DNA of 64,000 nt from an uncultured Pelagibacteraceae bacterium (GCA_902570905.1 CACFZX010000001.1:786-64785), one strand, 5' to 3'. Positions 1 through 64,000 are shown, counted from the stretch's first letter. Notes: generated by a model from the sequence alone, not told the origin. Made by a program: numbers and translations.

Positions 1-493
1 TAAGATTATTTACACTATCCTTAATCCACAATCCATTCTCATTGACTATAGCTAGGTATTTGTTGTCATTGGTATATTTATTTTTAAAACCAAGGTAAAT
101 ATTCTTCAAACTTGAAGAAGCGGTATAAAAAACAGTACTTATAAAAATACCAAAAAAAATAGCGGAAATCAGTAAAGTTTTGATTATACTTAAATTATTA
201 ATTCCATAGCTTTTAAAAATAATCATCTCTTTTTTATCATATAAATTTACAAATAATAATTGTGTAGCAATTAAAAAGATAAATGGAAAAGTATCAAAAA
301 CTATCGATGGTGAGTTTAAAAAGGTTAATAATAATGGTAATCCAAATTTTACTTCTGTTTCACTCGATTCAAAAAATTTTATCTCTTCTAAGATATTGAG
401 TATAAAAATTAAAACTAAAAATACTCCAGTAACAATTAATATATTATATAAAAAATTTTTTAATATATATCTTTCGTGTAATTTTAAAATCAT
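1..493 (-). CDS. lptG: LPS export ABC transporter permease LptG (5' part; truncated by window edge)
   Basis: Not in the ORF track. Reverse strand from CAT at 491-493 reads MILKLHERYILKNFLYNILIVTGVFLVLIFILNILEEIKFF...NSPSIVFDTFPFIFLIATQLLFVNLYDKKEMIIFKSYGINN, an LptF/G-type N-terminus; ATGA overlap with the lptF stop. Confidence 0.8.
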   Translation of the reverse strand, partial: MILKLHERYILKNFLYNILIVTGVFLVLIFILNILEEIKFFESSETEVKFGLPLLLTFLNSPSIVFDTFPFIFLIATQLLFVNLYDKKEMIIFKSYGINNLSIIKTLLISAIFFGIFISTVFYTASSSLKNIYLGFKNKYTNDNKYLAIVNENGLWIKDSVNNL

Positions 494-1617
494 AATTTAT
501 CGAAGCCTAAATTTATTTTTAATAGTATGTAAAAGATTATTCCTAATATAATAGGTGATAACAAAATGAAAAAATTGTTAATAAAACTCATATTAATAAA
601 TTGTACTGAAATTTCTGAAGCTACTATTATGCTAAATCCAAAGATAAATATTAAAAATTGAAAAAGATTGAAATTATTATTACTTTTTGTTTTTAAAACC
701 AAACCTATCAGAAAAATATATAGAGGAACTCCTAATCTTTTATAAAGTTCTTTTAACACACTGTCTATATTTTGTTCATCACAATTAAATATTTTTTTAA
801 AATTATTTGAATTTTTTAAAATCAAAAAATTAATACATTGTAGAAGTAAATTACTACTTGTTTCTTGTATTTTAGGATATTTTGTAGTTTTTGAAGTGTA
901 TCTTGATAAATTAAACTCTGATCTATTGAATTTAATTATATTTGTCTTTTTTGAATCTAAATTGATTATATTTCCATCATTTAAAATTAAATAATATTTC
1001 TTATTCTTTTTGATTAGCTGTCCTGATTTGGAAAGTATGATTTGAGAAGTATTTGGTCCACGGTCATTATTATAATTTTTATTATCCTTAAGGAAAATAT
1101 GTTTTAAATTTCCGTTTATATCTTTTTCCCCAACAAAAATTGTTACATCCTCAATGGTGTCGTTAAAAAATTTTGATTTTAAAATTGATGGCAAATAATC
1201 GATATCAGAGTTTTTAAATAAACTTCTTGCCTTTTCTTGTGTTGTCGGAACAATCAAATACGTAAATAACAACTGTACCAATATAAATAAAATTGAAAAT
1301 TTTATAAAGTTATTTATAAATTCAATTTTTTTAACTCCATGTATCCATAAAATCGATATTTCATTATTATCTTCATATTTATACAAAATATAAAAAGTAG
1401 AAATAAAAAATAAAAATATGATTAACCTACTGAAAATTTTTGGAAGATTCAAAAGAGAATAAGTTGCATATAATCCAAGTCCATGACCATCCTCAGTTAC
1501 AAAATCTAAAAAATTTACAGATTGTATTACCCATACTATCAATGTTAAAGATAGAGAGGATAATAAGAAAAAATAAGTTATATCTTTAAAAATATTTCTA
1601 AAAATTAATTTTTTCAT
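490..1617 (-). CDS. lptF: LPS export ABC transporter permease LptF
   Basis: YjgP/YjgQ architecture (three N-terminal TMs, NEI..W..G motif, periplasmic domain, C-terminal TMs); divergent from pepA as usual in alphaproteobacteria. Confidence 0.85.
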   Translation of the reverse strand: MKKLIFRNIFKDITYFFLLSSLSLTLIVWVIQSVNFLDFVTEDGHGLGLYATYSLLNLPKIFSRLIIFLFFISTFYILYKYEDNNEISILWIHGVKKIEFINNFIKFSILFILVQLLFTYLIVPTTQEKARSLFKNSDIDYLPSILKSKFFNDTIEDVTIFVGEKDINGNLKHIFLKDNKNYNNDRGPNTSQIILSKSGQLIKKNKKYYLILNDGNIINLDSKKTNIIKFNRSEFNLSRYTSKTTKYPKIQETSSNLLLQCINFLILKNSNNFKKIFNCDEQNIDSVLKELYKRLGVPLYIFLIGLVLKTKSNNNFNLFQFLIFIFGFSIIVASEISVQFINMSFINNFFILLSPIILGIIFYILLKINLGFDKL

Positions 1618-1674
1618 TGAAATGTGATAATTTTAAACATATATAAAGTTCAACCAGAAGTATATTTAATACAT

Positions 1675-3138
1675 ATGTCTATAAAAATAAATTATTTAGA
1701 TAAGTTAAACAATTCTATGAAAAACATTGGAATTTTTGTATCCAAGGATACAAAAATAAGCGATTTTAAAGGTATTTTTAATGAAAACATCTCAAAAAAA
1801 ATTATTGGCTATTTAACAGCTAATAAAAAAGCAGAAAAAAATAAAATTTACTGTCTAAACGAAGACTACGACAAAAAAATATTTATTATTTTTGTGTCAA
1901 AAATAGAAACCTCAAATGATATTAAAAGTTTGGGTGCTAATTTTTATGACCATATAAAAAAGGAACAAATTAAAAATATTTCAATTTTAGGTTCCAATTC
2001 AATAAATTCTAAAAATAAAATTAAATTAGAGGAATTCATTCATGGTATTGAACTGAAATCTTATGAGTTTAACTTATATAAAACGAAAAGAATTCATAAG
2101 GATATAATTTTAAATGTAATAAAATTAAAAAATCAAAATGACATTAAATTGAGAAATAGATTAAAAGCTATTCTTGATGGTGTTAATTTTACCAGAGACT
2201 TGGTGTCTGAGCCTGGAAATGTTTTGCATCCAGATGAATATGCCAAGAGAATTGCTAAACTTAGAAAATTTGGATTAAAAGTTACTGTATATGATCAAAA
2301 TAAATTAAAAAAGATCGGATGCAATGCATTGCTTGGAGTAGGGCAAGGCAGTATAAGAGGTTCTTATTTAGTGACTATAGAATGGAAAGGTTCAAAAAAT
2401 AATTCTAAACCTTTAGCTTTTGTTGGAAAAGGAGTCTGCTTTGATACTGGTGGTTATTCACTTAAACCTGCAAAATTTATGGAAGATATGACTTATGACA
2501 TGGCAGGATCAGCAGCTGTAGTAGGTTTAATGAAAACCCTTGCATTAAGAAATTCAAAAATTAATGCAGTAGGTGTAGTAGGACTTGTAGAAAATATGGT
2601 GAGCGGAAATGCTCAAAGACCTGGAGACATAGTTAAATCTTATAGTGGTAAGACAATAGAAATTTTAAATACAGATGCAGAAGGAAGATTAGTTTTAGCT
2701 GATGCTTTAACTTTTACTGAAGAAAAGTTTAAACCTCAATTTATAATTGACTTAGCAACTTTAACAGGTGCCATTATAGTTTCTCTGGGCTCAGAATATG
2801 GGGGACTATTTTCAAATAATGATAAATTATCTAAACAATTAATTGATGCTGGTGAAAAAGTTGATGAAAAGCTTTGGAGAATGCCTCTTCATAAAAACTT
2901 TGATAAATTAATAAATTCTAAAAATGCTGATATGCAAAATATAAACTATGTAGGAGGTGCGGGATCTACAACAGCCGCTCAATTTTTACAAAGATTTATA
3001 ATTAAAAAAACTCCTTGGGCGCACTTAGATATAGCTGGAATGGCCTTTTCAAAATATGGTGGAGCCTTGAATTCAAGTGGAGCTACAGGTTATGGAGTAA
3101 GATTATTGAATAAATTAATCGAGGAGAACTATGAATAA
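1675..3138 (+). CDS. pepA: Leucyl aminopeptidase (M17)
   Basis: GKGVCFDTGG, DMAG and NTDAEGRL metal-binding motifs; ATG 1675 preferred over GTG 1624. Confidence 0.95.
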   Translation: MSIKINYLDKLNNSMKNIGIFVSKDTKISDFKGIFNENISKKIIGYLTANKKAEKNKIYCLNEDYDKKIFIIFVSKIETSNDIKSLGANFYDHIKKEQIKNISILGSNSINSKNKIKLEEFIHGIELKSYEFNLYKTKRIHKDIILNVIKLKNQNDIKLRNRLKAILDGVNFTRDLVSEPGNVLHPDEYAKRIAKLRKFGLKVTVYDQNKLKKIGCNALLGVGQGSIRGSYLVTIEWKGSKNNSKPLAFVGKGVCFDTGGYSLKPAKFMEDMTYDMAGSAAVVGLMKTLALRNSKINAVGVVGLVENMVSGNAQRPGDIVKSYSGKTIEILNTDAEGRLVLADALTFTEEKFKPQFIIDLATLTGAIIVSLGSEYGGLFSNNDKLSKQLIDAGEKVDEKLWRMPLHKNFDKLINSKNADMQNINYVGGAGSTTAAQFLQRFIIKKTPWAHLDIAGMAFSKYGGALNSSGATGYGVRLLNKLIEENYE

Positions 3139-3541
3139 TTTAGAAAAAACTTTATCAATTATTAAACCAGATGCAGTTGAGAGAAATTTAGATAACGAAA
3201 TTAAACAAATGTTTAAAAATAAAGGTTTTTCAATTGCTAAAGAAAAAAAAATTCAGATAGAAAAATCTGAAGCAGAAAAATTTTATAAAGTTCATGAGAC
3301 AAAACCATTTTATAAAGATCTTTGCTCGTATCTTTCATCTGGACCAATCGTAGTAATGGTACTTGAGAGAGAAAATGCCGTGCTTGCAAATAGAGAATTA
3401 ATGGGCGCAACCAATCCAAAAGAGGCAAAAGAAGGCACTATTAGAAAAAAATATGGAATTTCAATTGATAAAAACTCAGTTCATGGGTCTGATAGTATTG
3501 AAAATGCAAAAATTGAAATAGATTTTTTCTTTAAAGATTAA
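3131..3541 (+). CDS. ndk: Nucleoside diphosphate kinase
   Basis: TLSIIKPDAV, GTIR, NSVHGSDS catalytic His. Confidence 0.97.
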   Translation: MNNLEKTLSIIKPDAVERNLDNEIKQMFKNKGFSIAKEKKIQIEKSEAEKFYKVHETKPFYKDLCSYLSSGPIVVMVLERENAVLANRELMGATNPKEAKEGTIRKKYGISIDKNSVHGSDSIENAKIEIDFFFKD

Positions 3542-4112
3542 ATATTTTTAATATAGCTTTGGGATATAATTTATGCTCCTGGATCAAAATTTTTTTAGAT
3601 AACGATCTAGGGTTATCATTTTTATAAATTTTAACTTTTTTCTGAAGAATAATTTTTCCAGAGTCCAATTTAGAATTTACAAAATGCACTGTACACCCTG
3701 AATAAGTCTCGTTATTTTTAATTACTCTCTCATGTGTATTTAAACCTTTAAATCTAGGAAGTAGGGAAGGGTGAATATTTAATATTTTTCCCTTAAAATT
3801 TTTGATAAAGTTTTTGGATAAGATTTTCATAAAACCTGCAAGACAAATTAAATTTATCTTATTTTTTTTTAGCTCTAAAATAATTTTTCTTTCTGCAATA
3901 GATTTTTTTTCAAAATTAAATATTTTCCTTTTAATTTGAAATCTTTTTCCAAACTGCAATCCTTTAGATTTGGGGTTATCAGAAACTATTAAATTAATCG
4001 ATATTGGTGATTTTTTATGTTTTGAAAATTTTATAAGTGATTTTAAATTACTTCCTGTCCCTGAAATAAAAACAGCTGTTTTTATTTTTTTAGATCCAGT
4101 TGATAGAGCCAT
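3531..4112 (-). CDS. purN: Phosphoribosylglycinamide formyltransferase
   Basis: ISGTGSN, LAGFMKIL, NIHPSLLP, GCTVH, LDSG motifs. Confidence 0.96.
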   Translation of the reverse strand: MALSTGSKKIKTAVFISGTGSNLKSLIKFSKHKKSPISINLIVSDNPKSKGLQFGKRFQIKRKIFNFEKKSIAERKIILELKKNKINLICLAGFMKILSKNFIKNFKGKILNIHPSLLPRFKGLNTHERVIKNNETYSGCTVHFVNSKLDSGKIILQKKVKIYKNDNPRSLSKKILIQEHKLYPKAILKIFNL

Positions 4113-5118
4113 TTAATCTTACTTTATCTTTTCCCTTTGTAATTCTTCCTATAATGTATGGTTTAAATCCTCTTGTAAAATACCTTACAATTTTTTTATA
4201 ATTTCTAGGATTAATTATTAAACAAAAACCAACCCCACAGTTGAAGGTTTGAAGCATTTCTTTATCTGATATACCGTTTTTTTTTAACCATTTAAAAATT
4301 TTAAGAGTTTTAATTTTACTTAAATTTATTTCTGCAATTAAATTATTTGGCACAACTCTTTTAACATTATCTGATATGCCACCACCTGTGATATTTGCAC
4401 ATCCATTAATTAAATTTCTATTAATTAATTTAAGTAATTCTTCTACGTAAATTTTGGTTGGTTTCAACAACTCTCTTTTTAAAAAATTATCTCTTTTAAT
4501 ATTAATTCTTTTTTTTTTAATCAAGTATCTAACAAGAGAATACCCGTTAGAATGAAGTCCATTAGAAGGAATTGCTATAACCAAATCATTTACTTTAATT
4601 TTATTTTTACTTAAAATTTTTTTTCCATCAACAACACCAACCGCAAAACCTGCAATATCAAATTTACCTTTCTCATATGTGCCTGGCATTTCTGCTGTCT
4701 CACCTCCAACTAACCGACATCCTGATTGTTTGCACCCTTTTAATATACCTTTAATGATTGATTTTAATTTAGTTAGATCTATTTTATTGATAGAAATATA
4801 ATCTAAGAATAAAAGAGGTTTTGCACCTTGAACAATCAAATCATTTACACTCATTGCTACAAGATCAATCCCGATTGTGTTATATTTGTTTAGAATATTG
4901 GCAATCTCAATTTTGGTTCCAACACCATCAGTACAAGCTACAATTTTAGGATTACTTATATTATTTGGAATATCTGATATAGACCCAAAACCCCCAATAT
5001 TTTGAAAATTAGAGCCTTTTTTTCTATTTTTTGACTTTGAAGATATATATTTAACGAAAATATCTGCAGCTTTGATATTAACGCCACTTTTTTGATATGT
5101 TAAACTTTTATTATTCAT
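4090..5118 (-). CDS. purM: AIR synthetase (phosphoribosylformylglycinamidine cyclo-ligase)
   Basis: TDGVGTK, GGETAEMPG, HSNGYS, TFNCGVG. Confidence 0.97.
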   Translation of the reverse strand: MNNKSLTYQKSGVNIKAADIFVKYISSKSKNRKKGSNFQNIGGFGSISDIPNNISNPKIVACTDGVGTKIEIANILNKYNTIGIDLVAMSVNDLIVQGAKPLLFLDYISINKIDLTKLKSIIKGILKGCKQSGCRLVGGETAEMPGTYEKGKFDIAGFAVGVVDGKKILSKNKIKVNDLVIAIPSNGLHSNGYSLVRYLIKKKRINIKRDNFLKRELLKPTKIYVEELLKLINRNLINGCANITGGGISDNVKRVVPNNLIAEINLSKIKTLKIFKWLKKNGISDKEMLQTFNCGVGFCLIINPRNYKKIVRYFTRGFKPYIIGRITKGKDKVRLNGSINWI

Positions 5119-5128
5119 TAAAATTTTT

Positions 5129-6202
5129 ATGTTTAAAAATAAGATAAATACATTTTCATTTTATATTTTGTTTCTAATAATCTTGATAATTTTTATTAAG
5201 TTTTCCACAGAAAAAGTTTTAGCAAATTCATATAAAGTAAGTGATATAGAAATTTCAGAACCTTATAATCTTAATTTTAGCAAGGAAAAAGTAATAGATG
5301 TAGCTTTTAAAAATGCATTTGAAGAACTTATTTTTACATTGCTTACATCAGAATATTATTATTTAAATAAAGATGTAAACATAAAAATTATAAAATCTCT
5401 TATAGATTCATTTTCTATTGTTGATGAAAAATTTATAGATAAAAAATATATTGCAAATTTTGATGTTAATTTTAACAAAAGAGAAGTTCTTAATTATTTA
5501 TATAAAAATAATATTTATGCATCTATACCACAAAAAAAAAAATTGTTTTTATTACCAATTCTAGTTGATACCAATCAATCAGATATTTCCTTATTAAGTG
5601 AAAACCCTTTTTATTTAAATTGGACCAAATTCGACAAAAAATATCATTTACTTGATTACGTTCTTCCAAATGAAGATTTAGATGATCTTAATATTATAAA
5701 AAATAATATTGACAATTTAGAGGATTATGAATTTAAAGAGATAATTACAAAGTATCAACTTAAAGATTACATAATTGTAATACTTTTTAAAAATGAAAAA
5801 AGTATCAGAGTTTTAACAAGAATAAAATTTAATAACGAATTTATTTTATTAAATGAAAATTTCCCATATAAAAGCATAAATGATAATATTGAGCTTATAA
5901 TTAATAGCTTAAAAATTAGTTATGAAAATAGTTGGAAAAAAATTAATTTGATTAATACATCTATTAAACTTCCAATAACAATTTCTCTAGATTCTTCTAA
6001 ATTTTCATTAATTAAAAAATTTGAAAATAAAATAGAGAATATGGATTTAGTTTACAATTATTATATTGAAAGTTTTTCTAATAATGAGGTGATTTATAAA
6101 ATAGTTTATAATGGAACACCAAATAAATTTTTGGAAGAATTTAATCCAGAAAATATAAAAGTCGATCTAACCAATAATGTATGGAAAATAAATGATAATT
6201 AG
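5129..6202 (+). CDS. Conserved exported protein, DUF2066-like
   Basis: N-terminal TM/signal; position between purM and hda matches DUF2066 genes in alphaproteobacteria. Confidence 0.55.
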   Translation: MFKNKINTFSFYILFLIILIIFIKFSTEKVLANSYKVSDIEISEPYNLNFSKEKVIDVAFKNAFEELIFTLLTSEYYYLNKDVNIKIIKSLIDSFSIVDEKFIDKKYIANFDVNFNKREVLNYLYKNNIYASIPQKKKLFLLPILVDTNQSDISLLSENPFYLNWTKFDKKYHLLDYVLPNEDLDDLNIIKNNIDNLEDYEFKEIITKYQLKDYIIVILFKNEKSIRVLTRIKFNNEFILLNENFPYKSINDNIELIINSLKISYENSWKKINLINTSIKLPITISLDSSKFSLIKKFENKIENMDLVYNYYIESFSNNEVIYKIVYNGTPNKFLEEFNPENIKVDLTNNVWKINDN

Positions 6203-6866
6203 AAATCAAAATATTTTTAATTTCGATAAAAATCAAAACTTTAATTATGAAGATTATTTTGTAAGTAAAAGTAATTATTTTGCATTTGAGATAATACAAA
6301 AATGGCCAAAGTGGGAAAAAAATATCCTTAATATACATGGCGAAAGTTTTTCAGGAAAAACCCACCTATCAAAAATTTTTTTAGATAAAAATAATGGATT
6401 AATGATTTATGAGAAAGATATTAATGATGAAATATTTAAAAAACTAAAGCTTTATGAAAATATAGTTCTTGATGGACTCAATTACAAAACTAATGAAAAA
6501 CTCCTTTATTCAATATTTAATTTAATAGACAGTGAAAATAAATTCTTAATTATAAACTCAATTAAACCAATAAATGAAATGGATTTTCAACTTAAAGATT
6601 TAGTATCGAGATCTAAAAATTGTTTATACGCCAAGATAGAAAACCCTGATGATGAATTAATGAATGCAATAATTCTAAAAAATTTTTCTGACAGACAAAT
6701 TAAGATTGACAATAAATTAATAGATTATATTGCTAAAAGAATAGATAGATCTTATAGTAAAATTTCCCAATTTATATATAAGATTGATGAATTGAGCTTA
6801 AAAAAAAAAAAACCAATTGATTTTAAAATAATTAAAGAAATATTGAAAAAAGGTGAGCAAATATAG
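6192..6866 (+). CDS. hda: DnaA regulatory inactivator Hda/HdaA
   Basis: N-terminal Q-x-x-F-x-F clamp-binding-like motif, degenerate Walker A GESFSGKTHL, DLVSR, PDDEL, RIDRS. Confidence 0.85.
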   Translation: MIIRNQNIFNFDKNQNFNYEDYFVSKSNYFAFEIIQKWPKWEKNILNIHGESFSGKTHLSKIFLDKNNGLMIYEKDINDEIFKKLKLYENIVLDGLNYKTNEKLLYSIFNLIDSENKFLIINSIKPINEMDFQLKDLVSRSKNCLYAKIENPDDELMNAIILKNFSDRQIKIDNKLIDYIAKRIDRSYSKISQFIYKIDELSLKKKKPIDFKIIKEILKKGEQI

Positions 6867-8634
6867 AACACACACTTGTGGTGAATTAAATATTAAAAAT
6901 AAAAATACAGATATTTCTATCTCAGGATGGTTAAATAAAAAAAGAGATCATGGAAACCTCCTTTTTCTAGATTTAAGAGATAACTATGGAATTACTCAAT
7001 GCGTAATTGATAAAGAAAGTGAAAGTTTTAAAGATTTAGAAAAAATTCCTTTAGAAACAGTTTTAAAAATAAATGGAATAGTACTTCAAAGATCTGATGA
7101 GACTGTAAACAAAGAACTATCAACTGGAGAAATTGAAGTTAAAATTAAAACTCACGAAATTTTAGGTACAACTAAAGAATTACCTCTACCAGTTTTTACT
7201 GATCAAGAATACTCTGAAGAGATTAGACTAAAATATAGATTTTTGGATTTAAGAAGAAAAAAAATTCATAAAAATATTATATTAAGATCCAAAGTAATTT
7301 CTTTCATAAGAAATGAAATGCAAAAAATGGGATTTTTAGAATTTCAAACTCCTATATTAACCTCCTCGAGCCCAGAAGGTGCCAGAGATTTTTTAGTTCC
7401 GAGTAGATTGAACCCAGGCAAGTTTTATGCTTTACCTCAGGCTCCACAACAGTTTAAGCAATTAATTATGGTTTCAGGTTTTGATAAATATTTTCAAATT
7501 GCTCCATGTTTTAGAGATGAGGACGCAAGAGCAGATAGAAGCCCAGGAGAGTTTTATCAACTGGATATAGAAATGTCTTTTGTCGATCAAAGCAATGTTT
7601 TCGATGTAGTTGAAAAGTTAATGGTAAAATTATTTAAAAATTTTTCTTCAAAAAAAATGCTTTATGAAAGATTTCCTAAAATTAAATATAATGATGCTTT
7701 AATGATGTATGGATCTGATAAACCAGATCTAAGAAATCCACTTAAAATTAATGAAATAACAAACATTTTCAGTAGAGATGATGTCAAATTTGATATTTTT
7801 AAAAAACTTGTGAAAAAGGGATCAGTAGTAAGAGGAATTGTAACTAAACAAACAAGTAATCAGCCTAGAAGTTTTTTTGATAATATAGATAAATGGGCTA
7901 AGTCCGAAGGCGCATCTGGATTAGCATATTTTACTATCGAGAAAGATAAAATTATTAGTGGAAAAGGACCTGTGGGCAAATTTTTTTCTGAAGATTCGTT
8001 GAAAGAAATAATGAAGATTACTTCCGCAGAAGTAGGAGATAGTATTTTTTTAGCATGTGGTACAAAAAAGGAGGTTGAAAAAATATTGTCTTTAGCAAGA
8101 GATAAAATAGGTAGTGATTTGAATTTAATTGATGAAAATTCCTTCGCCTTTTGTTGGATTGTTGATTATCCGATGTTTGAAAAAGATGAAGAAACTGGAA
8201 AAATAAAGTTTAGTCACAACCCATTTTCAATGCCCCAAGGAGATATTGATAATATAGATCTTTCAAACCCATTAGAAATTTTAGCTTATCAATATGATAT
8301 AGTTTGCAATGGAATAGAATTATCTTCTGGTGCTATAAGAAACCATATACCTGAATTGATGTATAAACTATTTAAAGTTGCCGGATATGATAAAAAAGAT
8401 GTAGATATAAAATTTAGTGGAATGATTAATGCATTAAGTTATGGAGCTCCACCTCATGGAGGTATAGCACCGGGTATTGATAGGATAATTATGCTTTTAG
8501 CTGATGAAAAAAATATTAGAGAAGTTACTATGTTTCCAATGAATCAAAATGCGCAAGATTTAATGATGAATGCGCCCTCAGAAGTGGAAGAAACTCAAAT
8601 AAAAGAATTAGGTTTAGAAATTAAAAAAAAATAG
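6853..8634 (+). CDS. aspS: Aspartate-tRNA ligase (probably non-discriminating Asp/Asn type)
   Basis: YRTHTCGEL, RDHG, EGARDF, PQAPQQFKQ, CFRDED, GAPPHGG. Confidence 0.97.
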   Translation: MSKYRTHTCGELNIKNKNTDISISGWLNKKRDHGNLLFLDLRDNYGITQCVIDKESESFKDLEKIPLETVLKINGIVLQRSDETVNKELSTGEIEVKIKTHEILGTTKELPLPVFTDQEYSEEIRLKYRFLDLRRKKIHKNIILRSKVISFIRNEMQKMGFLEFQTPILTSSSPEGARDFLVPSRLNPGKFYALPQAPQQFKQLIMVSGFDKYFQIAPCFRDEDARADRSPGEFYQLDIEMSFVDQSNVFDVVEKLMVKLFKNFSSKKMLYERFPKIKYNDALMMYGSDKPDLRNPLKINEITNIFSRDDVKFDIFKKLVKKGSVVRGIVTKQTSNQPRSFFDNIDKWAKSEGASGLAYFTIEKDKIISGKGPVGKFFSEDSLKEIMKITSAEVGDSIFLACGTKKEVEKILSLARDKIGSDLNLIDENSFAFCWIVDYPMFEKDEETGKIKFSHNPFSMPQGDIDNIDLSNPLEILAYQYDIVCNGIELSSGAIRNHIPELMYKLFKVAGYDKKDVDIKFSGMINALSYGAPPHGGIAPGIDRIIMLLADEKNIREVTMFPMNQNAQDLMMNAPSEVEETQIKELGLEIKKK

Positions 8635-9459
8635 CTATTTTTTACCTTTAAGATTTATTCTTATATCGGATAAGTCTACTAATTTTTCTTTATAATTATT
8701 TCTTAAAAAACCTTTGCTTGTAATATCTTTTACTATTTTTAAAAACTGACTTTGATCCTCACTTATTTGATCATTTGAGTCATTAACATTTTTATCTGAA
8801 CTTCCTATAGATGGTGTATGAGCAAGATCTTCTCTATTTTGGTAAGATATTGCTAATTCCCTAAATATATAATCTAAAATAGATGAAGCGCTTAAAATTC
8901 TATCGTTTCCAAATACTTTACCCGAGGGTTCAAATTTTGTTCCAACATAAGCACTAACAAATTCATCTAATGGGACACCATATTGCAAGCCTAATGAAAC
9001 GGCTATAGCAAAATTATTCATTAATGCTTTTACTAATTCACCTTCTTTACTTGTATCAATAAAAATTTCACCTATTTTTCCATCTTCATATTCACCTGTA
9101 TGTAGATAAACTTTATGATTTCCAATTGTGGCCTTTTGAATATAACCTTTTCTTCTATCTGGCATCCCATATCTCGCATTATTATCTTTATTGGGTTTGT
9201 TTAGAAGTTGGCTAGTATTTGTTTTAATTTGAGTTTTATCAGGAATTATGTCAAGTTTTTGAATGTTTTCATCTTTTTGAATTTTGTTTTTTTGATCTAA
9301 ACTCTTAGTTTTTCTTTTATCTAGCTTTACATCTAGAATTTCAAATTTACCATCATCTCTTTTTTCTAAATTTTGAAGCTCCTGACTACTTACTTCCTCT
9401 AAATAATGACTAACTTTAAAGGAACAATTATAATATGTTTCTACTAGATATTTAGCCAT
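8635..9459 (-). CDS. Stand-alone TSCPD-domain protein homologous to the C-terminal region of class II ribonucleotide reductase NrdJ
   Basis: [64 protein letters not shown] matches the alphaproteobacterial NrdJ C-terminal region; occupies the nrdJ position divergent from the NDUFA12 gene. Confidence 0.8.
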
Positions 9460-9567
9460 AAAATTTATAAATTTTTTGAGTCTTATTTGATTTAATGTAT
9501 ATACAAAATATTATTTTAGTCTAATTTATTTTTTACAATTAAAAATTGAAAAAAAATTTGAAAATAT

Positions 9568-9927
9568 ATGTTGACAGTATTTAAAGAAATTTTTACTTGG
9601 TGGAATCATCAAACTCTGGGCACAAGAATATATACTATTATATTTGGTAAATTTGTTGGCAAAGATGAATATGGAAATAAATATTATCAGAGCAAAAAAG
9701 GAAGACGCTGGGTTATTTACAATGGTGAAATTGAAGCAACCAAAATACCAAACGATTGGTATTCATGGATACATTTTACTAATAATAAAATTGAAAATAT
9801 ACATAAAATTCAAAAATATGATTGGCAAAAACCCCACCAGTCAAATCAAACAGGATCTAAAGACGCATATCGACCAGATAAAAAAAACAATGAAATTAAA
9901 AAAAAATATAAGTCGTGGAAAGAATAA
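9568..9927 (+). CDS. NADH:ubiquinone oxidoreductase subunit NDUFA12 (17.2 kDa) family
   Basis: FTWW..TLGT, VGKDEYGNKYY, RRWVIY, IPNDWYSWIH, N.TG..AY.P. Confidence 0.92.
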   Translation: MLTVFKEIFTWWNHQTLGTRIYTIIFGKFVGKDEYGNKYYQSKKGRRWVIYNGEIEATKIPNDWYSWIHFTNNKIENIHKIQKYDWQKPHQSNQTGSKDAYRPDKKNNEIKKKYKSWKE

Positions 9928-10295
9928 TTAAAATTTACATATATATATTTTTTTTAAACATTATATTTATCAACTCTATAAATGCTTCAAATATAAATGA
10001 AATTCAATTTGTTGAAATAAAAGTGTTGGACAAAGTGAGTTCAGTAAATAGTAGATTGACTCTTAAAATCGGAAATGAGGTAAAATTTGAAAATTTATTA
10101 ATTAAAACTTTAAAATGTAAAAATTCTGAGTTTGATGACAACCCAGAAATTACAGCATACATTCAAGTAAGAGATCTAAATATGTCCAAAAACGATCAGG
10201 TATTTGTATTTAATGGATGGTTTTTTTCCTCAAGCCCCTCCGTCAATCCCTTTGATCATCCTGTTTATGATATATGGTTGTCAAAATGTTATTAA
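9915..10295 (+). CDS. DUF2155 family exported protein
   Basis: LDKV, FNGWFFSSSPSVNPFDHPVYDIWL..C signature. Confidence 0.88.
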   Translation: MERIIKIYIYIFFLNIIFINSINASNINEIQFVEIKVLDKVSSVNSRLTLKIGNEVKFENLLIKTLKCKNSEFDDNPEITAYIQVRDLNMSKNDQVFVFNGWFFSSSPSVNPFDHPVYDIWLSKCY

Positions 10296-11629
10296 ACTAA
10301 TTTTTCATTATCTAACCAAGAAACATTAAAATCTGAGTCTATAAATTTTTTATGATTTAATAATTTTTTGTGCAAGGGTATTGTTGTTGTAATCCCCTCG
10401 ATTACAAACTCTTCAAGTGATCTGTTCATTCTTTGAATAGCTTCAGTTCTATTTCTGCCATGACATATCAACTTGCATACCATGCTATCATAGTAAGGTG
10501 TAATATTATACCCTTGATAGATAGATCCATCTACTCTAGTTCTAAATCCAGAAGGCTGATGACACATACTTATAGTTCCAGGAGAGGGTTGAAAATTTTT
10601 GCTTGGATCTTCCGCATTTATTCTACATTCAATAGCGTGACCTCTAGGATTAATATCAGATTGTTTTAAAGCAGTTTCACCAGTATACGCTATCCATATT
10701 TGTTCCTTAATAATATCTATTCCTGTAACCATCTCTGATACTGGGTGTTCTACCTGAACTCTTGTATTCATCTCCAAAAAATAAAATTTTCCATCTTGAT
10801 AAATAAACTCTACTGTTCCAGCTCCCTCATATCCAATTTTAGTTACCATGTTTACAGTTTTATTAAACAGATCTTTTCTAATTTCATCATTTAAAACAGG
10901 GCTAGGAGTTTCTTCTATCAATTTTTGATGTCTTCTTTGAACAGAACAATCTCTTTCATGAAGATGAACAGTTCCATTTTTTCCTGATAAAACCTGAACC
11001 TCTATATGTCTAGGATTTTGAAAAAATTTTTCTATGTATACTTCATCATTACCAAAGTATTTTTTTGCTTCAGATTTTGCAGTTGCAAATAAATCATCAA
11101 ACTCTTTTTCATTTTTAACTATTTTCATACCTTTTCCACCTCCACCACCTGAGGCTTTGATAAGTATTGGATAACCAATTTTTTTACATAATTCTTTGGC
11201 ATCATTTTTATCTTTTATTCCACCTTCTGATCCTTCAATGACTGGCAATCCATTTTCCCTAGCTATTATTTTAGCTTGTATTTTGTCTCCCATTTGTTTT
11301 ATTAAATTTGAAGAGGGACCAATAAATTTAATTTTATTATCTTCTAAAATTTTCGCAAAATTGAAGTTTTCAGATAAAAAACCATAACCTGGATGAACTG
11401 CTTCAGAATTAGTTAATTCAATTGCTGAAAGTATAGCTGGTATATTTAAATAACTATTTGCAGGCTGGTGTGAACCCACACAAATACTTTCATCGGCTAA
11501 TTTGACATGCATACTTTCACGATCAACATTTGAATGAATTGCAACTGTAGAAATACCCCATTCTTTACAAGCTCTAATAATTCTTACAGCAATTTCACCT
11601 CTATTTGCTATTAATATTTTTTTGAACAT
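10292..11629 (-). CDS. accC: Acetyl-CoA carboxylase biotin carboxylase subunit
   Basis: KILIANRGEIA, HPGYGFLSEN, GGGGKGM, RDCSVQRRHQK, EMNTRVQVEH. Confidence 0.97.
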   Translation of the reverse strand: MFKKILIANRGEIAVRIIRACKEWGISTVAIHSNVDRESMHVKLADESICVGSHQPANSYLNIPAILSAIELTNSEAVHPGYGFLSENFNFAKILEDNKIKFIGPSSNLIKQMGDKIQAKIIARENGLPVIEGSEGGIKDKNDAKELCKKIGYPILIKASGGGGGKGMKIVKNEKEFDDLFATAKSEAKKYFGNDEVYIEKFFQNPRHIEVQVLSGKNGTVHLHERDCSVQRRHQKLIEETPSPVLNDEIRKDLFNKTVNMVTKIGYEGAGTVEFIYQDGKFYFLEMNTRVQVEHPVSEMVTGIDIIKEQIWIAYTGETALKQSDINPRGHAIECRINAEDPSKNFQPSPGTISMCHQPSGFRTRVDGSIYQGYNITPYYDSMVCKLICHGRNRTEAIQRMNRSLEEFVIEGITTTIPLHKKLLNHKKFIDSDFNVSWLDNEKLV

Positions 11630-12057
11630 TAATTTAAAACGACAATTACTTGGTCAAATTCTACTGGCTGACCATCGCTTACACATATTTCTTTAACCAC
11701 ACCATCAGATGGAGATGGAACATGATTCATAGTCTTCATTGCTTCTACTATCATTAGTGTATCACCTTTTTTAACTTTTTTTCCAATTTCTATAAATTTT
11801 TTTCCACCTGGTTCAGGAGCAAGATAAGCAGTACCAATAATTGGTGAAGTAACCTTGTTTCCAGATGCTGCTTCTTTTTCTATTTTATTTTTACCAGCTG
11901 AAACTTCCACCCTCGGTGTTTTTTCACTTGAAGATATGAAACTTGATGCTTTTGATACTTTAATTTTGAAATCTTTTTCACTATATTCAATTTCAGTTAA
12001 ATTGAATTCACTTAAATAATCTGTAAGTTCTTTAATTAGTTTTTTATCAATTTTCAT
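11629..12057 (-). CDS. accB: Biotin carboxyl carrier protein
   Basis: EAMKTMN biotinylation motif. Confidence 0.96.
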   Translation of the reverse strand: MKIDKKLIKELTDYLSEFNLTEIEYSEKDFKIKVSKASSFISSSEKTPRVEVSAGKNKIEKEAASGNKVTSPIIGTAYLAPEPGGKKFIEIGKKVKKGDTLMIVEAMKTMNHVPSPSDGVVKEICVSDGQPVEFDQVIVVLN

Positions 12058-12490
12058 TTTTTAGCAATTCTTGCATTGCATTTATGGCTAAAATATAGCC
12101 ATCTGAGCCTAGGCCGCAAATAATTCCAGTTACAACATCTGAAATTAATGATTTTTGACGAAATTCCTCTCTTTTATAAATATTTGAGATATGAAGTTCA
12201 ATCTTTGGTTTTTTAAAAATATTCAAAGCATCCCTGATAGATACAGATGTATGTGTGTATCCAGCAGCGTTTATAATTATGCCATCAAATGATTTAATCG
12301 ACTCTTGAATTTTTCCAACTATTTCTCCTTCTAGATTAGATTGAAAAAAATCAATATTTAGTCCAATTTTTTTAGCATGCTCTAAGCATTTTGATTTAAG
12401 TTCATTAAAACTAATGCTACCATATTGAGATTGTTCTCTCTTGCCTAATAGATTAAGATTTGGACCATTAATTAAAATTATATTATTCAC
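12047..12490 (-). CDS. aroQ: Type II 3-dehydroquinate dehydratase
   Basis: NGPNLNLLG.RE..YG, N.A.YTHTS, ELHISNI..RE.FR. Confidence 0.96.
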   Translation of the reverse strand: MNNIILINGPNLNLLGKREQSQYGSISFNELKSKCLEHAKKIGLNIDFFQSNLEGEIVGKIQESIKSFDGIIINAAGYTHTSVSIRDALNIFKKPKIELHISNIYKREEFRQKSLISDVVTGIICGLGSDGYILAINAMQELLKNEN

Positions 12491-12506
12491 AGTAAGCTTA
12501 TATTAC

Positions 12507-12725
12507 ATGAAGGTTAAAAATAAAATAAAAATTCAATTAAATGGAAAAAAAATCCAGATTAATAATAATGAATCACTAAAAAAATTAGTTGAAAGACTAA
12601 ATTTACCCTTAAACAAAGTGGCAATAGAATTAAATAAAAAAATTATAGATAAAAAAAAAATAAATATAATAAAATTGAATAATAATGATATCATAGAAGT
12701 TGTCCATTTTATTGGAGGGGGGTGA
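12507..12725 (+). CDS. thiS: Sulfur carrier protein ThiS
   Basis: C-terminal [15 protein letters not shown]; ATG at 12507 avoids overlap with aroQ. Confidence 0.92.
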
Positions 12726-13501
12726 TGGAAAAGAGAGATCTTATAATTGTTGCAAATAAAAAGTTCAAATCCAGGCTAATTATTGGTACAGGAAAGTATA
12801 AAACAATGAAACAATGTGCTGAGGCTGTAAAAATATCAGGTGCAGAAATAGTAACAGTTGCTGTTAGGAGAGTTAATATAAGTGATAAAAAGAAACCACT
12901 TTTAATGGACTATATCGACCCAAAAAAAATTACATATCTTCCAAACACTGCAGGATGTTTTAATTCTAAAGACGCTTTAAGGACTTTAAGACTTGCAAGA
13001 GAAATAGGTGGATGGAAGTTAGTAAAATTAGAGGTTTTAGGTGATAAGAAAAGCTTGTTACCTGAAATGATTGAAACATTAAAATCTACTGAAGTTTTAA
13101 CAAAAGAAGGTTTTAAGGTAATGGTCTATTGTAATGATGATCCTTTAATGGCAAAAAGATTAGAAAATGCTGGCGCATCAGCAATAATGCCATTGGCTGC
13201 ACCGATTGGTTCTGGTTTAGGCATTCAAAATAAATTAAATATTAAAATTATAAGGCAACTAACAAAATTACCATTAATAATTGACGCAGGGATTGGTACA
13301 GCGTCAGATGCATCAATCGCAATGGAACTAGGTTGTGATGGAGTTTTAGTAAATACTGCAATAGCTCAAGCAAAAAATCCATTACAAATGGCTGAAGCCA
13401 TGAAATTAGCAGTTATTGCAGGAAGAAAATCTTATTTATCTGGAAGAATAAAGTTTAATATTTTTGGAGGCCCATCATCTCCTACTAAAGGAGTTATTTA
13501 A
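12722..13501 (+). CDS. thiG: Thiazole synthase
   Basis: [42 protein letters not shown]. Confidence 0.96.
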
Positions 13502-15266
13502 TTTTTTTTTTGAAATATTTTTTTTTATAAAATTTCTTCTTTTTAACATCTTTTTTTTTATTTATAAATTTTTTATCTTTATTTTCTTTTTCAGGTATAT
13601 ATTTTTTGAATAGTGAAATTTTTTCAATTTTATCAATTACTTTATTGGTTCTCGAGTAAAATTCTAATTTGTAATCGGAAAAACCAAGCAAATTATCATC
13701 AAAAATGTTTATTTCAATCTGATTTTTATTCTGAAAATATTTTAAATCATCAACATAGCTTTCCTGAATAAAACTAGTAATCCTTTGGTTAGCATACATT
13801 TTAATTATTTTAGATTTATTTTCTAAAGATTTTAGCTCTATTAATTTAAGCAGTTTTAAAGCAAACGTTTCTTTTGACAAGTTTATTTCCCACTTGATAC
13901 TACTTTCTCTTAATCTTTGTCTTGACATTTCAAGTAGTCCAAAATTACTAATTCTTCCGATTTGAATCCTTGCTCTGTCAGATCTACAATTATCTTTTAA
14001 TTTTCTTTCAACTTGTCGTCTATTACCAAAATTTAGCATATCTATAAAATCAATTATTATTAAACCTGACAAGTCCCTAATTTTTATTTGTCTGGAAATT
14101 TCATCTGCAGCCTCAAGGTTTGTATCTAAAGCTGTACTTTCAACATTCTTTTGTTTAATAGATTTTCCAGAGTTTACATCTATTGAAACCAAAGCTTCCG
14201 TTGGATTTATAACAAGATATCCACCTGACTCCAGTTTAACTTCAGTCTCAAATATTTGAAATAATTTTGACTCTATTTTCTCTTTTGAAAAAAGAGCAAT
14301 TTTATCTCTATATTTTTTTATTTTTTTTACGTGGGATGGCATCATCAATTTCATATAATTTTTTGTTTTTTGATATCCTTCATTTCCTTCAACATAAATA
14401 TTTTGAGTTTCTTCATCGTACATATCTCTTAAAGACCTTTTAATCACATCACTTTCTTGGTGAATTATAGATGGAGCAATAGAATTCATGGCATTCTCTT
14501 TAATTGTATTCCATACTTTAACTAAATTTTCTAAATCATTTTCTATTTCATTTTTAGTCTTATTTGAGCCAGCAGTTCTAACTATAATACCCATGTCGCT
14601 TGGTATAACAATTTCATTTAAAATATTCCTAATTTTTTTTCTTTCCGCAGGGTTAAAAATTTTTCTAGATATTCCCCCACCTTTAGCTGTGTTTGGCATT
14701 AAAACTATATATTTACCCGCAATAGATATAAATGTACTTAGCGCAGCTCCTTTCAAGCCTCTTTCATCTTTCAAAACTTGTACTAAGATTACTTGGTTTG
14801 GTTTAATAACTTCTTGAATTTTATATTTTTTTATAGGATATTTTTTTAGATTTTTAACTTCATCAACATCATTTGAACTTTCATATTTTTCTATTGGATC
14901 AATTTTATTTAAATTCTCTTCCACTCCATCTATAATTTTTTGATCATTTTTTTCACTTTCTTTAATTAATTCTTCCCTAGCTTTTTCTTCTTGAGCTTTT
15001 AATAATTCTAAATCACTTGAAGGAATTTGATAATAATCAGATTGTATATCATTAAAGGATAAAAAACCGTGCCTATCTCTACCAAAATCCACAAATGCAG
15101 CTTGAAGAGATGGTTCTACTCTGCTTACTTTTCCAAGATAAATATTATTTTTTATTAGAGTATTATTTACGCTTTCGTACTCGTAATCTTCAATATTATC
15201 ATTATTCTTAAGTACAACTCTGGTCTCACTTGGATGCGATGCATCAATATATAAATTTTTTGCCAT
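13494..15266 (-). CDS. rne: Ribonuclease E/G family (compact, no long C-terminal scaffold)
   Basis: [23 protein letters not shown]1 insertion, [24 protein letters not shown]; start MAKNLYIDA at 15266. Confidence 0.93.
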
Positions 15267-15341
15267 AATAGTTTTTTGATTTCTGTTTTCATAAATTCTG
15301 TGCCACAACATTAACAAATTCAGAAGCTAAATTATACAAAA

Positions 15342-17678
15342 ATGAGTAGAATATTAAAAAAAACTATTGTGGCTATTTTGAGCATAAGTCTAATATGTTT
15401 CTTATTGGTGATATCTATTTTATGGACATATTCAAATCAGCTACCTGATTATAAGTTTTTAAAAAACTATAAACCACCTGTATCGAGTAAATTATATTCC
15501 GGTAGTGGTGAACTTGTTAACGACTATTCAACTGAAAAAAGAATCTTCATTCCATACAATTCAATACCAAAGATAGTGATAAATGCATTCCTTTCTGCTG
15601 AAGATAAAAATTTTTATTCTCATCCTGGTGTTGATGCCAAAGGAGTATTGAGAGCTATAATTAAAAATATTGATAATATCTTGTCATCTAAAAGATTAGA
15701 GGGCGCTTCAACAATTACTCAGCAAGTTGCTAAAAATTTTTTATTATCAAATGAAGTAAGTTTAAATAGAAAGATTAAAGAAGCTATATTAGCATTCAGA
15801 ATTGAAAGAGTTCTTTCAAAGGAGAGAATTCTAGAATTATATTTAAATCAAATTTATCTAGGTGAAGGATCCTATGGGATTGCTTCAGCTAGTTTAGAAT
15901 ATTTTAATAAACCAATAAGTAAATTAAATTATGCAGAAGCATCGATTTTAGCTATGCTACCTAAAGCACCGAGTAGGTATAATCCATTTAAAAATAAAGA
16001 ATTAGCAAAATTTAGACGAAACTTGGTTATTAAAAATCTTTTTGAAAATTCCTACATAGACAAAGATAGCTACAACAAATTAGTTAGCAAAGATATTATC
16101 TTAAATAAAAGAAAAAAAATTTATTTAGAAGACGCAAATTATTATGTTGAGGATGTAAGAAAATCATTAGTTAATAAATTTGGTTTTGATAAAGTTTATA
16201 AACAAGGTTTTACAATTAAAACTCCATTAGATTTAAATTTACAAGCAGTTGCATCAGAGTCTTTAAGACAGGGTTTAATAACTTATGATAAACGCAAAGG
16301 ATGGAGGGGGCCATTAAACAATACTAGCAACATTGAGAATTGGGATATAGATCTAAAAAAATATGACTTAGAAAAAAATATTAATTGGGAACTAGCAATC
16401 GTAAAAAAAATAAATAAATTTTCTGTAGATATTCAAACAAAAGAAAAAAAAAATGGAAAAATAACATACGAAAATATTTCATGGACTAAAAAAGAGTTAG
16501 ATGAGTTATTTAAAATAGGGGATATTATTTATGTTAAATATTTAAATAATAACAAATATAGTCTTAAACAAATTCCGAAAGCTAATGGGGGCATTGTTGT
16601 GATGGACCCTTATACTGGCAGGGTTTTAGCAATGTCAGGAGGATTTAGTTTCAAAAAAAGTGAATTTAATAGATCCTCCCAAGCTTTGAGACAGCCTGGT
16701 TCTGCATTTAAGCCATTTGTTTATGCATTAGCATTAGAAAATAATTATACACCATCAACATTAATTCTAGATGCTCCAATTGTTTTAAATCAAGGAGTAG
16801 ATCTTAAAAAATGGAAACCAGAAAACTACGGTAAAAAATTTTACGGACTATCGACTTTAAGAACGGGTGTTGAAAAATCTAGAAATTTAATGACTGTAAG
16901 AATAGCACAAGAAATAGGAGTAGATAAAATAGCTAAATTTTCTGAACAATTAAATATTTATGAAAATCCCGAAGAATTAATATCGATGTCTCTTGGTTCT
17001 GCTGAAACAACTTTGTTAAAATTAACATCTGCCTATTGTTCATTTGTAAATGGTGGTAAATTAATACAACCAATTTTAGTTGATAGAATTCAGGACAGTG
17101 AAGGATTTACAATCTATAATTCTGAAAAAAGAGAATGCAAAAATTGCAAAGATATTTCATACTTAAGTAAAAATCTTCCAAAAATAGAGGATGATTTCCC
17201 CCGTGTATTTTCTGAACAAACAGCCTATCAAATAACCTCTATATTAGAGGGAGTAATTAAAAGAGGTACAGGAAAAAAACTTAAGGATTTAAATTTAGAT
17301 ATTGCTGGAAAAACAGGTACAACAAATGAAAACACCGATGCATGGTTTATTGGTTATACTTCAAATTTAGTAATAGGCGTATATGTAGGTTTTGATGAAC
17401 CAAAAACTTTAGGAAAATATGAAACTGGTTCAAAGACCGCTTTACCAATTTTTAAATCATTTATTAAAAATGCTGTTAAAAAGGAAAATGCTAGACCATT
17501 TAAAGTAGCTAAAAATGTAGAAATGATGGTTATAGACGGAAAAACAGGCAAAAAAGCTGATTTTGGATCTGGAGAAATTATAATTGAGTCGTTCAAAAAA
17601 AATACAATTGAAAAAAAAATATTTAAGGGTAATGATAATTTTATAGCAACAAAAAATAATATTTTAAAATTTTATTAA
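15342..17678 (+). CDS. mrcA: Penicillin-binding protein 1A (bifunctional glycosyltransferase/transpeptidase)
   Basis: EDKNFYSH.G.D, GASTITQQ, RKIKE; transpeptidase motifs SAFK, SRN, KTGT. Confidence 0.94.
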   Translation: MSRILKKTIVAILSISLICFLLVISILWTYSNQLPDYKFLKNYKPPVSSKLYSGSGELVNDYSTEKRIFIPYNSIPKIVINAFLSAEDKNFYSHPGVDAKGVLRAIIKNIDNILSSKRLEGASTITQQVAKNFLLSNEVSLNRKIKEAILAFRIERVLSKERILELYLNQIYLGEGSYGIASASLEYFNKPISKLNYAEASILAMLPKAPSRYNPFKNKELAKFRRNLVIKNLFENSYIDKDSYNKLVSKDIILNKRKKIYLEDANYYVEDVRKSLVNKFGFDKVYKQGFTIKTPLDLNLQAVASESLRQGLITYDKRKGWRGPLNNTSNIENWDIDLKKYDLEKNINWELAIVKKINKFSVDIQTKEKKNGKITYENISWTKKELDELFKIGDIIYVKYLNNNKYSLKQIPKANGGIVVMDPYTGRVLAMSGGFSFKKSEFNRSSQALRQPGSAFKPFVYALALENNYTPSTLILDAPIVLNQGVDLKKWKPENYGKKFYGLSTLRTGVEKSRNLMTVRIAQEIGVDKIAKFSEQLNIYENPEELISMSLGSAETTLLKLTSAYCSFVNGGKLIQPILVDRIQDSEGFTIYNSEKRECKNCKDISYLSKNLPKIEDDFPRVFSEQTAYQITSILEGVIKRGTGKKLKDLNLDIAGKTGTTNENTDAWFIGYTSNLVIGVYVGFDEPKTLGKYETGSKTALPIFKSFIKNAVKKENARPFKVAKNVEMMVIDGKTGKKADFGSGEIIIESFKKNTIEKKIFKGNDNFIATKNNILKFY

Positions 17679-18776
17679 TGGAAACTGATATATTAAAATA
17701 TAAACTAAGCATAGAGAATGCCAATAAAAGAATTAAGGAGTTTCTTTGAGAAGCAAGGCATTAAGTCAAAATTAGTTGAAATAAACAAATTAATATTAAA
17801 TTCAGATTTTTGGGAAAATAAATCAAATTCAGAAAAAATCTTAAAAGAAAAAAAGATATATGATGAATTAATTAATTCATATAAAAATTCTTTTCAAAAA
17901 TGTAATGAAATAATAGAGTTTTATAATCTAGCAAAAGAAGAAAATAATATTGAATTAGTAAAAGAATCAATAATTAATCTTAAGGAATTAAATAAAAAAG
18001 TTAAACAAAATGAAATTAAGTGCTTTTTATCAAATGAAGCTGACCCTTTAAATGTGTATCTAGAAATACATGCTGGAGCTGGAGGAACAGAAAGTCAGGA
18101 TTGGGCTGAAATGTTAAGAAGGATGTATTTAAAATGGGCTTCTAGCAAAAACTACAATTACCAATTAATAAGTGAACACAAGGGAGATGAAGCAGGTATA
18201 AAATCTTCAACTATAAAAATTGATGGAAATTATGTCTATGGTTTTTTAAAAGCAGAGTCAGGTATTCATAGATTGGTAAGAATTTCTCCTTTTGACTCTG
18301 GTGCTAGAAGACACACTAGTTTTGCTAGTGTTTGGGTATATCCAGTAATAGATGAGAGTATAAAAGTTGATATTCAAGAAAAAGATTTAAGAATTGATAC
18401 CTACAGATCTAGTGGAGCAGGCGGACAACACGTGAATACAACAGATAGCGCAGTTAGAATTACTCATTTACCGACTAAAATTGTAGTACAATGCCAAAAT
18501 GACAGGTCACAACACAAAAATAAAGAAACTTGCATGAACATGCTTAAAGCAAGGTTATATGAATTTAAGTTAAAAAAAAAAGAAGAGGAACTGAAAAGTG
18601 AAGAACAATCTAAATCTGATATAGGTTGGGGACATCAAATTAGATCTTACATACTTCATCCTTACAGGCTAGTTAAAGATAATAGAACAAATTATGAAAG
18701 CTCAAATCCTGATAAAATTTTAGATGGCGAAATAGATGATTTTTTAGAAAGCTCTTTATTTAAACTAAATGACTAA
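17678..18776 (+). CDS. prfB: Peptide chain release factor 2, joined by programmed +1 frameshift
   Basis: SPF and GGQ motifs; true start ATG 17678 overlapping the PBP1A TAA, 23 codons to CTT TGA, then +1 frame continues as the ORF-track ORF. Confidence 0.93.
17735..17750 (+). promoter_or_regulatory. prfB programmed +1 frameshift cassette AAGGAG-TTT-CTT-TGA-G
   Basis: Internal SD 3 nt upstream of the slippery CTT T followed by an in-frame TGA. Confidence 0.9.
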
Positions 18777-20973
18777 AAAAATTATAAAATTATTAGCCCT
18801 AATATCATCTATTATAATTATATTTTGTTTTTATTTAGTAGTTTTTGGTTTGGAAACTTCAAGATTTAATTCATTAATTAAAAAAGAAGTTAAAAATCAA
18901 AATATAAGACTTAGTATTGATCTTAAAAAAGTAAAACTACATTTAGATTTAAAAAATTTTTCATTAAAAATTAAAACAAACGACCCAATTTTGATTATAG
19001 ATAAAGATAAAAAAATTTTACTTCAGGAAATCAGCTCTAATATTAGGATTAATTCTTATTTTCAAAATAAATTTCTTTTAAGCAACATAACTATAATAAC
19101 AAATTATAACGAAATAAAAAAATATATAGATTTATACAGTGTATTTGAGAAAACCCCACAAATAATTTTATTAAATCAATTTGTAAAAAGAGGGAACTTA
19201 AAATTTAAAGCAAATATAAATTTTAATGAAAATGGAAAAATTAAAGATAATTATCAAATTGAAGGTGAAGCAAAAAACATAGATTTTAATATTTTAAAAT
19301 TTCAAAAAATTAAAAGTCTAAATTTTAATTTTGATATTAAGAAAAATATTTATAATTTTAAAGGGATTTTTTTAAACTTTGAAGGTATAAAATTTATCTC
19401 AGATAACATTTCAATATCAAAAGAAAAAAAAAATTTTATAGTTAAAGGATCTTTAAATAACAAAACCCATAAGATAAACCAAAAGTTTGCTAAATTAATA
19501 AAAGATTTAAATTTTGGAAAATTTGATCTTATTAATAAAAATTTTAATTCAAATACTAATTTTTCTTTTAGAATAAATAAAAAATTTAAAATATCTAATT
19601 TTAATTATACTTCTGAAATTAATATAGATGAATTAATATTAAATTATGAAAATAAATTAATTAAAAATTTTTTTATAGAGTATGATAAATCAATCAAATT
19701 TAAAAATAATAAACTTCTAATATCTAATTTAGATAATAAAATTAATGTAAAAGGTAAAGGTGAATATTTAATAAAAGATAAAAATATAGACCAATTTAAT
19801 TTTGAAATCGTAAAAAAAAAGGATAGATATAATTATAACATTTTTATTGATTTAACAAACCAGAAACTGCAAATTAAAGATTTGGAATATATAAAAGACA
19901 GCAAAGTTAAATCATCTATAGATCTAATCGGCAGATTTAAGAAAAATAAAATTGAACTTGTTAGTTTGCGATTTAAGGAAAAAAAAAATTTTGTAAATTT
20001 AAAAAATCTCGACATTAAAAATAATAAAATTCTCAATATTGATAATGTTGATTTAGATTTATCAGCCAATAATAAATTTAGAAACCAGTTTGTTTTAAAA
20101 CGAAAAAATAAAGATTTCTCCCTTGATGCCAAAAGTTTAAATCTTGAGACCTTCATTAATAAAATGTCCGAAAATGATGAAAGTGGAAGTCTCTTTAATA
20201 TTTTTGATAACTTAAATTCAAAAATAGAAATTAATATTGCTAAAGCTAATTTAGATAGTGAGAGTGAAATAAATAATGTTAGGGGTTTTGTAGAAATTAA
20301 AAAAAATAAGATATTTAATGTGAATTTAAATTCAAGTTTTTCAGATCAAGAAAAAATATTTTTAATAATAAAAACAAATAGTGATAATTCTGTAATAACT
20401 AATTTTTCATCAGATAGAGCTAAACCGTTTGTTAAAAAATATAAATTTATTAAAGGTTTTGATGGAGGCAATATTGATTTTTCTTCCTCCCAAATAGGAA
20501 GAGTAACTAAATCAAAATTAATTATTGATAATTTTAAAGTTCAGGAAGTTCCAATTTTAGCTAAAATTTTAACTTTGGCATCACTTCAAGGTATAGCAGA
20601 TTTATTAACTGGTGAAGGAATTAGATTTACTGATTTTGAAATGATTTATTCAAAAAAAGGAAAAGTAACAACTATAGATGAAATCTATTCAATTGGCCCC
20701 GCTATTTCAATCATGCTGGACGGTTACGTAGAAGAAGCAAAACTTGTAAGTCTTAGAGGAACATTGGTTCCAGCTACTACAATAAATAGAACAATTTCAT
20801 CGATACCCTTATTAGGAGATATTTTGGTAGGAAATAAAGTTGGAGAAGGTGTCTTTGGTGTAAGTTTTAAAATTAAAGGGAATCCTAAAAATTTAAAATC
20901 CACCGTTAATCCAATAAAAACTTTAACTCCAAGATTTATCACTAGGACTTTAGAAAATATAAAAAAAAATTAA
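18769..20973 (+). CDS. AsmA-like (YhdP/DUF3971-type) envelope protein
   Basis: N-terminal TM, long beta-rich body, AsmA_2-like C-terminus LASLQGIADLLTGEGIRF...GTLVPA..IN..I..IPLLG.IL.G..GEGVFG. Confidence 0.75.
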   Translation: MTKKIIKLLALISSIIIIFCFYLVVFGLETSRFNSLIKKEVKNQNIRLSIDLKKVKLHLDLKNFSLKIKTNDPILIIDKDKKILLQEISSNIRINSYFQNKFLLSNITIITNYNEIKKYIDLYSVFEKTPQIILLNQFVKRGNLKFKANINFNENGKIKDNYQIEGEAKNIDFNILKFQKIKSLNFNFDIKKNIYNFKGIFLNFEGIKFISDNISISKEKKNFIVKGSLNNKTHKINQKFAKLIKDLNFGKFDLINKNFNSNTNFSFRINKKFKISNFNYTSEINIDELILNYENKLIKNFFIEYDKSIKFKNNKLLISNLDNKINVKGKGEYLIKDKNIDQFNFEIVKKKDRYNYNIFIDLTNQKLQIKDLEYIKDSKVKSSIDLIGRFKKNKIELVSLRFKEKKNFVNLKNLDIKNNKILNIDNVDLDLSANNKFRNQFVLKRKNKDFSLDAKSLNLETFINKMSENDESGSLFNIFDNLNSKIEINIAKANLDSESEINNVRGFVEIKKNKIFNVNLNSSFSDQEKIFLIIKTNSDNSVITNFSSDRAKPFVKKYKFIKGFDGGNIDFSSSQIGRVTKSKLIIDNFKVQEVPILAKILTLASLQGIADLLTGEGIRFTDFEMIYSKKGKVTTIDEIYSIGPAISIMLDGYVEEAKLVSLRGTLVPATTINRTISSIPLLGDILVGNKVGEGVFGVSFKIKGNPKNLKSTVNPIKTLTPRFITRTLENIKKN

Positions 20974-22202
20974 ATTAATATAACTTTAAGATGTTTTTTC
21001 TTACCGATTGATAATTTTAATGATTTATTTTTATCAAATAAATTTTCTTTAATTAAAAATTTATCATCTATAATTGCTTCATTGTTTATTTTTATTCCCT
21101 TACCTTTTAGCAATCTTCTAATTTCACTTTTAGAATTTTCAAGTTTTGACAAAACTATTAAATCAATAATTGAAATATTATTTCCGTTATTAGTTAATTT
21201 GATTTTTATTGAAGGGAGATTTTCACCTAAAGAATTTTCTTCAAAGGTTTTTTTTGCAGTTTTTTCAGCAAGTAAAGCTTTATCATTTCCATGAAGCATT
21301 GACGTTGCTTCATTGGCCAATTTAATTTTTAATTTATTAATATTTTCATTTTTAATTTTATTAATTTCCTCAACATCTAAATCACTAAACATTTTTAAAA
21401 ATTTTATTACATCCCTATCATCAACATTTCTCCAAAATTGCCAATAATCATAAGAAGATAATAAGTTTTCATCTAACCAAATTGCACCACTTTCTGTTTT
21501 ACCCATTTTAGCCCCTGAAGCTAATGTAATAAGGGGTGTAGTTAAACCATAAGCATGCTTATTAGAATATCTTTTTATAAGTTCTGTACCATTTACGATA
21601 TTACCCCACTGATCAGATCCACCTATTTGCAACATACAATTCTCCTTATTATTTAATTCTAAAAAATCATAAGCTTGTAAAATCATATAATTAAATTCCA
21701 TGTAACTGAGTGATTGTTCTCTATCTAATCTACTTTTAACACTTTCAAAAGTAAGCATTTTATTTATTGTAAAATGCTTTCCAATATCTCTTAAGAAAGA
21801 AATATAATTTAATTCCTTGAGCCAAGAATAATTATTTACAAATATAGGTTTAGTTTTTGGATCTTTGTTGTCTAAAAATTTTTTTAATATTTCTTCAATA
21901 TTTTTTATATTTTTTTCTATTTCTTCCTCAGATAAAATTTTTCTAGTTTTATCTTTACCTGAAGGGTCACCAATTCTAGTTGTTCCACCTCCGATCAACA
22001 CAATAGGTCTGTGCCCATGTTTCTGCATTAATCTTAAACACATTATTTGAAGCAAACTACCCACGTGCAGACTTTCAGCTGTGCAATCAAAACCTATATA
22101 GCCTTTGATTTTTTCTTTATCTATTAAATCTGAAAGCTCTTTCTCACTTGTGCATTGGTAAAAATACCCTCTATCTTTAAATTCTTTTAAAAATTTATTC
22201 AT
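20970..22202 (-). CDS. tyrS: Tyrosine-tRNA ligase
   Basis: YIGFDCTAESLHVG (HIGH), QIGGSDQWGNI, KMGKT, C-terminal S4; start MNKFL at 22202. Confidence 0.97.
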   Translation of the reverse strand: MNKFLKEFKDRGYFYQCTSEKELSDLIDKEKIKGYIGFDCTAESLHVGSLLQIMCLRLMQKHGHRPIVLIGGGTTRIGDPSGKDKTRKILSEEEIEKNIKNIEEILKKFLDNKDPKTKPIFVNNYSWLKELNYISFLRDIGKHFTINKMLTFESVKSRLDREQSLSYMEFNYMILQAYDFLELNNKENCMLQIGGSDQWGNIVNGTELIKRYSNKHAYGLTTPLITLASGAKMGKTESGAIWLDENLLSSYDYWQFWRNVDDRDVIKFLKMFSDLDVEEINKIKNENINKLKIKLANEATSMLHGNDKALLAEKTAKKTFEENSLGENLPSIKIKLTNNGNNISIIDLIVLSKLENSKSEIRRLLKGKGIKINNEAIIDDKFLIKENLFDKNKSLKLSIGKKKHLKVILI

Positions 22203-22249
22203 AGGTCTATAATTCCACAATATACAATATTTATTAAAAAAAAATAAGA

Positions 22250-23350
22250 ATGGGAAAGATATATACAGCATTGGGCTTAATGAGCGGTACATCAATGGAT
22301 GGCTTGGATGCTTCTATTATCCGATCAGATGGAAACACAGAATATTCAATAATTTTAGACAGGTATTTTGAATATGGACCTAATATACGTCACAATCTAA
22401 TCAATTTAAGATCAAAAATTGCAGAGGAAAATGATTTAAAGAATCACCATGAAGAAATCAAACTTATAGAGAGGGAGCTTACAATCTTTCATGCAGAGGC
22501 AGTTAACAATATTTTAAATGAATTAAAAATTGAAGTAGATTTCTTAGGTTTTCATGGGCAAACAATATATCACGATAGTAAGAAAAAACTTTCAAAACAA
22601 ATTGGTGATGGAAGATTATTATCTCAAATGACAAAAAAATTAGTTATTTATGACTTTAGACAAAACGATATTAAAAACGGAGGCGAAGGAGCACCTTTGG
22701 CCTCTATTTACCATAAGTTAATTGTTGAAATTCTTAACAAACAAAAAAAAATTAAATTACCTATTACGATACTTAACATTGGAGGAATTGCAAACATTAC
22801 TACAGTCGACAAAAAATATAATATTATGAGTAAAGATATAGGTCCAGGTAACTGTATGATTGATAAATGGATAACTTCTAATTCTAAGGAAAAATTTGAC
22901 GAAAGTGGAAAAATTGGTGAATCAGGAAAAATTGATAAATTTATTTTAGAACAATTCCTAGAAAATTTTTTTACTAAAAAAAATATTGATAAAAAATCAT
23001 TAGATATAAATGATTTTGATATATCTTTTGCCAGAGGTCTTCCTTTAGAAAATGGTACAGCAACAATTACAGAAATTACTGCAGAGATATTATCTAAAAA
23101 AATTTTACAAGATAACATTTATGTTTGTGGAGGTGGTAGAAAAAATAAATATTTAATCAAAAGGCTAGAAGATAAAATTTCCATGAAAATTAAAAATATA
23201 GATTCCCTTGGAATTAATGGCAATTATATTGAATCTCAAGCTTTTGCCTATCTTGCCATAAGATCCTTTTTAAAATTACCTATTTCTTTTCCAGATACTA
23301 CTGGATGCAAAAAACCCTGTAGCGGTGGTGTAATAGTAAAAAATTATTAA
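22250..23350 (+). CDS. anmK: Anhydro-N-acetylmuramic acid kinase
   Basis: GLMSGTSMDG.D, GFHGQT, GGEGAPL, NIGGIAN, D.GPGN, CGGGR.N. Confidence 0.95.
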   Translation: MGKIYTALGLMSGTSMDGLDASIIRSDGNTEYSIILDRYFEYGPNIRHNLINLRSKIAEENDLKNHHEEIKLIERELTIFHAEAVNNILNELKIEVDFLGFHGQTIYHDSKKKLSKQIGDGRLLSQMTKKLVIYDFRQNDIKNGGEGAPLASIYHKLIVEILNKQKKIKLPITILNIGGIANITTVDKKYNIMSKDIGPGNCMIDKWITSNSKEKFDESGKIGESGKIDKFILEQFLENFFTKKNIDKKSLDINDFDISFARGLPLENGTATITEITAEILSKKILQDNIYVCGGGRKNKYLIKRLEDKISMKIKNIDSLGINGNYIESQAFAYLAIRSFLKLPISFPDTTGCKKPCSGGVIVKNY

Positions 23351-24003
23351 TATAAAGCAGATTCTTTTTTAATATATTTATTTAAAACTTTTTTTAACTC
23401 TTTTTCAGAATTTGAAAAAAAATGATTAGCATCTGAAACAGAGCAAAACTCCACATTTATACCTTTTTGCGCACTTAATCTTTTATTAATTTCATTTATA
23501 TTTTCTACAGGCACTAATTCATCTTTATTTCCATAAATCATAATTCCTGAAGAAGGACATGGAGATAAAAAAGAAAAATCATAAACATTTGGTTGAGGTG
23601 AAATTACGACAAATCTATTAATTTCAGGTCTCCTCATTAATAGCTGCATTGCAATTAAAGATCCAAATGAAAAACCAGCTATCCAACATTGTGAATTATC
23701 AAAATTTTCCCTTTCAAGCCAATCTAATGCTGCTGCAGCGTCTGCTAATTCTCCTTGACCATTATCAAACTCACCATCACTTTTTCCAACTCCTCTAAAA
23801 TTTACTCTACAAACAGAAAAATCATTTTCTTTAAAAATTTGAAATGTATCTACAACAACTTTATTATTCATAGTTCCACCATATTGGGGATGAGGATGAA
23901 GAACTAGCGCAACTGGAGATGTATTTTTTTTACTTTTATAATATTTTGCTTCCAGTCTACCAGCGGGACCAGGAATAAAGATTTCTAAAATTTTACTATC
24001 CAT
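23347..24003 (-). CDS. Alpha/beta hydrolase (conserved neighbour of the isc/suf locus)
   Basis: GPAGRLE, HPHPQYGGTM.N, NFRGVG.S.G, GFSFG nucleophile elbow, ANHFF. Confidence 0.9.
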   Translation of the reverse strand: MDSKILEIFIPGPAGRLEAKYYKSKKNTSPVALVLHPHPQYGGTMNNKVVVDTFQIFKENDFSVCRVNFRGVGKSDGEFDNGQGELADAAAALDWLERENFDNSQCWIAGFSFGSLIAMQLLMRRPEINRFVVISPQPNVYDFSFLSPCPSSGIMIYGNKDELVPVENINEINKRLSAQKGINVEFCSVSDANHFFSNSEKELKKVLNKYIKKESALY

Positions 24004-24089
24004 ATACGATATTGATTATTGTTCTCAAAAATAATTTATATTTTTCTATCAAAATTGAGCGACAAAATGCAAGTTTTAAAATAGACCCT

Positions 24090-24114
24090 AAACTTGACTA
24101 TTTTAGTAAGGTAT
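24090..24114 (+). promoter_or_regulatory. IscR type-1 operator overlapping a TTGACT -35 element
   Basis: AAACTTGACTATTTTAGTAAGGTAT matches 23 of 25 positions of ATASYYGACTRWWWYAGTCRRSTAT; lies 30 nt upstream of the iscR start. Confidence 0.8.
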
Positions 24115-24144
24115 ATATATAAAGCCAATAAATATGAGGAATAT

Positions 24145-24549
24145 ATGAAATTATCAAGCAAAGGAAGATACGCGGTGATGGCTTTAGCTGACATAGCTAA
24201 GTTTGAACCTAATAATCCAATATCTCTAAGAGATGTATCACTCAGACAAGGAATATCACTAGTCTATTTAGAACAATTATTTTTAAAGCTAAAAAAAAAT
24301 AATATTGTTGTAAGTGTAAGAGGAAAAAATGGTGGTTATATATTAAATAAAAAAGCTGCTGATATTAAAATTTCAGAAGTGTTTTTAGCAGTTGAAGAAA
24401 AGATAAAAACCATAGGCTGTGAAAAAAATTCAAAAAAAGGATGTAATGGCAAAAGTTCTAAATGTATTACTCATAATTTATGGGATGAACTTGAAAATTA
24501 TATAAATGATTTTTTTGAAAAAAAAACATTAAACGATTTAATAAATTAA
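24145..24549 (+). CDS. iscR: Rrf2 family Fe-S cluster assembly regulator IscR
   Basis: [25 protein letters not shown], three Cys plus THNLW; GAGGA RBS before ATG 24145. Confidence 0.9.
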
Positions 24550-24553
24550 TGCA

Positions 24554-25990
24554 ATGAGAGAAAAAGAATTAAATATTTTAAAAGATTATAAATATGGTTT
24601 TACAACTGATATAGAAAGTGTCAAAGCACCTAAAGGTCTTAATGAAGAAGTAATAAGATTTATTTCAAACATTAAAAAAGAACCACAATGGCTTCTCGAA
24701 TGGAGACTTAAAGCCTTTGAAAGATTAAAGGTTCTGAAAGAACCAGATTGGCAAAAACCAAAATATCCAAAGATTGACTACCAAGATTTGTATTATTATT
24801 CAGCACCTAAAAGTTTTAAGGAAAAACCAAACAGTTTAGATGATTTAGATCCTAAACTATTAGATACATACAAAAAACTTGGTATACCACTACAAGAACA
24901 AAAAAGACTAAATGGTATTGCTGTTGATGCAGTTTTCGACTCAGTTTCAGTTGCAACAACTTTTAAAGAAAAACTTACTGAAAAAGGTATAATATTTTGT
25001 TCTATTTCTGAAGCAGTACAAAAATATCCAGAATTAGTTAAAAAATATCTTGGAACAGTAATACCAATAACAGATCATTATTTTGCAACTTTAAACTCAG
25101 CAGTATTTACTGATGGCTCATTCGTTTATATTCCACCCAACATTAGATGTCCTATGGAACTATCAACATATTTTAGAATTAATGCCTCCGACACGGGGCA
25201 GTTTGAAAGAACTTTAATAATTGCAGATAAAGGAAGTTATGTAAGTTATCTAGAAGGCTGTACAGCTCCAATGAGGGACGAGAACCAACTTCACGCTGCA
25301 AATGTAGAATTAATTGCACTTGACGACGCTGAAATTAAATATTCTACAGTACAAAATTGGTATCCTGGAGACAAAGATGGGAAGGGAGGAATTTATAATT
25401 TTGTAACAAAGAGAGGCTTATGCAAAGGAAAAAATTCAAAAATTTCATGGACACAAGTTGAAACAGGATCCGCAATCACATGGAAATACCCAAGTTGTAT
25501 TTTGCAAGGCGATAATTCAATCGGGGAATTTTATTCAATAGCTATAACTAACAATCATCAAAAAGCTGACACTGGAACAAAAATGATTCATTTAGGAAAA
25601 AATACTAAAAGTAAAATTATATCAAAAGGAATAAGTGCTGGACTTTCAGATATGACTTATAGAGGGTTAGTAGATATTTCATCAAGAGCAAGTAATTCAA
25701 GAAATTATACTCAGTGTGACTCTTTATTAATGGGTAACAAATGTGGAGCACATACAATTCCATATATTAAAAACAAAAATCTTGAATCAAATATTGAACA
25801 TGAGGCAACTACATCAAAAATTAGTGAGGATCAGCTTTATTACTGTCAGCAACGAGGATTAAACCAAGAGGAGGCTGTAGGGTTAATTGTTAATGGCTTT
25901 TGCAAAGAAGTTTTACAACAACTACCGATGGAGTTTGCAGTTGAGGCACAAAAATTAGTTGGAATTAGCTTAGAAGGAAGTGTTGGTTAA
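24554..25990 (+). CDS. sufB: Fe-S cluster assembly scaffold SufB
   Basis: YKYGF, FDSVSV, YFRIN, GQFERT, EGCTAP, YSTVQNW, EHEATTS. Confidence 0.97.
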
Positions 25991-26725
25991 ATGCTAAAAA
26001 TAAATAATTTGAATGCTAAGATTGATAAAAAAGTTATTTTAAATAATTTTTCTTTAAAAATTAATCCTGGAGAGGTTCATGCAATTATGGGACCCAATGG
26101 ATCAGGAAAAAGTACTCTATCAAATATATTGTCAGGAAAAAAAGGATACGATGTAACTGGCGAAATTTTATATGAAAACAAAAATTTATTTGAATTAGAA
26201 ACAGAAGAAAGAGCTCATAAGGGAATATTCTTAGCTTTTCAATATCCATTAGAAATTCCTGGTGTAAATACAAATATTTTTTTGAAAACATCTCTAAATG
26301 CAATAAGAAGAGCTAATGGGGAAAAGGAGCTTGATGCAATCGAATTTCTCAATTTAGTAAAAGAAAAAGCTAAAAATTTAAAATTTGAAGAAGAAAAACT
26401 TAATAGACAGCTTAATGTTGGTTTTTCTGGTGGAGAAAAGAAAAAAAATGAAATTCTTCAAATGTCAATATTAAATCCAAAATTATCGATTTTAGATGAA
26501 ACAGACTCAGGATTAGATATAGATGCTTTGAGAATAGTAGCTGATGGAGTTAATTCTTTAAGAAAAAAAAATAATTCCTTTTTAATCATCACACATTACC
26601 AGAGATTATTAGATTATATAAAACCAGATTTTGTACATGTTTTAATTAATGGTAAAATTATTAAATCAGGTGGCCCAGAGTTAGCTTTAGAATTAGAAAA
26701 AAAAGGATATGAGAACTTTAATTAA
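25991..26725 (+). CDS. sufC: Fe-S cluster assembly ATPase SufC
   Basis: GPNGSGKS, FQYP.EIPGV, GFSGGEKK, DETDSGLD. Confidence 0.97.
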   Translation: MLKINNLNAKIDKKVILNNFSLKINPGEVHAIMGPNGSGKSTLSNILSGKKGYDVTGEILYENKNLFELETEERAHKGIFLAFQYPLEIPGVNTNIFLKTSLNAIRRANGEKELDAIEFLNLVKEKAKNLKFEEEKLNRQLNVGFSGGEKKKNEILQMSILNPKLSILDETDSGLDIDALRIVADGVNSLRKKNNSFLIITHYQRLLDYIKPDFVHVLINGKIIKSGGPELALELEKKGYENFN

Positions 26726-27973
26726 ATGAGAGAACAATTAGTAACAGATTTTGATAAAATAATTTCGGACTCAAATTTTTCTAAAAAAGATATTGAGCTC
26801 AAAAGAATATCATTAGATAAATTTATTGAAGATGGTTTTCCAACAAAAAAAAAAGAAGATTGGAAATTTTTAGATATTAATAGAGCTATTGAAAAAAATA
26901 TTGGACAATTAGATTTTTATAATGATTACTCTTTTCAAAATAAAATTGATACCTCATATTTTGTTAAAGGTTTAGAACACAATAAAATCGTATTCATAAA
27001 CGGAAGAATTGAAAAAATTGATTTTAAAAGTGAGGATAGTAATAAGATTGAAATTATTGAAGAGTCCAGCTTATCCAATAAATTTAATAATATTAATTCT
27101 TTAATTAATTTAAATAATGCATTCGCAAATAAAAATTATAAAATAAGTGTGAAAGAGAATTATTCCCTTAAAAAGCCCTTAATTGTTTACCATTTAACTT
27201 CAAACAAGATATATAAAAAAAATATAAACCTAAGATTAGATTTTAAGCTAGAGAGCAACAGTTCTTTAAGATTAATTGATTATTTTGAAGATGATTCTAA
27301 AGATAACTTTATTAATATTTTTTATAATTTCGACTTAGAAAAAGACTCCAGCCTCAAAAATTATAAAATTGACCATAAAGATAATAAAAACGTTAAGTAT
27401 TCTTTTAATAATATTGATCAAAAAGAAAATAGTATTTCTGAAACATTTATATTGTCTTCTGGATCAAGTTTTTTTAAGAATGAAATTAATTGTGATTTAA
27501 ATGGAAAGTATTCATCTGCTTTTGTTAATGGAATATTTAAGTTAGAGGATTTTAAAAACCACGAGATTAAAACTAATATTAATCATTTGACAGAAAATAC
27601 AAAAAGTTACCAACTTATTAAAAGTGTTTTGGGAGAAGGATCTAAAGCTGCATATCAAGGCAAAATATCAGTAAATTCAATAGCTCAAAAAACAGATGGT
27701 TACCAATTAAGCAAGTGTATATTACTCGATAAAACATCCGAATTTAATGCAAAACCTGAATTAGAAATTTATGCAGATGATGTAAAATGTTCACATGGAT
27801 CTGCTTCAGGAAGTTTAAATGAAGATTCTATATTTTACTTAATGTCTCGAGGAATAAATTATGAACAAGCTAAAGAACTTTTAATTAATGGATTTTTACT
27901 AGATGTTATTGAAAAAATAAGTGATCCAGAAACAAAAAATTTAATAAAAAATACTTTAGGACTTAAAGAATGA
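26726..27973 (+). CDS. sufD: Fe-S cluster assembly protein SufD
   Basis: FPT.K.EDWK, AQKTDG, KPELEIYADDVKCSHG. Confidence 0.93.
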   Translation: MREQLVTDFDKIISDSNFSKKDIELKRISLDKFIEDGFPTKKKEDWKFLDINRAIEKNIGQLDFYNDYSFQNKIDTSYFVKGLEHNKIVFINGRIEKIDFKSEDSNKIEIIEESSLSNKFNNINSLINLNNAFANKNYKISVKENYSLKKPLIVYHLTSNKIYKKNINLRLDFKLESNSSLRLIDYFEDDSKDNFINIFYNFDLEKDSSLKNYKIDHKDNKNVKYSFNNIDQKENSISETFILSSGSSFFKNEINCDLNGKYSSAFVNGIFKLEDFKNHEIKTNINHLTENTKSYQLIKSVLGEGSKAAYQGKISVNSIAQKTDGYQLSKCILLDKTSEFNAKPELEIYADDVKCSHGSASGSLNEDSIFYLMSRGINYEQAKELLINGFLLDVIEKISDPETKNLIKNTLGLKE

Positions 27974-29187
27974 ATATTGATAATATTAAAAAAGAATTTC
28001 CTATATTTGATAATAAAGTTCAAAATAATGATCTTGTTTATTTAGATAGCGCTAACTCATCACAGAAACCTCAAAAAGTTATTAATAGAATTTATGATTT
28101 TTATACTAAAGAATTTTCAAATGTTGGAAGAAGTGTACATTATCTCGCGGTTGCAGCTACGAATTTTTATGAAAACACAAGAATTTCAGTTCAAAAATAT
28201 ATTAATGCAGAGTCTGCTGATGAGATAGTTTTTACCAAAGGTGCAACAGAAGCAATAAATTTAGTAGCTAATACATTTGGTCAAAAGTTTTTAAAAGAAG
28301 GTGATGAAGTTTTGTTGACAGAATTAGAACACCATTCAAATTATGTCCCTTGGCATTTTTTAAGAAAAGTAAAAAACATTAAAATTAATTTTGCAGAAAT
28401 TAATGATGAGGGACAAATTACTATTGAAAGTATTGAAAAAAAAATTACAAAAAAAACTAAAATTATTGCATTAACCCACTTATCAAATGTTACAGGGGAA
28501 ATTTTGCCAATTAAAGAAATTACTTCACTAGCGCATTCAAAAGGTATCCCTGTTCTTATTGATGGCTGTCAAGGAGCCCCTCATTTAAAACTTGATATGC
28601 AAGACATTGATTGTGATTTCTATGCCATCTCTTGCCATAAGATGTATGGCCCTACTGGATTAGGGGTTTTATATGCAAAAAGAAAGTGGTTAGAGGAACT
28701 TCCTCCATACCAAGGAGGAGGTGGAATGATAAATGAAGTAAATAAAGAAGGTATTACTTATGGTGAATTACCTAATAAATATGAAGCTGGGACTATGGCA
28801 ACAGCACAGGTAATAGCTTTTAATGAGTCTATTAAATTTATGGAAAAAATTGGAATAAAAAATATTGAAAAACACGAAAATGAAATAATTAAATATGGTG
28901 AAGAAATTTTAAGAAAAAACAATTCTGTTAAATTAATTGGTAATCCAAAAAACAGAGGAGGTGTTCTTTCATTTAATATTGATGGAATTCACCCACATGA
29001 CATTGCAACTATTCTTGATGAAGATGGGGTTGCTATAAGGGCTGGACATCATTGCTGCCAAATCTTACATAAGAAACTTAATTTAACAGCTTCCGCAAGA
29101 GCTTCAGTTGGAATATACAACACTAAAGAAGATTTTGATAAATTAAATGAGTCAATTAATAAATGTAAAAAGGTTTTTGATATATAA
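27970..29187 (+). CDS. sufS: Cysteine desulfurase SufS
   Basis: YLDSA.SSQKP, EHHSN.VPW, S.HKMYGPTG, RAGHHC. Confidence 0.96.
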   Translation: MNIDNIKKEFPIFDNKVQNNDLVYLDSANSSQKPQKVINRIYDFYTKEFSNVGRSVHYLAVAATNFYENTRISVQKYINAESADEIVFTKGATEAINLVANTFGQKFLKEGDEVLLTELEHHSNYVPWHFLRKVKNIKINFAEINDEGQITIESIEKKITKKTKIIALTHLSNVTGEILPIKEITSLAHSKGIPVLIDGCQGAPHLKLDMQDIDCDFYAISCHKMYGPTGLGVLYAKRKWLEELPPYQGGGGMINEVNKEGITYGELPNKYEAGTMATAQVIAFNESIKFMEKIGIKNIEKHENEIIKYGEEILRKNNSVKLIGNPKNRGGVLSFNIDGIHPHDIATILDEDGVAIRAGHHCCQILHKKLNLTASARASVGIYNTKEDFDKLNESINKCKKVFDI

Positions 29188-29654
29188 TGAATTTAAAAGA
29201 ACTTTATCAGGAAATAATTTTGGATCATGGAAAAAATCCAAGAAATTTAAGAAAATCTGAAAACTTTAATAAAGATGCTAAGGGACATAATCCTCTTTGT
29301 GGAGACAATGTACATATTTTTTTAAAATTAGATGAAAATAAAAAAATTGAAGATATATCTTTTGAAGGAAGTGGTTGTGCTATATCAATGGCCTCAGCAT
29401 CAATAATGACAGAATTACTAAGTGGAAAAAACGAAAAGCAAACGAAAGAAATTGTTAGTGACTTCTTAGAAATGATTAAAAAAAAAGATATTTTAGAAAG
29501 CAAAAATTTAAATGAAAGTGAAAAAACAAAGTTAATGTGTTTGTCTGGAGTTAAAAAATATCCAATGAGAGTTAAATGTGCTACTTTAGCTTGGCACACT
29601 TTGACTTCAGCTGTAAATAATGATCAAGTGGATTTAAACATAGAAAAGTTATGA
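29187..29654 (+). CDS. sufU: SufU (NifU-N) sulfur transfer protein
   Basis: LYQEIILDH..NPRN, NPLCGD, GCAIS.ASAS, RVKCATL.W. Confidence 0.93.
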   Translation: MNLKELYQEIILDHGKNPRNLRKSENFNKDAKGHNPLCGDNVHIFLKLDENKKIEDISFEGSGCAISMASASIMTELLSGKNEKQTKEIVSDFLEMIKKKDILESKNLNESEKTKLMCLSGVKKYPMRVKCATLAWHTLTSAVNNDQVDLNIEKL

Positions 29655-29950
29655 TTTTAAAAGATAAAGTTATTAAAGAAATTAAAAAAATTTATGATCC
29701 AGAAATTCCAGTAAATATTTATGAGCTAGGATTAATTTATGATATAAATATTGATAATGAGAACAATGTAAAAATAAATATGACCTTAACCTCTCCTAAT
29801 TGTCCAGTTGCTGAAAGTTTACCTAATGAAGTTAAAAATAGTGTTAAAGAAATAAAAGATGTAAAAAATGTCGACCTTAACTTAGTATGGGAACCACCAT
29901 GGGATAAATCTATGATGTCAGAATCTGCAAAACTGGAGTTAAATCTTTAA
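29651..29950 (+). CDS. sufT: SufT/DUF59 Fe-S assembly protein
   Basis: DPEIPVNIYELGL, MTLTSPNCP, WEPPW. Confidence 0.92.
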   Translation: MILKDKVIKEIKKIYDPEIPVNIYELGLIYDINIDNENNVKINMTLTSPNCPVAESLPNEVKNSVKEIKDVKNVDLNLVWEPPWDKSMMSESAKLELNL

Positions 29951-30282
29951 TGAAACAAATTATAAAGTTAAGTGATAACGCTGCTTTAAGAATAAAAGAG
30001 ATAATGTCTAATGCAGAAAAAAAAGCTGTAGGAGTCAGGGTAGGTGTTAAATCAGGGGGATGTGCTGGCATGTCTTATGTAATGGAATATGCAAAAGAAA
30101 TTAATCCAAATGATGAAATTATTGAAGATAAGGGTGTAAAACTTTTTGTAGATCCGGGGGCAATTATGTACTTATTGGGAACTGAAATGGATTATAAAAA
30201 AGAGGAGTTATCTTCCTCGTTTATATTTAAAAATCCGAATGAGACCGAAAGATGCGGATGCGGAGAGTCATTTAAAATCTAG
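29950..30282 (+). CDS. sufA: A-type Fe-S carrier SufA/IscA
   Basis: GGCAGMSY, CGCGESF. Confidence 0.93.
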   Translation: MKQIIKLSDNAALRIKEIMSNAEKKAVGVRVGVKSGGCAGMSYVMEYAKEINPNDEIIEDKGVKLFVDPGAIMYLLGTEMDYKKEELSSSFIFKNPNETERCGCGESFKI

Positions 30283-30341
30283 TATAAGTTTAATGCATAT
30301 CTGTATTGCATAAAATGCATATCTTTGATAAGCATTGATTC

Positions 30342-30530
30342 ATGAGAGACATAAAATACCTAAAAATAAATTCAGAAAAATTGGCAAATTCTATAAAAGA
30401 AAGAAGCCTTTTTAGAAATCAGCGTAAAGCAGTGAATGCTGGTGCGAATGGAACTTTAGAATACACAATTAAAGAAGGTGTAAATAAAGCTAAGATCGCA
30501 GACAGTATGCTAATTAAAAATAAAAAATAG
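30342..30530 (+). CDS. Small basic hypothetical protein (62 aa)
   Basis: Fills the gap between sufA and glnA without overlap; preceded by repeated motifs; no recognisable family. Confidence 0.6.
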   Translation: MRDIKYLKINSEKLANSIKERSLFRNQRKAVNAGANGTLEYTIKEGVNKAKIADSMLIKNKK

Positions 30531-30544
30531 TTTTAAATTTTTAT

Positions 30545-31951
30545 TTAACCACTGTAATACATATCAAACTCAATTGGGTGTGGTGTGTGTTCTAAATTAT
30601 AAATTTCCTCAAATTTTAGAGCAATGTAAGCATCAATTTGGTCATCAGTAAATACATTTCCTTGCTTTAAAAAATCTCTATCAGTATCTAAACTTTCCAT
30701 TGCCTCTCTTAAAGAACCACAAACAGTGGGAATATTTTTAATTTCATCTTCTGGCAATGTATAGAGGTCTTTATCAAATGATTTACCTGGATTAATTTTT
30801 TTCTTAATACCATCTAATCCTGCCATTAACATAGCTGCAAATGTTAAATATGGATTTCCTGCTGCATCAGGGAATCTAATTTCACATCTTGCACCTTTTT
30901 TACTCAGTGTAATTGGAATTCTACATGAAGCAGATCTATTTCTTGCTGAGTAGGCTAGTAATACTGGAGCTTCAAAACCTGGTATTAATCTTTTATAACT
31001 GTTTGTTGTAGCGTTTGAAAATGCATTAATTGCTTTTGCATGTTTTAAGATTCCTCCAATATAATAAAGTGCAGTTTGTGAAAGACCTGCATATTTATCT
31101 CCAGAAAATACTGGAGTTTTACCTTTCCATATTGATTGGTGAGTATGCATACCTGAGCCGTTATCACCTTTAACTGGCTTAGGCATAAATGTAGCTGTTT
31201 TGCCAAATGAATGAGAAACCATTTGGACAACATATTTATATAACTGAACATTATCAGCTTGGTTTACTAAAGTTCCAAAAAGCATTCCTAGTTCATGTTG
31301 ACTTGGGGCTACTTCATGGTGATGTTTTTCAACAGTTATTCCTACATCTCTTAATCCTTTTAAATATTCACCTCTCATATCCTGAGCACTGTCAACTGGA
31401 GGCACTGGAAAATAACCTCCTTTAATTCCTGGTCTATGACCCATGTTGCCATTTTCATATTTTTTACCTGAGTTATATGGGCCCTCAGTACTATCTATTG
31501 AAAAACCTGTTTCGTTCATATCGTTTTTAATTCTGACATCATCAAAAACAAAAAATTCTGGTTCAGGACCAAAATAAGCCCTATCGCCGATACCACTTTT
31601 TTTTAAATACTGCTCTGCTTTTTTTGCTATTCCTCTTGGATCTCTTTCATAAGGATCTTTTTTTACTGCATCTAAAATATCACAAAATAATATTAAAGTG
31701 TTATGTGAAGTATATGGATCGATTACTTTTCTACTTAAATCAGGTTTTAGTATCATATCTGACTCATTAATTGCTTTCCAACCAGCAATAGATGAACCAT
31801 CAAAAAAAACTCCGTCATTTAACATATCGTTGTCAACGATAGTTGAATCCATAGTAAGATGTTGTAATTTACCTCTTGGGTCTGTAAACCTTAGGTCAAC
31901 AAACTCTATATCTTTATCTTTCATCATTTTTAAAACATCTTTTGAACTCAT
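30545..31951 (-). CDS. glnA: Glutamine synthetase type I
   Basis: [42 protein letters not shown]; AAAGGAG RBS. Confidence 0.98.
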
Positions 31952-31978
31952 AATAATTCTCCTTTAATTTTTCCAGAT

Positions 31979-32025
31979 TGATATCAAATATTTGAACATA
32001 TAGTATCTTGTATAATTTGATATCA
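31979..32025. repeat. 11-bp perfect inverted repeat in the glnA leader
   Basis: TGATATCAAAT (31979-31989) and ATTTGATATCA (32015-32025), 25-nt spacer. Confidence 0.7.
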
Positions 32026-32131
32026 GCTATGCAATTTATGTATAAGTTATTAATTGAAAAAGAGAAAAAATCAACAAATTCAATGATAAATAACAATTTT
32101 TAGTTGTATGAATATTTAGTAAACCTTTTAG

Positions 32132-32614
32132 ATGAATGAGTTATTAAACAAAGAACCTGTAAAAAGAGTTCAAAAGAAGCTACTAGAGTTTGATGCCAGT
32201 TACAAAGTGATGGTGCTTGCTAGTTCTGCTAGAACTGCTCAAGAAGCAGCAGAAAGTTTAAATACAGATGTTGGCTCAATTGTCAAAAGTTTATTATTTA
32301 AATCTGAAAATAATTTTATTCTATGTTTAGTTTCAGGTGATAGAAGGTGTTCTTTAAATAAATTAAAAAAAATAAAACAACAAAAAGATATTTCTATGGC
32401 AAATCCGCAATCAGTGAAAGAAGTGACAGGATTTACAATTGGAGGTGTTTCTCCAATAGGACATTTGAAAGAAGTAGAAATATTTATTGATAATAATTTA
32501 AAAAGATTTCAAAATATTTATGCTGCAGCTGGTCATCCTAATTGCGTTTATAAAGTTAACTTTGAAAATCTTTTAAAAATGACTAATGGAAAAGTAGAAG
32601 ATTTTACCGAATGA
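32132..32614 (+). CDS. YbaK/EbsC family aminoacyl-tRNA deacylase
   Basis: TA..AA..L, IVKSL, TG..IGGVSP.G, AAAG. Confidence 0.9.
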   Translation: MNELLNKEPVKRVQKKLLEFDASYKVMVLASSARTAQEAAESLNTDVGSIVKSLLFKSENNFILCLVSGDRRCSLNKLKKIKQQKDISMANPQSVKEVTGFTIGGVSPIGHLKEVEIFIDNNLKRFQNIYAAAGHPNCVYKVNFENLLKMTNGKVEDFTE

Positions 32615-33507
32615 AATCTCCTACTTTAAAAGATTATTTATTGCTTTCTGCTTTATCGCTGATCTGGGCATCTGCTTTTTTTAATATTAAAATTGCAACA
32701 TATTCTTATGGACCAATTACAATTGCATGTCTAAGAATTTTGTTTGGCGCTGTACCAGTAATTTTATTGTGCATGTATCAAAGAATAAAAATTGAAGCTT
32801 TTTCAAAAGATTGGAAGTGGTTTGCTGCAATTGGTTTTATTAATTTAGTTATACCCTTTTTTTTAATTGCATATGGTGTACAGAAGGTTCAAAGTAATTT
32901 AGCAGCAATTTTAATGTCATCTACACCAATAAGCGCTACAATACTCGCGCATATATATACTGATAAAGAAAAAATAAATTTTTATAAAATAATAGGAATT
33001 TTATTGGGGTTTTCAGGAATAGTATATTTATTTTCAGATAATTTACTTATAACAAAAGACAATTTTTTTAGCGCTTTAATGATTTTACTAGGGTCAACAT
33101 TTTATGTGATCGGTGGAATACTTACTTTAAAAATTAGTCATAAAAAAAATGAAAATGTAACAGCATCAATATTAATTTGGGGAACTATAATAATTCTTCC
33201 AATATCAATAATTTTTGAGCAGCCTTGGAACTTTACTCCAAGATTAGACTCAACTTTATCATTAATTTATTTAGGGATTTTTCCTACAGGTATAGCATGG
33301 TTGTTAAGATTTATGATACTTAAAAAAAATGGTGTAGTTTTCCAAAGTCAGGTAGCTTTTTTAATTCCAATATTTGGAGTTATTTTAGGATATATATTTT
33401 TACAAGAGATAATAACTTCAAAAGTTATGTTATCTTTAGTAGCAGTAGTTTTAGGTATTTATTTTGTAAAAAAATCAACTACCAGTAAAAATTTTTGGGG
33501 AACTTAA
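32611..33507 (+). CDS. DMT/EamA family transporter
   Basis: Ten hydrophobic helices, IW...F, R...G, duplicated EamA pattern. Confidence 0.88.
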   Translation: MKSPTLKDYLLLSALSLIWASAFFNIKIATYSYGPITIACLRILFGAVPVILLCMYQRIKIEAFSKDWKWFAAIGFINLVIPFFLIAYGVQKVQSNLAAILMSSTPISATILAHIYTDKEKINFYKIIGILLGFSGIVYLFSDNLLITKDNFFSALMILLGSTFYVIGGILTLKISHKKNENVTASILIWGTIIILPISIIFEQPWNFTPRLDSTLSLIYLGIFPTGIAWLLRFMILKKNGVVFQSQVAFLIPIFGVILGYIFLQEIITSKVMLSLVAVVLGIYFVKKSTTSKNFWGT

Positions 33508-34424
33508 TTTTTTAATGATCTTAAAGCATTAATATAATTTGGAGAAACATTGCAGCATCCTCCTAGTATTGTTGCTCCTTCATCCATAATTTCCTTTGAA
33601 AAATCTTTAAAAATATTTGTGTTGACTTCACTTCTAAAACCCAGAACTTCATTTGGATTTTTTCCATCTTGAAAATATTTTGCAGTATTAAATTGATTTA
33701 CTGGCATGGGCTCCTCTACTTTCCATAGGTTAATTTTGCATCCATATGGAATATCGAGGCTTTTAAATTCATTTAAACTTTTTTTGGTTATTTCTAATGA
33801 TACACACGACCCAACCAAGCCAATCCAATTGCTACTTTTAAATTTTTTATAAACTTCTGTAATACTCTCACCCGATGGAAGTTTACCATTTTTTTTTATA
33901 TGCAAACCAACAAGAACTGGAACATTCATTTTTTCGATAATTTCACATGCAGCTTCCACTTCTCTTCCACTAGAAAATACATCTAAGTAAAAAAAATCTA
34001 TATAAGGTTGAATTAATTTTGCCTGATCATTTAAATCCTTTTTAATTTCAGATATATCTCTATCATCAACAACATAAGTTCCACCTTGGGCTGGCAAACT
34101 TCCAGCAATCAAAACATCTTTTTTTGAAAGATCTCTTGCTTTTACAGCAAGTTCGCATGATTTTTTGTTTACATAATCAAATTTATCTTCAACTTTATTT
34201 TCTATTAGTCTCATTCTTCTACTACTAAAATTATTTGTAACAATTACATCTGCACCAGCATTTATAAAAGAAAGATGTACATCAACTACCAATTTATGAA
34301 AATTTTCATCAAGCAATGCACTTGTTGACCACAATGTCCCTTTAGATTTAAGACCTTTTCTTAATAATTCTTGACCCATTCCTCCATCTAAAATTCTAAG
34401 GTTTTTGAAATAGTTCAAATCCAT
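33504..34424 (-). CDS. Homocysteine S-methyltransferase family (MmuM/BHMT-like)
   Basis: LDGGMG.EL, LWS, H..FI.AGAD, AGSLP, Zn ligands GSC and GGCC. Confidence 0.88.
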   Translation of the reverse strand: MDLNYFKNLRILDGGMGQELLRKGLKSKGTLWSTSALLDENFHKLVVDVHLSFINAGADVIVTNNFSSRRMRLIENKVEDKFDYVNKKSCELAVKARDLSKKDVLIAGSLPAQGGTYVVDDRDISEIKKDLNDQAKLIQPYIDFFYLDVFSSGREVEAACEIIEKMNVPVLVGLHIKKNGKLPSGESITEVYKKFKSSNWIGLVGSCVSLEITKKSLNEFKSLDIPYGCKINLWKVEEPMPVNQFNTAKYFQDGKNPNEVLGFRSEVNTNIFKDFSKEIMDEGATILGGCCNVSPNYINALRSLKN

Positions 34425-34426
34425 AT

Positions 34427-35284
34427 TTATTTTTTCTCTCTAGTAGCAATATAAACACCAATTGTGGTTATTATAAAACCAAAAATATCAACTAAATCTA
34501 AATTTTCGTTTAAAAACATCCATGCCATTAAAGCAGATGTCGGTGGAATTAAAAAGAAAAATGATACTGTTTTACTTGCTGAATTTTTTTTTATCAAAAA
34601 CATAAGAATTGTAAAAGCACCAAAAGAAACTAAAAGTATTTGATGACTTATCGCAATAATAAATGTAGTGGTAAAATCTATGAAAGGTCTTTCAACCAGA
34701 AAGAATATTATAAATAAATGAAAAGCACATCCACCTAAGGCTTGATACATATTACTTACTGGTAAAGATAAATTTGTACTAATTTTTTTTTGCCAAAGAG
34801 TTGCTGCTGTTACAGCAAATAGTGAGATAAATGCAGATATTATTCCTACCGTTGGAAGTGTTTTTCCAATATCAAAACCAATAACAAGGCTTGCACCAAC
34901 AAAACCTAAAATTACACCCAACCATCTATTTAATGTTATTTTTTCATTTAATAAAGGTCCCGCTAGCGCATTAGTTAAAACTGGTTGAAGTGTTACTATC
35001 AAAGCTGCTATTCCGGTAGGTAGTCCAATTGAAATAGAATAAAAAACACCACCAAGATAAAAACCGTGAAATAATATACCTGTGCCAATAGAATGTAAAA
35101 AATTTTTTGACTTATTTAAAATTTTTGAACTAGAAAAAAAAGAAAACAAAAAAAAACCAAAGGATACTATTAAAAATCTAAAACATAATGCAGTAAAAGG
35201 ATCACTGTTATCGACTATTGGTTTTGTTGTTATGAATGCAGAGGACCAGAGTATTACAAATATTATTGGTAAAAATTTAGTCAC
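34427..35284 (-). CDS. DMT/EamA family transporter
   Basis: LWSSAF, RF, YLGGVF, LQP.LT, two EamA repeats. Confidence 0.88.
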   Translation of the reverse strand: MTKFLPIIFVILWSSAFITTKPIVDNSDPFTALCFRFLIVSFGFFLFSFFSSSKILNKSKNFLHSIGTGILFHGFYLGGVFYSISIGLPTGIAALIVTLQPVLTNALAGPLLNEKITLNRWLGVILGFVGASLVIGFDIGKTLPTVGIISAFISLFAVTAATLWQKKISTNLSLPVSNMYQALGGCAFHLFIIFFLVERPFIDFTTTFIIAISHQILLVSFGAFTILMFLIKKNSASKTVSFFFLIPPTSALMAWMFLNENLDLVDIFGFIITTIGVYIATREKK

Positions 35285-35302
35285 AATTAATTATTAATTA
35301 AT

Positions 35303-36097
35303 TTAATTCTTAGAAGCTCTATCTATCTCTTTTAATTCAACTTCTAGCTTATCTAATTCTTCACCACCTGCCATCATACTTAATAGTTTTTCTCTAGATA
35401 TATTTTTTTTTTCGAATGTTCCTAAACTTTTTCCTCTATTTAGCACAGTAAAACTATTACCAACAGGATAAGCATGGTGCACATTATGTGTTATTAAAAT
35501 TACAGCTAATCCTTGTGATGCTGCTTTAACTATATATTTTAAAACTACAGACGCTTGATGAACACCTAGTGCAGAGGTTGGTTCATCTAAAATTAAAACT
35601 TTTGCACCAAAATATATTGCTCTGGATATAGCTAAACATTGTCTTTCTCCACCTGACATTGTTCCAACAGCTTGTGAGGGATCTCTAACATCAATACCTA
35701 TTTGACCCATTCTTTCAGCAGCTATTTTATTTGCCTTTTCAATATCAAAAGTTTTAAAAAAAGGTATTCCTCTTTGTGGTTCTCTACCCATAAAAAAATT
35801 TCTAGTAACACTCATCAAAGATACCAACGCAAGATCCTGATATACAGTTGCAATTCCCATATCCAAGGCATCTTTTGGTGAGTCAAATATTGTTTGCTCT
35901 CCTTCAACAATAATTTCACCTTCGTCTGGTTTGTGAACTCCAGCTAATGTTTTAATTAACGTAGATTTTCCAGCACCATTGTCTCCAAGTAAACACATTA
36001 TTTCACCTTTTTTTAATTTCATTGTTACATCTTTTAATGCAATTACTTTTCCAAAAAATTTACTTATGTTGTTAAATTGAACAAGATATTCTGACAT
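35303..36097 (-). CDS. Sugar (inositol-type) ABC transporter ATP-binding protein
   Basis: [26 protein letters not shown]; single-domain CUT2 ATPase. Confidence 0.9.
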
Positions 36098-37224
36098 TAT
36101 TTACTCTCAGTAACTTTCTTTCTTATAAAATTATTAAATACGACAGCAATTAACATCATTGCGCCTAAAAAAACTTTAAACCAATCAGTATCCACATCTG
36201 TATAAAAAATTCCCATTGAAACTGTGCCAAAAATTATTGCTCCAAAGGCAGCACCTATCGCAGACCCGTAACCTCCAGTTAACAAACAACCACCAACAAC
36301 TGCAGCTGCAATTGCTTCTAATTCTTTTAAAGTTCCTCTCATAGTATCTGCTGATCCTGCGTCTAATACTTGAATACATGCAAAAATTGTTGAGGCAACA
36401 GCAGTTCCTATGAATAAACTTATTTTAACTCTTCCAACTGGAACACCAACATTTGTAGCGCCAACTTTATCTCCACCTGAAGCGAAAATCCAATTTCCAT
36501 ATCTAGTTTTCATTAAAACCCATGTAGCAAAAATTGTTAAAGCTACAAACCATATTACAGAAGGGGGTATGCCTGTTGCTAGGGGCGTTCCATCAGTCCT
36601 TAATTCAATCAATTCTTTTGATCCCAACCAATTAAAAAGCCATTTAAAACTATCTGTTGCAAATATCCATGCAATCGGATCATTCTCTATTAAAACTCTT
36701 AAACCAGGAACCTGAGTTCTTCCAGTTATTAATCTTGTAATTGCTAATGTTGCTCCTCTTAAAATAAACAACATTGCCAAAGTAACAATAAATGAAGGCA
36801 AACCAGTTCTCACAACCAGTATACCATTAAAATATCCAACCAAAACTGCCATCGCAAAAGCAAAAATAATACTAGTCCATAGTGGCCACCCCCAATAAAT
36901 GGCTGGAATAGCAATACAGATACCAGCAAAACCAATCATAGATCCAATGGATAAATCAAACTCACCTCCAATCATTAACATCGCTGCAGCAATAGCAATT
37001 ATTCCTAAATTTGCTGAAACATCTAAAAAATTTAAAGTACCATATGCACTAAACATTCCAGTATCCCCAGCAATAATACCAAAAAATATAAATACTAAAA
37101 TAGATCCACCCAGTGCACCAAGTTCAGGTCTATTTAATAAAACTTTTAATACTGAAATTTTCTTTAATCTTTCATCTTTTGAAAATTCTTTTTTGGATTC
37201 AATACTTTTAGATTTTTCTGACAT
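36097..37224 (-). CDS. Sugar (inositol-type) ABC transporter permease
   Basis: [33 protein letters not shown] (RbsC family). Confidence 0.9.
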
Positions 37225-37240
37225 TATTATTACTTATTAT

Positions 37241-37277
37241 AAAAAAAAGGCCTGACTAGAAATTAAGTCAGGCCTTT
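37241..37277 (-). terminator. Intrinsic terminator/stabilising hairpin between binding-protein and permease genes
   Basis: 12-bp stem AAAGGCCTGACT / AGTCAGGCCTTT with 8-nt loop, ending in a T8 run on the minus strand. Confidence 0.85.
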
Positions 37278-37288
37278 AATAATAGATT

Positions 37289-38212
37289 TTATCTATAACC
37301 TTGAGCTGCCCACTTAATTACAGCACTAGCATTTTTTGGTGTTACAAATCCAGGTCCAGTCATAACTACACCAGCTGGCATTGTTCCCCATCTCATATAC
37401 TGACCAAATATTGCTATCGGCAAGTAACCTTGAAGATATTGTTGTTGGTCAATCAAAAACTCTACTTTGCCTGCAGCAGCAGCCTTTAACATGTTAGGAG
37501 ACATATCAAATGTTCCTAATTTTACTTTACCAACTTTACCTGCTGATTCTAAAGCTTTTAATGCTGCTTCACCAGATAAACCAGCACCTAAAGTTAAGAT
37601 AGTATCGTATCCACCACCTAATTTAGCTGCAACAGCTTTTTGAATTTCAGTTGGGTCATTAGAAGTACCTAGAATATCAACACTTCCTCCAAAACCTTTT
37701 TTGAAACCTGCACATCTTCTGTCTAGCGCAACGTTTCCAACTTCGTGGTTAACACATAATGCTTTTTTTCCACCAGCGGCTTTCATTTTTTGTCCACCAC
37801 CAACGCCAGCTTCAAACTCAGTTTGTCCAACGTGAGCACTTATTCCTAAAGAAGCATAGTCATCAGAACCAGAGTTCATAGAAATTACTGGTATACCAGC
37901 AGCTATCGCAGCTTTAACTGATTTTCCTAAAGCAGCAGCATCTGGTAAAGTTATCACAATACCTTTAGGTTTTTGTGATACAGCATTGTCAATTAATTTT
38001 GCCATTTCCACCATGTCAAAAGTTGCAGGTGCTGTGTACTTGCAAGATATTCCCATATCCTTGCATCCAGCATCTACACCATTTTTAGCTACTGACCAAA
38101 ATGGATCATTAGCTTGACCGTGTGAAACAACAATTACATCTACAGCTAATGCTGATACAGACATCATAGCCCATGCAGCAATTGCTAATATAAAGTTTTT
38201 TAATGTTTTCAT
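37289..38212 (-). CDS. Sugar ABC transporter substrate-binding protein, probably inositol
   Basis: Signal peptide, VSHGQANDPFWSV, DQQQYLQGY; PBP type I fold; adjacent to iolG/iolE. Confidence 0.85.
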   Translation of the reverse strand: MKTLKNFILAIAAWAMMSVSALAVDVIVVSHGQANDPFWSVAKNGVDAGCKDMGISCKYTAPATFDMVEMAKLIDNAVSQKPKGIVITLPDAAALGKSVKAAIAAGIPVISMNSGSDDYASLGISAHVGQTEFEAGVGGGQKMKAAGGKKALCVNHEVGNVALDRRCAGFKKGFGGSVDILGTSNDPTEIQKAVAAKLGGGYDTILTLGAGLSGEAALKALESAGKVGKVKLGTFDMSPNMLKAAAAGKVEFLIDQQQYLQGYLPIAIFGQYMRWGTMPAGVVMTGPGFVTPKNASAVIKWAAQGYR

Positions 38213-38256
38213 TAAATTTTCCTCTTATTGTTTTAAAGTTAAGTTTTTAAAAAAGA

Positions 38257-38286
38257 ATTTTAATCAAAATATCATTAACTTGTAAA
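38257..38286 (-). promoter_or_regulatory. Candidate sigma70 promoter for the binding-protein gene
   Basis: Minus strand TTTACA-N18-TAAAAT about 45 nt upstream of the start codon; AT-rich background lowers specificity. Confidence 0.35.
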
Positions 38287-38317
38287 GGTGAGAGGTTCTA
38301 TTCTAGTTCTAGTTGAT

Positions 38318-39322
38318 TTAAATAAAATTAAGTTTTTCCAATTTTCTTGAAAAAATAGATTTTTGTGCAGCATTTGCCATAATTAAAGCTTTTCTACCTT
38401 CTTCAAATTCCGCAAGAGGTCTTAAATTTTTTTTAATAAATTTTGAAAAGTCATAAAGTTGATTTTTGTAAGCCTCTTTATATCTTTCTACAAAGAAATG
38501 CATCAATGGCTCTTTACCAGAAGTTGAGTTGCTTGAGTATAAAGATGTCTCGTTTTCTCTTTTATTATCAGAAATTATCATTCCTTTAGAACCAAATAAT
38601 TCAACTCTTTGATCGTAACCAAAACTACAATGTCTTGAATTAGTAATTATACACTGAACCCCTTTTTGAGATTTTATCATACATGAAGCTAATTCATAAT
38701 CTTTAATAATATTAAATTTAGAATTTGATATATTACTACCAGTAGCAATGAGTTTCTTTGGAACATCCTTCCCAAGATAAAATCTTACAAGATCAAAATC
38801 ATGTATCATCATGTCTCTAAATATTCCTCCAGATTCCTTTAAATATTTAAAAGAAGGTGGAGCAGGATCTCGACTAGTAATAATAATTTTTTCTAATTTA
38901 CCTATTTTTCCTTGTAATAGTTTTTTTTTTAAACTGTTATGTCCCGGGTCATATCTTCTATTAAATCCTAATTGAATTTTAGGTTTAAATTTTTTAATTT
39001 TTTTTTTACAGGCATTAATTTTATTAATATCTAAATCTAATGGTTTCTCACAAAATATTGCTTTTTTATATTTTGCAGCATCTGTAATAAGTTTAATATG
39101 AGTAGACGTAGTGGATGCTATAAAAACTGCATCTATCTTTTTATCTCTTAATGCAATTGATGGATTATCTATAGGATTTGATTTAAGAATTTTTGCTGTT
39201 TTTTGAGTTAATTTTTTGTTTAAATCATAAACATAATGTAAATTAAAATCTTTATTTCTCATGAGATTTTTCCCATGCATGAAACCAATCCTCCCTAAGC
39301 CAAATAAAGCGATGTTAATCAT
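38318..39322 (-). CDS. iolG: myo-Inositol 2-dehydrogenase
   Basis: G.GRIG..H, CEKP, GFNRRYDP, SRDP.PP, SGG.F.DM.IHDFD, YDQR.E. Confidence 0.9.
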   Translation of the reverse strand: MINIALFGLGRIGFMHGKNLMRNKDFNLHYVYDLNKKLTQKTAKILKSNPIDNPSIALRDKKIDAVFIASTTSTHIKLITDAAKYKKAIFCEKPLDLDINKINACKKKIKKFKPKIQLGFNRRYDPGHNSLKKKLLQGKIGKLEKIIITSRDPAPPSFKYLKESGGIFRDMMIHDFDLVRFYLGKDVPKKLIATGSNISNSKFNIIKDYELASCMIKSQKGVQCIITNSRHCSFGYDQRVELFGSKGMIISDNKRENETSLYSSNSTSGKEPLMHFFVERYKEAYKNQLYDFSKFIKKNLRPLAEFEEGRKALIMANAAQKSIFSRKLEKLNFI

Positions 39323-39375
39323 TTTTTTGTTTGAATTAAAAAATTAATTTTATATCTTAACCAAAAATATTATTT

Positions 39376-40278
39376 ATGTCAGTAAAATTAGGAGTAGCAC
39401 CAATAGCATGGAGTAATGATGATATGCCAGAGTTAGGCGGCGATACTACTTTAGAGCAATGCTTAGACGAAGCAAGCCAAGCAGGTTATATCGGAGTAGA
39501 AAGCGGAGGAAAATTTCCAAAAAAATCATCAGAATTAATTCCAAAGTTAAATAAGTATAAACTACATCTTTGTTCAGGATGGTATGGAGCTAATTTAAGA
39601 AAAAATTCAGTTAGAGATGAAAAAGAATTAATCAAAGAACAATTGCAATTATTTAAAGATTGCCACTCACCATGTATAGTTTTTGCTGAAGTGTCAGGAT
39701 CAATTCAAGGTGATCCCAATAGAAAATTATCTACAAGACCTCAAATGCAAAAAGACGAATGGAAAGAATTTTGTAATAAAATTTCAGAAATGGGAAAATT
39801 TTTAGAAGATCAAGAAATGCCTTTAGCTTACCATCATCACATGGGAACGGTTATAGAAACTCAAGAGGATACAGAAAGACTTTTGGATAATACACATGAC
39901 AGTGTAAAATTAACTCTGGACACCGGGCATATGTTATTTGCAAAAGGGGATTCAAAAAAAATATTAGAAAATTATAAAACTCGACTAAAACATATACATT
40001 GCAAAGATATTAGAAAAAATGTTCTTGAGAAATCGTTGAGCAAAGATTTTAGTTTCAGGTCTGCTTTCTTAGAAGGTGCTTTTACTGTGCCAGGAGACGG
40101 CTGTATTGATTACATACCTTTATTTGAAATTCTTAAAAATAATAATTATTCAGGTTGGTTAGTTGTTGAGGCTGAGCAGGATCCTAAAAAAGCAAATCCC
40201 TTAGAGTATGCCATTAAAGGTTTTAATTATTTAAAAAATACTTTGGATAAAACTAATATTCAGATAGAGCAAAGTTAA
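39376..40278 (+). CDS. iolE: myo-Inosose-2 dehydratase
   Basis: PI.WSNDD.PELG, YHHHMGT, DTGH, H.KD, VEAEQDP. Confidence 0.94.
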   Translation: MSVKLGVAPIAWSNDDMPELGGDTTLEQCLDEASQAGYIGVESGGKFPKKSSELIPKLNKYKLHLCSGWYGANLRKNSVRDEKELIKEQLQLFKDCHSPCIVFAEVSGSIQGDPNRKLSTRPQMQKDEWKEFCNKISEMGKFLEDQEMPLAYHHHMGTVIETQEDTERLLDNTHDSVKLTLDTGHMLFAKGDSKKILENYKTRLKHIHCKDIRKNVLEKSLSKDFSFRSAFLEGAFTVPGDGCIDYIPLFEILKNNNYSGWLVVEAEQDPKKANPLEYAIKGFNYLKNTLDKTNIQIEQS

Positions 40279-40779
40279 TTATCTATAAATTGAGGTTAAC
40301 TCGTTATTTCCTGCTGCTACACATGGTGATTTAAAACAAGTTCCAACAATCCATTCAGAACCTGGTTCTGGTTGAAAGTTTGAAGACATTAAAAATATGA
40401 CACCCATTTCTACAGATTGTCCAGCTTTTCCTTCAGCTTTAATTCTTGGATCTGGGTCTGTTTTAACTTTAGAGTCGTCAGAAAAAGGGTTTTTTATTTC
40501 TAAATTTTTATTGATATAATTTACAACTTTATCTGCTATCCATTCACCATTACATGGATCTCCCCATAAAGTTAAGGAACCTTCACCAGAATTTCCACAT
40601 TTATTTACTTCATTATTTAAAAAATCCACAACCTGTTTATGATTTTCTTTAACTAAATTAGCTTTAGCTTCAACAGCTGGCCTTGTACTAGCTGTCCAAA
40701 TTAACATACCAACCACATACATTAATGATACTAGAACTAAAGCTTGTAATAATCCAAAGTTTTTAAAGTTAATTCTCAT
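40279..40779 (-). CDS. Membrane-anchored pilin-like protein with degenerate prepilin motif
   Basis: Short basic leader, hydrophobic helix, then AK.N..K.NH..VV.F...E..KC segment resembling type IV pilin alpha1-C; four Cys. Confidence 0.5.
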   Translation of the reverse strand: MRINFKNFGLLQALVLVSLMYVVGMLIWTASTRPAVEAKANLVKENHKQVVDFLNNEVNKCGNSGEGSLTLWGDPCNGEWIADKVVNYINKNLEIKNPFSDDSKVKTDPDPRIKAEGKAGQSVEMGVIFLMSSNFQPEPGSEWIVGTCFKSPCVAAGNNELTSIYR

Positions 40780-40782
40780 TAA

Positions 40783-41748
40783 TTAAAGTTTAATTATTTT
40801 TGATTTGTCTAATCTTTTTTCAAAAAAATCAATAATATTTTGTATCGTTTCTTTTGCCATTCTAATCATACATTCTTCAGTAAATGCTGCGGTATGAGGG
40901 CTTAACATAACTTTATCGTTTTTTAATAATGGATTACTCTTATCAGGAGGCTCAGTATGAAAAACATCTAAACCAGCTCCAAAAATTAAATTTTCTTTCA
41001 GTGCTTTATCTAAGTCTACTTCGTTTATGATACCACCTCTTGCAGCATTTATTAATATACAATTTTTTTTCATAGTCTTTAATAAACTATAATTTATTAA
41101 ATTTTCTGTATCTTTATTTAGGGGTATATGTAAAGAAATTGCATCCATATCTTTTACTGCATTAGCTAAATTATCTACTTTTTTTCCACCTAACTTTTCA
41201 ATAATTTCCTTCGAAACAAACGGATCATATATAAATACATTCATCTCAAATCCCTTACATCTTTTGATTAAACATTGACCAATTCTTCCAAATCCAGCGA
41301 TTAAAATATTTTTATTCCATAATTCAATAGTCTTGGGTAATTTATTTCTTTCCACGAATCTTCCTGATTTTACCGTTGAATCGTACATATCTTTTCTTTT
41401 AGAAATATTTAAAAGCATAAACATTACATGTTCCGCTACCGCAACAGCATTAGCAGTAGCAGTTATTGAAAGTGTTATATTATTTTTTTTAGCTGCTTGA
41501 GTATCAATATTATCATACCCAACACCATGTCTTGATATAATTTGCAATTTTTTGGAATTATTTATTAAATCACCTGGTAATTTTGCAGTTCTAATTGAAA
41601 GAGCATCACATTCAGAAATTTTAGAAATTATATTTTTAGTATCTAAATTTTCAATTACCTCAAAATCAAAATTAGGATGATTTTCTAAAAGATCTATTCC
41701 AGCTTTATGAATAGATTGAATCACCAAAATTTTTTTTTTATCAGACAC
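40783..41748 (-). CDS. D-2-hydroxyacid dehydrogenase (SerA-like, no ACT domain)
   Basis: RHGVGYDN, VAEH, GFGRIG, INAARG, DVF..EP, SPH.A. Confidence 0.9.
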   Translation of the reverse strand: MSDKKKILVIQSIHKAGIDLLENHPNFDFEVIENLDTKNIISKISECDALSIRTAKLPGDLINNSKKLQIISRHGVGYDNIDTQAAKKNNITLSITATANAVAVAEHVMFMLLNISKRKDMYDSTVKSGRFVERNKLPKTIELWNKNILIAGFGRIGQCLIKRCKGFEMNVFIYDPFVSKEIIEKLGGKKVDNLANAVKDMDAISLHIPLNKDTENLINYSLLKTMKKNCILINAARGGIINEVDLDKALKENLIFGAGLDVFHTEPPDKSNPLLKNDKVMLSPHTAAFTEECMIRMAKETIQNIIDFFEKRLDKSKIIKL

Positions 41749-41753
41749 TTAAA

Positions 41754-42545
41754 TTAATATGCTTTTGAGTCTTCGTTAGATTTTACAGATTTTAGTTTAG
41801 AAACTGCACTTTTTGCTCCTGCGCTCATATATCTTTGATCAGAACCAATTGTAACGAGATTAAATCCTAGTTCTAACATTTTTTGTGCATATTCTGGAGT
41901 TGCATTATGTATACCAGCAAAAATATTATTTTTTTTAGCATGGCTCAAAATATTAACAATCTGTTTATAAGTTGGACTACCTTCAGGGTTATCGAAAGCT
42001 GGTTTTTCACCTATTGCTAAACTTAAGTCAGCTGGTCCTATATAAATACCATCCAAACCATCCGTACTCATTATTTCATCTAACTTATCTAGAGCTTCTT
42101 TAGTTTCAATCATTGCTATTTTTAGAATTTCATCATTTGCATGATTACCATAATCTCCACCACCATAAATTAATCCTCTTATTGGGCCAAAACTTCTATA
42201 TCCTTTAGGAGGATACATGCATGCTTTAACAAATTTTTCTGCTTCAAGTTTATTACTTACCATTGGACATATTACTCCATAACAACCTGCATCTAAAATT
42301 TTCATTATTTGTCCTGGTTCGTTCCAATTAACCCTAGCTAAAGGTGTAACATCTGTAGAAGATATTGATTGAAGCATTTGTAAAGCATTTGGGTAATCTA
42401 TTACACCATGCTGCATATCAATTGTTAAAGAGTCCCATCCTTGATGGGACATAACTTCAGCAGAAAAGGAACTTGGAATTTGTAACCAGCCGTTTACAAT
42501 TGGCTTTCCTTCTTTAATCATCTTTTTAATTTTATTAATTCTCAT
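41754..42545 (-). CDS. HpcH/HpaI class II pyruvate aldolase
   Basis: IDMQHG, RV, LDAG..G.I.PMV, YPP.G.RS, MIET, IGPADL. Confidence 0.92.
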   Translation of the reverse strand: MRINKIKKMIKEGKPIVNGWLQIPSSFSAEVMSHQGWDSLTIDMQHGVIDYPNALQMLQSISSTDVTPLARVNWNEPGQIMKILDAGCYGVICPMVSNKLEAEKFVKACMYPPKGYRSFGPIRGLIYGGGDYGNHANDEILKIAMIETKEALDKLDEIMSTDGLDGIYIGPADLSLAIGEKPAFDNPEGSPTYKQIVNILSHAKKNNIFAGIHNATPEYAQKMLELGFNLVTIGSDQRYMSAGAKSAVSKLKSVKSNEDSKAY

Positions 42546-43987
42546 TATATTTTGATTCCTAGGTGAGTATATTTTACGTTCAAGTAATCTTTGATAGCCA
42601 TAGAACCACCTTCACGTCCATATCCTGTCTGTTTAATTCCTCCAAAAGGTGCTTCTGCAACAGCAACAGCAGCTGTATTTACTGCAACAGTTCCTGTTTG
42701 CATTAATTCAGATGCTCTATGAGCTTGATCCATTGAGTTAGTGTATATATAACTACATAAACCAAGGTCATTATTATTTGCTCTTTCAATAACTTCATCA
42801 AATGTTTTAAAAGATAACATAGGAACAAGTGGTCCAAATGGCTCTTCTTTCATTATTGTAAAATCATCTTTTACATCATCAAATATTGTTGGCTCATAAA
42901 AATATCCTTTATTAAAACCAGATGGTCTTTTTCCACCAAGTAAAACTTTTGCTCCTTCTTTTTTCGTTGTTTCAACTAATGCTTCAACTTCTGATAATCT
43001 TTTTGCAGTGGTTAAAGGCCCTAATTGAACATCTTTATCCAATCCATTTCCTATTTTAAGTTTTTTTGTTTTATCAATAAAAGTTTTTATAAACTCATCT
43101 TTCTTTTTTTCTTGAATATAAAATCTATTTGGTGAAATACATACTTGACCATTATTTCTAAATTTTGCTGTAATTGCCATATCAGCAACTTTGTTTATAT
43201 CAACGTCATCAAAAACTATAAAAGGCGAGTGACCACTAAGTTCCATTGTAACTCTTTGAACTTTATCTGCTGCTTTTTTTAATATTAATTTTCCTACTCT
43301 TGTAGACCCAGTAATAGAAACTTTTTTTACAATATCAGACTCTAATAATTCGTTAGATATTTCAGCTGGATCTCCTGACAAAAGATTCACAACTCCTGAA
43401 GGAACGCCAGCCTCTTTACAAATATCTATTAATTCCATAACTGTTCCTGGGGTAATTACATCTGGTTTACAAATCACTGAACATCCGGCTGCTAAAGCTG
43501 TAGATATTTTTCTAGCTGCTAAAACTAATGGAAAATTCCAAGGGACTAACGCAGCTACCACACCTACCGGTTGGTAATAAACATGAACCCTGGTTTCAGG
43601 GAATCTACTTTGAATTGTTTGTCCATAAATTCTTTTTGTTTCCTCAGCGTTCCATTCAAATATATCAGCGGCACCACCTGTCTCTCCAATTCCTTCAGCT
43701 ATAGGTTTTCCTACTTCCAATGTTAACCATTTTGCTAAAATATCTTGTTTTTCTCTCATTAAATCTGCTATTTTTCTAATAATATAAGATCTTTTCCACG
43801 GTGAAGTATTTTTCCAAATTTCTAATCCTCTCTCAGCAGATTTCAAAGCTTTCTGAACATCTATAGACGAGGCTTTAGATGCTTTGCCAATAATTTCCTC
43901 AGTTGCAGGATTAATTACTTCGTAAGTTTCTTTTTTTTCAGCTTGTTGCCATTTACCATCAATGAACTGTCCAAATTTACTATACAT
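42545..43987 (-). CDS. NAD-dependent aldehyde dehydrogenase (GabD / AraE alpha-ketoglutarate-semialdehyde dehydrogenase-like)
   Basis: PWNFP, TGST.VG, MELSGHSP, KFRN.GQVCISP, EEPFGP; no MmsA/IolA signature. Confidence 0.88.
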   Translation of the reverse strand: MYSKFGQFIDGKWQQAEKKETYEVINPATEEIIGKASKASSIDVQKALKSAERGLEIWKNTSPWKRSYIIRKIADLMREKQDILAKWLTLEVGKPIAEGIGETGGAADIFEWNAEETKRIYGQTIQSRFPETRVHVYYQPVGVVAALVPWNFPLVLAARKISTALAAGCSVICKPDVITPGTVMELIDICKEAGVPSGVVNLLSGDPAEISNELLESDIVKKVSITGSTRVGKLILKKAADKVQRVTMELSGHSPFIVFDDVDINKVADMAITAKFRNNGQVCISPNRFYIQEKKKDEFIKTFIDKTKKLKIGNGLDKDVQLGPLTTAKRLSEVEALVETTKKEGAKVLLGGKRPSGFNKGYFYEPTIFDDVKDDFTIMKEEPFGPLVPMLSFKTFDEVIERANNNDLGLCSYIYTNSMDQAHRASELMQTGTVAVNTAAVAVAEAPFGGIKQTGYGREGGSMAIKDYLNVKYTHLGIKI

Positions 43988-44040
43988 AATTTTTATTTTA
44001 TGGTTTATTAAGTGAAATTTTAAGGGAATATATCTAGATT

Positions 44041-45885
44041 ATGAAAAAAATAAAGCTTACATGTGCACATGCAATAGTCAAATATCTTATATCTCAAAAA
44101 ATTCTCATTGATGGCAAAAAAGAACCTTTATTTGCTGGTGCATTTGGTATTTTTGGCCATGGTAATGTAGCTTGTTTGGGTCAAGCATTAGAAGAAAATA
44201 AAGATCAAATTCCAACCTTTAGAGGTCATCACGAGCAAAACATGGCTTTAACAGGAATAGCTTATGCAAGAGCAAAAAGAAGAAAACAAATTTTTGTTGC
44301 GACTAGCTCTGTAGGACCTGGTTCAACAAATATGGTTACAGCAGCAGCAGTAGCAATGAGTAATAGGTTGCCAGTTTTATTTTTACCAGGTGATACTTAT
44401 GCAAATAGGATGCCTGATCCTGTACTTCAGCAAGTTGAACATTTCAATAATCCAGGAGTAACAGCAAATGATGCTTTTAAACCTGTAACTAGATATTTTG
44501 ATAGAATTACTAGGCCAGAACAAATTTTACAAACCTTTCCTCAGGCAATTCAAGTTATGTTAGACCCAGCTGATTGTGGACCAGCATGCATTTCATTATG
44601 TCAGGATATACAAGGAGAAACATTTGATTATCCAGAAGATTTTTTTAATGAGAAAGTTCATAATATTAGAAGACCAAGACCAGATGATTTTCAAATTAAA
44701 GAAGCAGTAGAAAAAATAAAGAAATCAAAAAATCCAATAATAATTTCAGGTGGCGGAGTTTTTTATTCTGATGCAATGGATGATTTATCAAATTTTGCAA
44801 TTAAACATAATATACCAGTAACTCAAACAGTTATGGGTTACTCAACTATGAAAAGAGACCATTCTCATTTTTTAGGACCTATTGGAGGACTTGGAGGGAA
44901 AGCTGCAAATAATTTTGCAAAAGAAACTGATCTAGCTATTGCAATTGGAACAAAACTTGGTGACTTTACTACTGGTTCATGGGCAAATTTTGAAAATCCT
45001 AAATTTTCACTAGTTTCAATTAATGTTTCTAGATTTGATGCAAATAAACATATGGCACAATCTGTTATAGGTGATGCTAAGGTTTCACTTAATGAACTTT
45101 CACAAGCCCTAGGTGATTGGAAAGCACCTGATGATTGGTATCAGAAATCTAGAAGTGAACTTAAATCTTGGAATGAATATGTAGATAAAGAAAGTGGACC
45201 GACTAACCAAAAACTTCCAAGCTACGCACATGCAGTTGGAGCGATATACAGAAATTCAGATCCAACTGATATTGCAGTAACTGCAGCAGGTGGTTTAGTA
45301 GGAGAAGTAGTTCAAATTTGGAGACCTAGAGAACTTAATACCCATGAAACAGAGTGGGGTTTTAGTTGTATGGGATATGAAATCTCAGGATCTCTAGGCA
45401 TTAAAATGGCTAACCCAGACAAAGAAGTAATTACATTTATTGGCGATGGTTCTTACCTTTTATATAATTCAGATATTTATTCATCAGTTATCACAAACAA
45501 TAAACTTATAATTGTTGTCTGTGATAACGGAGGACATGCAGTAATCAATAGATTACAATTATTTAAGGGAGGAAAAGAATTTAATTGTCTTTTTGAAAGT
45601 TCAAATGCTCCAAATCTTGTAAGTGTAAATTTTGCAAAACATGCAGAGAGTATGGGGGCTAAATCTGAACAAGTATCTTCTATCTCTGAACTTGAAGAGG
45701 CATTTAAAAGAGCAAAAAAATCAAAAGTAACATATGTAATTTCTATAAAAACTCACTCATATCAATGGTTAGAGGGGTCAGCTTATTGGGAAAGTCCAAC
45801 TTTAGAGATTCCAACATCAAAAGAAAATGAACAAGCATTGAAATTACACAAAGAAGGTAAATCCAAACAAAGACAAGGTGTTTAA
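44041..45885 (+). CDS. iolD: 3D-(3,5/4)-trihydroxycyclohexane-1,2-dione acylhydrolase
   Basis: IFGHGNV, EQ.MA, S.GPG..N, LPGD..A.R.PDPVLQQ, E.GFSCMGYE, ThDP motif GDGSY...DN. Confidence 0.95.
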   Translation: MKKIKLTCAHAIVKYLISQKILIDGKKEPLFAGAFGIFGHGNVACLGQALEENKDQIPTFRGHHEQNMALTGIAYARAKRRKQIFVATSSVGPGSTNMVTAAAVAMSNRLPVLFLPGDTYANRMPDPVLQQVEHFNNPGVTANDAFKPVTRYFDRITRPEQILQTFPQAIQVMLDPADCGPACISLCQDIQGETFDYPEDFFNEKVHNIRRPRPDDFQIKEAVEKIKKSKNPIIISGGGVFYSDAMDDLSNFAIKHNIPVTQTVMGYSTMKRDHSHFLGPIGGLGGKAANNFAKETDLAIAIGTKLGDFTTGSWANFENPKFSLVSINVSRFDANKHMAQSVIGDAKVSLNELSQALGDWKAPDDWYQKSRSELKSWNEYVDKESGPTNQKLPSYAHAVGAIYRNSDPTDIAVTAAGGLVGEVVQIWRPRELNTHETEWGFSCMGYEISGSLGIKMANPDKEVITFIGDGSYLLYNSDIYSSVITNNKLIIVVCDNGGHAVINRLQLFKGGKEFNCLFESSNAPNLVSVNFAKHAESMGAKSEQVSSISELEEAFKRAKKSKVTYVISIKTHSYQWLEGSAYWESPTLEIPTSKENEQALKLHKEGKSKQRQGV

Positions 45886-45892
45886 CAAAACC

Positions 45893-47053
45893 ATGAATAG
45901 AGTTTTTAAAGTGGGTTTAATAGGTTGTGGTCATATTTCTGAAACTTATTTTAGAGCTCATAAATATTTTAATAATTTCAAAATAATAAAATGTGCCGAT
46001 ATTAATGAGAAAGCAGCAAAGAAATGCTCTAAGCAGTATGGAATAAAATTTCTTTCCGTAACTAATTTACTTAAAGATAAAGAAGTTGAAATTATTTTAA
46101 ATTTAACACCACCAAAATCACATTTTCAAATTGCAAAGAAAAGTCTTTTAAATGGCAAGCATGTTTATTCTGAAAAACCTTTAGCAATAAATTTGAAAGA
46201 TGGAAAAGAGTTATTAAAAATTTCTAAAAAGAAAAAACTTTATATAGGTAATGCACCAGATACATTTTTAGGTGGAGGAAATCAAAAATCTAAAGAACTT
46301 TTAGAAAAAAATATTGTTGGTAAAGTTAATCTTGGAAATGCAATATTTGCTTTTCCTGGTGTTCAATCTTATCATCCTAATCCTGAACCTTGGTTTGCAA
46401 AAAAAGAAGGTGGCCCAGTAATTGATATGGGGCCATATTATTTAACTGCTTTAGTAAATTTATTAGGACCAGCTAAAGAAGTTAAAGCTGCAAGTTTAAT
46501 GAAGGGTACTAAATTTAGAACAATTGGAATTGGTCCAAAAAAAGGTAAAAAAATTAAAGTTGAATGCCCCACAACATATTTCACTACAATCGTTTTTGAA
46601 AATAACTCTATTATAAGATTAACATTATCTTTCGATGTAATTGCACATCAAAGAAATCATATAGAGTTATATGGCACAAAAGGATCGATGATTGTTCCTG
46701 ACCCAAACATGTTTGGTGGATCTGTTTATGTCTGCAAAAGTCTTGGAAAACCATGGAACGAATTTAAAACTAACAAAATGGCATTAGGAAAAATTAATAT
46801 TAGATCACAAAGCTCAAGAGCAAACGAATCTCCTACAAATGCAAATTACCGAGGAGTAGGATTAGCCGAAATGGCTTATTGTATTGAACACAAAAAAAAG
46901 CATCGATGTAGCGGTGAAGTTTCTGTTCACGTTTTAGATTTAATAGAGTCTACAATGTATTCTGCAAGGACAAACAAACCAAAAAAAATTGATACTACTT
47001 GCAAAATACCTAAAATATTTACAGCAAAAGAAATAAATAAAATTATGAGATAA
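45893..47053 (+). CDS. Gfo/Idh/MocA family oxidoreductase
   Basis: IGCG.IS, NLT.P..H, YSEKP, APDTFLG, GGP..DMGPYY. Confidence 0.9.
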   Translation: MNRVFKVGLIGCGHISETYFRAHKYFNNFKIIKCADINEKAAKKCSKQYGIKFLSVTNLLKDKEVEIILNLTPPKSHFQIAKKSLLNGKHVYSEKPLAINLKDGKELLKISKKKKLYIGNAPDTFLGGGNQKSKELLEKNIVGKVNLGNAIFAFPGVQSYHPNPEPWFAKKEGGPVIDMGPYYLTALVNLLGPAKEVKAASLMKGTKFRTIGIGPKKGKKIKVECPTTYFTTIVFENNSIIRLTLSFDVIAHQRNHIELYGTKGSMIVPDPNMFGGSVYVCKSLGKPWNEFKTNKMALGKINIRSQSSRANESPTNANYRGVGLAEMAYCIEHKKKHRCSGEVSVHVLDLIESTMYSARTNKPKKIDTTCKIPKIFTAKEINKIMR

Positions 47054-47054
47054 T

Positions 47055-47954
47055 ATGCAAATCGGTATTGATGTTGGCGCAACAAAAATAGAATATATAA
47101 TATTACATGATAATGGTGAAGAGAGTAGCAGGTCTAGGATTGATTGCCCAAAAGATTATGTCTCAATTATAAAATCAATAAAAGAAATAGTAATTAAACT
47201 TGAAAAAGATGCAAAAAGAGAACTTCCTGTTGGCGTTTGTCATCCTGGTATTCATTCAGTCCATACAGGTTTAATTAAAAACTCCCCCAATTGTGAATGG
47301 ATAAATAATAAGCCATTTCAAAAGGATTTAAGATCATTATTATCTAGAGAAGTTTTTTGTGAAAATGATGCAAATTGTTTTACACTTTCTGAAGCTATAG
47401 ATGGATCAGGTAAACATTATAAAATAGTATTTGGTGTAATTTTAGGGTCTGGTGTTGGTGGAGGTTTAGTCATTGATAAAAAAATTGTATCAGGACCACA
47501 CGGTATTACTGGAGAGTGGGGTCACAATCAAATACCTATGATTGGTAAGGATATAAAAATTGAAAAAACAAATTTAAGAGAAGGTGAGATAGAAAGCTTT
47601 GTTTCTGGTTTAAGCTTAGCAAAAAAATTTAATGAGAAATATAAAAAAGTTCTTACTGCTAACCAAATTTTTGAATTATACAGAAAAAATGATTTAGACG
47701 CACAAGGATCTATAGAGGAATTTAAAGAAAATTTATCTATGGGAATAGCTTCAGTAGTAAATGTATTAGATCCAGATGCATTTATTTTTGGTGGAGGACT
47801 ATCAAATGAAATTGATTTTTTTAATGAAGTACAAGCTAATGTTAGAAAATTTGTTGCAGGTAATGAATTCGAAGGAGTTTTTTTGAAACCAAAGTTTGGA
47901 GATGCAAGCGGTGTAAGAGGCGCAGCAAGATTAGGAAGAAGAGTAAGTTATTAA
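47055..47954 (+). CDS. ROK family sugar kinase (Mak/fructokinase-like)
   Basis: GID.G.TKIE, ENDANC..LSE, G.GVGGG, GEWGH, GGGLSN, GD.SGVRGAA. Confidence 0.88.
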   Translation: MQIGIDVGATKIEYIILHDNGEESSRSRIDCPKDYVSIIKSIKEIVIKLEKDAKRELPVGVCHPGIHSVHTGLIKNSPNCEWINNKPFQKDLRSLLSREVFCENDANCFTLSEAIDGSGKHYKIVFGVILGSGVGGGLVIDKKIVSGPHGITGEWGHNQIPMIGKDIKIEKTNLREGEIESFVSGLSLAKKFNEKYKKVLTANQIFELYRKNDLDAQGSIEEFKENLSMGIASVVNVLDPDAFIFGGGLSNEIDFFNEVQANVRKFVAGNEFEGVFLKPKFGDASGVRGAARLGRRVSY

Positions 47955-48799
47955 TGAAATTATTAAGAGCAGGTTTACCAGGAAAAGAAAAACCTGCAAT
48001 TATAGATAATGAAAAAAATTTTAGAGATCTATCTAAAGTAGTTAGTGATTTTAATCCACAAAATTTAAATTTTGACACCATAGAAAAGATAAATCAAAAA
48101 AATATAAATTCTCTTCCTTTATTAAATAACAATGAGAGAATAGGATCTTGTGTAACAAACCCAGTAAATTTTTTGGCTATAGGATTAAACTATAAGGCAC
48201 ATGCTGATGAAACAAATTCAGCAGCACCAAAAGAACCTATAGTATTCAATAAATCTCCAAATTGTATAATAGGTCCTCATGATGATGTAGTGATACCAAA
48301 AGAATCAAATTCACTAGATCACGAAGTTGAGATAGCTGTAGTTATTGGTAAAAAAGCTAAATATGTAAATGAAAAAAATGCTCAGGATTACATACTCGGT
48401 TATTGTATCTGTAATGATATTAGTGAAAGAGATTGGCAAAAAAATAGAGGTGGCCAATGGGTAAAGGGGAAATCAGGAGATACATTTGGACCTCTTGGAC
48501 CATATTTAGTAACCAAAGATGAAATTGAAGATCCTTTTAATTTAAATTTATCATTAGATTTAAACGGCAAAAGAAGACAAACAGGTAATACAAAATTAAT
48601 GATTTTTAATTTTAATTTTCTTATATCCCATATAACTCAATTTATTACATTAATGCCAGGCGATTTAATTACAACAGGCACACCCTCTGGAGTTGGAATG
48701 GGAATGACACCACCTGAATATTTAAAAGAGGGAGATCAAATGAAACTTAAGGTAGACGGTTTAGGTGAACAAAATACTAAAGTTTCTAAAGAGAAATAA
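47954..48799 (+). CDS. Fumarylacetoacetate hydrolase family protein
   Basis: MKLLR.G..G.EKP, IGLNY..H, D.EVE, ND.SER, K..DTFGP.GP, TGTP.GVG. Confidence 0.92.
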   Translation: MKLLRAGLPGKEKPAIIDNEKNFRDLSKVVSDFNPQNLNFDTIEKINQKNINSLPLLNNNERIGSCVTNPVNFLAIGLNYKAHADETNSAAPKEPIVFNKSPNCIIGPHDDVVIPKESNSLDHEVEIAVVIGKKAKYVNEKNAQDYILGYCICNDISERDWQKNRGGQWVKGKSGDTFGPLGPYLVTKDEIEDPFNLNLSLDLNGKRRQTGNTKLMIFNFNFLISHITQFITLMPGDLITTGTPSGVGMGMTPPEYLKEGDQMKLKVDGLGEQNTKVSKEK

Positions 48800-48862
48800 C
48801 TTAACTGCGATAATTTAATAATTAATTTACTATAAATTATTGTAATATAGGCTTGTATTTGA

Positions 48863-51553
48863 ATGATAAAAAGAGACTTATATTATGAGAGAATTCCAAC
48901 TAAATCATTGAGAAATGACGTTAGATTTTTGGGAAATATACTAGGCAAGGTAATTAAACAACAAGAAGGTGGTAAATTTTTTAATCTAGTTGAGAAAATT
49001 AGATTACTATCTAAAGCAAACATCAAAAACAAAGATAATAAAAAAAGATTTAAAAAAATTGAAAATGAAATTCAAAAGTTAAGTCCAGAAAAGATATTCA
49101 AATTATCACGAGCGTTTACTCATTTTATGAATTTTATTAATCTATCAGAGTCACTTGATGCTTCTAGAAAATTAGATGAATTCGAGAATTCAAAAATTAA
49201 AAAGGATAATAAAAATATTTTTATAGAAGAAATATTTGAAAGTCTGTTTAAAAATAAAAAAATTTCACAAAACAAAATTTATAACATTGCAAAAAATTTA
49301 AATATCGGAATTGTTTTGACCGCTCATCCAACCGAAGTAAAGAGAAGAACTTTAATTCAAAAATATCATAGTATCACTGAAATTATGGAGCAACGAGAAT
49401 TAATGAAAAATCATAGTTCAAAAATTAAAATTTTAGAAAAAAAATTATATGATGAATTTACAATTATTTGGAATACAGACGATCTTAAAAGATTTAGACC
49501 TACTCCTGCTGAAGAAACTCGTTGGGGCTTAGCTGTAATAGAAGATAGTTTATGGGAGACGATTCCTAAAGTTTATAGAAGGTTAAATGGAATTTTTGTT
49601 AAAAACATGGGAAGAAATTTACCAAAAAATTTTAATCCTATTCAATTTGGATCATGGATGGGTGGAGATAGAGATGGAAATCCAAACGTTACATCTAAAG
49701 TTACTAAAGAAGTAATTTTACTTTCAAGATGGGAGGCAGCAAAATTATATGAAAAAGCATTAACTAAATTAATTAGATCTTTCTCTATGGAAAAATGTTC
49801 AAAAAAAATCAGGAAAGTCGTAGGTAAATCTCATGAACCTTACAGAGTTTACTTAAGACCACTAAGAGATAAAATGAGATATACTCATAGAGCAATAGAA
49901 AATCACTTAGTGAGGAATAATCCTATTAACCAAAGTAAGTTATTGTCAACAAAAGAAGAAATTTTAAAACCTTTGCGTACAGTCAGAGAATCTCTAGAAA
50001 AAAATCAAAGTGAAAATATTGCAAGCGGTGATTTATTAGACTTAATGAGAAGAGCAAAATGTTTTGGAATAAATTTAGCTAAATTAGATATAAGACAAGA
50101 GTCATCTAGGCACTCTCAATTAATTTATGAATTGTTAAAAAAAAAATTTAATAAAAATTATTTAGAATGGACAGAAAAGCAAAAAATTCAATTTTTATCA
50201 AGGAGCATTAGATCAAAGAAAAATATAGTAAATAAATTTACATTTAAAAATAAAGAAAATCTGGAAGTTTGGTCTACATTTAAAGTATTGTCTTACGAAC
50301 CAGAGGAATGTTTAGGAGGTTATATCATCTCAATGACTTCATCTGCTTCAGATATCCTGGCTGTTTCTTTGTTACAAAAAGAGGCAAAAATTAAGCGGAA
50401 ATTAAGAGTAATTCCATTATTTGAAACTTTACAGGATTTAAAAAACGCAAAATCTATTATGGAAAATTTATTCTCACTCAACTGGTACAGAAAGATGATT
50501 AAAAATAAACAAGAAATAATGATAGGTTATTCAGACTCCAGCAAAGATGCAGGTAAATTGTCTGCAAGTTGGCATCAATACAAACTGCAAGAAGAAATAA
50601 TGAAATTAGCAAAGAGATTTAAAATAGATGTCACATTTTTTCATGGAAGAGGTGGATCAGCAGGACGAGGAGGTGGGCCTATACAATCAACTCTTAGATC
50701 ACAACCACCAGGATCAGTAAATGGCAAAATAAGAATTACAGATCAAGGAGAAATGATACAACAAAAATATGGTTATGAGCCAATCGCAAAGTATAATCTT
50801 TGTAGTTATATAGGTGCAGTAATGCAAGCTACGCTCAAGCCACCTCCTCAACCAAAAGATAAATGGAGGCAACTAATTGAAAATATGACAAATATATCGA
50901 CATTGTCATATAGAAAAAATATTAAAGAAAATTCTGACTTCATCAGATATTTTAAAACAGTTACACCCCATCTAGCATTAGGAAAGTTATCGATAGGTTC
51001 TAGACCATCTAAAAGGAAAAATGTAGATAATATTAAAAGTCTTAGAGCTATTCCATGGGTATTTGCATGGACACAAATAAGACTTATGCTTCCTGCATGG
51101 TTAGGAACAGGGGATGCGCTAAAGTATTCTTCACAAAAAAATAATAAATCGATTTTGATAGATATGGAAAAGAACTGGCCTTTCTTTAATTCTACAATGG
51201 ATATTTTAGATATGGTTATTTCAAAAGTTGATCCCGAAATATCTAAAGTCTATGAGAATGGTCTTGCAGATAATAATCTTAAAAATGTTGGCAATAAATT
51301 AAGAAATGAATTTAATGTTGTAAAGAAATTCAATAATCTTATAACTCCGAATGAAATTACATATCAAAGAAATAAGTTTAGAACAAATACATTTGTCAGG
51401 AATATTTATTCAGAGGTTTTAAATATTTTACAAGCAGCAGTTATGAAAAAATTATTAAAAAAAAATATAAGCAAAAAGCATAAAAAAAATCTTGAAGATG
51501 CAATGATGACCTCGATAGCAGGAATTGCTGCTGCTATGAAAAATACAGGCTAA
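48863..51553 (+). CDS. ppc: Phosphoenolpyruvate carboxylase
   Basis: VLTAHPTE, WMGGDRDGNP, MIGYSDS.KDAG, FHGRGG...RGG, LRAIPW, MKNTG. Confidence 0.97.
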   Translation: MIKRDLYYERIPTKSLRNDVRFLGNILGKVIKQQEGGKFFNLVEKIRLLSKANIKNKDNKKRFKKIENEIQKLSPEKIFKLSRAFTHFMNFINLSESLDASRKLDEFENSKIKKDNKNIFIEEIFESLFKNKKISQNKIYNIAKNLNIGIVLTAHPTEVKRRTLIQKYHSITEIMEQRELMKNHSSKIKILEKKLYDEFTIIWNTDDLKRFRPTPAEETRWGLAVIEDSLWETIPKVYRRLNGIFVKNMGRNLPKNFNPIQFGSWMGGDRDGNPNVTSKVTKEVILLSRWEAAKLYEKALTKLIRSFSMEKCSKKIRKVVGKSHEPYRVYLRPLRDKMRYTHRAIENHLVRNNPINQSKLLSTKEEILKPLRTVRESLEKNQSENIASGDLLDLMRRAKCFGINLAKLDIRQESSRHSQLIYELLKKKFNKNYLEWTEKQKIQFLSRSIRSKKNIVNKFTFKNKENLEVWSTFKVLSYEPEECLGGYIISMTSSASDILAVSLLQKEAKIKRKLRVIPLFETLQDLKNAKSIMENLFSLNWYRKMIKNKQEIMIGYSDSSKDAGKLSASWHQYKLQEEIMKLAKRFKIDVTFFHGRGGSAGRGGGPIQSTLRSQPPGSVNGKIRITDQGEMIQQKYGYEPIAKYNLCSYIGAVMQATLKPPPQPKDKWRQLIENMTNISTLSYRKNIKENSDFIRYFKTVTPHLALGKLSIGSRPSKRKNVDNIKSLRAIPWVFAWTQIRLMLPAWLGTGDALKYSSQKNNKSILIDMEKNWPFFNSTMDILDMVISKVDPEISKVYENGLADNNLKNVGNKLRNEFNVVKKFNNLITPNEITYQRNKFRTNTFVRNIYSEVLNILQAAVMKKLLKKNISKKHKKNLEDAMMTSIAGIAAAMKNTG

Positions 51554-51556
51554 GTT

Positions 51557-52261
51557 ATGGAACTATTTTTAGCTTTTGGTGCAGGACTAATTAGTTTTTT
51601 ATCACCCTGCGTTTTACCTCTTATACCTGGTTATATATCTTATATTTCTAATAGCTCACTAAATGAATTAGTTGAAAAAAAAAATATAAATCTATTACCA
51701 TTAATTCTTTTTACTCTTGGATTTTCTATTATTTTTATAATTTTTGGAGCTGCATCAACTTTTTTAGGTCAAACATTGCTTCAAAATTCTTTTGAATTAA
51801 GAATATTTGCTGGAATAGTAATAATAATTTTTTCATTACAAATAATAGGTTTAATTAATTTAAATTTCTTAAATTACGAAAAGAGAATACAAACTAATAA
51901 TAACAAAAACTTTTATAGCCCAATAATTATAGGTATGGCATTCGCATTTGGCTGGACACCCTGTATTGGACCAATATTAGGTTCTATCTTGGTTCTAGCT
52001 TCAACAGAAGAGAGTATAAATAAAGGAATTTTACTCTTATCAGTTTATTCAATGGGATTAGCAATTCCATTTATAATTTCAGGATATTTAATTCAAAAAT
52101 TTTTAATTTTTTCTAAGAATTTTAGAAAAAATATTAATTTAGTTTCCAAAATAGGTGGATGTGTATTGTTGATAACTGGGGTTTTAATTTTAACAAATCA
52201 ACTTCAAACTTTAGGATATTACATATTAAATACCTTTCCATTTCTTCAGAATTTCGGATAA
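51557..52261 (+). CDS. ccdA: Cytochrome c biogenesis protein CcdA
   Basis: SFLSPCVLPL, FGWTPCIGPIL. Confidence 0.93.
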   Translation: MELFLAFGAGLISFLSPCVLPLIPGYISYISNSSLNELVEKKNINLLPLILFTLGFSIIFIIFGAASTFLGQTLLQNSFELRIFAGIVIIIFSLQIIGLINLNFLNYEKRIQTNNNKNFYSPIIIGMAFAFGWTPCIGPILGSILVLASTEESINKGILLLSVYSMGLAIPFIISGYLIQKFLIFSKNFRKNINLVSKIGGCVLLITGVLILTNQLQTLGYYILNTFPFLQNFG

Positions 52262-52270
52262 GAATAGTTA

Positions 52271-52852
52271 ATGAAAATTTATCAAATAGACTCTAGCGCA
52301 AGAAAACAAGGCTCTTCTTCAAGAGCGTTAGCAAAAAAACTTTTAGAAAAAATTAAAAAACCAGATGATGAAATTATTTATAGAGATTTAGATGATGAAA
52401 TGGTTTTTGTTTCTGGCTTAACAGAGTCTGGAATGAAAATTGATAAAAAAGATCAAACTGAACATCATAAAAAAATGTTTGAATTATCAGATAAACTTGT
52501 AAAAGAATTAAAAGAAAGCGATATAATTATCATATCTGCCCCAATTTATAATTATGGACCACCAGCAACATTAAAAGCATGGTCAGATCTTGCTGCAAGA
52601 GTAGGAGAAACTTTTCGCTTTAAAGAAAATGGGAGAAGGGAAGGTTTGTTAAAAAATAAAAGAGCCTACTTGGTAATTACTTCAGGTGGTACTAAACTAA
52701 ACAGTAAAGAAGATTTTTTAACACCTTGGTTAAAGTTTATATTAAATTTTTTTGGAATCGAAAAAATAGATATAATTAGCGCTGATCAGATGTCTTTAGA
52801 TTATGAAAAGTCTATTAAAGATGCAGAAAAACAAATTGAAAACATATCTTAG
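52271..52852 (+). CDS. azoR: FMN-dependent NADH-azoreductase (flavodoxin-like)
   Basis: SS.R...S.SR, P.YNY..P..LKAW.D..AR.G.TF, TSGG. Confidence 0.85.
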   Translation: MKIYQIDSSARKQGSSSRALAKKLLEKIKKPDDEIIYRDLDDEMVFVSGLTESGMKIDKKDQTEHHKKMFELSDKLVKELKESDIIIISAPIYNYGPPATLKAWSDLAARVGETFRFKENGRREGLLKNKRAYLVITSGGTKLNSKEDFLTPWLKFILNFFGIEKIDIISADQMSLDYEKSIKDAEKQIENIS

Positions 52853-53964
52853 ATATCAAATTTTCTTTTTAAATGTCTGAGTTTTCCTTCAGTACTATCA
52901 TAATCAATATAGCAACCTTGTAAATATCTACTTCCTTCATTTAAGTCGAAAGCTGTTCTTCCGTGTAATAATCTATAATTATCCATCATCATTAAATCAC
53001 CTGGAACTAGTTTAAATTCAATTTTGTAATTATCAGAATTATACATTTCAGAAATTTTGTTTCTAGCTCGGTAATATAAATCTAATTCTTTTTTCTCTAA
53101 AATTGGAACAAAATCTAGCCTTGGGCTAAATTTAACTTGTTTTAGTTCTTTATTTTCATCTAATTTGATAAGTTCTGACCAATTCTCTAGCACCACATCC
53201 TTATCAATAAATTTAAATTTAACTTTTACTCTTGTTAGAACATCATAATATTTTTTAAATTTTTTTTTAAGATCTTCTGTCACTTTGTAACCATCAACCA
53301 AAGTTGATAGACCACCATCCACATCGTTAGTAATACAATGCAAAAGTTGGATACAAGGGACGGGATTTCTGTATGGATTATCTGTATGTGGAGCAAGAGC
53401 TAAAGATGTATAAGCTAAATCATTTGGGTTTGGAACAGATTTTACATTAAAGTATTCACCAAAGTTTGTTCTTCTTACACTTCCAATTTGATTTGCGAAT
53501 TTAACAATAAAATTCTCTTCTGTAGGGACGTTTTTAAATATAATAAAACCATATTTATAAAATTTAATCAGCAAATCATACATTTCTCTACTCTCAAAAA
53601 TATCATCTACATATTCAAATTTATGAACATTTTTTAACTTTGAGTCCCACTTTTCTCTTTTAATAGATTGAATCAAAAAATCATTTTTGGAAAATTCTTC
53701 AATAATTTTTTCAATTTTTAGTTTTGAATTAACACCATCATTAAAATTAATTTCTAAGATATCCTTAGTAATTTTTGCACTTTTAACTTCTATATTCGTT
53801 TTAAGAGATGTTGGATCAAATTTTCTTTGCTGAGTTTTTTTGTCTAAATATTCTTCATTATTTACTCTTTCTCTTAACCAAAAGGGGTGAATTTCTTTAG
53901 AAGAAGTTCCGTTATTGAATAGTATTTTATTTTCGTTTAATTCAATCTTCATTATACTGAGCAT
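52849..53964 (-). CDS. Gamma-butyrobetaine hydroxylase-like Fe(II)/2-oxoglutarate dioxygenase (TauD family)
   Basis: HPFWLR N-terminal domain, LAYT..L.PHTDNPY, LHC, DG, DNYRLLHGR, GCY.D. Confidence 0.88.
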   Translation of the reverse strand: MLSIMKIELNENKILFNNGTSSKEIHPFWLRERVNNEEYLDKKTQQRKFDPTSLKTNIEVKSAKITKDILEINFNDGVNSKLKIEKIIEEFSKNDFLIQSIKREKWDSKLKNVHKFEYVDDIFESREMYDLLIKFYKYGFIIFKNVPTEENFIVKFANQIGSVRRTNFGEYFNVKSVPNPNDLAYTSLALAPHTDNPYRNPVPCIQLLHCITNDVDGGLSTLVDGYKVTEDLKKKFKKYYDVLTRVKVKFKFIDKDVVLENWSELIKLDENKELKQVKFSPRLDFVPILEKKELDLYYRARNKISEMYNSDNYKIEFKLVPGDLMMMDNYRLLHGRTAFDLNEGSRYLQGCYIDYDSTEGKLRHLKRKFDI

Positions 53965-54015
53965 TATTTAAAATTTAGCTTTAATCAAGAGAAATTAAAT
54001 AGTAAGAGATATCCA

Positions 54016-54816
54016 ATGACTCAATTCAAAAATTATAAGATTTACCATACTTTTTTAAACACTCTCGCTAAAGATTTGACGAGATTTTATTATAAAAAAT
54101 TAGACAAACCTTTTAAAGTTTCAAACAAGTTAAAGGGAAGAGGGTATGATCCAGTAACTAGTTCAGACAAAGCTTTTGAAAAATTTATAAGATTAAAAAT
54201 AAAAAAAAAATTTCCTTCACATCAAATAATAGGTGAAGAATTTGGATACAAAAAAAGGAAAAGTGATTATTCCTGGGTAATAGATCCTATAGATGGAACA
54301 AGATCTTACGTCATTGGAAATCCAACATGGAGTAACCTTGTAGCCTTAAATTATAAAGGTAAGCCAGTTTTAGGTCTTGCAAATTTTCCCAAACTCAAAA
54401 AATATTATTTGAATGTTAATGATAAAAAATCATATGTATATGAAAATGGAAAAAAAAGATTATTAAGTGTGGCTAAAAAAATTAATTTTTCTAATGCAAA
54501 AGTAGCAGGAGCTTTCCACGGTTGGCTTTCAATACAAAAACAAAAAAAAATTCCAAAAGTTTTAAAATTAATGCAGTTTCCATGTTTTGATGCATTGAGC
54601 TACACTCATCTTTCAGAAGGAAAATTAGATATAGTTATTCAATGTTCAAATAAAATTTGGGATATTCATCCTATAATACCTATACTCAGATCAGCAGGTG
54701 CCGTTATAACTACTTGGAATAATAGGGAAGCCGAGCTTGCTGGAAATATATTGGTCTCGAATAACATTAAAAACCATAAAAGAATGTTAAAACTATTGAA
54801 ACCTGTTTCAAATTGA
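54016..54816 (+). CDS. Inositol monophosphatase family, probably histidinol-phosphate phosphatase HisN
   Basis: DPVT..D, GEE, WVIDPIDGT, IWD motifs. Confidence 0.8.
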   Translation: MTQFKNYKIYHTFLNTLAKDLTRFYYKKLDKPFKVSNKLKGRGYDPVTSSDKAFEKFIRLKIKKKFPSHQIIGEEFGYKKRKSDYSWVIDPIDGTRSYVIGNPTWSNLVALNYKGKPVLGLANFPKLKKYYLNVNDKKSYVYENGKKRLLSVAKKINFSNAKVAGAFHGWLSIQKQKKIPKVLKLMQFPCFDALSYTHLSEGKLDIVIQCSNKIWDIHPIIPILRSAGAVITTWNNREAELAGNILVSNNIKNHKRMLKLLKPVSN

Positions 54817-54894
54817 TCAATTTCAATATTTAATTCTTCTTTTGTTTCAATAAGGATTGGGTTACATTTTTACTTATAAATTATAGGAGGGGAA

Positions 54895-56454
54895 ATGAAA
54901 TCTAAAAATTTATTTAAATTTTTGATAGCAATTTTTTTTGTTTTTGCATCAACTCAATCATTTGCAAAAACAATTAAATGGTCTATGCAGGGTGATAGTT
55001 TAACACTTGATCCGCATGCTCAAAATGAAGGACCAACTACAATGGTATCAAGACAAATATATGAAGCACTTGTTACTAGAGGTTTAGATATGTCTATAGG
55101 TCCTCAGTTAGCTACTGACTGGAAAACAACAAATCCAACTACATGGGTTTTTAATCTAAGAAAAGATGTAAAGTTTAGTAATGGAACACCTATGACATCA
55201 GAAGATGTTGTTTTTAGTATTCTAAGAGCTCAACAACGTACGTCTGACTTTAAAGAATATATTAGTACTATTACTTCTGTTAAAGCACTTGATGATTATA
55301 CAATTGAGATCCAAACTAGAGAACCAAATCCAATTCTTTTGAACCAATTATCAAATATTTTTGTAATGTCTAAGAAGTGGTGTGAGAAGAATTTTGCAAT
55401 GGCTCCACAAAATTGGGATGCGGGACAAGAAACTTTTTCTGCGACTAACTCGATGGGAACTGGTCCATTTAAAATTACTTTAAGAGAGCCAAATACAAAA
55501 ACTGTTTTTAAAAAAAATAATAAATGGTGGGGTAATGTTGAACATAACTTAACTGAAATACATTTACTTCCAATAAAAAATGCGGCTACAAGAGTTGCTG
55601 CTCTTTTATCTGGAGAAATAGATGTAGTGACAGATGCTCCAGTACAGGACTTAGGCCGTATAAAAGCATCTGGTGCACACAAAGTTCAAAGTACACCGCA
55701 AATGCGTACAATCTTTTTAGGAATGGATCAAGCTGCTGACCAGCTTAGAACTGGTAATACAGGAGACAATCCATTTAAGAAAAAAGAAGTAAGACAAGCG
55801 CTATATCAAGCTATTGATATTGAAGCTATTAAAGCAAAAGTTATGAGAGGTTTGAGTGAGCCTGCAGGAATAATTACTTTCCCTGGTGTTACAGGATACA
55901 CTAAAGAACTTGATGAAAGATTACCTTATGATGTTGATGCTGCAAAACAGTTATTAGCTGACGCAGGTTATCCAGATGGTTTTGAAGTAGAACTTAGATG
56001 TCCTAACGACAGATACGTCAACGATGAAGCAATTTGTACTGCTGTAGTTGGAATGTTAGGTAAAATTGGTGTTAATGTAAGTTTATTTGCTCAAACTAAA
56101 AGTAAACACTTTAAGGAACTAAAAGACAACCAAGGAGACTTTTACATGCTAGGTTGGGGTGTTCCTACTTTAGACAGTCATTATGTATTTCATTATTTAT
56201 ATGAGACAGGCGCAAGCTGGAATAAAGTTAACTTTAGTGATGCTGATGTCGATGCTGCAATTAGAGTAATGGAAGGTGAAGTCAACTTAGACAAAAGAAA
56301 TGCTGCAATAGCAGATGCTTGGAAAATAGTAAAAGATAACATTGCTTATCTACCTTTACACCACCAAGTAATTTCTTGGGCATCAAAAAGAAGTGTTGAT
56401 GTTCCTATAAGACCGAATAATGAACCATTATTCCGTTTTTCTAACGTAAGATAA
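54895..56454 (+). CDS. Dpp/Opp-family (cluster C) ABC substrate-binding protein
   Basis: Signal peptide, TLDPH, LRKDVKF..G, GTGPF, VRQAL..AID, PNDRY.NDE; AGGAGG RBS. Confidence 0.9.
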   Translation: MKSKNLFKFLIAIFFVFASTQSFAKTIKWSMQGDSLTLDPHAQNEGPTTMVSRQIYEALVTRGLDMSIGPQLATDWKTTNPTTWVFNLRKDVKFSNGTPMTSEDVVFSILRAQQRTSDFKEYISTITSVKALDDYTIEIQTREPNPILLNQLSNIFVMSKKWCEKNFAMAPQNWDAGQETFSATNSMGTGPFKITLREPNTKTVFKKNNKWWGNVEHNLTEIHLLPIKNAATRVAALLSGEIDVVTDAPVQDLGRIKASGAHKVQSTPQMRTIFLGMDQAADQLRTGNTGDNPFKKKEVRQALYQAIDIEAIKAKVMRGLSEPAGIITFPGVTGYTKELDERLPYDVDAAKQLLADAGYPDGFEVELRCPNDRYVNDEAICTAVVGMLGKIGVNVSLFAQTKSKHFKELKDNQGDFYMLGWGVPTLDSHYVFHYLYETGASWNKVNFSDADVDAAIRVMEGEVNLDKRNAAIADAWKIVKDNIAYLPLHHQVISWASKRSVDVPIRPNNEPLFRFSNVR

Positions 56455-56463
56455 TTTAACTTA

Positions 56464-56495
56464 TTACAAGCCCTTTTTAATTAAAGGGCTTGTAA
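56464..56495 (+). terminator. Hairpin after binding-protein gene
   Basis: 13-bp stem TTACAAGCCCTTT / AAAGGGCTTGTAA with 6-nt loop; no strong T-tract. Confidence 0.75.
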
Positions 56496-56510
56496 CTAAA
56501 ATTTCGCAAA

Positions 56511-57494
56511 TTGATAAAATATTTTTTCAAGCGTCTGTTTCAATCAGCAATGGTGATGCTTGTTGTTGCCTTTGTTTCTTTTTCATTATTCAATTTTGTA
56601 GGTGACCCAATAAATAATATGGTTGGAGAAGAAACATCAGATGAGGAAAGGGTAGAACTTAGAGAGACTCTAGGTTTAACAGATCCTATATATATTCAAT
56701 TTTCAAGATTTGTAGGAAATGCTTCAAAAGGAAATTTTGGTATTTCTTACCAATTAAAAAGACCTGTTTCTGAATTAATTTCTGAAAGGTTGCCTGCAAC
56801 AATTGAGCTTGTTCTTATTTCTGCATTAATTGCGCTAGTATCTGGTACTTTACTAGGGGTCTATACGGGTATAAATCGTAAAGGTTTTTTAAGCGATATA
56901 ATATTAGCCATTTCGTTGCTGGGTGTATCGCTCCCCACATTTGTAATTGGTATATTATTTATTTATCTTTTTGCTGTAATATTAGGAATATTACCTTCAT
57001 TTGGCAGAGGAGAAGTTGTCAGCTTAGGTTATTGGACCACTGGTTTTTTAACTTTATCTGGTCTTAAGGCCATAATTCTTCCTTCTGTAACTTTAAGTCT
57101 TTTTCAAATGACTTATATAATAAGGCTAGTTCGTGCAGAAATGATGGAAATTTTGCAAACAGATTATATTAAGTTTGCAAGAGCAAGAGGTATTAAAGAA
57201 AAAAGTATACATTATAAACATGCTTTAAAAAATGGATTAATACCTGTAATTACAATCGCAGGAATAAACATTGGTACCTTAATTGCATTTTCCATAATTA
57301 CAGAAACTGTTTTTCAATGGCCTGGCATGGGATTTTTATTTATTCAAGCAGTTCAGTTTGTTGATATACCAATTATGTCAGCTTACTTAGTTTTTATTGC
57401 ATTTGTATTTGTAATGATAAATTTCATTGTAGATATTTTGTATTACTTCATTGATCCAAGAATAAGAGTTAAAGCGGAGGCTGTTAGTGGATAA
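56511..57494 (+). CDS. Dpp-type ABC permease (DppB-like)
   Basis: GDP, G.FG.S, R.PAT.EL, DYIKFARARG, TETVFQWPG.G. Confidence 0.92.
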   Translation: MIKYFFKRLFQSAMVMLVVAFVSFSLFNFVGDPINNMVGEETSDEERVELRETLGLTDPIYIQFSRFVGNASKGNFGISYQLKRPVSELISERLPATIELVLISALIALVSGTLLGVYTGINRKGFLSDIILAISLLGVSLPTFVIGILFIYLFAVILGILPSFGRGEVVSLGYWTTGFLTLSGLKAIILPSVTLSLFQMTYIIRLVRAEMMEILQTDYIKFARARGIKEKSIHYKHALKNGLIPVITIAGINIGTLIAFSIITETVFQWPGMGFLFIQAVQFVDIPIMSAYLVFIAFVFVMINFIVDILYYFIDPRIRVKAEAVSG

Positions 57495-58413
57495 CCATAA
57501 ACTCACGTTATTAAATAGAATAAAAGACAGTGATGTTTATTTTAGTTTTATAAAATCACCAACGGCTATAATTTCTACTGTAATACTAGTCATAATATTC
57601 TTTTGTTCTTTTTTTGTTGAATTAGTAACTCCATACAATCCATTTGACCCATCTTCTTTATCTTTAATGGAGGCATTTACACCACCTTCATGGACAGAGG
57701 GTGGTCTTTCAAAATTTATTTTAGGAACAGACGGTCAGGGTAGAGACATGCTATCTACAATTCTTTATGGATCAAGAATTTCCTTAATTGTTGGTTTTTC
57801 AGCGGTTATATTTGCCTTAATATTAGGAGTTGGCTTAGGATTAAGCGCTGGATATTTTGGTGGAAAATACGAAATGATTATTATGAGATTAACGGATGTA
57901 CAATTAACTGTACCAAGCATCTTAATGGCTCTTTTAGTAGATGGAATTGCTCGTGGAATTATTTCTAGAGAAATGCATGATGAAATGGCAATATATGTTT
58001 TAATTTTTGCAATTGGTATTTCGGAGTGGCCACAATTTGCTAGAGTTTCCAGAGCAGCAACATTAGTTGAAAAAAATAAAGATTATGTTTCTGCATCAAC
58101 AATTATTGGTGTTTCAAATATAATTATTATGTTTAAGCATATATTGCCAAATATAATGAGGCCGGTTCTGGTAATTGGGACAATTGGACTTGCGCTTGCA
58201 ATAATAGCTGAAGCTACTTTAAGTTTTTTAGGTGTAGGAGTTCCTCCAACAACTCCTTCTTTAGGGACACTAATTAGACTTGGAAACGATTTTTTATTTT
58301 CTGGAGAGTGGTGGATAACTTTTTTTCCAGCAATGTTTTTAGTTTTATTAGCATTTTCAATTAACTTACTAGGAGATTGGATGAGAGATACTCTTAATCC
58401 AAAATTAAATTAA
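57487..58413 (+). CDS. Dpp-type ABC permease (DppC-like)
   Basis: LGTD.QGRD, YG.RISL, HILPN, EATLSFLG.G, GDW.RD. Confidence 0.92.
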   Translation: MDNHKLTLLNRIKDSDVYFSFIKSPTAIISTVILVIIFFCSFFVELVTPYNPFDPSSLSLMEAFTPPSWTEGGLSKFILGTDGQGRDMLSTILYGSRISLIVGFSAVIFALILGVGLGLSAGYFGGKYEMIIMRLTDVQLTVPSILMALLVDGIARGIISREMHDEMAIYVLIFAIGISEWPQFARVSRAATLVEKNKDYVSASTIIGVSNIIIMFKHILPNIMRPVLVIGTIGLALAIIAEATLSFLGVGVPPTTPSLGTLIRLGNDFLFSGEWWITFFPAMFLVLLAFSINLLGDWMRDTLNPKLN

Positions 58414-60095
58414 TGAGTTTTTTAAAAATAAACAACCTTAGTGTTAATTATGAAATGCGTAGAGAAATTGTGTACGCAGCAAAAGGAGTAAATATTACTG
58501 TTGAGAAAGGTGAAATTCTTGGTTTGGTTGGTGAGTCTGGATCTGGAAAAAGTACAGTCGGTAACGCGATTATTAATCTTATAGATGAACCAGGTAAAGT
58601 CTCCAGTGGATCAATTATAGTCGATGGGGTGAATATTTATGAAAATCCTGAAAATATTCTTCAACTTAGAGGGAAAAAAATAGGTCTTATTTTTCAGGAT
58701 CCACAAACATCTTTAAATCCAATACTTACAATAGGAGAACAATTAATTGAAACAATTCAAACCCATTTAAAGTTAAACAAAGAAGAGGCAAAAGAAAAGG
58801 CAATTAACTTGTTAAAAGAAGTTGGAATAAAAGATGCTGAAATTAGATTTAACAATTATCCACATCAATTTTCTGGAGGGATGAGACAAAGAGTTGTTAT
58901 TTCTTTATCTCTTTGTTGTGAGCCAGAACTTCTTATAGCTGATGAACCAACGACTGCTCTCGATGTTTCAATTCAGTCACAAATTTTAGATTTGATAAAA
59001 AGATTAACTAAAGAAAGAAATTTAGCTGTAATTTTAATTACTCATGACATGGGCGTAATATCTGAGACAACAAACAGAGTAGCTGTAATGAAAAATGGAG
59101 ACCTAGTAGAAATTGGTCCAACAAAAGAAATTTTAACTAATCCAAAAGAGATTTATACGAAAGCACTTGTAAGCTCAGTTCCTCCAACAAATAAAAAAAT
59201 CAATAGGTTTAAAATTATTGAAAAGGAAAACAAAACTCAAAGTGAAACAAATATTAAAATTTTAAATAGATGGACTAAAAAAGAAATTATTAAACAAGAT
59301 TTAGTTAAAGTAAAAAATTTAAGTAAAACGTTTGATGATAATTTTTTTACAGAAAGTTCTAAAAACTCTGTAATGGCAGTAAACGATGTGTCATTTAATA
59401 TAAAAGAGGGAGAATCTTTTGGTTTAGTTGGTGAAAGTGGAAGTGGTAAATCTACAATAGCAAAAATGATTGTTAATTTATATCGTCCAAGTGCTGGGGA
59501 TATTGATTTTGATAATGTTTGTATAACAAAAATTAAAAGTAATAAAGAAATGATGAAATTCAGAAAACAGATTCAAATGATCTTTCAAGATCCTTATTCT
59601 TCATTAAATGGAAGATTAAAAGTAAAAGATATAGTTTCAGAGCCTATTAAACTTCACAATCCTTCTATTAATTCAAAAGATATAGATAGTTATATTTATG
59701 ATTTATTAGAGTCTGTCGAATTAACCCAACAATCAGCTGAGAGATATCCTCATGAATTTTCTGGAGGTCAAAGACAAAGAATATCAATTGCAAGAGCACT
59801 TGCTACTCAACCAAGATTACTTGTTTGTGATGAACCAACTTCTGCTCTTGATGTAAGTATCCAAGCCCAAATACTAAATTTGTTAAAAGATTTACAAGAG
59901 CAATTAAATCTGACAATATTATTTATAAGTCACGATTTACCTGTAGTGAGACAAATGTGTGATCGAATAGGGGTTTTAAAAAATGGAAAGATTTGTGAGA
60001 TCTCCGAAACTGAAAATTTGTTTAAAAATCCATCACATGAATACACAAAAGAATTGTTAACGTTAATGCCAAAAATTGAATCGATTTATAACTAA
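58413..60095 (+). CDS. Dpp-type ABC ATPase with fused double domain
   Basis: Two GESGSGKS, FQDP, YPH.FSGG and DEPT sets. Confidence 0.93.
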   Translation: MSFLKINNLSVNYEMRREIVYAAKGVNITVEKGEILGLVGESGSGKSTVGNAIINLIDEPGKVSSGSIIVDGVNIYENPENILQLRGKKIGLIFQDPQTSLNPILTIGEQLIETIQTHLKLNKEEAKEKAINLLKEVGIKDAEIRFNNYPHQFSGGMRQRVVISLSLCCEPELLIADEPTTALDVSIQSQILDLIKRLTKERNLAVILITHDMGVISETTNRVAVMKNGDLVEIGPTKEILTNPKEIYTKALVSSVPPTNKKINRFKIIEKENKTQSETNIKILNRWTKKEIIKQDLVKVKNLSKTFDDNFFTESSKNSVMAVNDVSFNIKEGESFGLVGESGSGKSTIAKMIVNLYRPSAGDIDFDNVCITKIKSNKEMMKFRKQIQMIFQDPYSSLNGRLKVKDIVSEPIKLHNPSINSKDIDSYIYDLLESVELTQQSAERYPHEFSGGQRQRISIARALATQPRLLVCDEPTSALDVSIQAQILNLLKDLQEQLNLTILFISHDLPVVRQMCDRIGVLKNGKICEISETENLFKNPSHEYTKELLTLMPKIESIYN

Positions 60096-61456
60096 TGAAA
60101 ACTATTTTAATTATTTTTACTATCCTTTTTCTTAATACTTTCATTGCTAAATCGTCTGAAAATAATGACAGTGAGTTTAATAAATGGCTTTTTGATAATG
60201 GACACTCAAAATATGTCACTAAAAAAGAAAATAAAATTTGTGCGAATGAAACAAAATTTAGTCAAGCCTGGTATTTGCAAAAATGTGACAAATTTCAAGG
60301 ATCCAACAATCTAAATATTGAGATAAATAACAAAGCATTGTCAGCAACCAATATTGCCTATCATTCAAACCCAAACAGAGACTCTCTAATTTATTATTTG
60401 TGGAAATACTCATATAAAGACAGAGGTCAACATTTAAAAGAGTTTAAACCTACAAATAATTCTTACGATTTTAAATTCAACTTAATTGAAGATAAATTTA
60501 TAAAAAAGCAAATGAAAACTAAAGGTATTCTTAGTTATTTGTATTACCAAGATGGTGAAGTATTGATTGATGAATTTTCTCCTAAAGAAAGGTTGGGGGA
60601 GTTTTTAAATAATGAAACAAAATTTTATTCAATGTCGATGGGCAAGTCAGTTACTTCCTATTTAGTAGGTCATGCAATATGTGAAGGCTATATTGATGGA
60701 GTTGATGCAAGAGTAAATGACTGGCCTGTAATAAAAGATTCACTTTATCATGATCAAAAATTAATTAATTTTTTAAATATGAATACTGGTGATCAAAAAT
60801 ATATCGATGAATTTGAAGATGGTACAAGTAAATTAGATGCATATGAAGATAGAGATATTGAAACAACTATGCGCTTACACTTTCGAAACAAAAATACAAA
60901 AAAATCTAAGGATATATACAATTATAATGGATTTGTTACTCAGTTAATTTTAAACTATATGAAATTTAAAATCGGAGAAGATTATGACAAATTTTATAAC
61001 AAAGTTTTCAATAATAAAATAAAGATCAAAAATAGCATTCGTTATGGCTATACTAGTCTTCAAGAAAAAAATGGAAATGGACATCCCAACATAATGGCAA
61101 CAAGATTTGACTATCTTAGAATTGCAAAAGCTATAATGGATGATTATCAGAATGATACTTGCGTTGGAAAATATTTAAAAGAACTCCATAAAAGAAGAAT
61201 TCCTAAAAATTTAACTGAAGAAAGAAACGAGCCTGCATTTAATCGCTCAAAATCTTATGGTGGTCAATTTCATATGGATTATCCAGGATTAAAAAATAAG
61301 ATTATCTTTGGCATGAACGGCTATGGTGGACAAGCCATTTTAATTGATATGGAAAATTCAAGAATAGTGGTTCTTAATTCACTTCATTATAATAACACCA
61401 AATATAAATATAATTATAAAAAACTTTTATTTGATACAATCAAAAAAGGGAAATAA
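60095..61456 (+). CDS. Exported serine hydrolase, beta-lactamase class C-like fold
   Basis: Signal peptide, S.SMGKS (SxxK), YNYN, G.GGQ. Confidence 0.75.
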   Translation: MKTILIIFTILFLNTFIAKSSENNDSEFNKWLFDNGHSKYVTKKENKICANETKFSQAWYLQKCDKFQGSNNLNIEINNKALSATNIAYHSNPNRDSLIYYLWKYSYKDRGQHLKEFKPTNNSYDFKFNLIEDKFIKKQMKTKGILSYLYYQDGEVLIDEFSPKERLGEFLNNETKFYSMSMGKSVTSYLVGHAICEGYIDGVDARVNDWPVIKDSLYHDQKLINFLNMNTGDQKYIDEFEDGTSKLDAYEDRDIETTMRLHFRNKNTKKSKDIYNYNGFVTQLILNYMKFKIGEDYDKFYNKVFNNKIKIKNSIRYGYTSLQEKNGNGHPNIMATRFDYLRIAKAIMDDYQNDTCVGKYLKELHKRRIPKNLTEERNEPAFNRSKSYGGQFHMDYPGLKNKIIFGMNGYGGQAILIDMENSRIVVLNSLHYNNTKYKYNYKKLLFDTIKKGK

Positions 61457-61485
61457 ATTTTTAGTAAAAAAAATAAGGAGGAAAA

Positions 61486-61878
61486 ATGCCAATGTTTAAA
61501 CCTATCTCAGAAAATGATGCTACAGGAAAGGTTAAAGAAGTTTTTGAGGAGATAAAAAGTGTAAGAAAAATTACAAATGTTCCAAATTTTTGGAAGTATA
61601 TTGCAAATAGCCCTGAAACTTTAGAAAGAACTTGGAATTCAACATCACAAGTTATGAAACCAGGTGCATTAGATGCTGTAACTAAAGAATTAATTTATGT
61701 TGCAGTTTCAATGACAAATAGCTGTGAGTATTGCACCAAATCTCATTCTGCTGCCGCAAAGAAAAAAGGAGCAACAGATGAAATGATTAAAGAAATGATT
61801 GATGTTATGGGTGTAGCTAATCAAAATAATAAATTAGTAGAAGCCTATGGTGTTGAGATTGATGAAATCTATAAGTGA
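61486..61878 (+). CDS. Carboxymuconolactone decarboxylase/AhpD family protein
   Basis: KELIYVAVS..NSCEYC..SH; AAGGAGG RBS. Confidence 0.88.
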   Translation: MPMFKPISENDATGKVKEVFEEIKSVRKITNVPNFWKYIANSPETLERTWNSTSQVMKPGALDAVTKELIYVAVSMTNSCEYCTKSHSAAAKKKGATDEMIKEMIDVMGVANQNNKLVEAYGVEIDEIYK

Positions 61879-62195
61879 TAGATTTTGTATACAAAATTTG
61901 CACTAAAAAAGAATTGGATAATTTTAAAGAAATAAAACTTTGGCAAGGAACAAAAAAAGATATTGAAGACGGGTTTATACACTTTTCAAATAAAGATCAG
62001 GTTGAGACAACTTTAAAAAAATATTATTCAGATCAAAAAAATTTAGTCCTTCTTAAAATTAAAACCAATAAATTAGAAAAACTTGTTTGGGAAGACATAG
62101 GTAACGGAGAAAAGTTTCCCCATTTATATTCAACTTTAAGCATTGATAATGTAGTAGATGAAAAAGAAATTACTGATTTCCAACGTCTTTTCTAG
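61875..62195 (+). CDS. DUF952 family protein
   Basis: YKI, D..DGFIHFS..Q, WE...FPHLY. Confidence 0.88.
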   Translation: MIDFVYKICTKKELDNFKEIKLWQGTKKDIEDGFIHFSNKDQVETTLKKYYSDQKNLVLLKIKTNKLEKLVWEDIGNGEKFPHLYSTLSIDNVVDEKEITDFQRLF

Positions 62196-62415
62196 GATCT
62201 TTTACATTTTTAATTTTATCTAAGAAACCAGATAATTTTGCAGTTATATACATTACATAAACAATTGTTAGACCTAGGGCCATTGTTGCTAAAAATGTGT
62301 ATGCTGCTGTTAAGAATTGATTTCCAACCCAAGAATTAAAATCACCATTTGCGAAATATAAAACATTCCAGAAAATTACAAAAACCAATTCGTAAAATAT
62401 TATTATTTTAAACAT
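62170..62415 (-). CDS. Small two-TM hypothetical membrane protein
   Basis: Two hydrophobic segments; ATG at 62415 preferred. Confidence 0.6.
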   Translation of the reverse strand: MFKIIIFYELVFVIFWNVLYFANGDFNSWVGNQFLTAAYTFLATMALGLTIVYVMYITAKLSGFLDKIKNVKDPRKDVGNQ

Positions 62416-62437
62416 TGTGTCTACTCTATAACTATAC

Positions 62438-62773
62438 TTAAGATGTATTGCCAATCAAGTTAACAATCAACACACCTGCAATAATAAGAGCTAAACCAAT
62501 TATGGTATATAAATCAGGTATTTGTTTAAATTTATAAACCCCAACTAATGATGTGGCAACTATACACAGTCCTGCAAATGATGCATAAGTAATTCCTACT
62601 GGCAATGTTTTCATTACTAATGAAAGGGTATACATACATCCGACGATAGTGATTGCGGTTAGAATGCTAGGAACTAGAATAGTAAAACCCTGAGCACTCT
62701 TTGCGAAACCGTTTGAAGCTGTTCCTAATACGACAGCTAAGATTAAAATTAAATAAGCTGAATAATTACCCAT
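62438..62773 (-). CDS. SMR/DMT family four-TM transporter, atypical
   Basis: K...GFT, P.GI.YA, G..LI..GV pattern of EmrE; conserved Glu absent. Confidence 0.8.
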   Translation of the reverse strand: MGNYSAYLILILAVVLGTASNGFAKSAQGFTILVPSILTAITIVGCMYTLSLVMKTLPVGITYASFAGLCIVATSLVGVYKFKQIPDLYTIIGLALIIAGVLIVNLIGNTS

Positions 62774-63362
62774 TTTTTTTCGACCAAGTTATAGCATCTT
62801 CCATTCTATCATCTCCCCAGAAGATTTCACTATTAACTATGAACGATGGACTTCCAAATACTTTATGATCTCTTGCACTATTTGTATTTGACTCATATTG
62901 TTTTTCAATTTTCTCAGAATTTGCCTCTGAAACCACTGAATTTTTATCAATCTTAAGTTCAGAACATATTTCAGAAATATTTGGTTCAGTTGCTGGCTCT
63001 TTACCTTCTTGAAACCATCTTTTGTAGGTTAATCTAACATAGTCAATACCCCAACCTTCTTTTAATCCAAGAATTGCAAGTTTGTTTGCTAAATCAAATT
63101 CTGAAAGTGGGTAGGGTACTGGTGTTTTTGCAAAAAAACCATAACCCTCAGCACGTCTTTCAATATCTCTCCACATGTAATCAACTTTATTTTTTTTTTC
63201 TTTTGGGAATGGGATATTGTTCATTTCTTTCATAATTGCCCTGACACTAAAAGGTTTCCAATTAAACTTAACTCCATGTTTTTTTTCTACTTCTAAAATT
63301 CTAGTTATAGTTAAATAAGTGTAAGTACTTCCTATTGAAAAATAAAAATCTATGTTTGTCAT
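62766..63362 (-). CDS. 2-hydroxychromene-2-carboxylate isomerase / GST-kappa (DsbA-like)
   Basis: IDFYFS..S.Y.YL, Y..RD..R, VFGSPSF...E.FWGDDR; ATG 63362 gives an ATGA overlap with the upstream gene. Confidence 0.88.
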   Translation of the reverse strand: MTNIDFYFSIGSTYTYLTITRILEVEKKHGVKFNWKPFSVRAIMKEMNNIPFPKEKKNKVDYMWRDIERRAEGYGFFAKTPVPYPLSEFDLANKLAILGLKEGWGIDYVRLTYKRWFQEGKEPATEPNISEICSELKIDKNSVVSEANSEKIEKQYESNTNSARDHKVFGSPSFIVNSEIFWGDDRMEDAITWSKKNG

Positions 63363-63748
63363 TTTGAAACTATACATTTAGCGGTTATCTTATTACCATC
63401 AAGATCTCTAACATAACCATAGTAATTTCCATCAGATCTAATACCTGGCGCTCCCTCATCGATTGCTCCTAAATCTAAAGCGGTTTTATGAAATTTGTCC
63501 ACAACTTCATTTGTATTAGCCAATAAAGCAACCATAGTTCCGTTTCCAACAGAAGCAGGTTTTTTATCGTGAGGTTTAGTTATATAAAATTTAACTTCTT
63601 CTGGATCATCAGAATTGGAATATCCAACATATCTTTCTGTTGTGGTTACTTTTTTAAGTCCAAGAACTGCTAAAATTTTATCATAAAACGAAGTTGATTT
63701 TTCAAGATCATTAGTTCCAATCATCACAAAGCTTATAACTTTGCTCAT
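63359..63748 (-). CDS. VOC/glyoxalase family protein
   Basis: GTNDL..S..FYD, GNG.M, VD..H..AL..G..DEG.PG.R, Y.RD.DGNK. Confidence 0.9.
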   Translation of the reverse strand: MSKVISFVMIGTNDLEKSTSFYDKILAVLGLKKVTTTERYVGYSNSDDPEEVKFYITKPHDKKPASVGNGTMVALLANTNEVVDKFHKTALDLGAIDEGAPGIRSDGNYYGYVRDLDGNKITAKCIVSK

Positions 63749-64000
63749 ATACTTTCTTTTTTAATTTTTATTTTCAATTTTTCTATCATCATCAAAGGCG
63801 TTTCCATTGCAGGATATATCTTATGGGTTTCTATATAACTATCAATAGCCTTTTGATAATTTTCAAGCGCTGTTTGAACAAGACCTTGCCCTGATAATGC
63901 TCCAAAATGTCTTTTTTCTAAACTTAAAACTTTATCTATATCTTTTTGAGATTTTTCAAATTCACCCATTAAATATAAAACAGTAGCTCGCTTATTCCAT
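63745..64000 (-). CDS. Tetratricopeptide repeat protein, C-terminal part (truncated by window edge)
   Basis: Frame stays open upstream of ATG 63969 to the window edge: WNKRATVLYLMGEFEKSQKDIDKVLSLEKRHFGALSGQGLV, a typical TPR pair. Confidence 0.8.
   Translation of the reverse strand, partial: WNKRATVLYLMGEFEKSQKDIDKVLSLEKRHFGALSGQGLVQTALENYQKAIDSYIETHKIYPAMETPLMMIEKLKIKIKKESI

Follow-up and report, generated by a model that had tools for sequence, protein, structure and literature searches.

An inositol catabolic island without iolB and iolC in an uncultured Pelagibacteraceae bacterium, and a candidate oxidative lower pathway

Gene content of the island

The window analysed here is a 64,000-nucleotide stretch from an uncultured marine bacterium of small genome (Pelagibacteraceae, likely SAR11), in which positions 38318-48799 hold genes for inositol catabolism (Table 1). 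All 10 open reading frames of this interval were confirmed on the strands listed, and Pfam and NCBIfam scans support the gene names given in a preliminary description: iolG, iolE, iolD, an ABC transporter, an aldehyde dehydrogenase (ALDH), an HpcH aldolase, a 2-hydroxyacid dehydrogenase, a second Gfo/Idh/MocA enzyme (Gfo2), a ROK kinase and an FAH-family enzyme. The divergence of ALDH and iolD across 53 bp, also claimed there, is present, and iolG and iolE are likewise divergent with a 53 bp gap. The transporter lies immediately to the left (35303-38212). We add to the earlier gene list a 166-aa open reading frame between iolE and the dehydrogenase, which occurs in nine of 20 iolD loci of the family and whose product has a weak Atlas match to N-methyl pilin-like clusters.

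Table 1. Genes of the island and the adjoining transporter; paired values are scores and cut-offs, fractions are loci within the family.
Feature	Position	Strand	Basis or remark
Sugar ABC transporter ATPase	35303..36097	-	PF00005; 86-93% identity in relatives' iolD loci
Sugar ABC transporter permease	36097..37224	-	PF02653
Cyclitol-type solute-binding protein	37289..38212	-	PF13407
iolG, inositol 2-dehydrogenase	38318..39322	-	TIGR04380, 354.8 vs 355 (at cut-off)
iolE, inosose dehydratase	39376..40278	+	TIGR04379, 398.7 vs 290
166-aa protein, variable passenger	40279..40779	-	Outside all Pfam/NCBIfam families
D-2-hydroxyacid dehydrogenase	40783..41748	-	PF02826/PF00389
HpcH/HpaI class II aldolase	41754..42545	-	PF03328
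GabD-like ALDH, core gene	42545..43987	-	PF00171
iolD, ThDP ring-opening hydrolase, HpcH-linked lineage	44041..45885	+	TIGR04377, 803.5 vs 715
Gfo2, second Gfo/Idh/MocA dehydrogenase, family-specific	45878..47053	+	Overlaps iolD stop
ROK sugar kinase, outside module	47055..47954	+	12/20 iolD loci, 4/16 iolD-negative loci
FAH-family enzyme, backbone gene, outside module	47954..48799	+	4/20 iolD loci, 10/16 iolD-negative loci

The solute-binding protein scores highest in NCBIfam against a rhizopine-binding protein (317.7 bits, under the cut-off of 420) and in the PDB against 4RU1 (E 1e-42), whose ligand we take to be myo-inositol; it was found in 10 of 20 iolD loci and in none of 16 iolD-negative loci. 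The ALDH is SSADH-like and scores under every equivalog cut-off. In trees, the window IolD falls outside the canonical IolD clade, in a separate lineage whose 12 diagnostic columns it shares with other HpcH-linked IolD sequences; these 12 conserved columns differ in canonical IolD, and two of them come right behind the ThDP-motif Asn. A comparison of Gfo2 with the gene that occupies the iolY position in S. meliloti (IolY/LgdA scyllo-inositol dehydrogenase) gave 25% identity and no sign of orthology, and LgdA is not among the PDB matches of Gfo2 at E<=1e-12.

The HpcH aldolase (111.6 bits in Pfam) has SwHKA (PDB 6R62, E 9e-55) as its best PDB match, ranking above HpaI, GarL and RhmA, and was rejected as an equivalog of these three (167, 140 and 118 bits against cut-offs of 369, 393 and 441, respectively). 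The SwHKA residues Q43-H44, R69, E145 and D171 are all conserved in the window protein, which thus keeps the catalytic Arg/His and the metal-binding Glu/Asp. According to the available part of one study (PMC10099721), which names no natural pathway for SwHKA, this enzyme from Sphingomonas wittichii accepts hydroxypyruvate in vitro, and its Phe210 touches C3 of hydroxypyruvate; the window aldolase has His there. The criterion applied for hydroxypyruvate-using aldolases of the SwHKA type was an aromatic residue in place of Leu at position 210. This His, found in 98 of 100 sequences, is not diagnostic, as an aldolase from a galactarate cluster that is predicted to release pyruvate carries it too. 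The best plasmid match of the window aldolase lies in a galactarate cluster (Leisingera), which ties the subfamily to hexarate-type diacids.

Missing lower-pathway genes and linkage to iolD

As the preliminary description had claimed, iolB, iolC, iolJ and iolA/mmsA are absent from the window: Pfam and NCBIfam scans found no IolB, IolC, IolJ or MmsA among 45 window open reading frames, and whole-genome searches for IolB, IolC and MmsA place no such gene there. The whole-genome profile search that it had proposed as a check upheld the absence of IolB (no match in the source genome) and IolC (best score 96 bits, cut-off 300), but overturned its treatment of IolA as missing from the pathway, since MmsA is encoded elsewhere (G000:C7:31035-32471; 657 bits, cut-off 448.5). 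MmsA was likewise detected in 37 of 39 iolD-positive genomes, and in 48 of 50 family genomes, iolD-bearing or not. Because the source assembly is just 72% complete, the absence of iolB and iolC is argued from relatives rather than from this assembly itself. Across 301 family genomes there was a single match to IolB/KduI, weak and broken by a stop; IolC exceeded its cut-off in none of 60 iolD-positive family genomes, and the DUF2090 aldolase domain was found in none of five. Two isolates likewise lack iolB and iolC. Positive controls were detected in the iolD, IolB/KduI, IolC and DUF2090 searches. The gap in iolB and iolC is not an assembly artefact.

About half of the family carries iolD (146 of 301 genomes), and the six candidate genes around it are split: HpcH, the dehydrogenase and Gfo2 follow iolD, the ALDH counts among the core genes, and ROK and FAH belong to an unrelated backbone. 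Among the 301 genomes, which are related and so not independent samples, HpcH and iolD occur together in 143 and are both missing from 147; three have iolD only, all at contig ends, and eight have HpcH only, with the gene lying behind the ALDH in four iolD-negative genomes and in unrelated loci in at least two of the eight. The dehydrogenase is present in 39 of 39 iolD-positive genomes (54-79% identity) and has no close ortholog in 41 iolD-negative ones, three matches elsewhere reaching 45-48%; iolE and iolG each show the same 39/39 versus 0/41 pattern. Gfo2 occurs in 20 of 20 iolD loci and in none of 60 iolD-negative genomes, and HpcH-ALDH-iolD-Gfo2 is contiguous in all 20 loci, which span five genera. 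The linkage to iolD that had been proposed, in genomes where iolB and iolC are absent, therefore holds for HpcH, the dehydrogenase and Gfo2, but not for ROK, also found in iolD-negative loci, nor for FAH, which is commoner there (Table 1). The ALDH gene is in all 20 iolD loci but is also kept in 54 of the 60 iolD-negative genomes, which for this gene agrees in part with a refuting condition named beforehand, equal occurrence in relatives lacking iolD, iolE and iolG. The locus around the ALDH is a hot spot for the exchange of sugar modules.

Outside the family, 80 loci gave an alignment to HpcH, with iolD nearby in 51. The dehydrogenase is present in 45 of these 51 and the ALDH in 36 (missing from 15), while in 48 the locus contains neither iolB nor iolC. 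The trio of ALDH, HpcH and dehydrogenase recurs beside iolD, iolE and iolG in unrelated proteobacteria, and its gene order is kept in records of Klebsiella, Pantoea, Qingshengfaniella, Shinella, Paracoccus, Acidiphilium and Rhizobium. The window ALDH is sister to the outside trio ALDH, and the nearest sampled relative, Shinella zoogloeoides (locus L053), is sister to the window IolD and HpcH and, weakly, to the dehydrogenase. This Shinella locus lacks the trio ALDH; the gene directly behind its iolD has a uronate dehydrogenase as best PDB match (E 1e-14), its cluster also holds an SMP-30 lactonase, and the layout in Rhizobium CB3060 is identical. The preliminary idea of a C1 oxidation gains support from this replacement of the missing ALDH by a uronate-dehydrogenase-like gene.

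A predicted oxidative route and its alternatives

We propose that inositol is taken up and its ring opened by the products of the island, and that an oxidative, ATP-free lower pathway without IolB and IolC follows, a reading to which we assign a probability of about 0.55. The ABC transporter, IolG, IolE and IolD would take up the substrate, likely myo-inositol and possibly other stereoisomers, and convert it to 5-deoxy-glucuronate. In the likely sequence of reactions, the ALDH would oxidize C1 of this compound to give the aldarate, the 2-hydroxyacid dehydrogenase would oxidize C2 to give the 2-oxo-aldarate, and HpcH would split the 2-oxo-diacid between C3 and C4 into hydroxypyruvate and malonate semialdehyde, the latter being converted to acetyl-CoA by the core MmsA encoded elsewhere. 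The predicted yield through acetyl-CoA is four NAD(P)H with zero ATP spent, and Gfo2 would most likely bring in a further cyclitol isomer or help the C1 step. Glycerate kinases of the classes PF13660 and PF02595 were found in none of five family genomes, and a serine/aspartate-glyoxylate aminotransferase-like protein in just one of six; these searches thus gave no clear sink for the predicted hydroxypyruvate. No description of such a route was found in the literature searched.

The same three-step oxidation could instead act on another cyclitol, one that the IolB-IolC-aldolase route cannot finish, which we consider less likely. A deoxy-inositol of the quercitol type, for example, would pass through 2,4-dihydroxyadipate and 4-hydroxy-2-oxoadipate to pyruvate and malonate semialdehyde, while a methyl-inositol would give a substituted pyruvate. 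Pyruvate is the usual HpcH product, requires no further genes and fits the absence of glycerate kinase. Consistent with another substrate, outside carriers mostly keep the canonical set: IolB exceeds its cut-off in 43 of 50 non-SAR11 carriers, and 36 of 50 have at least two iolD over cut-off, a redundancy that suggests a different substrate. HpcH-linked IolD is, moreover, a separate lineage with fixed differences, and trio loci bear extra Gfo, SDR and epimerase genes, one akin to scyllo-inositol/L-glucose dehydrogenase. However, IolG sits at its equivalog cut-off while IolE and IolD exceed theirs, and no candidate marine substrate emerged from any search. Further, the only iolD of Spiribacter onubensis is HpcH-linked and shares its locus with iolC and iolB, and the IolE clades mix, four sequences from canonical Rhizobium loci nesting within the HpcH-linked clade; both observations suggest that the upper enzymes can make ordinary 5-deoxy-glucuronate. 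Just as tentative is a bolder version, in which about half of SAR11-family species would use a so far undescribed ATP-free cyclitol pathway as their sole such route, on a not-yet-recognised marine deoxy- or methyl-inositol cleaved directly into malonate semialdehyde and either pyruvate or a substituted form of it, with the pathway running parallel to the usual inositol breakdown in many proteobacteria that live on plants or in water.

We regard as improbable a swap of roles, with Gfo2 as the source of the aldarate or of the 2-oxo compound, the dehydrogenase as a hydroxypyruvate reductase that forms glycerate, and the ALDH as a mere neighbour or a remover of short aldehydes. In favour of such a swap, Gfo2 overlaps iolD at the stop codon and is tied strictly to its presence, the ALDH belongs to the core, and hydroxypyruvate reductases are part of the dehydrogenase's family; against it, six outside trio loci have no Gfo2 ortholog (22-26% identity to their Gfo proteins) and hence would have no C2 oxidant, glycerate would meet neither class of kinase searched for in the five family genomes, and the window ALDH groups with that of the trio. 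More doubtful still is an incomplete pathway, with upper genes that convert or detoxify a cyclitol and with the aldolase and dehydrogenase forming a separate sugar-acid route in the same variable locus; the hot spot of swapped modules and the retention of HpcH in eight iolD-negative genomes are compatible with this, but the near-exact co-occurrence of HpcH and iolD over 301 genomes, the adjacency of trio and iolD in two proteobacterial classes and the largely matching trees are not easily so. The least probable case is cryptic phosphorylation, with an unrecognised isomerase, a ROK or PfkB kinase and a housekeeping fructose-bisphosphate aldolase standing in for IolB, IolC and IolJ. For Dysosmobacter, fructose-bisphosphate aldolases have been suggested as substitutes for IolJ (PMC13311982), ROK is present in over half of the iolD loci, and some genomes have a second PfkB gene close to iolD; yet ROK also occurs without iolD, this PfkB gene, which the window lacks, follows RbsD/FucU within a ribose-type module, the invariant block holds no isomerase candidate, and the iolD-linked HpcH and dehydrogenase would be left unexplained.

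Comparison with known systems and significance

Canonical myo-inositol catabolism proceeds through IolG-E-D-B-C-J-A in B. subtilis and iolCDEB, with an IolC-DUF2090 fusion, in proteobacteria (PMC9007349), and the bacterial myo-inositol routes in the literature searched run through IolB and IolC. The island resembles this system in its IolG, IolE and IolD, in MmsA, and in a predicted C3-C4 cleavage that also yields malonate semialdehyde; it differs in lacking IolB, IolC and DUF2090, in the position of its IolD outside the canonical clade, and in that the predicted HpcH cleavage acts on a non-phosphorylated diacid. The oxidative uronate pathway (uronate dehydrogenase, lactonase, GarD/GudD dehydratase, GarL aldolase, tartronate semialdehyde reductase, glycerate kinase) is alike in the predicted oxidation of a uronate at C1 to an aldarate and in the use of HpcH on a 2-oxo-diacid, as well as in the Udh-like gene and lactonase of the nearest iolD relative and the Leisingera cluster matched by the aldolase. 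In contrast to that pathway, the module has no dehydratase, the keto group would arise from NAD-linked C2 oxidation, and the isomer would be 5-deoxy rather than 3-deoxy; neither Udh nor lactonase was found in the source genome, whose sole GarD-like match (29%) is on another contig.

The SAR11 glycolysis-operon locus, reportedly described by Schwalbach in 2010 (as cited in PMC3448164), has the same core ALDH as its anchor and likewise includes ROK. An IlvD/Edd dehydratase, an SDR, a sugar ABC transporter and ROK lie beside the same ALDH in two loci (L028, L044), whereas in the window iol genes occupy this site, without an IlvD/Edd dehydratase. For the Spiribacter iol region, the available part of PMC11615355 notes an aldolase/citrate lyase family gene and proposes it as an IolJ substitute on a phosphorylated substrate, with no mention of the ALDH or the hydroxyacid dehydrogenase; this gene is the HpcH of our locus L084, and that genome, unlike ours, keeps iolB and iolC.

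A published inositol survey demands three of iolBCDE (PMC9430895) and so would not count this island. An IolB- and IolC-free route in 146 of 301 genomes would be a further cyclitol sink, one that surveys built on iolBCDE overlook by design (PMC9430895). If the proposal is true, an orphan aldolase subfamily related to the biocatalyst SwHKA would gain a natural role. The family very likely comprises the ocean's most abundant heterotrophs, and cultured SAR11 require pyruvate and serine/glycine precursors. A SAR11 isolation medium contains glycine, pyruvate and 6 uM myo-inositol (PMC12789548). The proposed route could explain the supply of pyruvate or of serine/glycine precursors in iolD-positive SAR11.

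Absence of IolB and IolC, and the genes that accompany iolD

In the genome that holds the window (G000:C1:786-64785; assembly of 891 kb, 72% complete), IolB gave zero matches both to a profile search and to queries with two real IolB proteins, the search for IolC returned nothing but one PfkB protein at 96 bits against a cut-off of 300, and DUF2090 was not found. The preliminary description saw no iolA/mmsA in 64 kb, which is right for the window but not for the genome, where MmsA/IolA sits on contig C7. Our family sample comprised this genome and 300 others of at least 85% completeness, evenly drawn (unpublished G124 contributes one count), with sizes of 0.9–1.5 Mb. Together with read sets of marine origin, the small genomes and low GC suggest SAR11/Pelagibacteraceae. 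iolD occurs in 146 of the 301 genomes, and IolB/KduI matched in one (G231), at 43 bits and with an internal stop; this match is weak, interrupted and without an NCBIfam family at 1e-25, and was rejected as IolB. No IolC exceeded the cut-off in 60 iolD-positive genomes chosen for high completeness (best 110 bits); control genomes gave positives in every IolB, IolC and iolD search. As these relatives yielded no intact IolB and no IolC above the cut-off, the objection that iolB and iolC lie elsewhere in the genome fails, and we take both as absent.

ORF calling and family profile scans bore out all the ORFs, strands and families described at the island, which has divergent gaps of 53 bp at both iolG/iolE and ALDH/iolD. 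Its GC content (0.315) is slightly above that of its flanks (0.28 and 0.293), in a window ranging from about 0.21 to 0.35 per 2 kb. The stretch 35303-48799 is covered in each of its 30 bins, at a likeness of 85% or higher, by metatranscriptome contigs (four runs, three studies); these come from a mixture of organisms, neither rank the genes nor imply transcription, and are not counted as support.

Coordinates of the island and of features in and beyond the window
Feature	Location	Strand	Length	Remarks
ABC transporter	window 35303-38212			
Island	window 38318-48799			iolG, iolE, dehydrogenase, HpcH, ALDH, iolD, Gfo2, ROK, FAH
ORF without known family	window 40279-40779		166 aa	adjoins iolE in 9/20 loci from different genera; weak lead to pilin-like proteins
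Inositol monophosphatase-family gene, probably HisN	window 54016-54816			near island; iolD-negative loci have one too
ORF, no Pfam match at 1e-6	window 5129-6202	+	357 aa	
ORF, no Pfam match at 1e-6	window 18769-20973	+	734 aa	
ORF, no Pfam match at 1e-6	window 60095-61456	+	453 aa	
Module between dehydrogenase and HpcH	L007:13482-17805			PhyH, 2OG-Fe(II) oxygenase, ApbA-like reductase, DUF1907, 137-aa unknown ORF, PanB/PEP-mutase-fold gene; recurs at 10 further family loci
Ribose-type module behind Gfo2	L008:11914-17279			second 2-hydroxyacid dehydrogenase, sugar ABC, RbsD/FucU, PfkB kinase; 7 other loci
Genes adjoining trio cluster	L180 (Rhizobium leguminosarum plasmid) 16911-19070			fatty acid desaturase and sterol desaturase family genes
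Galactarate cluster	L182 (Leisingera thetidis plasmid) 2466-14250			SwHKA-like His-type HpcH in place of GarL

The island's genes were expected to co-occur with iolD where iolB and iolC are missing, and the HpcH aldolase, the D-2-hydroxyacid dehydrogenase and the second Gfo/Idh/MocA dehydrogenase (Gfo2) do so. HpcH orthologues, counted in 151 genomes after removal of five distant matches near E 1e-41, share 143 genomes with iolD; three genomes have iolD alone, eight HpcH alone and 147 neither. In each of the three, iolD lies at a contig end; among the eight, two break off at a contig edge right past the ALDH, four have HpcH behind the ALDH with no iol genes and two carry it in other loci. iolG, iolE and the dehydrogenase were present in 39/39 iolD-positive versus 0/41 iolD-negative genomes, three of the latter having dehydrogenase paralogues at 45–48%, away from the ALDH. 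Gfo2 was found at 20/20 iolD loci and in 0/60 iolD-negative genomes. The ALDH is only partly a companion of iolD: it is present at 20/20 iolD loci, yet 54/60 iolD-negative genomes keep it at 66–84% identity. The ROK kinase and FAH-family enzyme do not track iolD across loci, and we discarded both as pathway members. Because the sampled genomes are related, no statistical test is claimed for these counts.

One iolD-negative locus (L030) is an empty backbone of order DMT-ALDH-(6PGD-like)-FAH-ppc-ccdA; at L028 and L044 a module of IlvD/Edd, sugar ABC and ROK genes adjoins the same core ALDH. In an ALDH tree with few outgroups available, this family core ALDH is sister to the ALDH of the trio (ALDH, HpcH, dehydrogenase). 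Four iolD-negative genomes (L035-L038) have ALDH-HpcH-(ROK)-FAH in one run, possibly a remnant or a second use of the aldolase. Two further modules recur within family loci (table); a PfkB near iolD was dropped as an IolC candidate, as it belongs to the ribose-type one.

Related loci outside the family

The same plasmid records hold the best matches of both IolD and HpcH, and annotated regions show the order ALDH-HpcH-hydroxyacid dehydrogenase with iolD in Klebsiella, Qingshengfaniella, Shinella, Paracoccus, Acidiphilium, two Pantoea and Rhizobium leguminosarum. The desaturase genes at the last (table) are linked, we guess, to a rhizopine-type demethylase. A homologue search with HpcH alone returned close relatives only. 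In a GTDB scan with an eight-sequence HpcH alignment (10 of 64 parts covered; the best 80 out of 568 retained, with a bias towards the first row), 51 of the 80 loci had iolD nearby. These 51, from the best 80 of 568, include 45 with the dehydrogenase, 36 with the ALDH and 35 with both, and 48 had neither iolB nor iolC nearby. No conserved gene replaces the ALDH in ALDH-less loci among the best 80 of 568; within these loci the neighbours close up.

We built a midpoint-rooted FastTree from 94 IolD sequences, with only 10 kept from SAR11 and partial matches removed. In it, canonical sequences (S. meliloti and 29 of the 30 best-scoring iolD profile matches) form one clade and 53 HpcH-associated sequences another. 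Twelve columns separate the two lineages, including R497G and C501V past the ThDP-motif Asn; we found no IolD structure in the PDB. The window's group is sister to a Shinella locus (L053), with support of 0.99 for IolD, 0.95 for HpcH and a weak 0.70 for the dehydrogenase. Its gene order runs from iolD to an NAD-dependent protein, the 2-hydroxyacid dehydrogenase and HpcH; a binding protein with 45% identity to that of the window, ABC genes and a Gfo gene follow, then divergent iolE, the lactonase and iolG. Rhizobium CB3060 shares this layout. The protein behind iolD best matches uronate dehydrogenase 3RFT (E 1e-14, a modest score), and the lactonase matches an SMP-30 protein. This putative C1-oxidising enzyme, of a second type unrelated to the ALDH whose place it takes, is our strongest independent argument that a uronate is oxidised to an aldarate.

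A third kind of iolD cluster (G320:C30, G317:C24, G319:C9, G321:C1, L179) carries a divergent IolC gene and an IolB-like one that is likewise divergent (about 145–160 bits, below the cut-off); the genomes concerned often hold the other two kinds too, and this third kind is possibly for inositol epimers. The IolD of the G319 locus (L077) adjoins such iolC/iolB-like genes and falls within the HpcH-associated clade.

The proposed lower pathway and its standing

From established family chemistry, IolD would yield OHC-CHOH-CHOH-CHOH-CH2-COOH, which would fit the 2-oxo-4-hydroxy acid requirement of HpcH only once oxidised at C1 and C2. The D-2-hydroxyacid dehydrogenase could oxidise C2, fitting the D-configured C2 of a D-glucarate, and HpcH cleavage at C3-C4 would give hydroxypyruvate and malonate semialdehyde. 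Of 39 iolD genomes, 37 carry MmsA. SwHKA of Sphingomonas wittichii (PDB 6R62), the closest solved relative of the window aldolase, takes hydroxypyruvate as substrate, according to PMC10099721. We rejected the conserved His213 as a hydroxypyruvate marker, as the control, a galactarate-cluster aldolase, has the same His at the SwHKA-210 position. Gfo2 was ruled out as IolY by sequence comparison; a representative search gave outside-family matches only at about ≤ 43% over full length, and at two plasmid loci viewed, Gfo2-like proteins neighbour sugar-phosphate isomerase/epimerase and GH43 genes.

Where iolD adjoins HpcH outside the family, 43 of the 50 genomes sampled (from 50 of the 51 loci, two of which share a genome) had IolB above the cut-off, and 36 had two or more iolD above theirs. 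A canonical set kept alongside the HpcH-linked one suggests a different substrate for the latter, and the twelve separating IolD columns weigh on the same side. Against this reading weigh Spiribacter onubensis, whose single iolD is HpcH-type and stands alongside iolB/iolC, and IolE clades that mix canonical and HpcH-linked loci. Two isolates, Pseudomonas sp. TWI929 and Acuticoccus kalidii M5D2P5, each with one iolD of HpcH type, lacked IolB and IolC above the cut-off, as did two MAGs. Searches for a hydroxypyruvate sink in the family also went against the route: glycerate kinase (two classes searched) was found in 0/5 family genomes and 4/5 outside carriers, and a glyoxylate aminotransferase-like protein in 1/6 genomes. 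Transketolase or decarboxylation to glycolaldehyde are possible sinks. Gene context supports well an oxidative, kinase-free lower branch, all variants together (probability about 0.85); its exact version, from myo-inositol to hydroxypyruvate, we favour only slightly.

The lower route is undescribed in the literature searched on SAR11/Pelagibacter inositol, 5-deoxy-D-glucuronate, iolD with HpcH, and quercitol, although its novelty might be affected by subscription papers or by the species tables in PMC9430895; it is absent from the accessible parts of PMC12789548, PMC6018831, PMC3448164, PMC9007349, PMC9430895, PMC13311982 and PMC13617567. These searches found no paper joining Pelagibacter with myo-inositol and iolD, nor one on inositol use by Acuticoccus kalidii, and none of those listed on inositol catabolism mentioned Pelagibacter. 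A Spiribacter paper remarks on the same aldolase but takes it as an IolJ substitute (PMC11615355). The island is a real, widespread and apparently undescribed variant of inositol catabolism.
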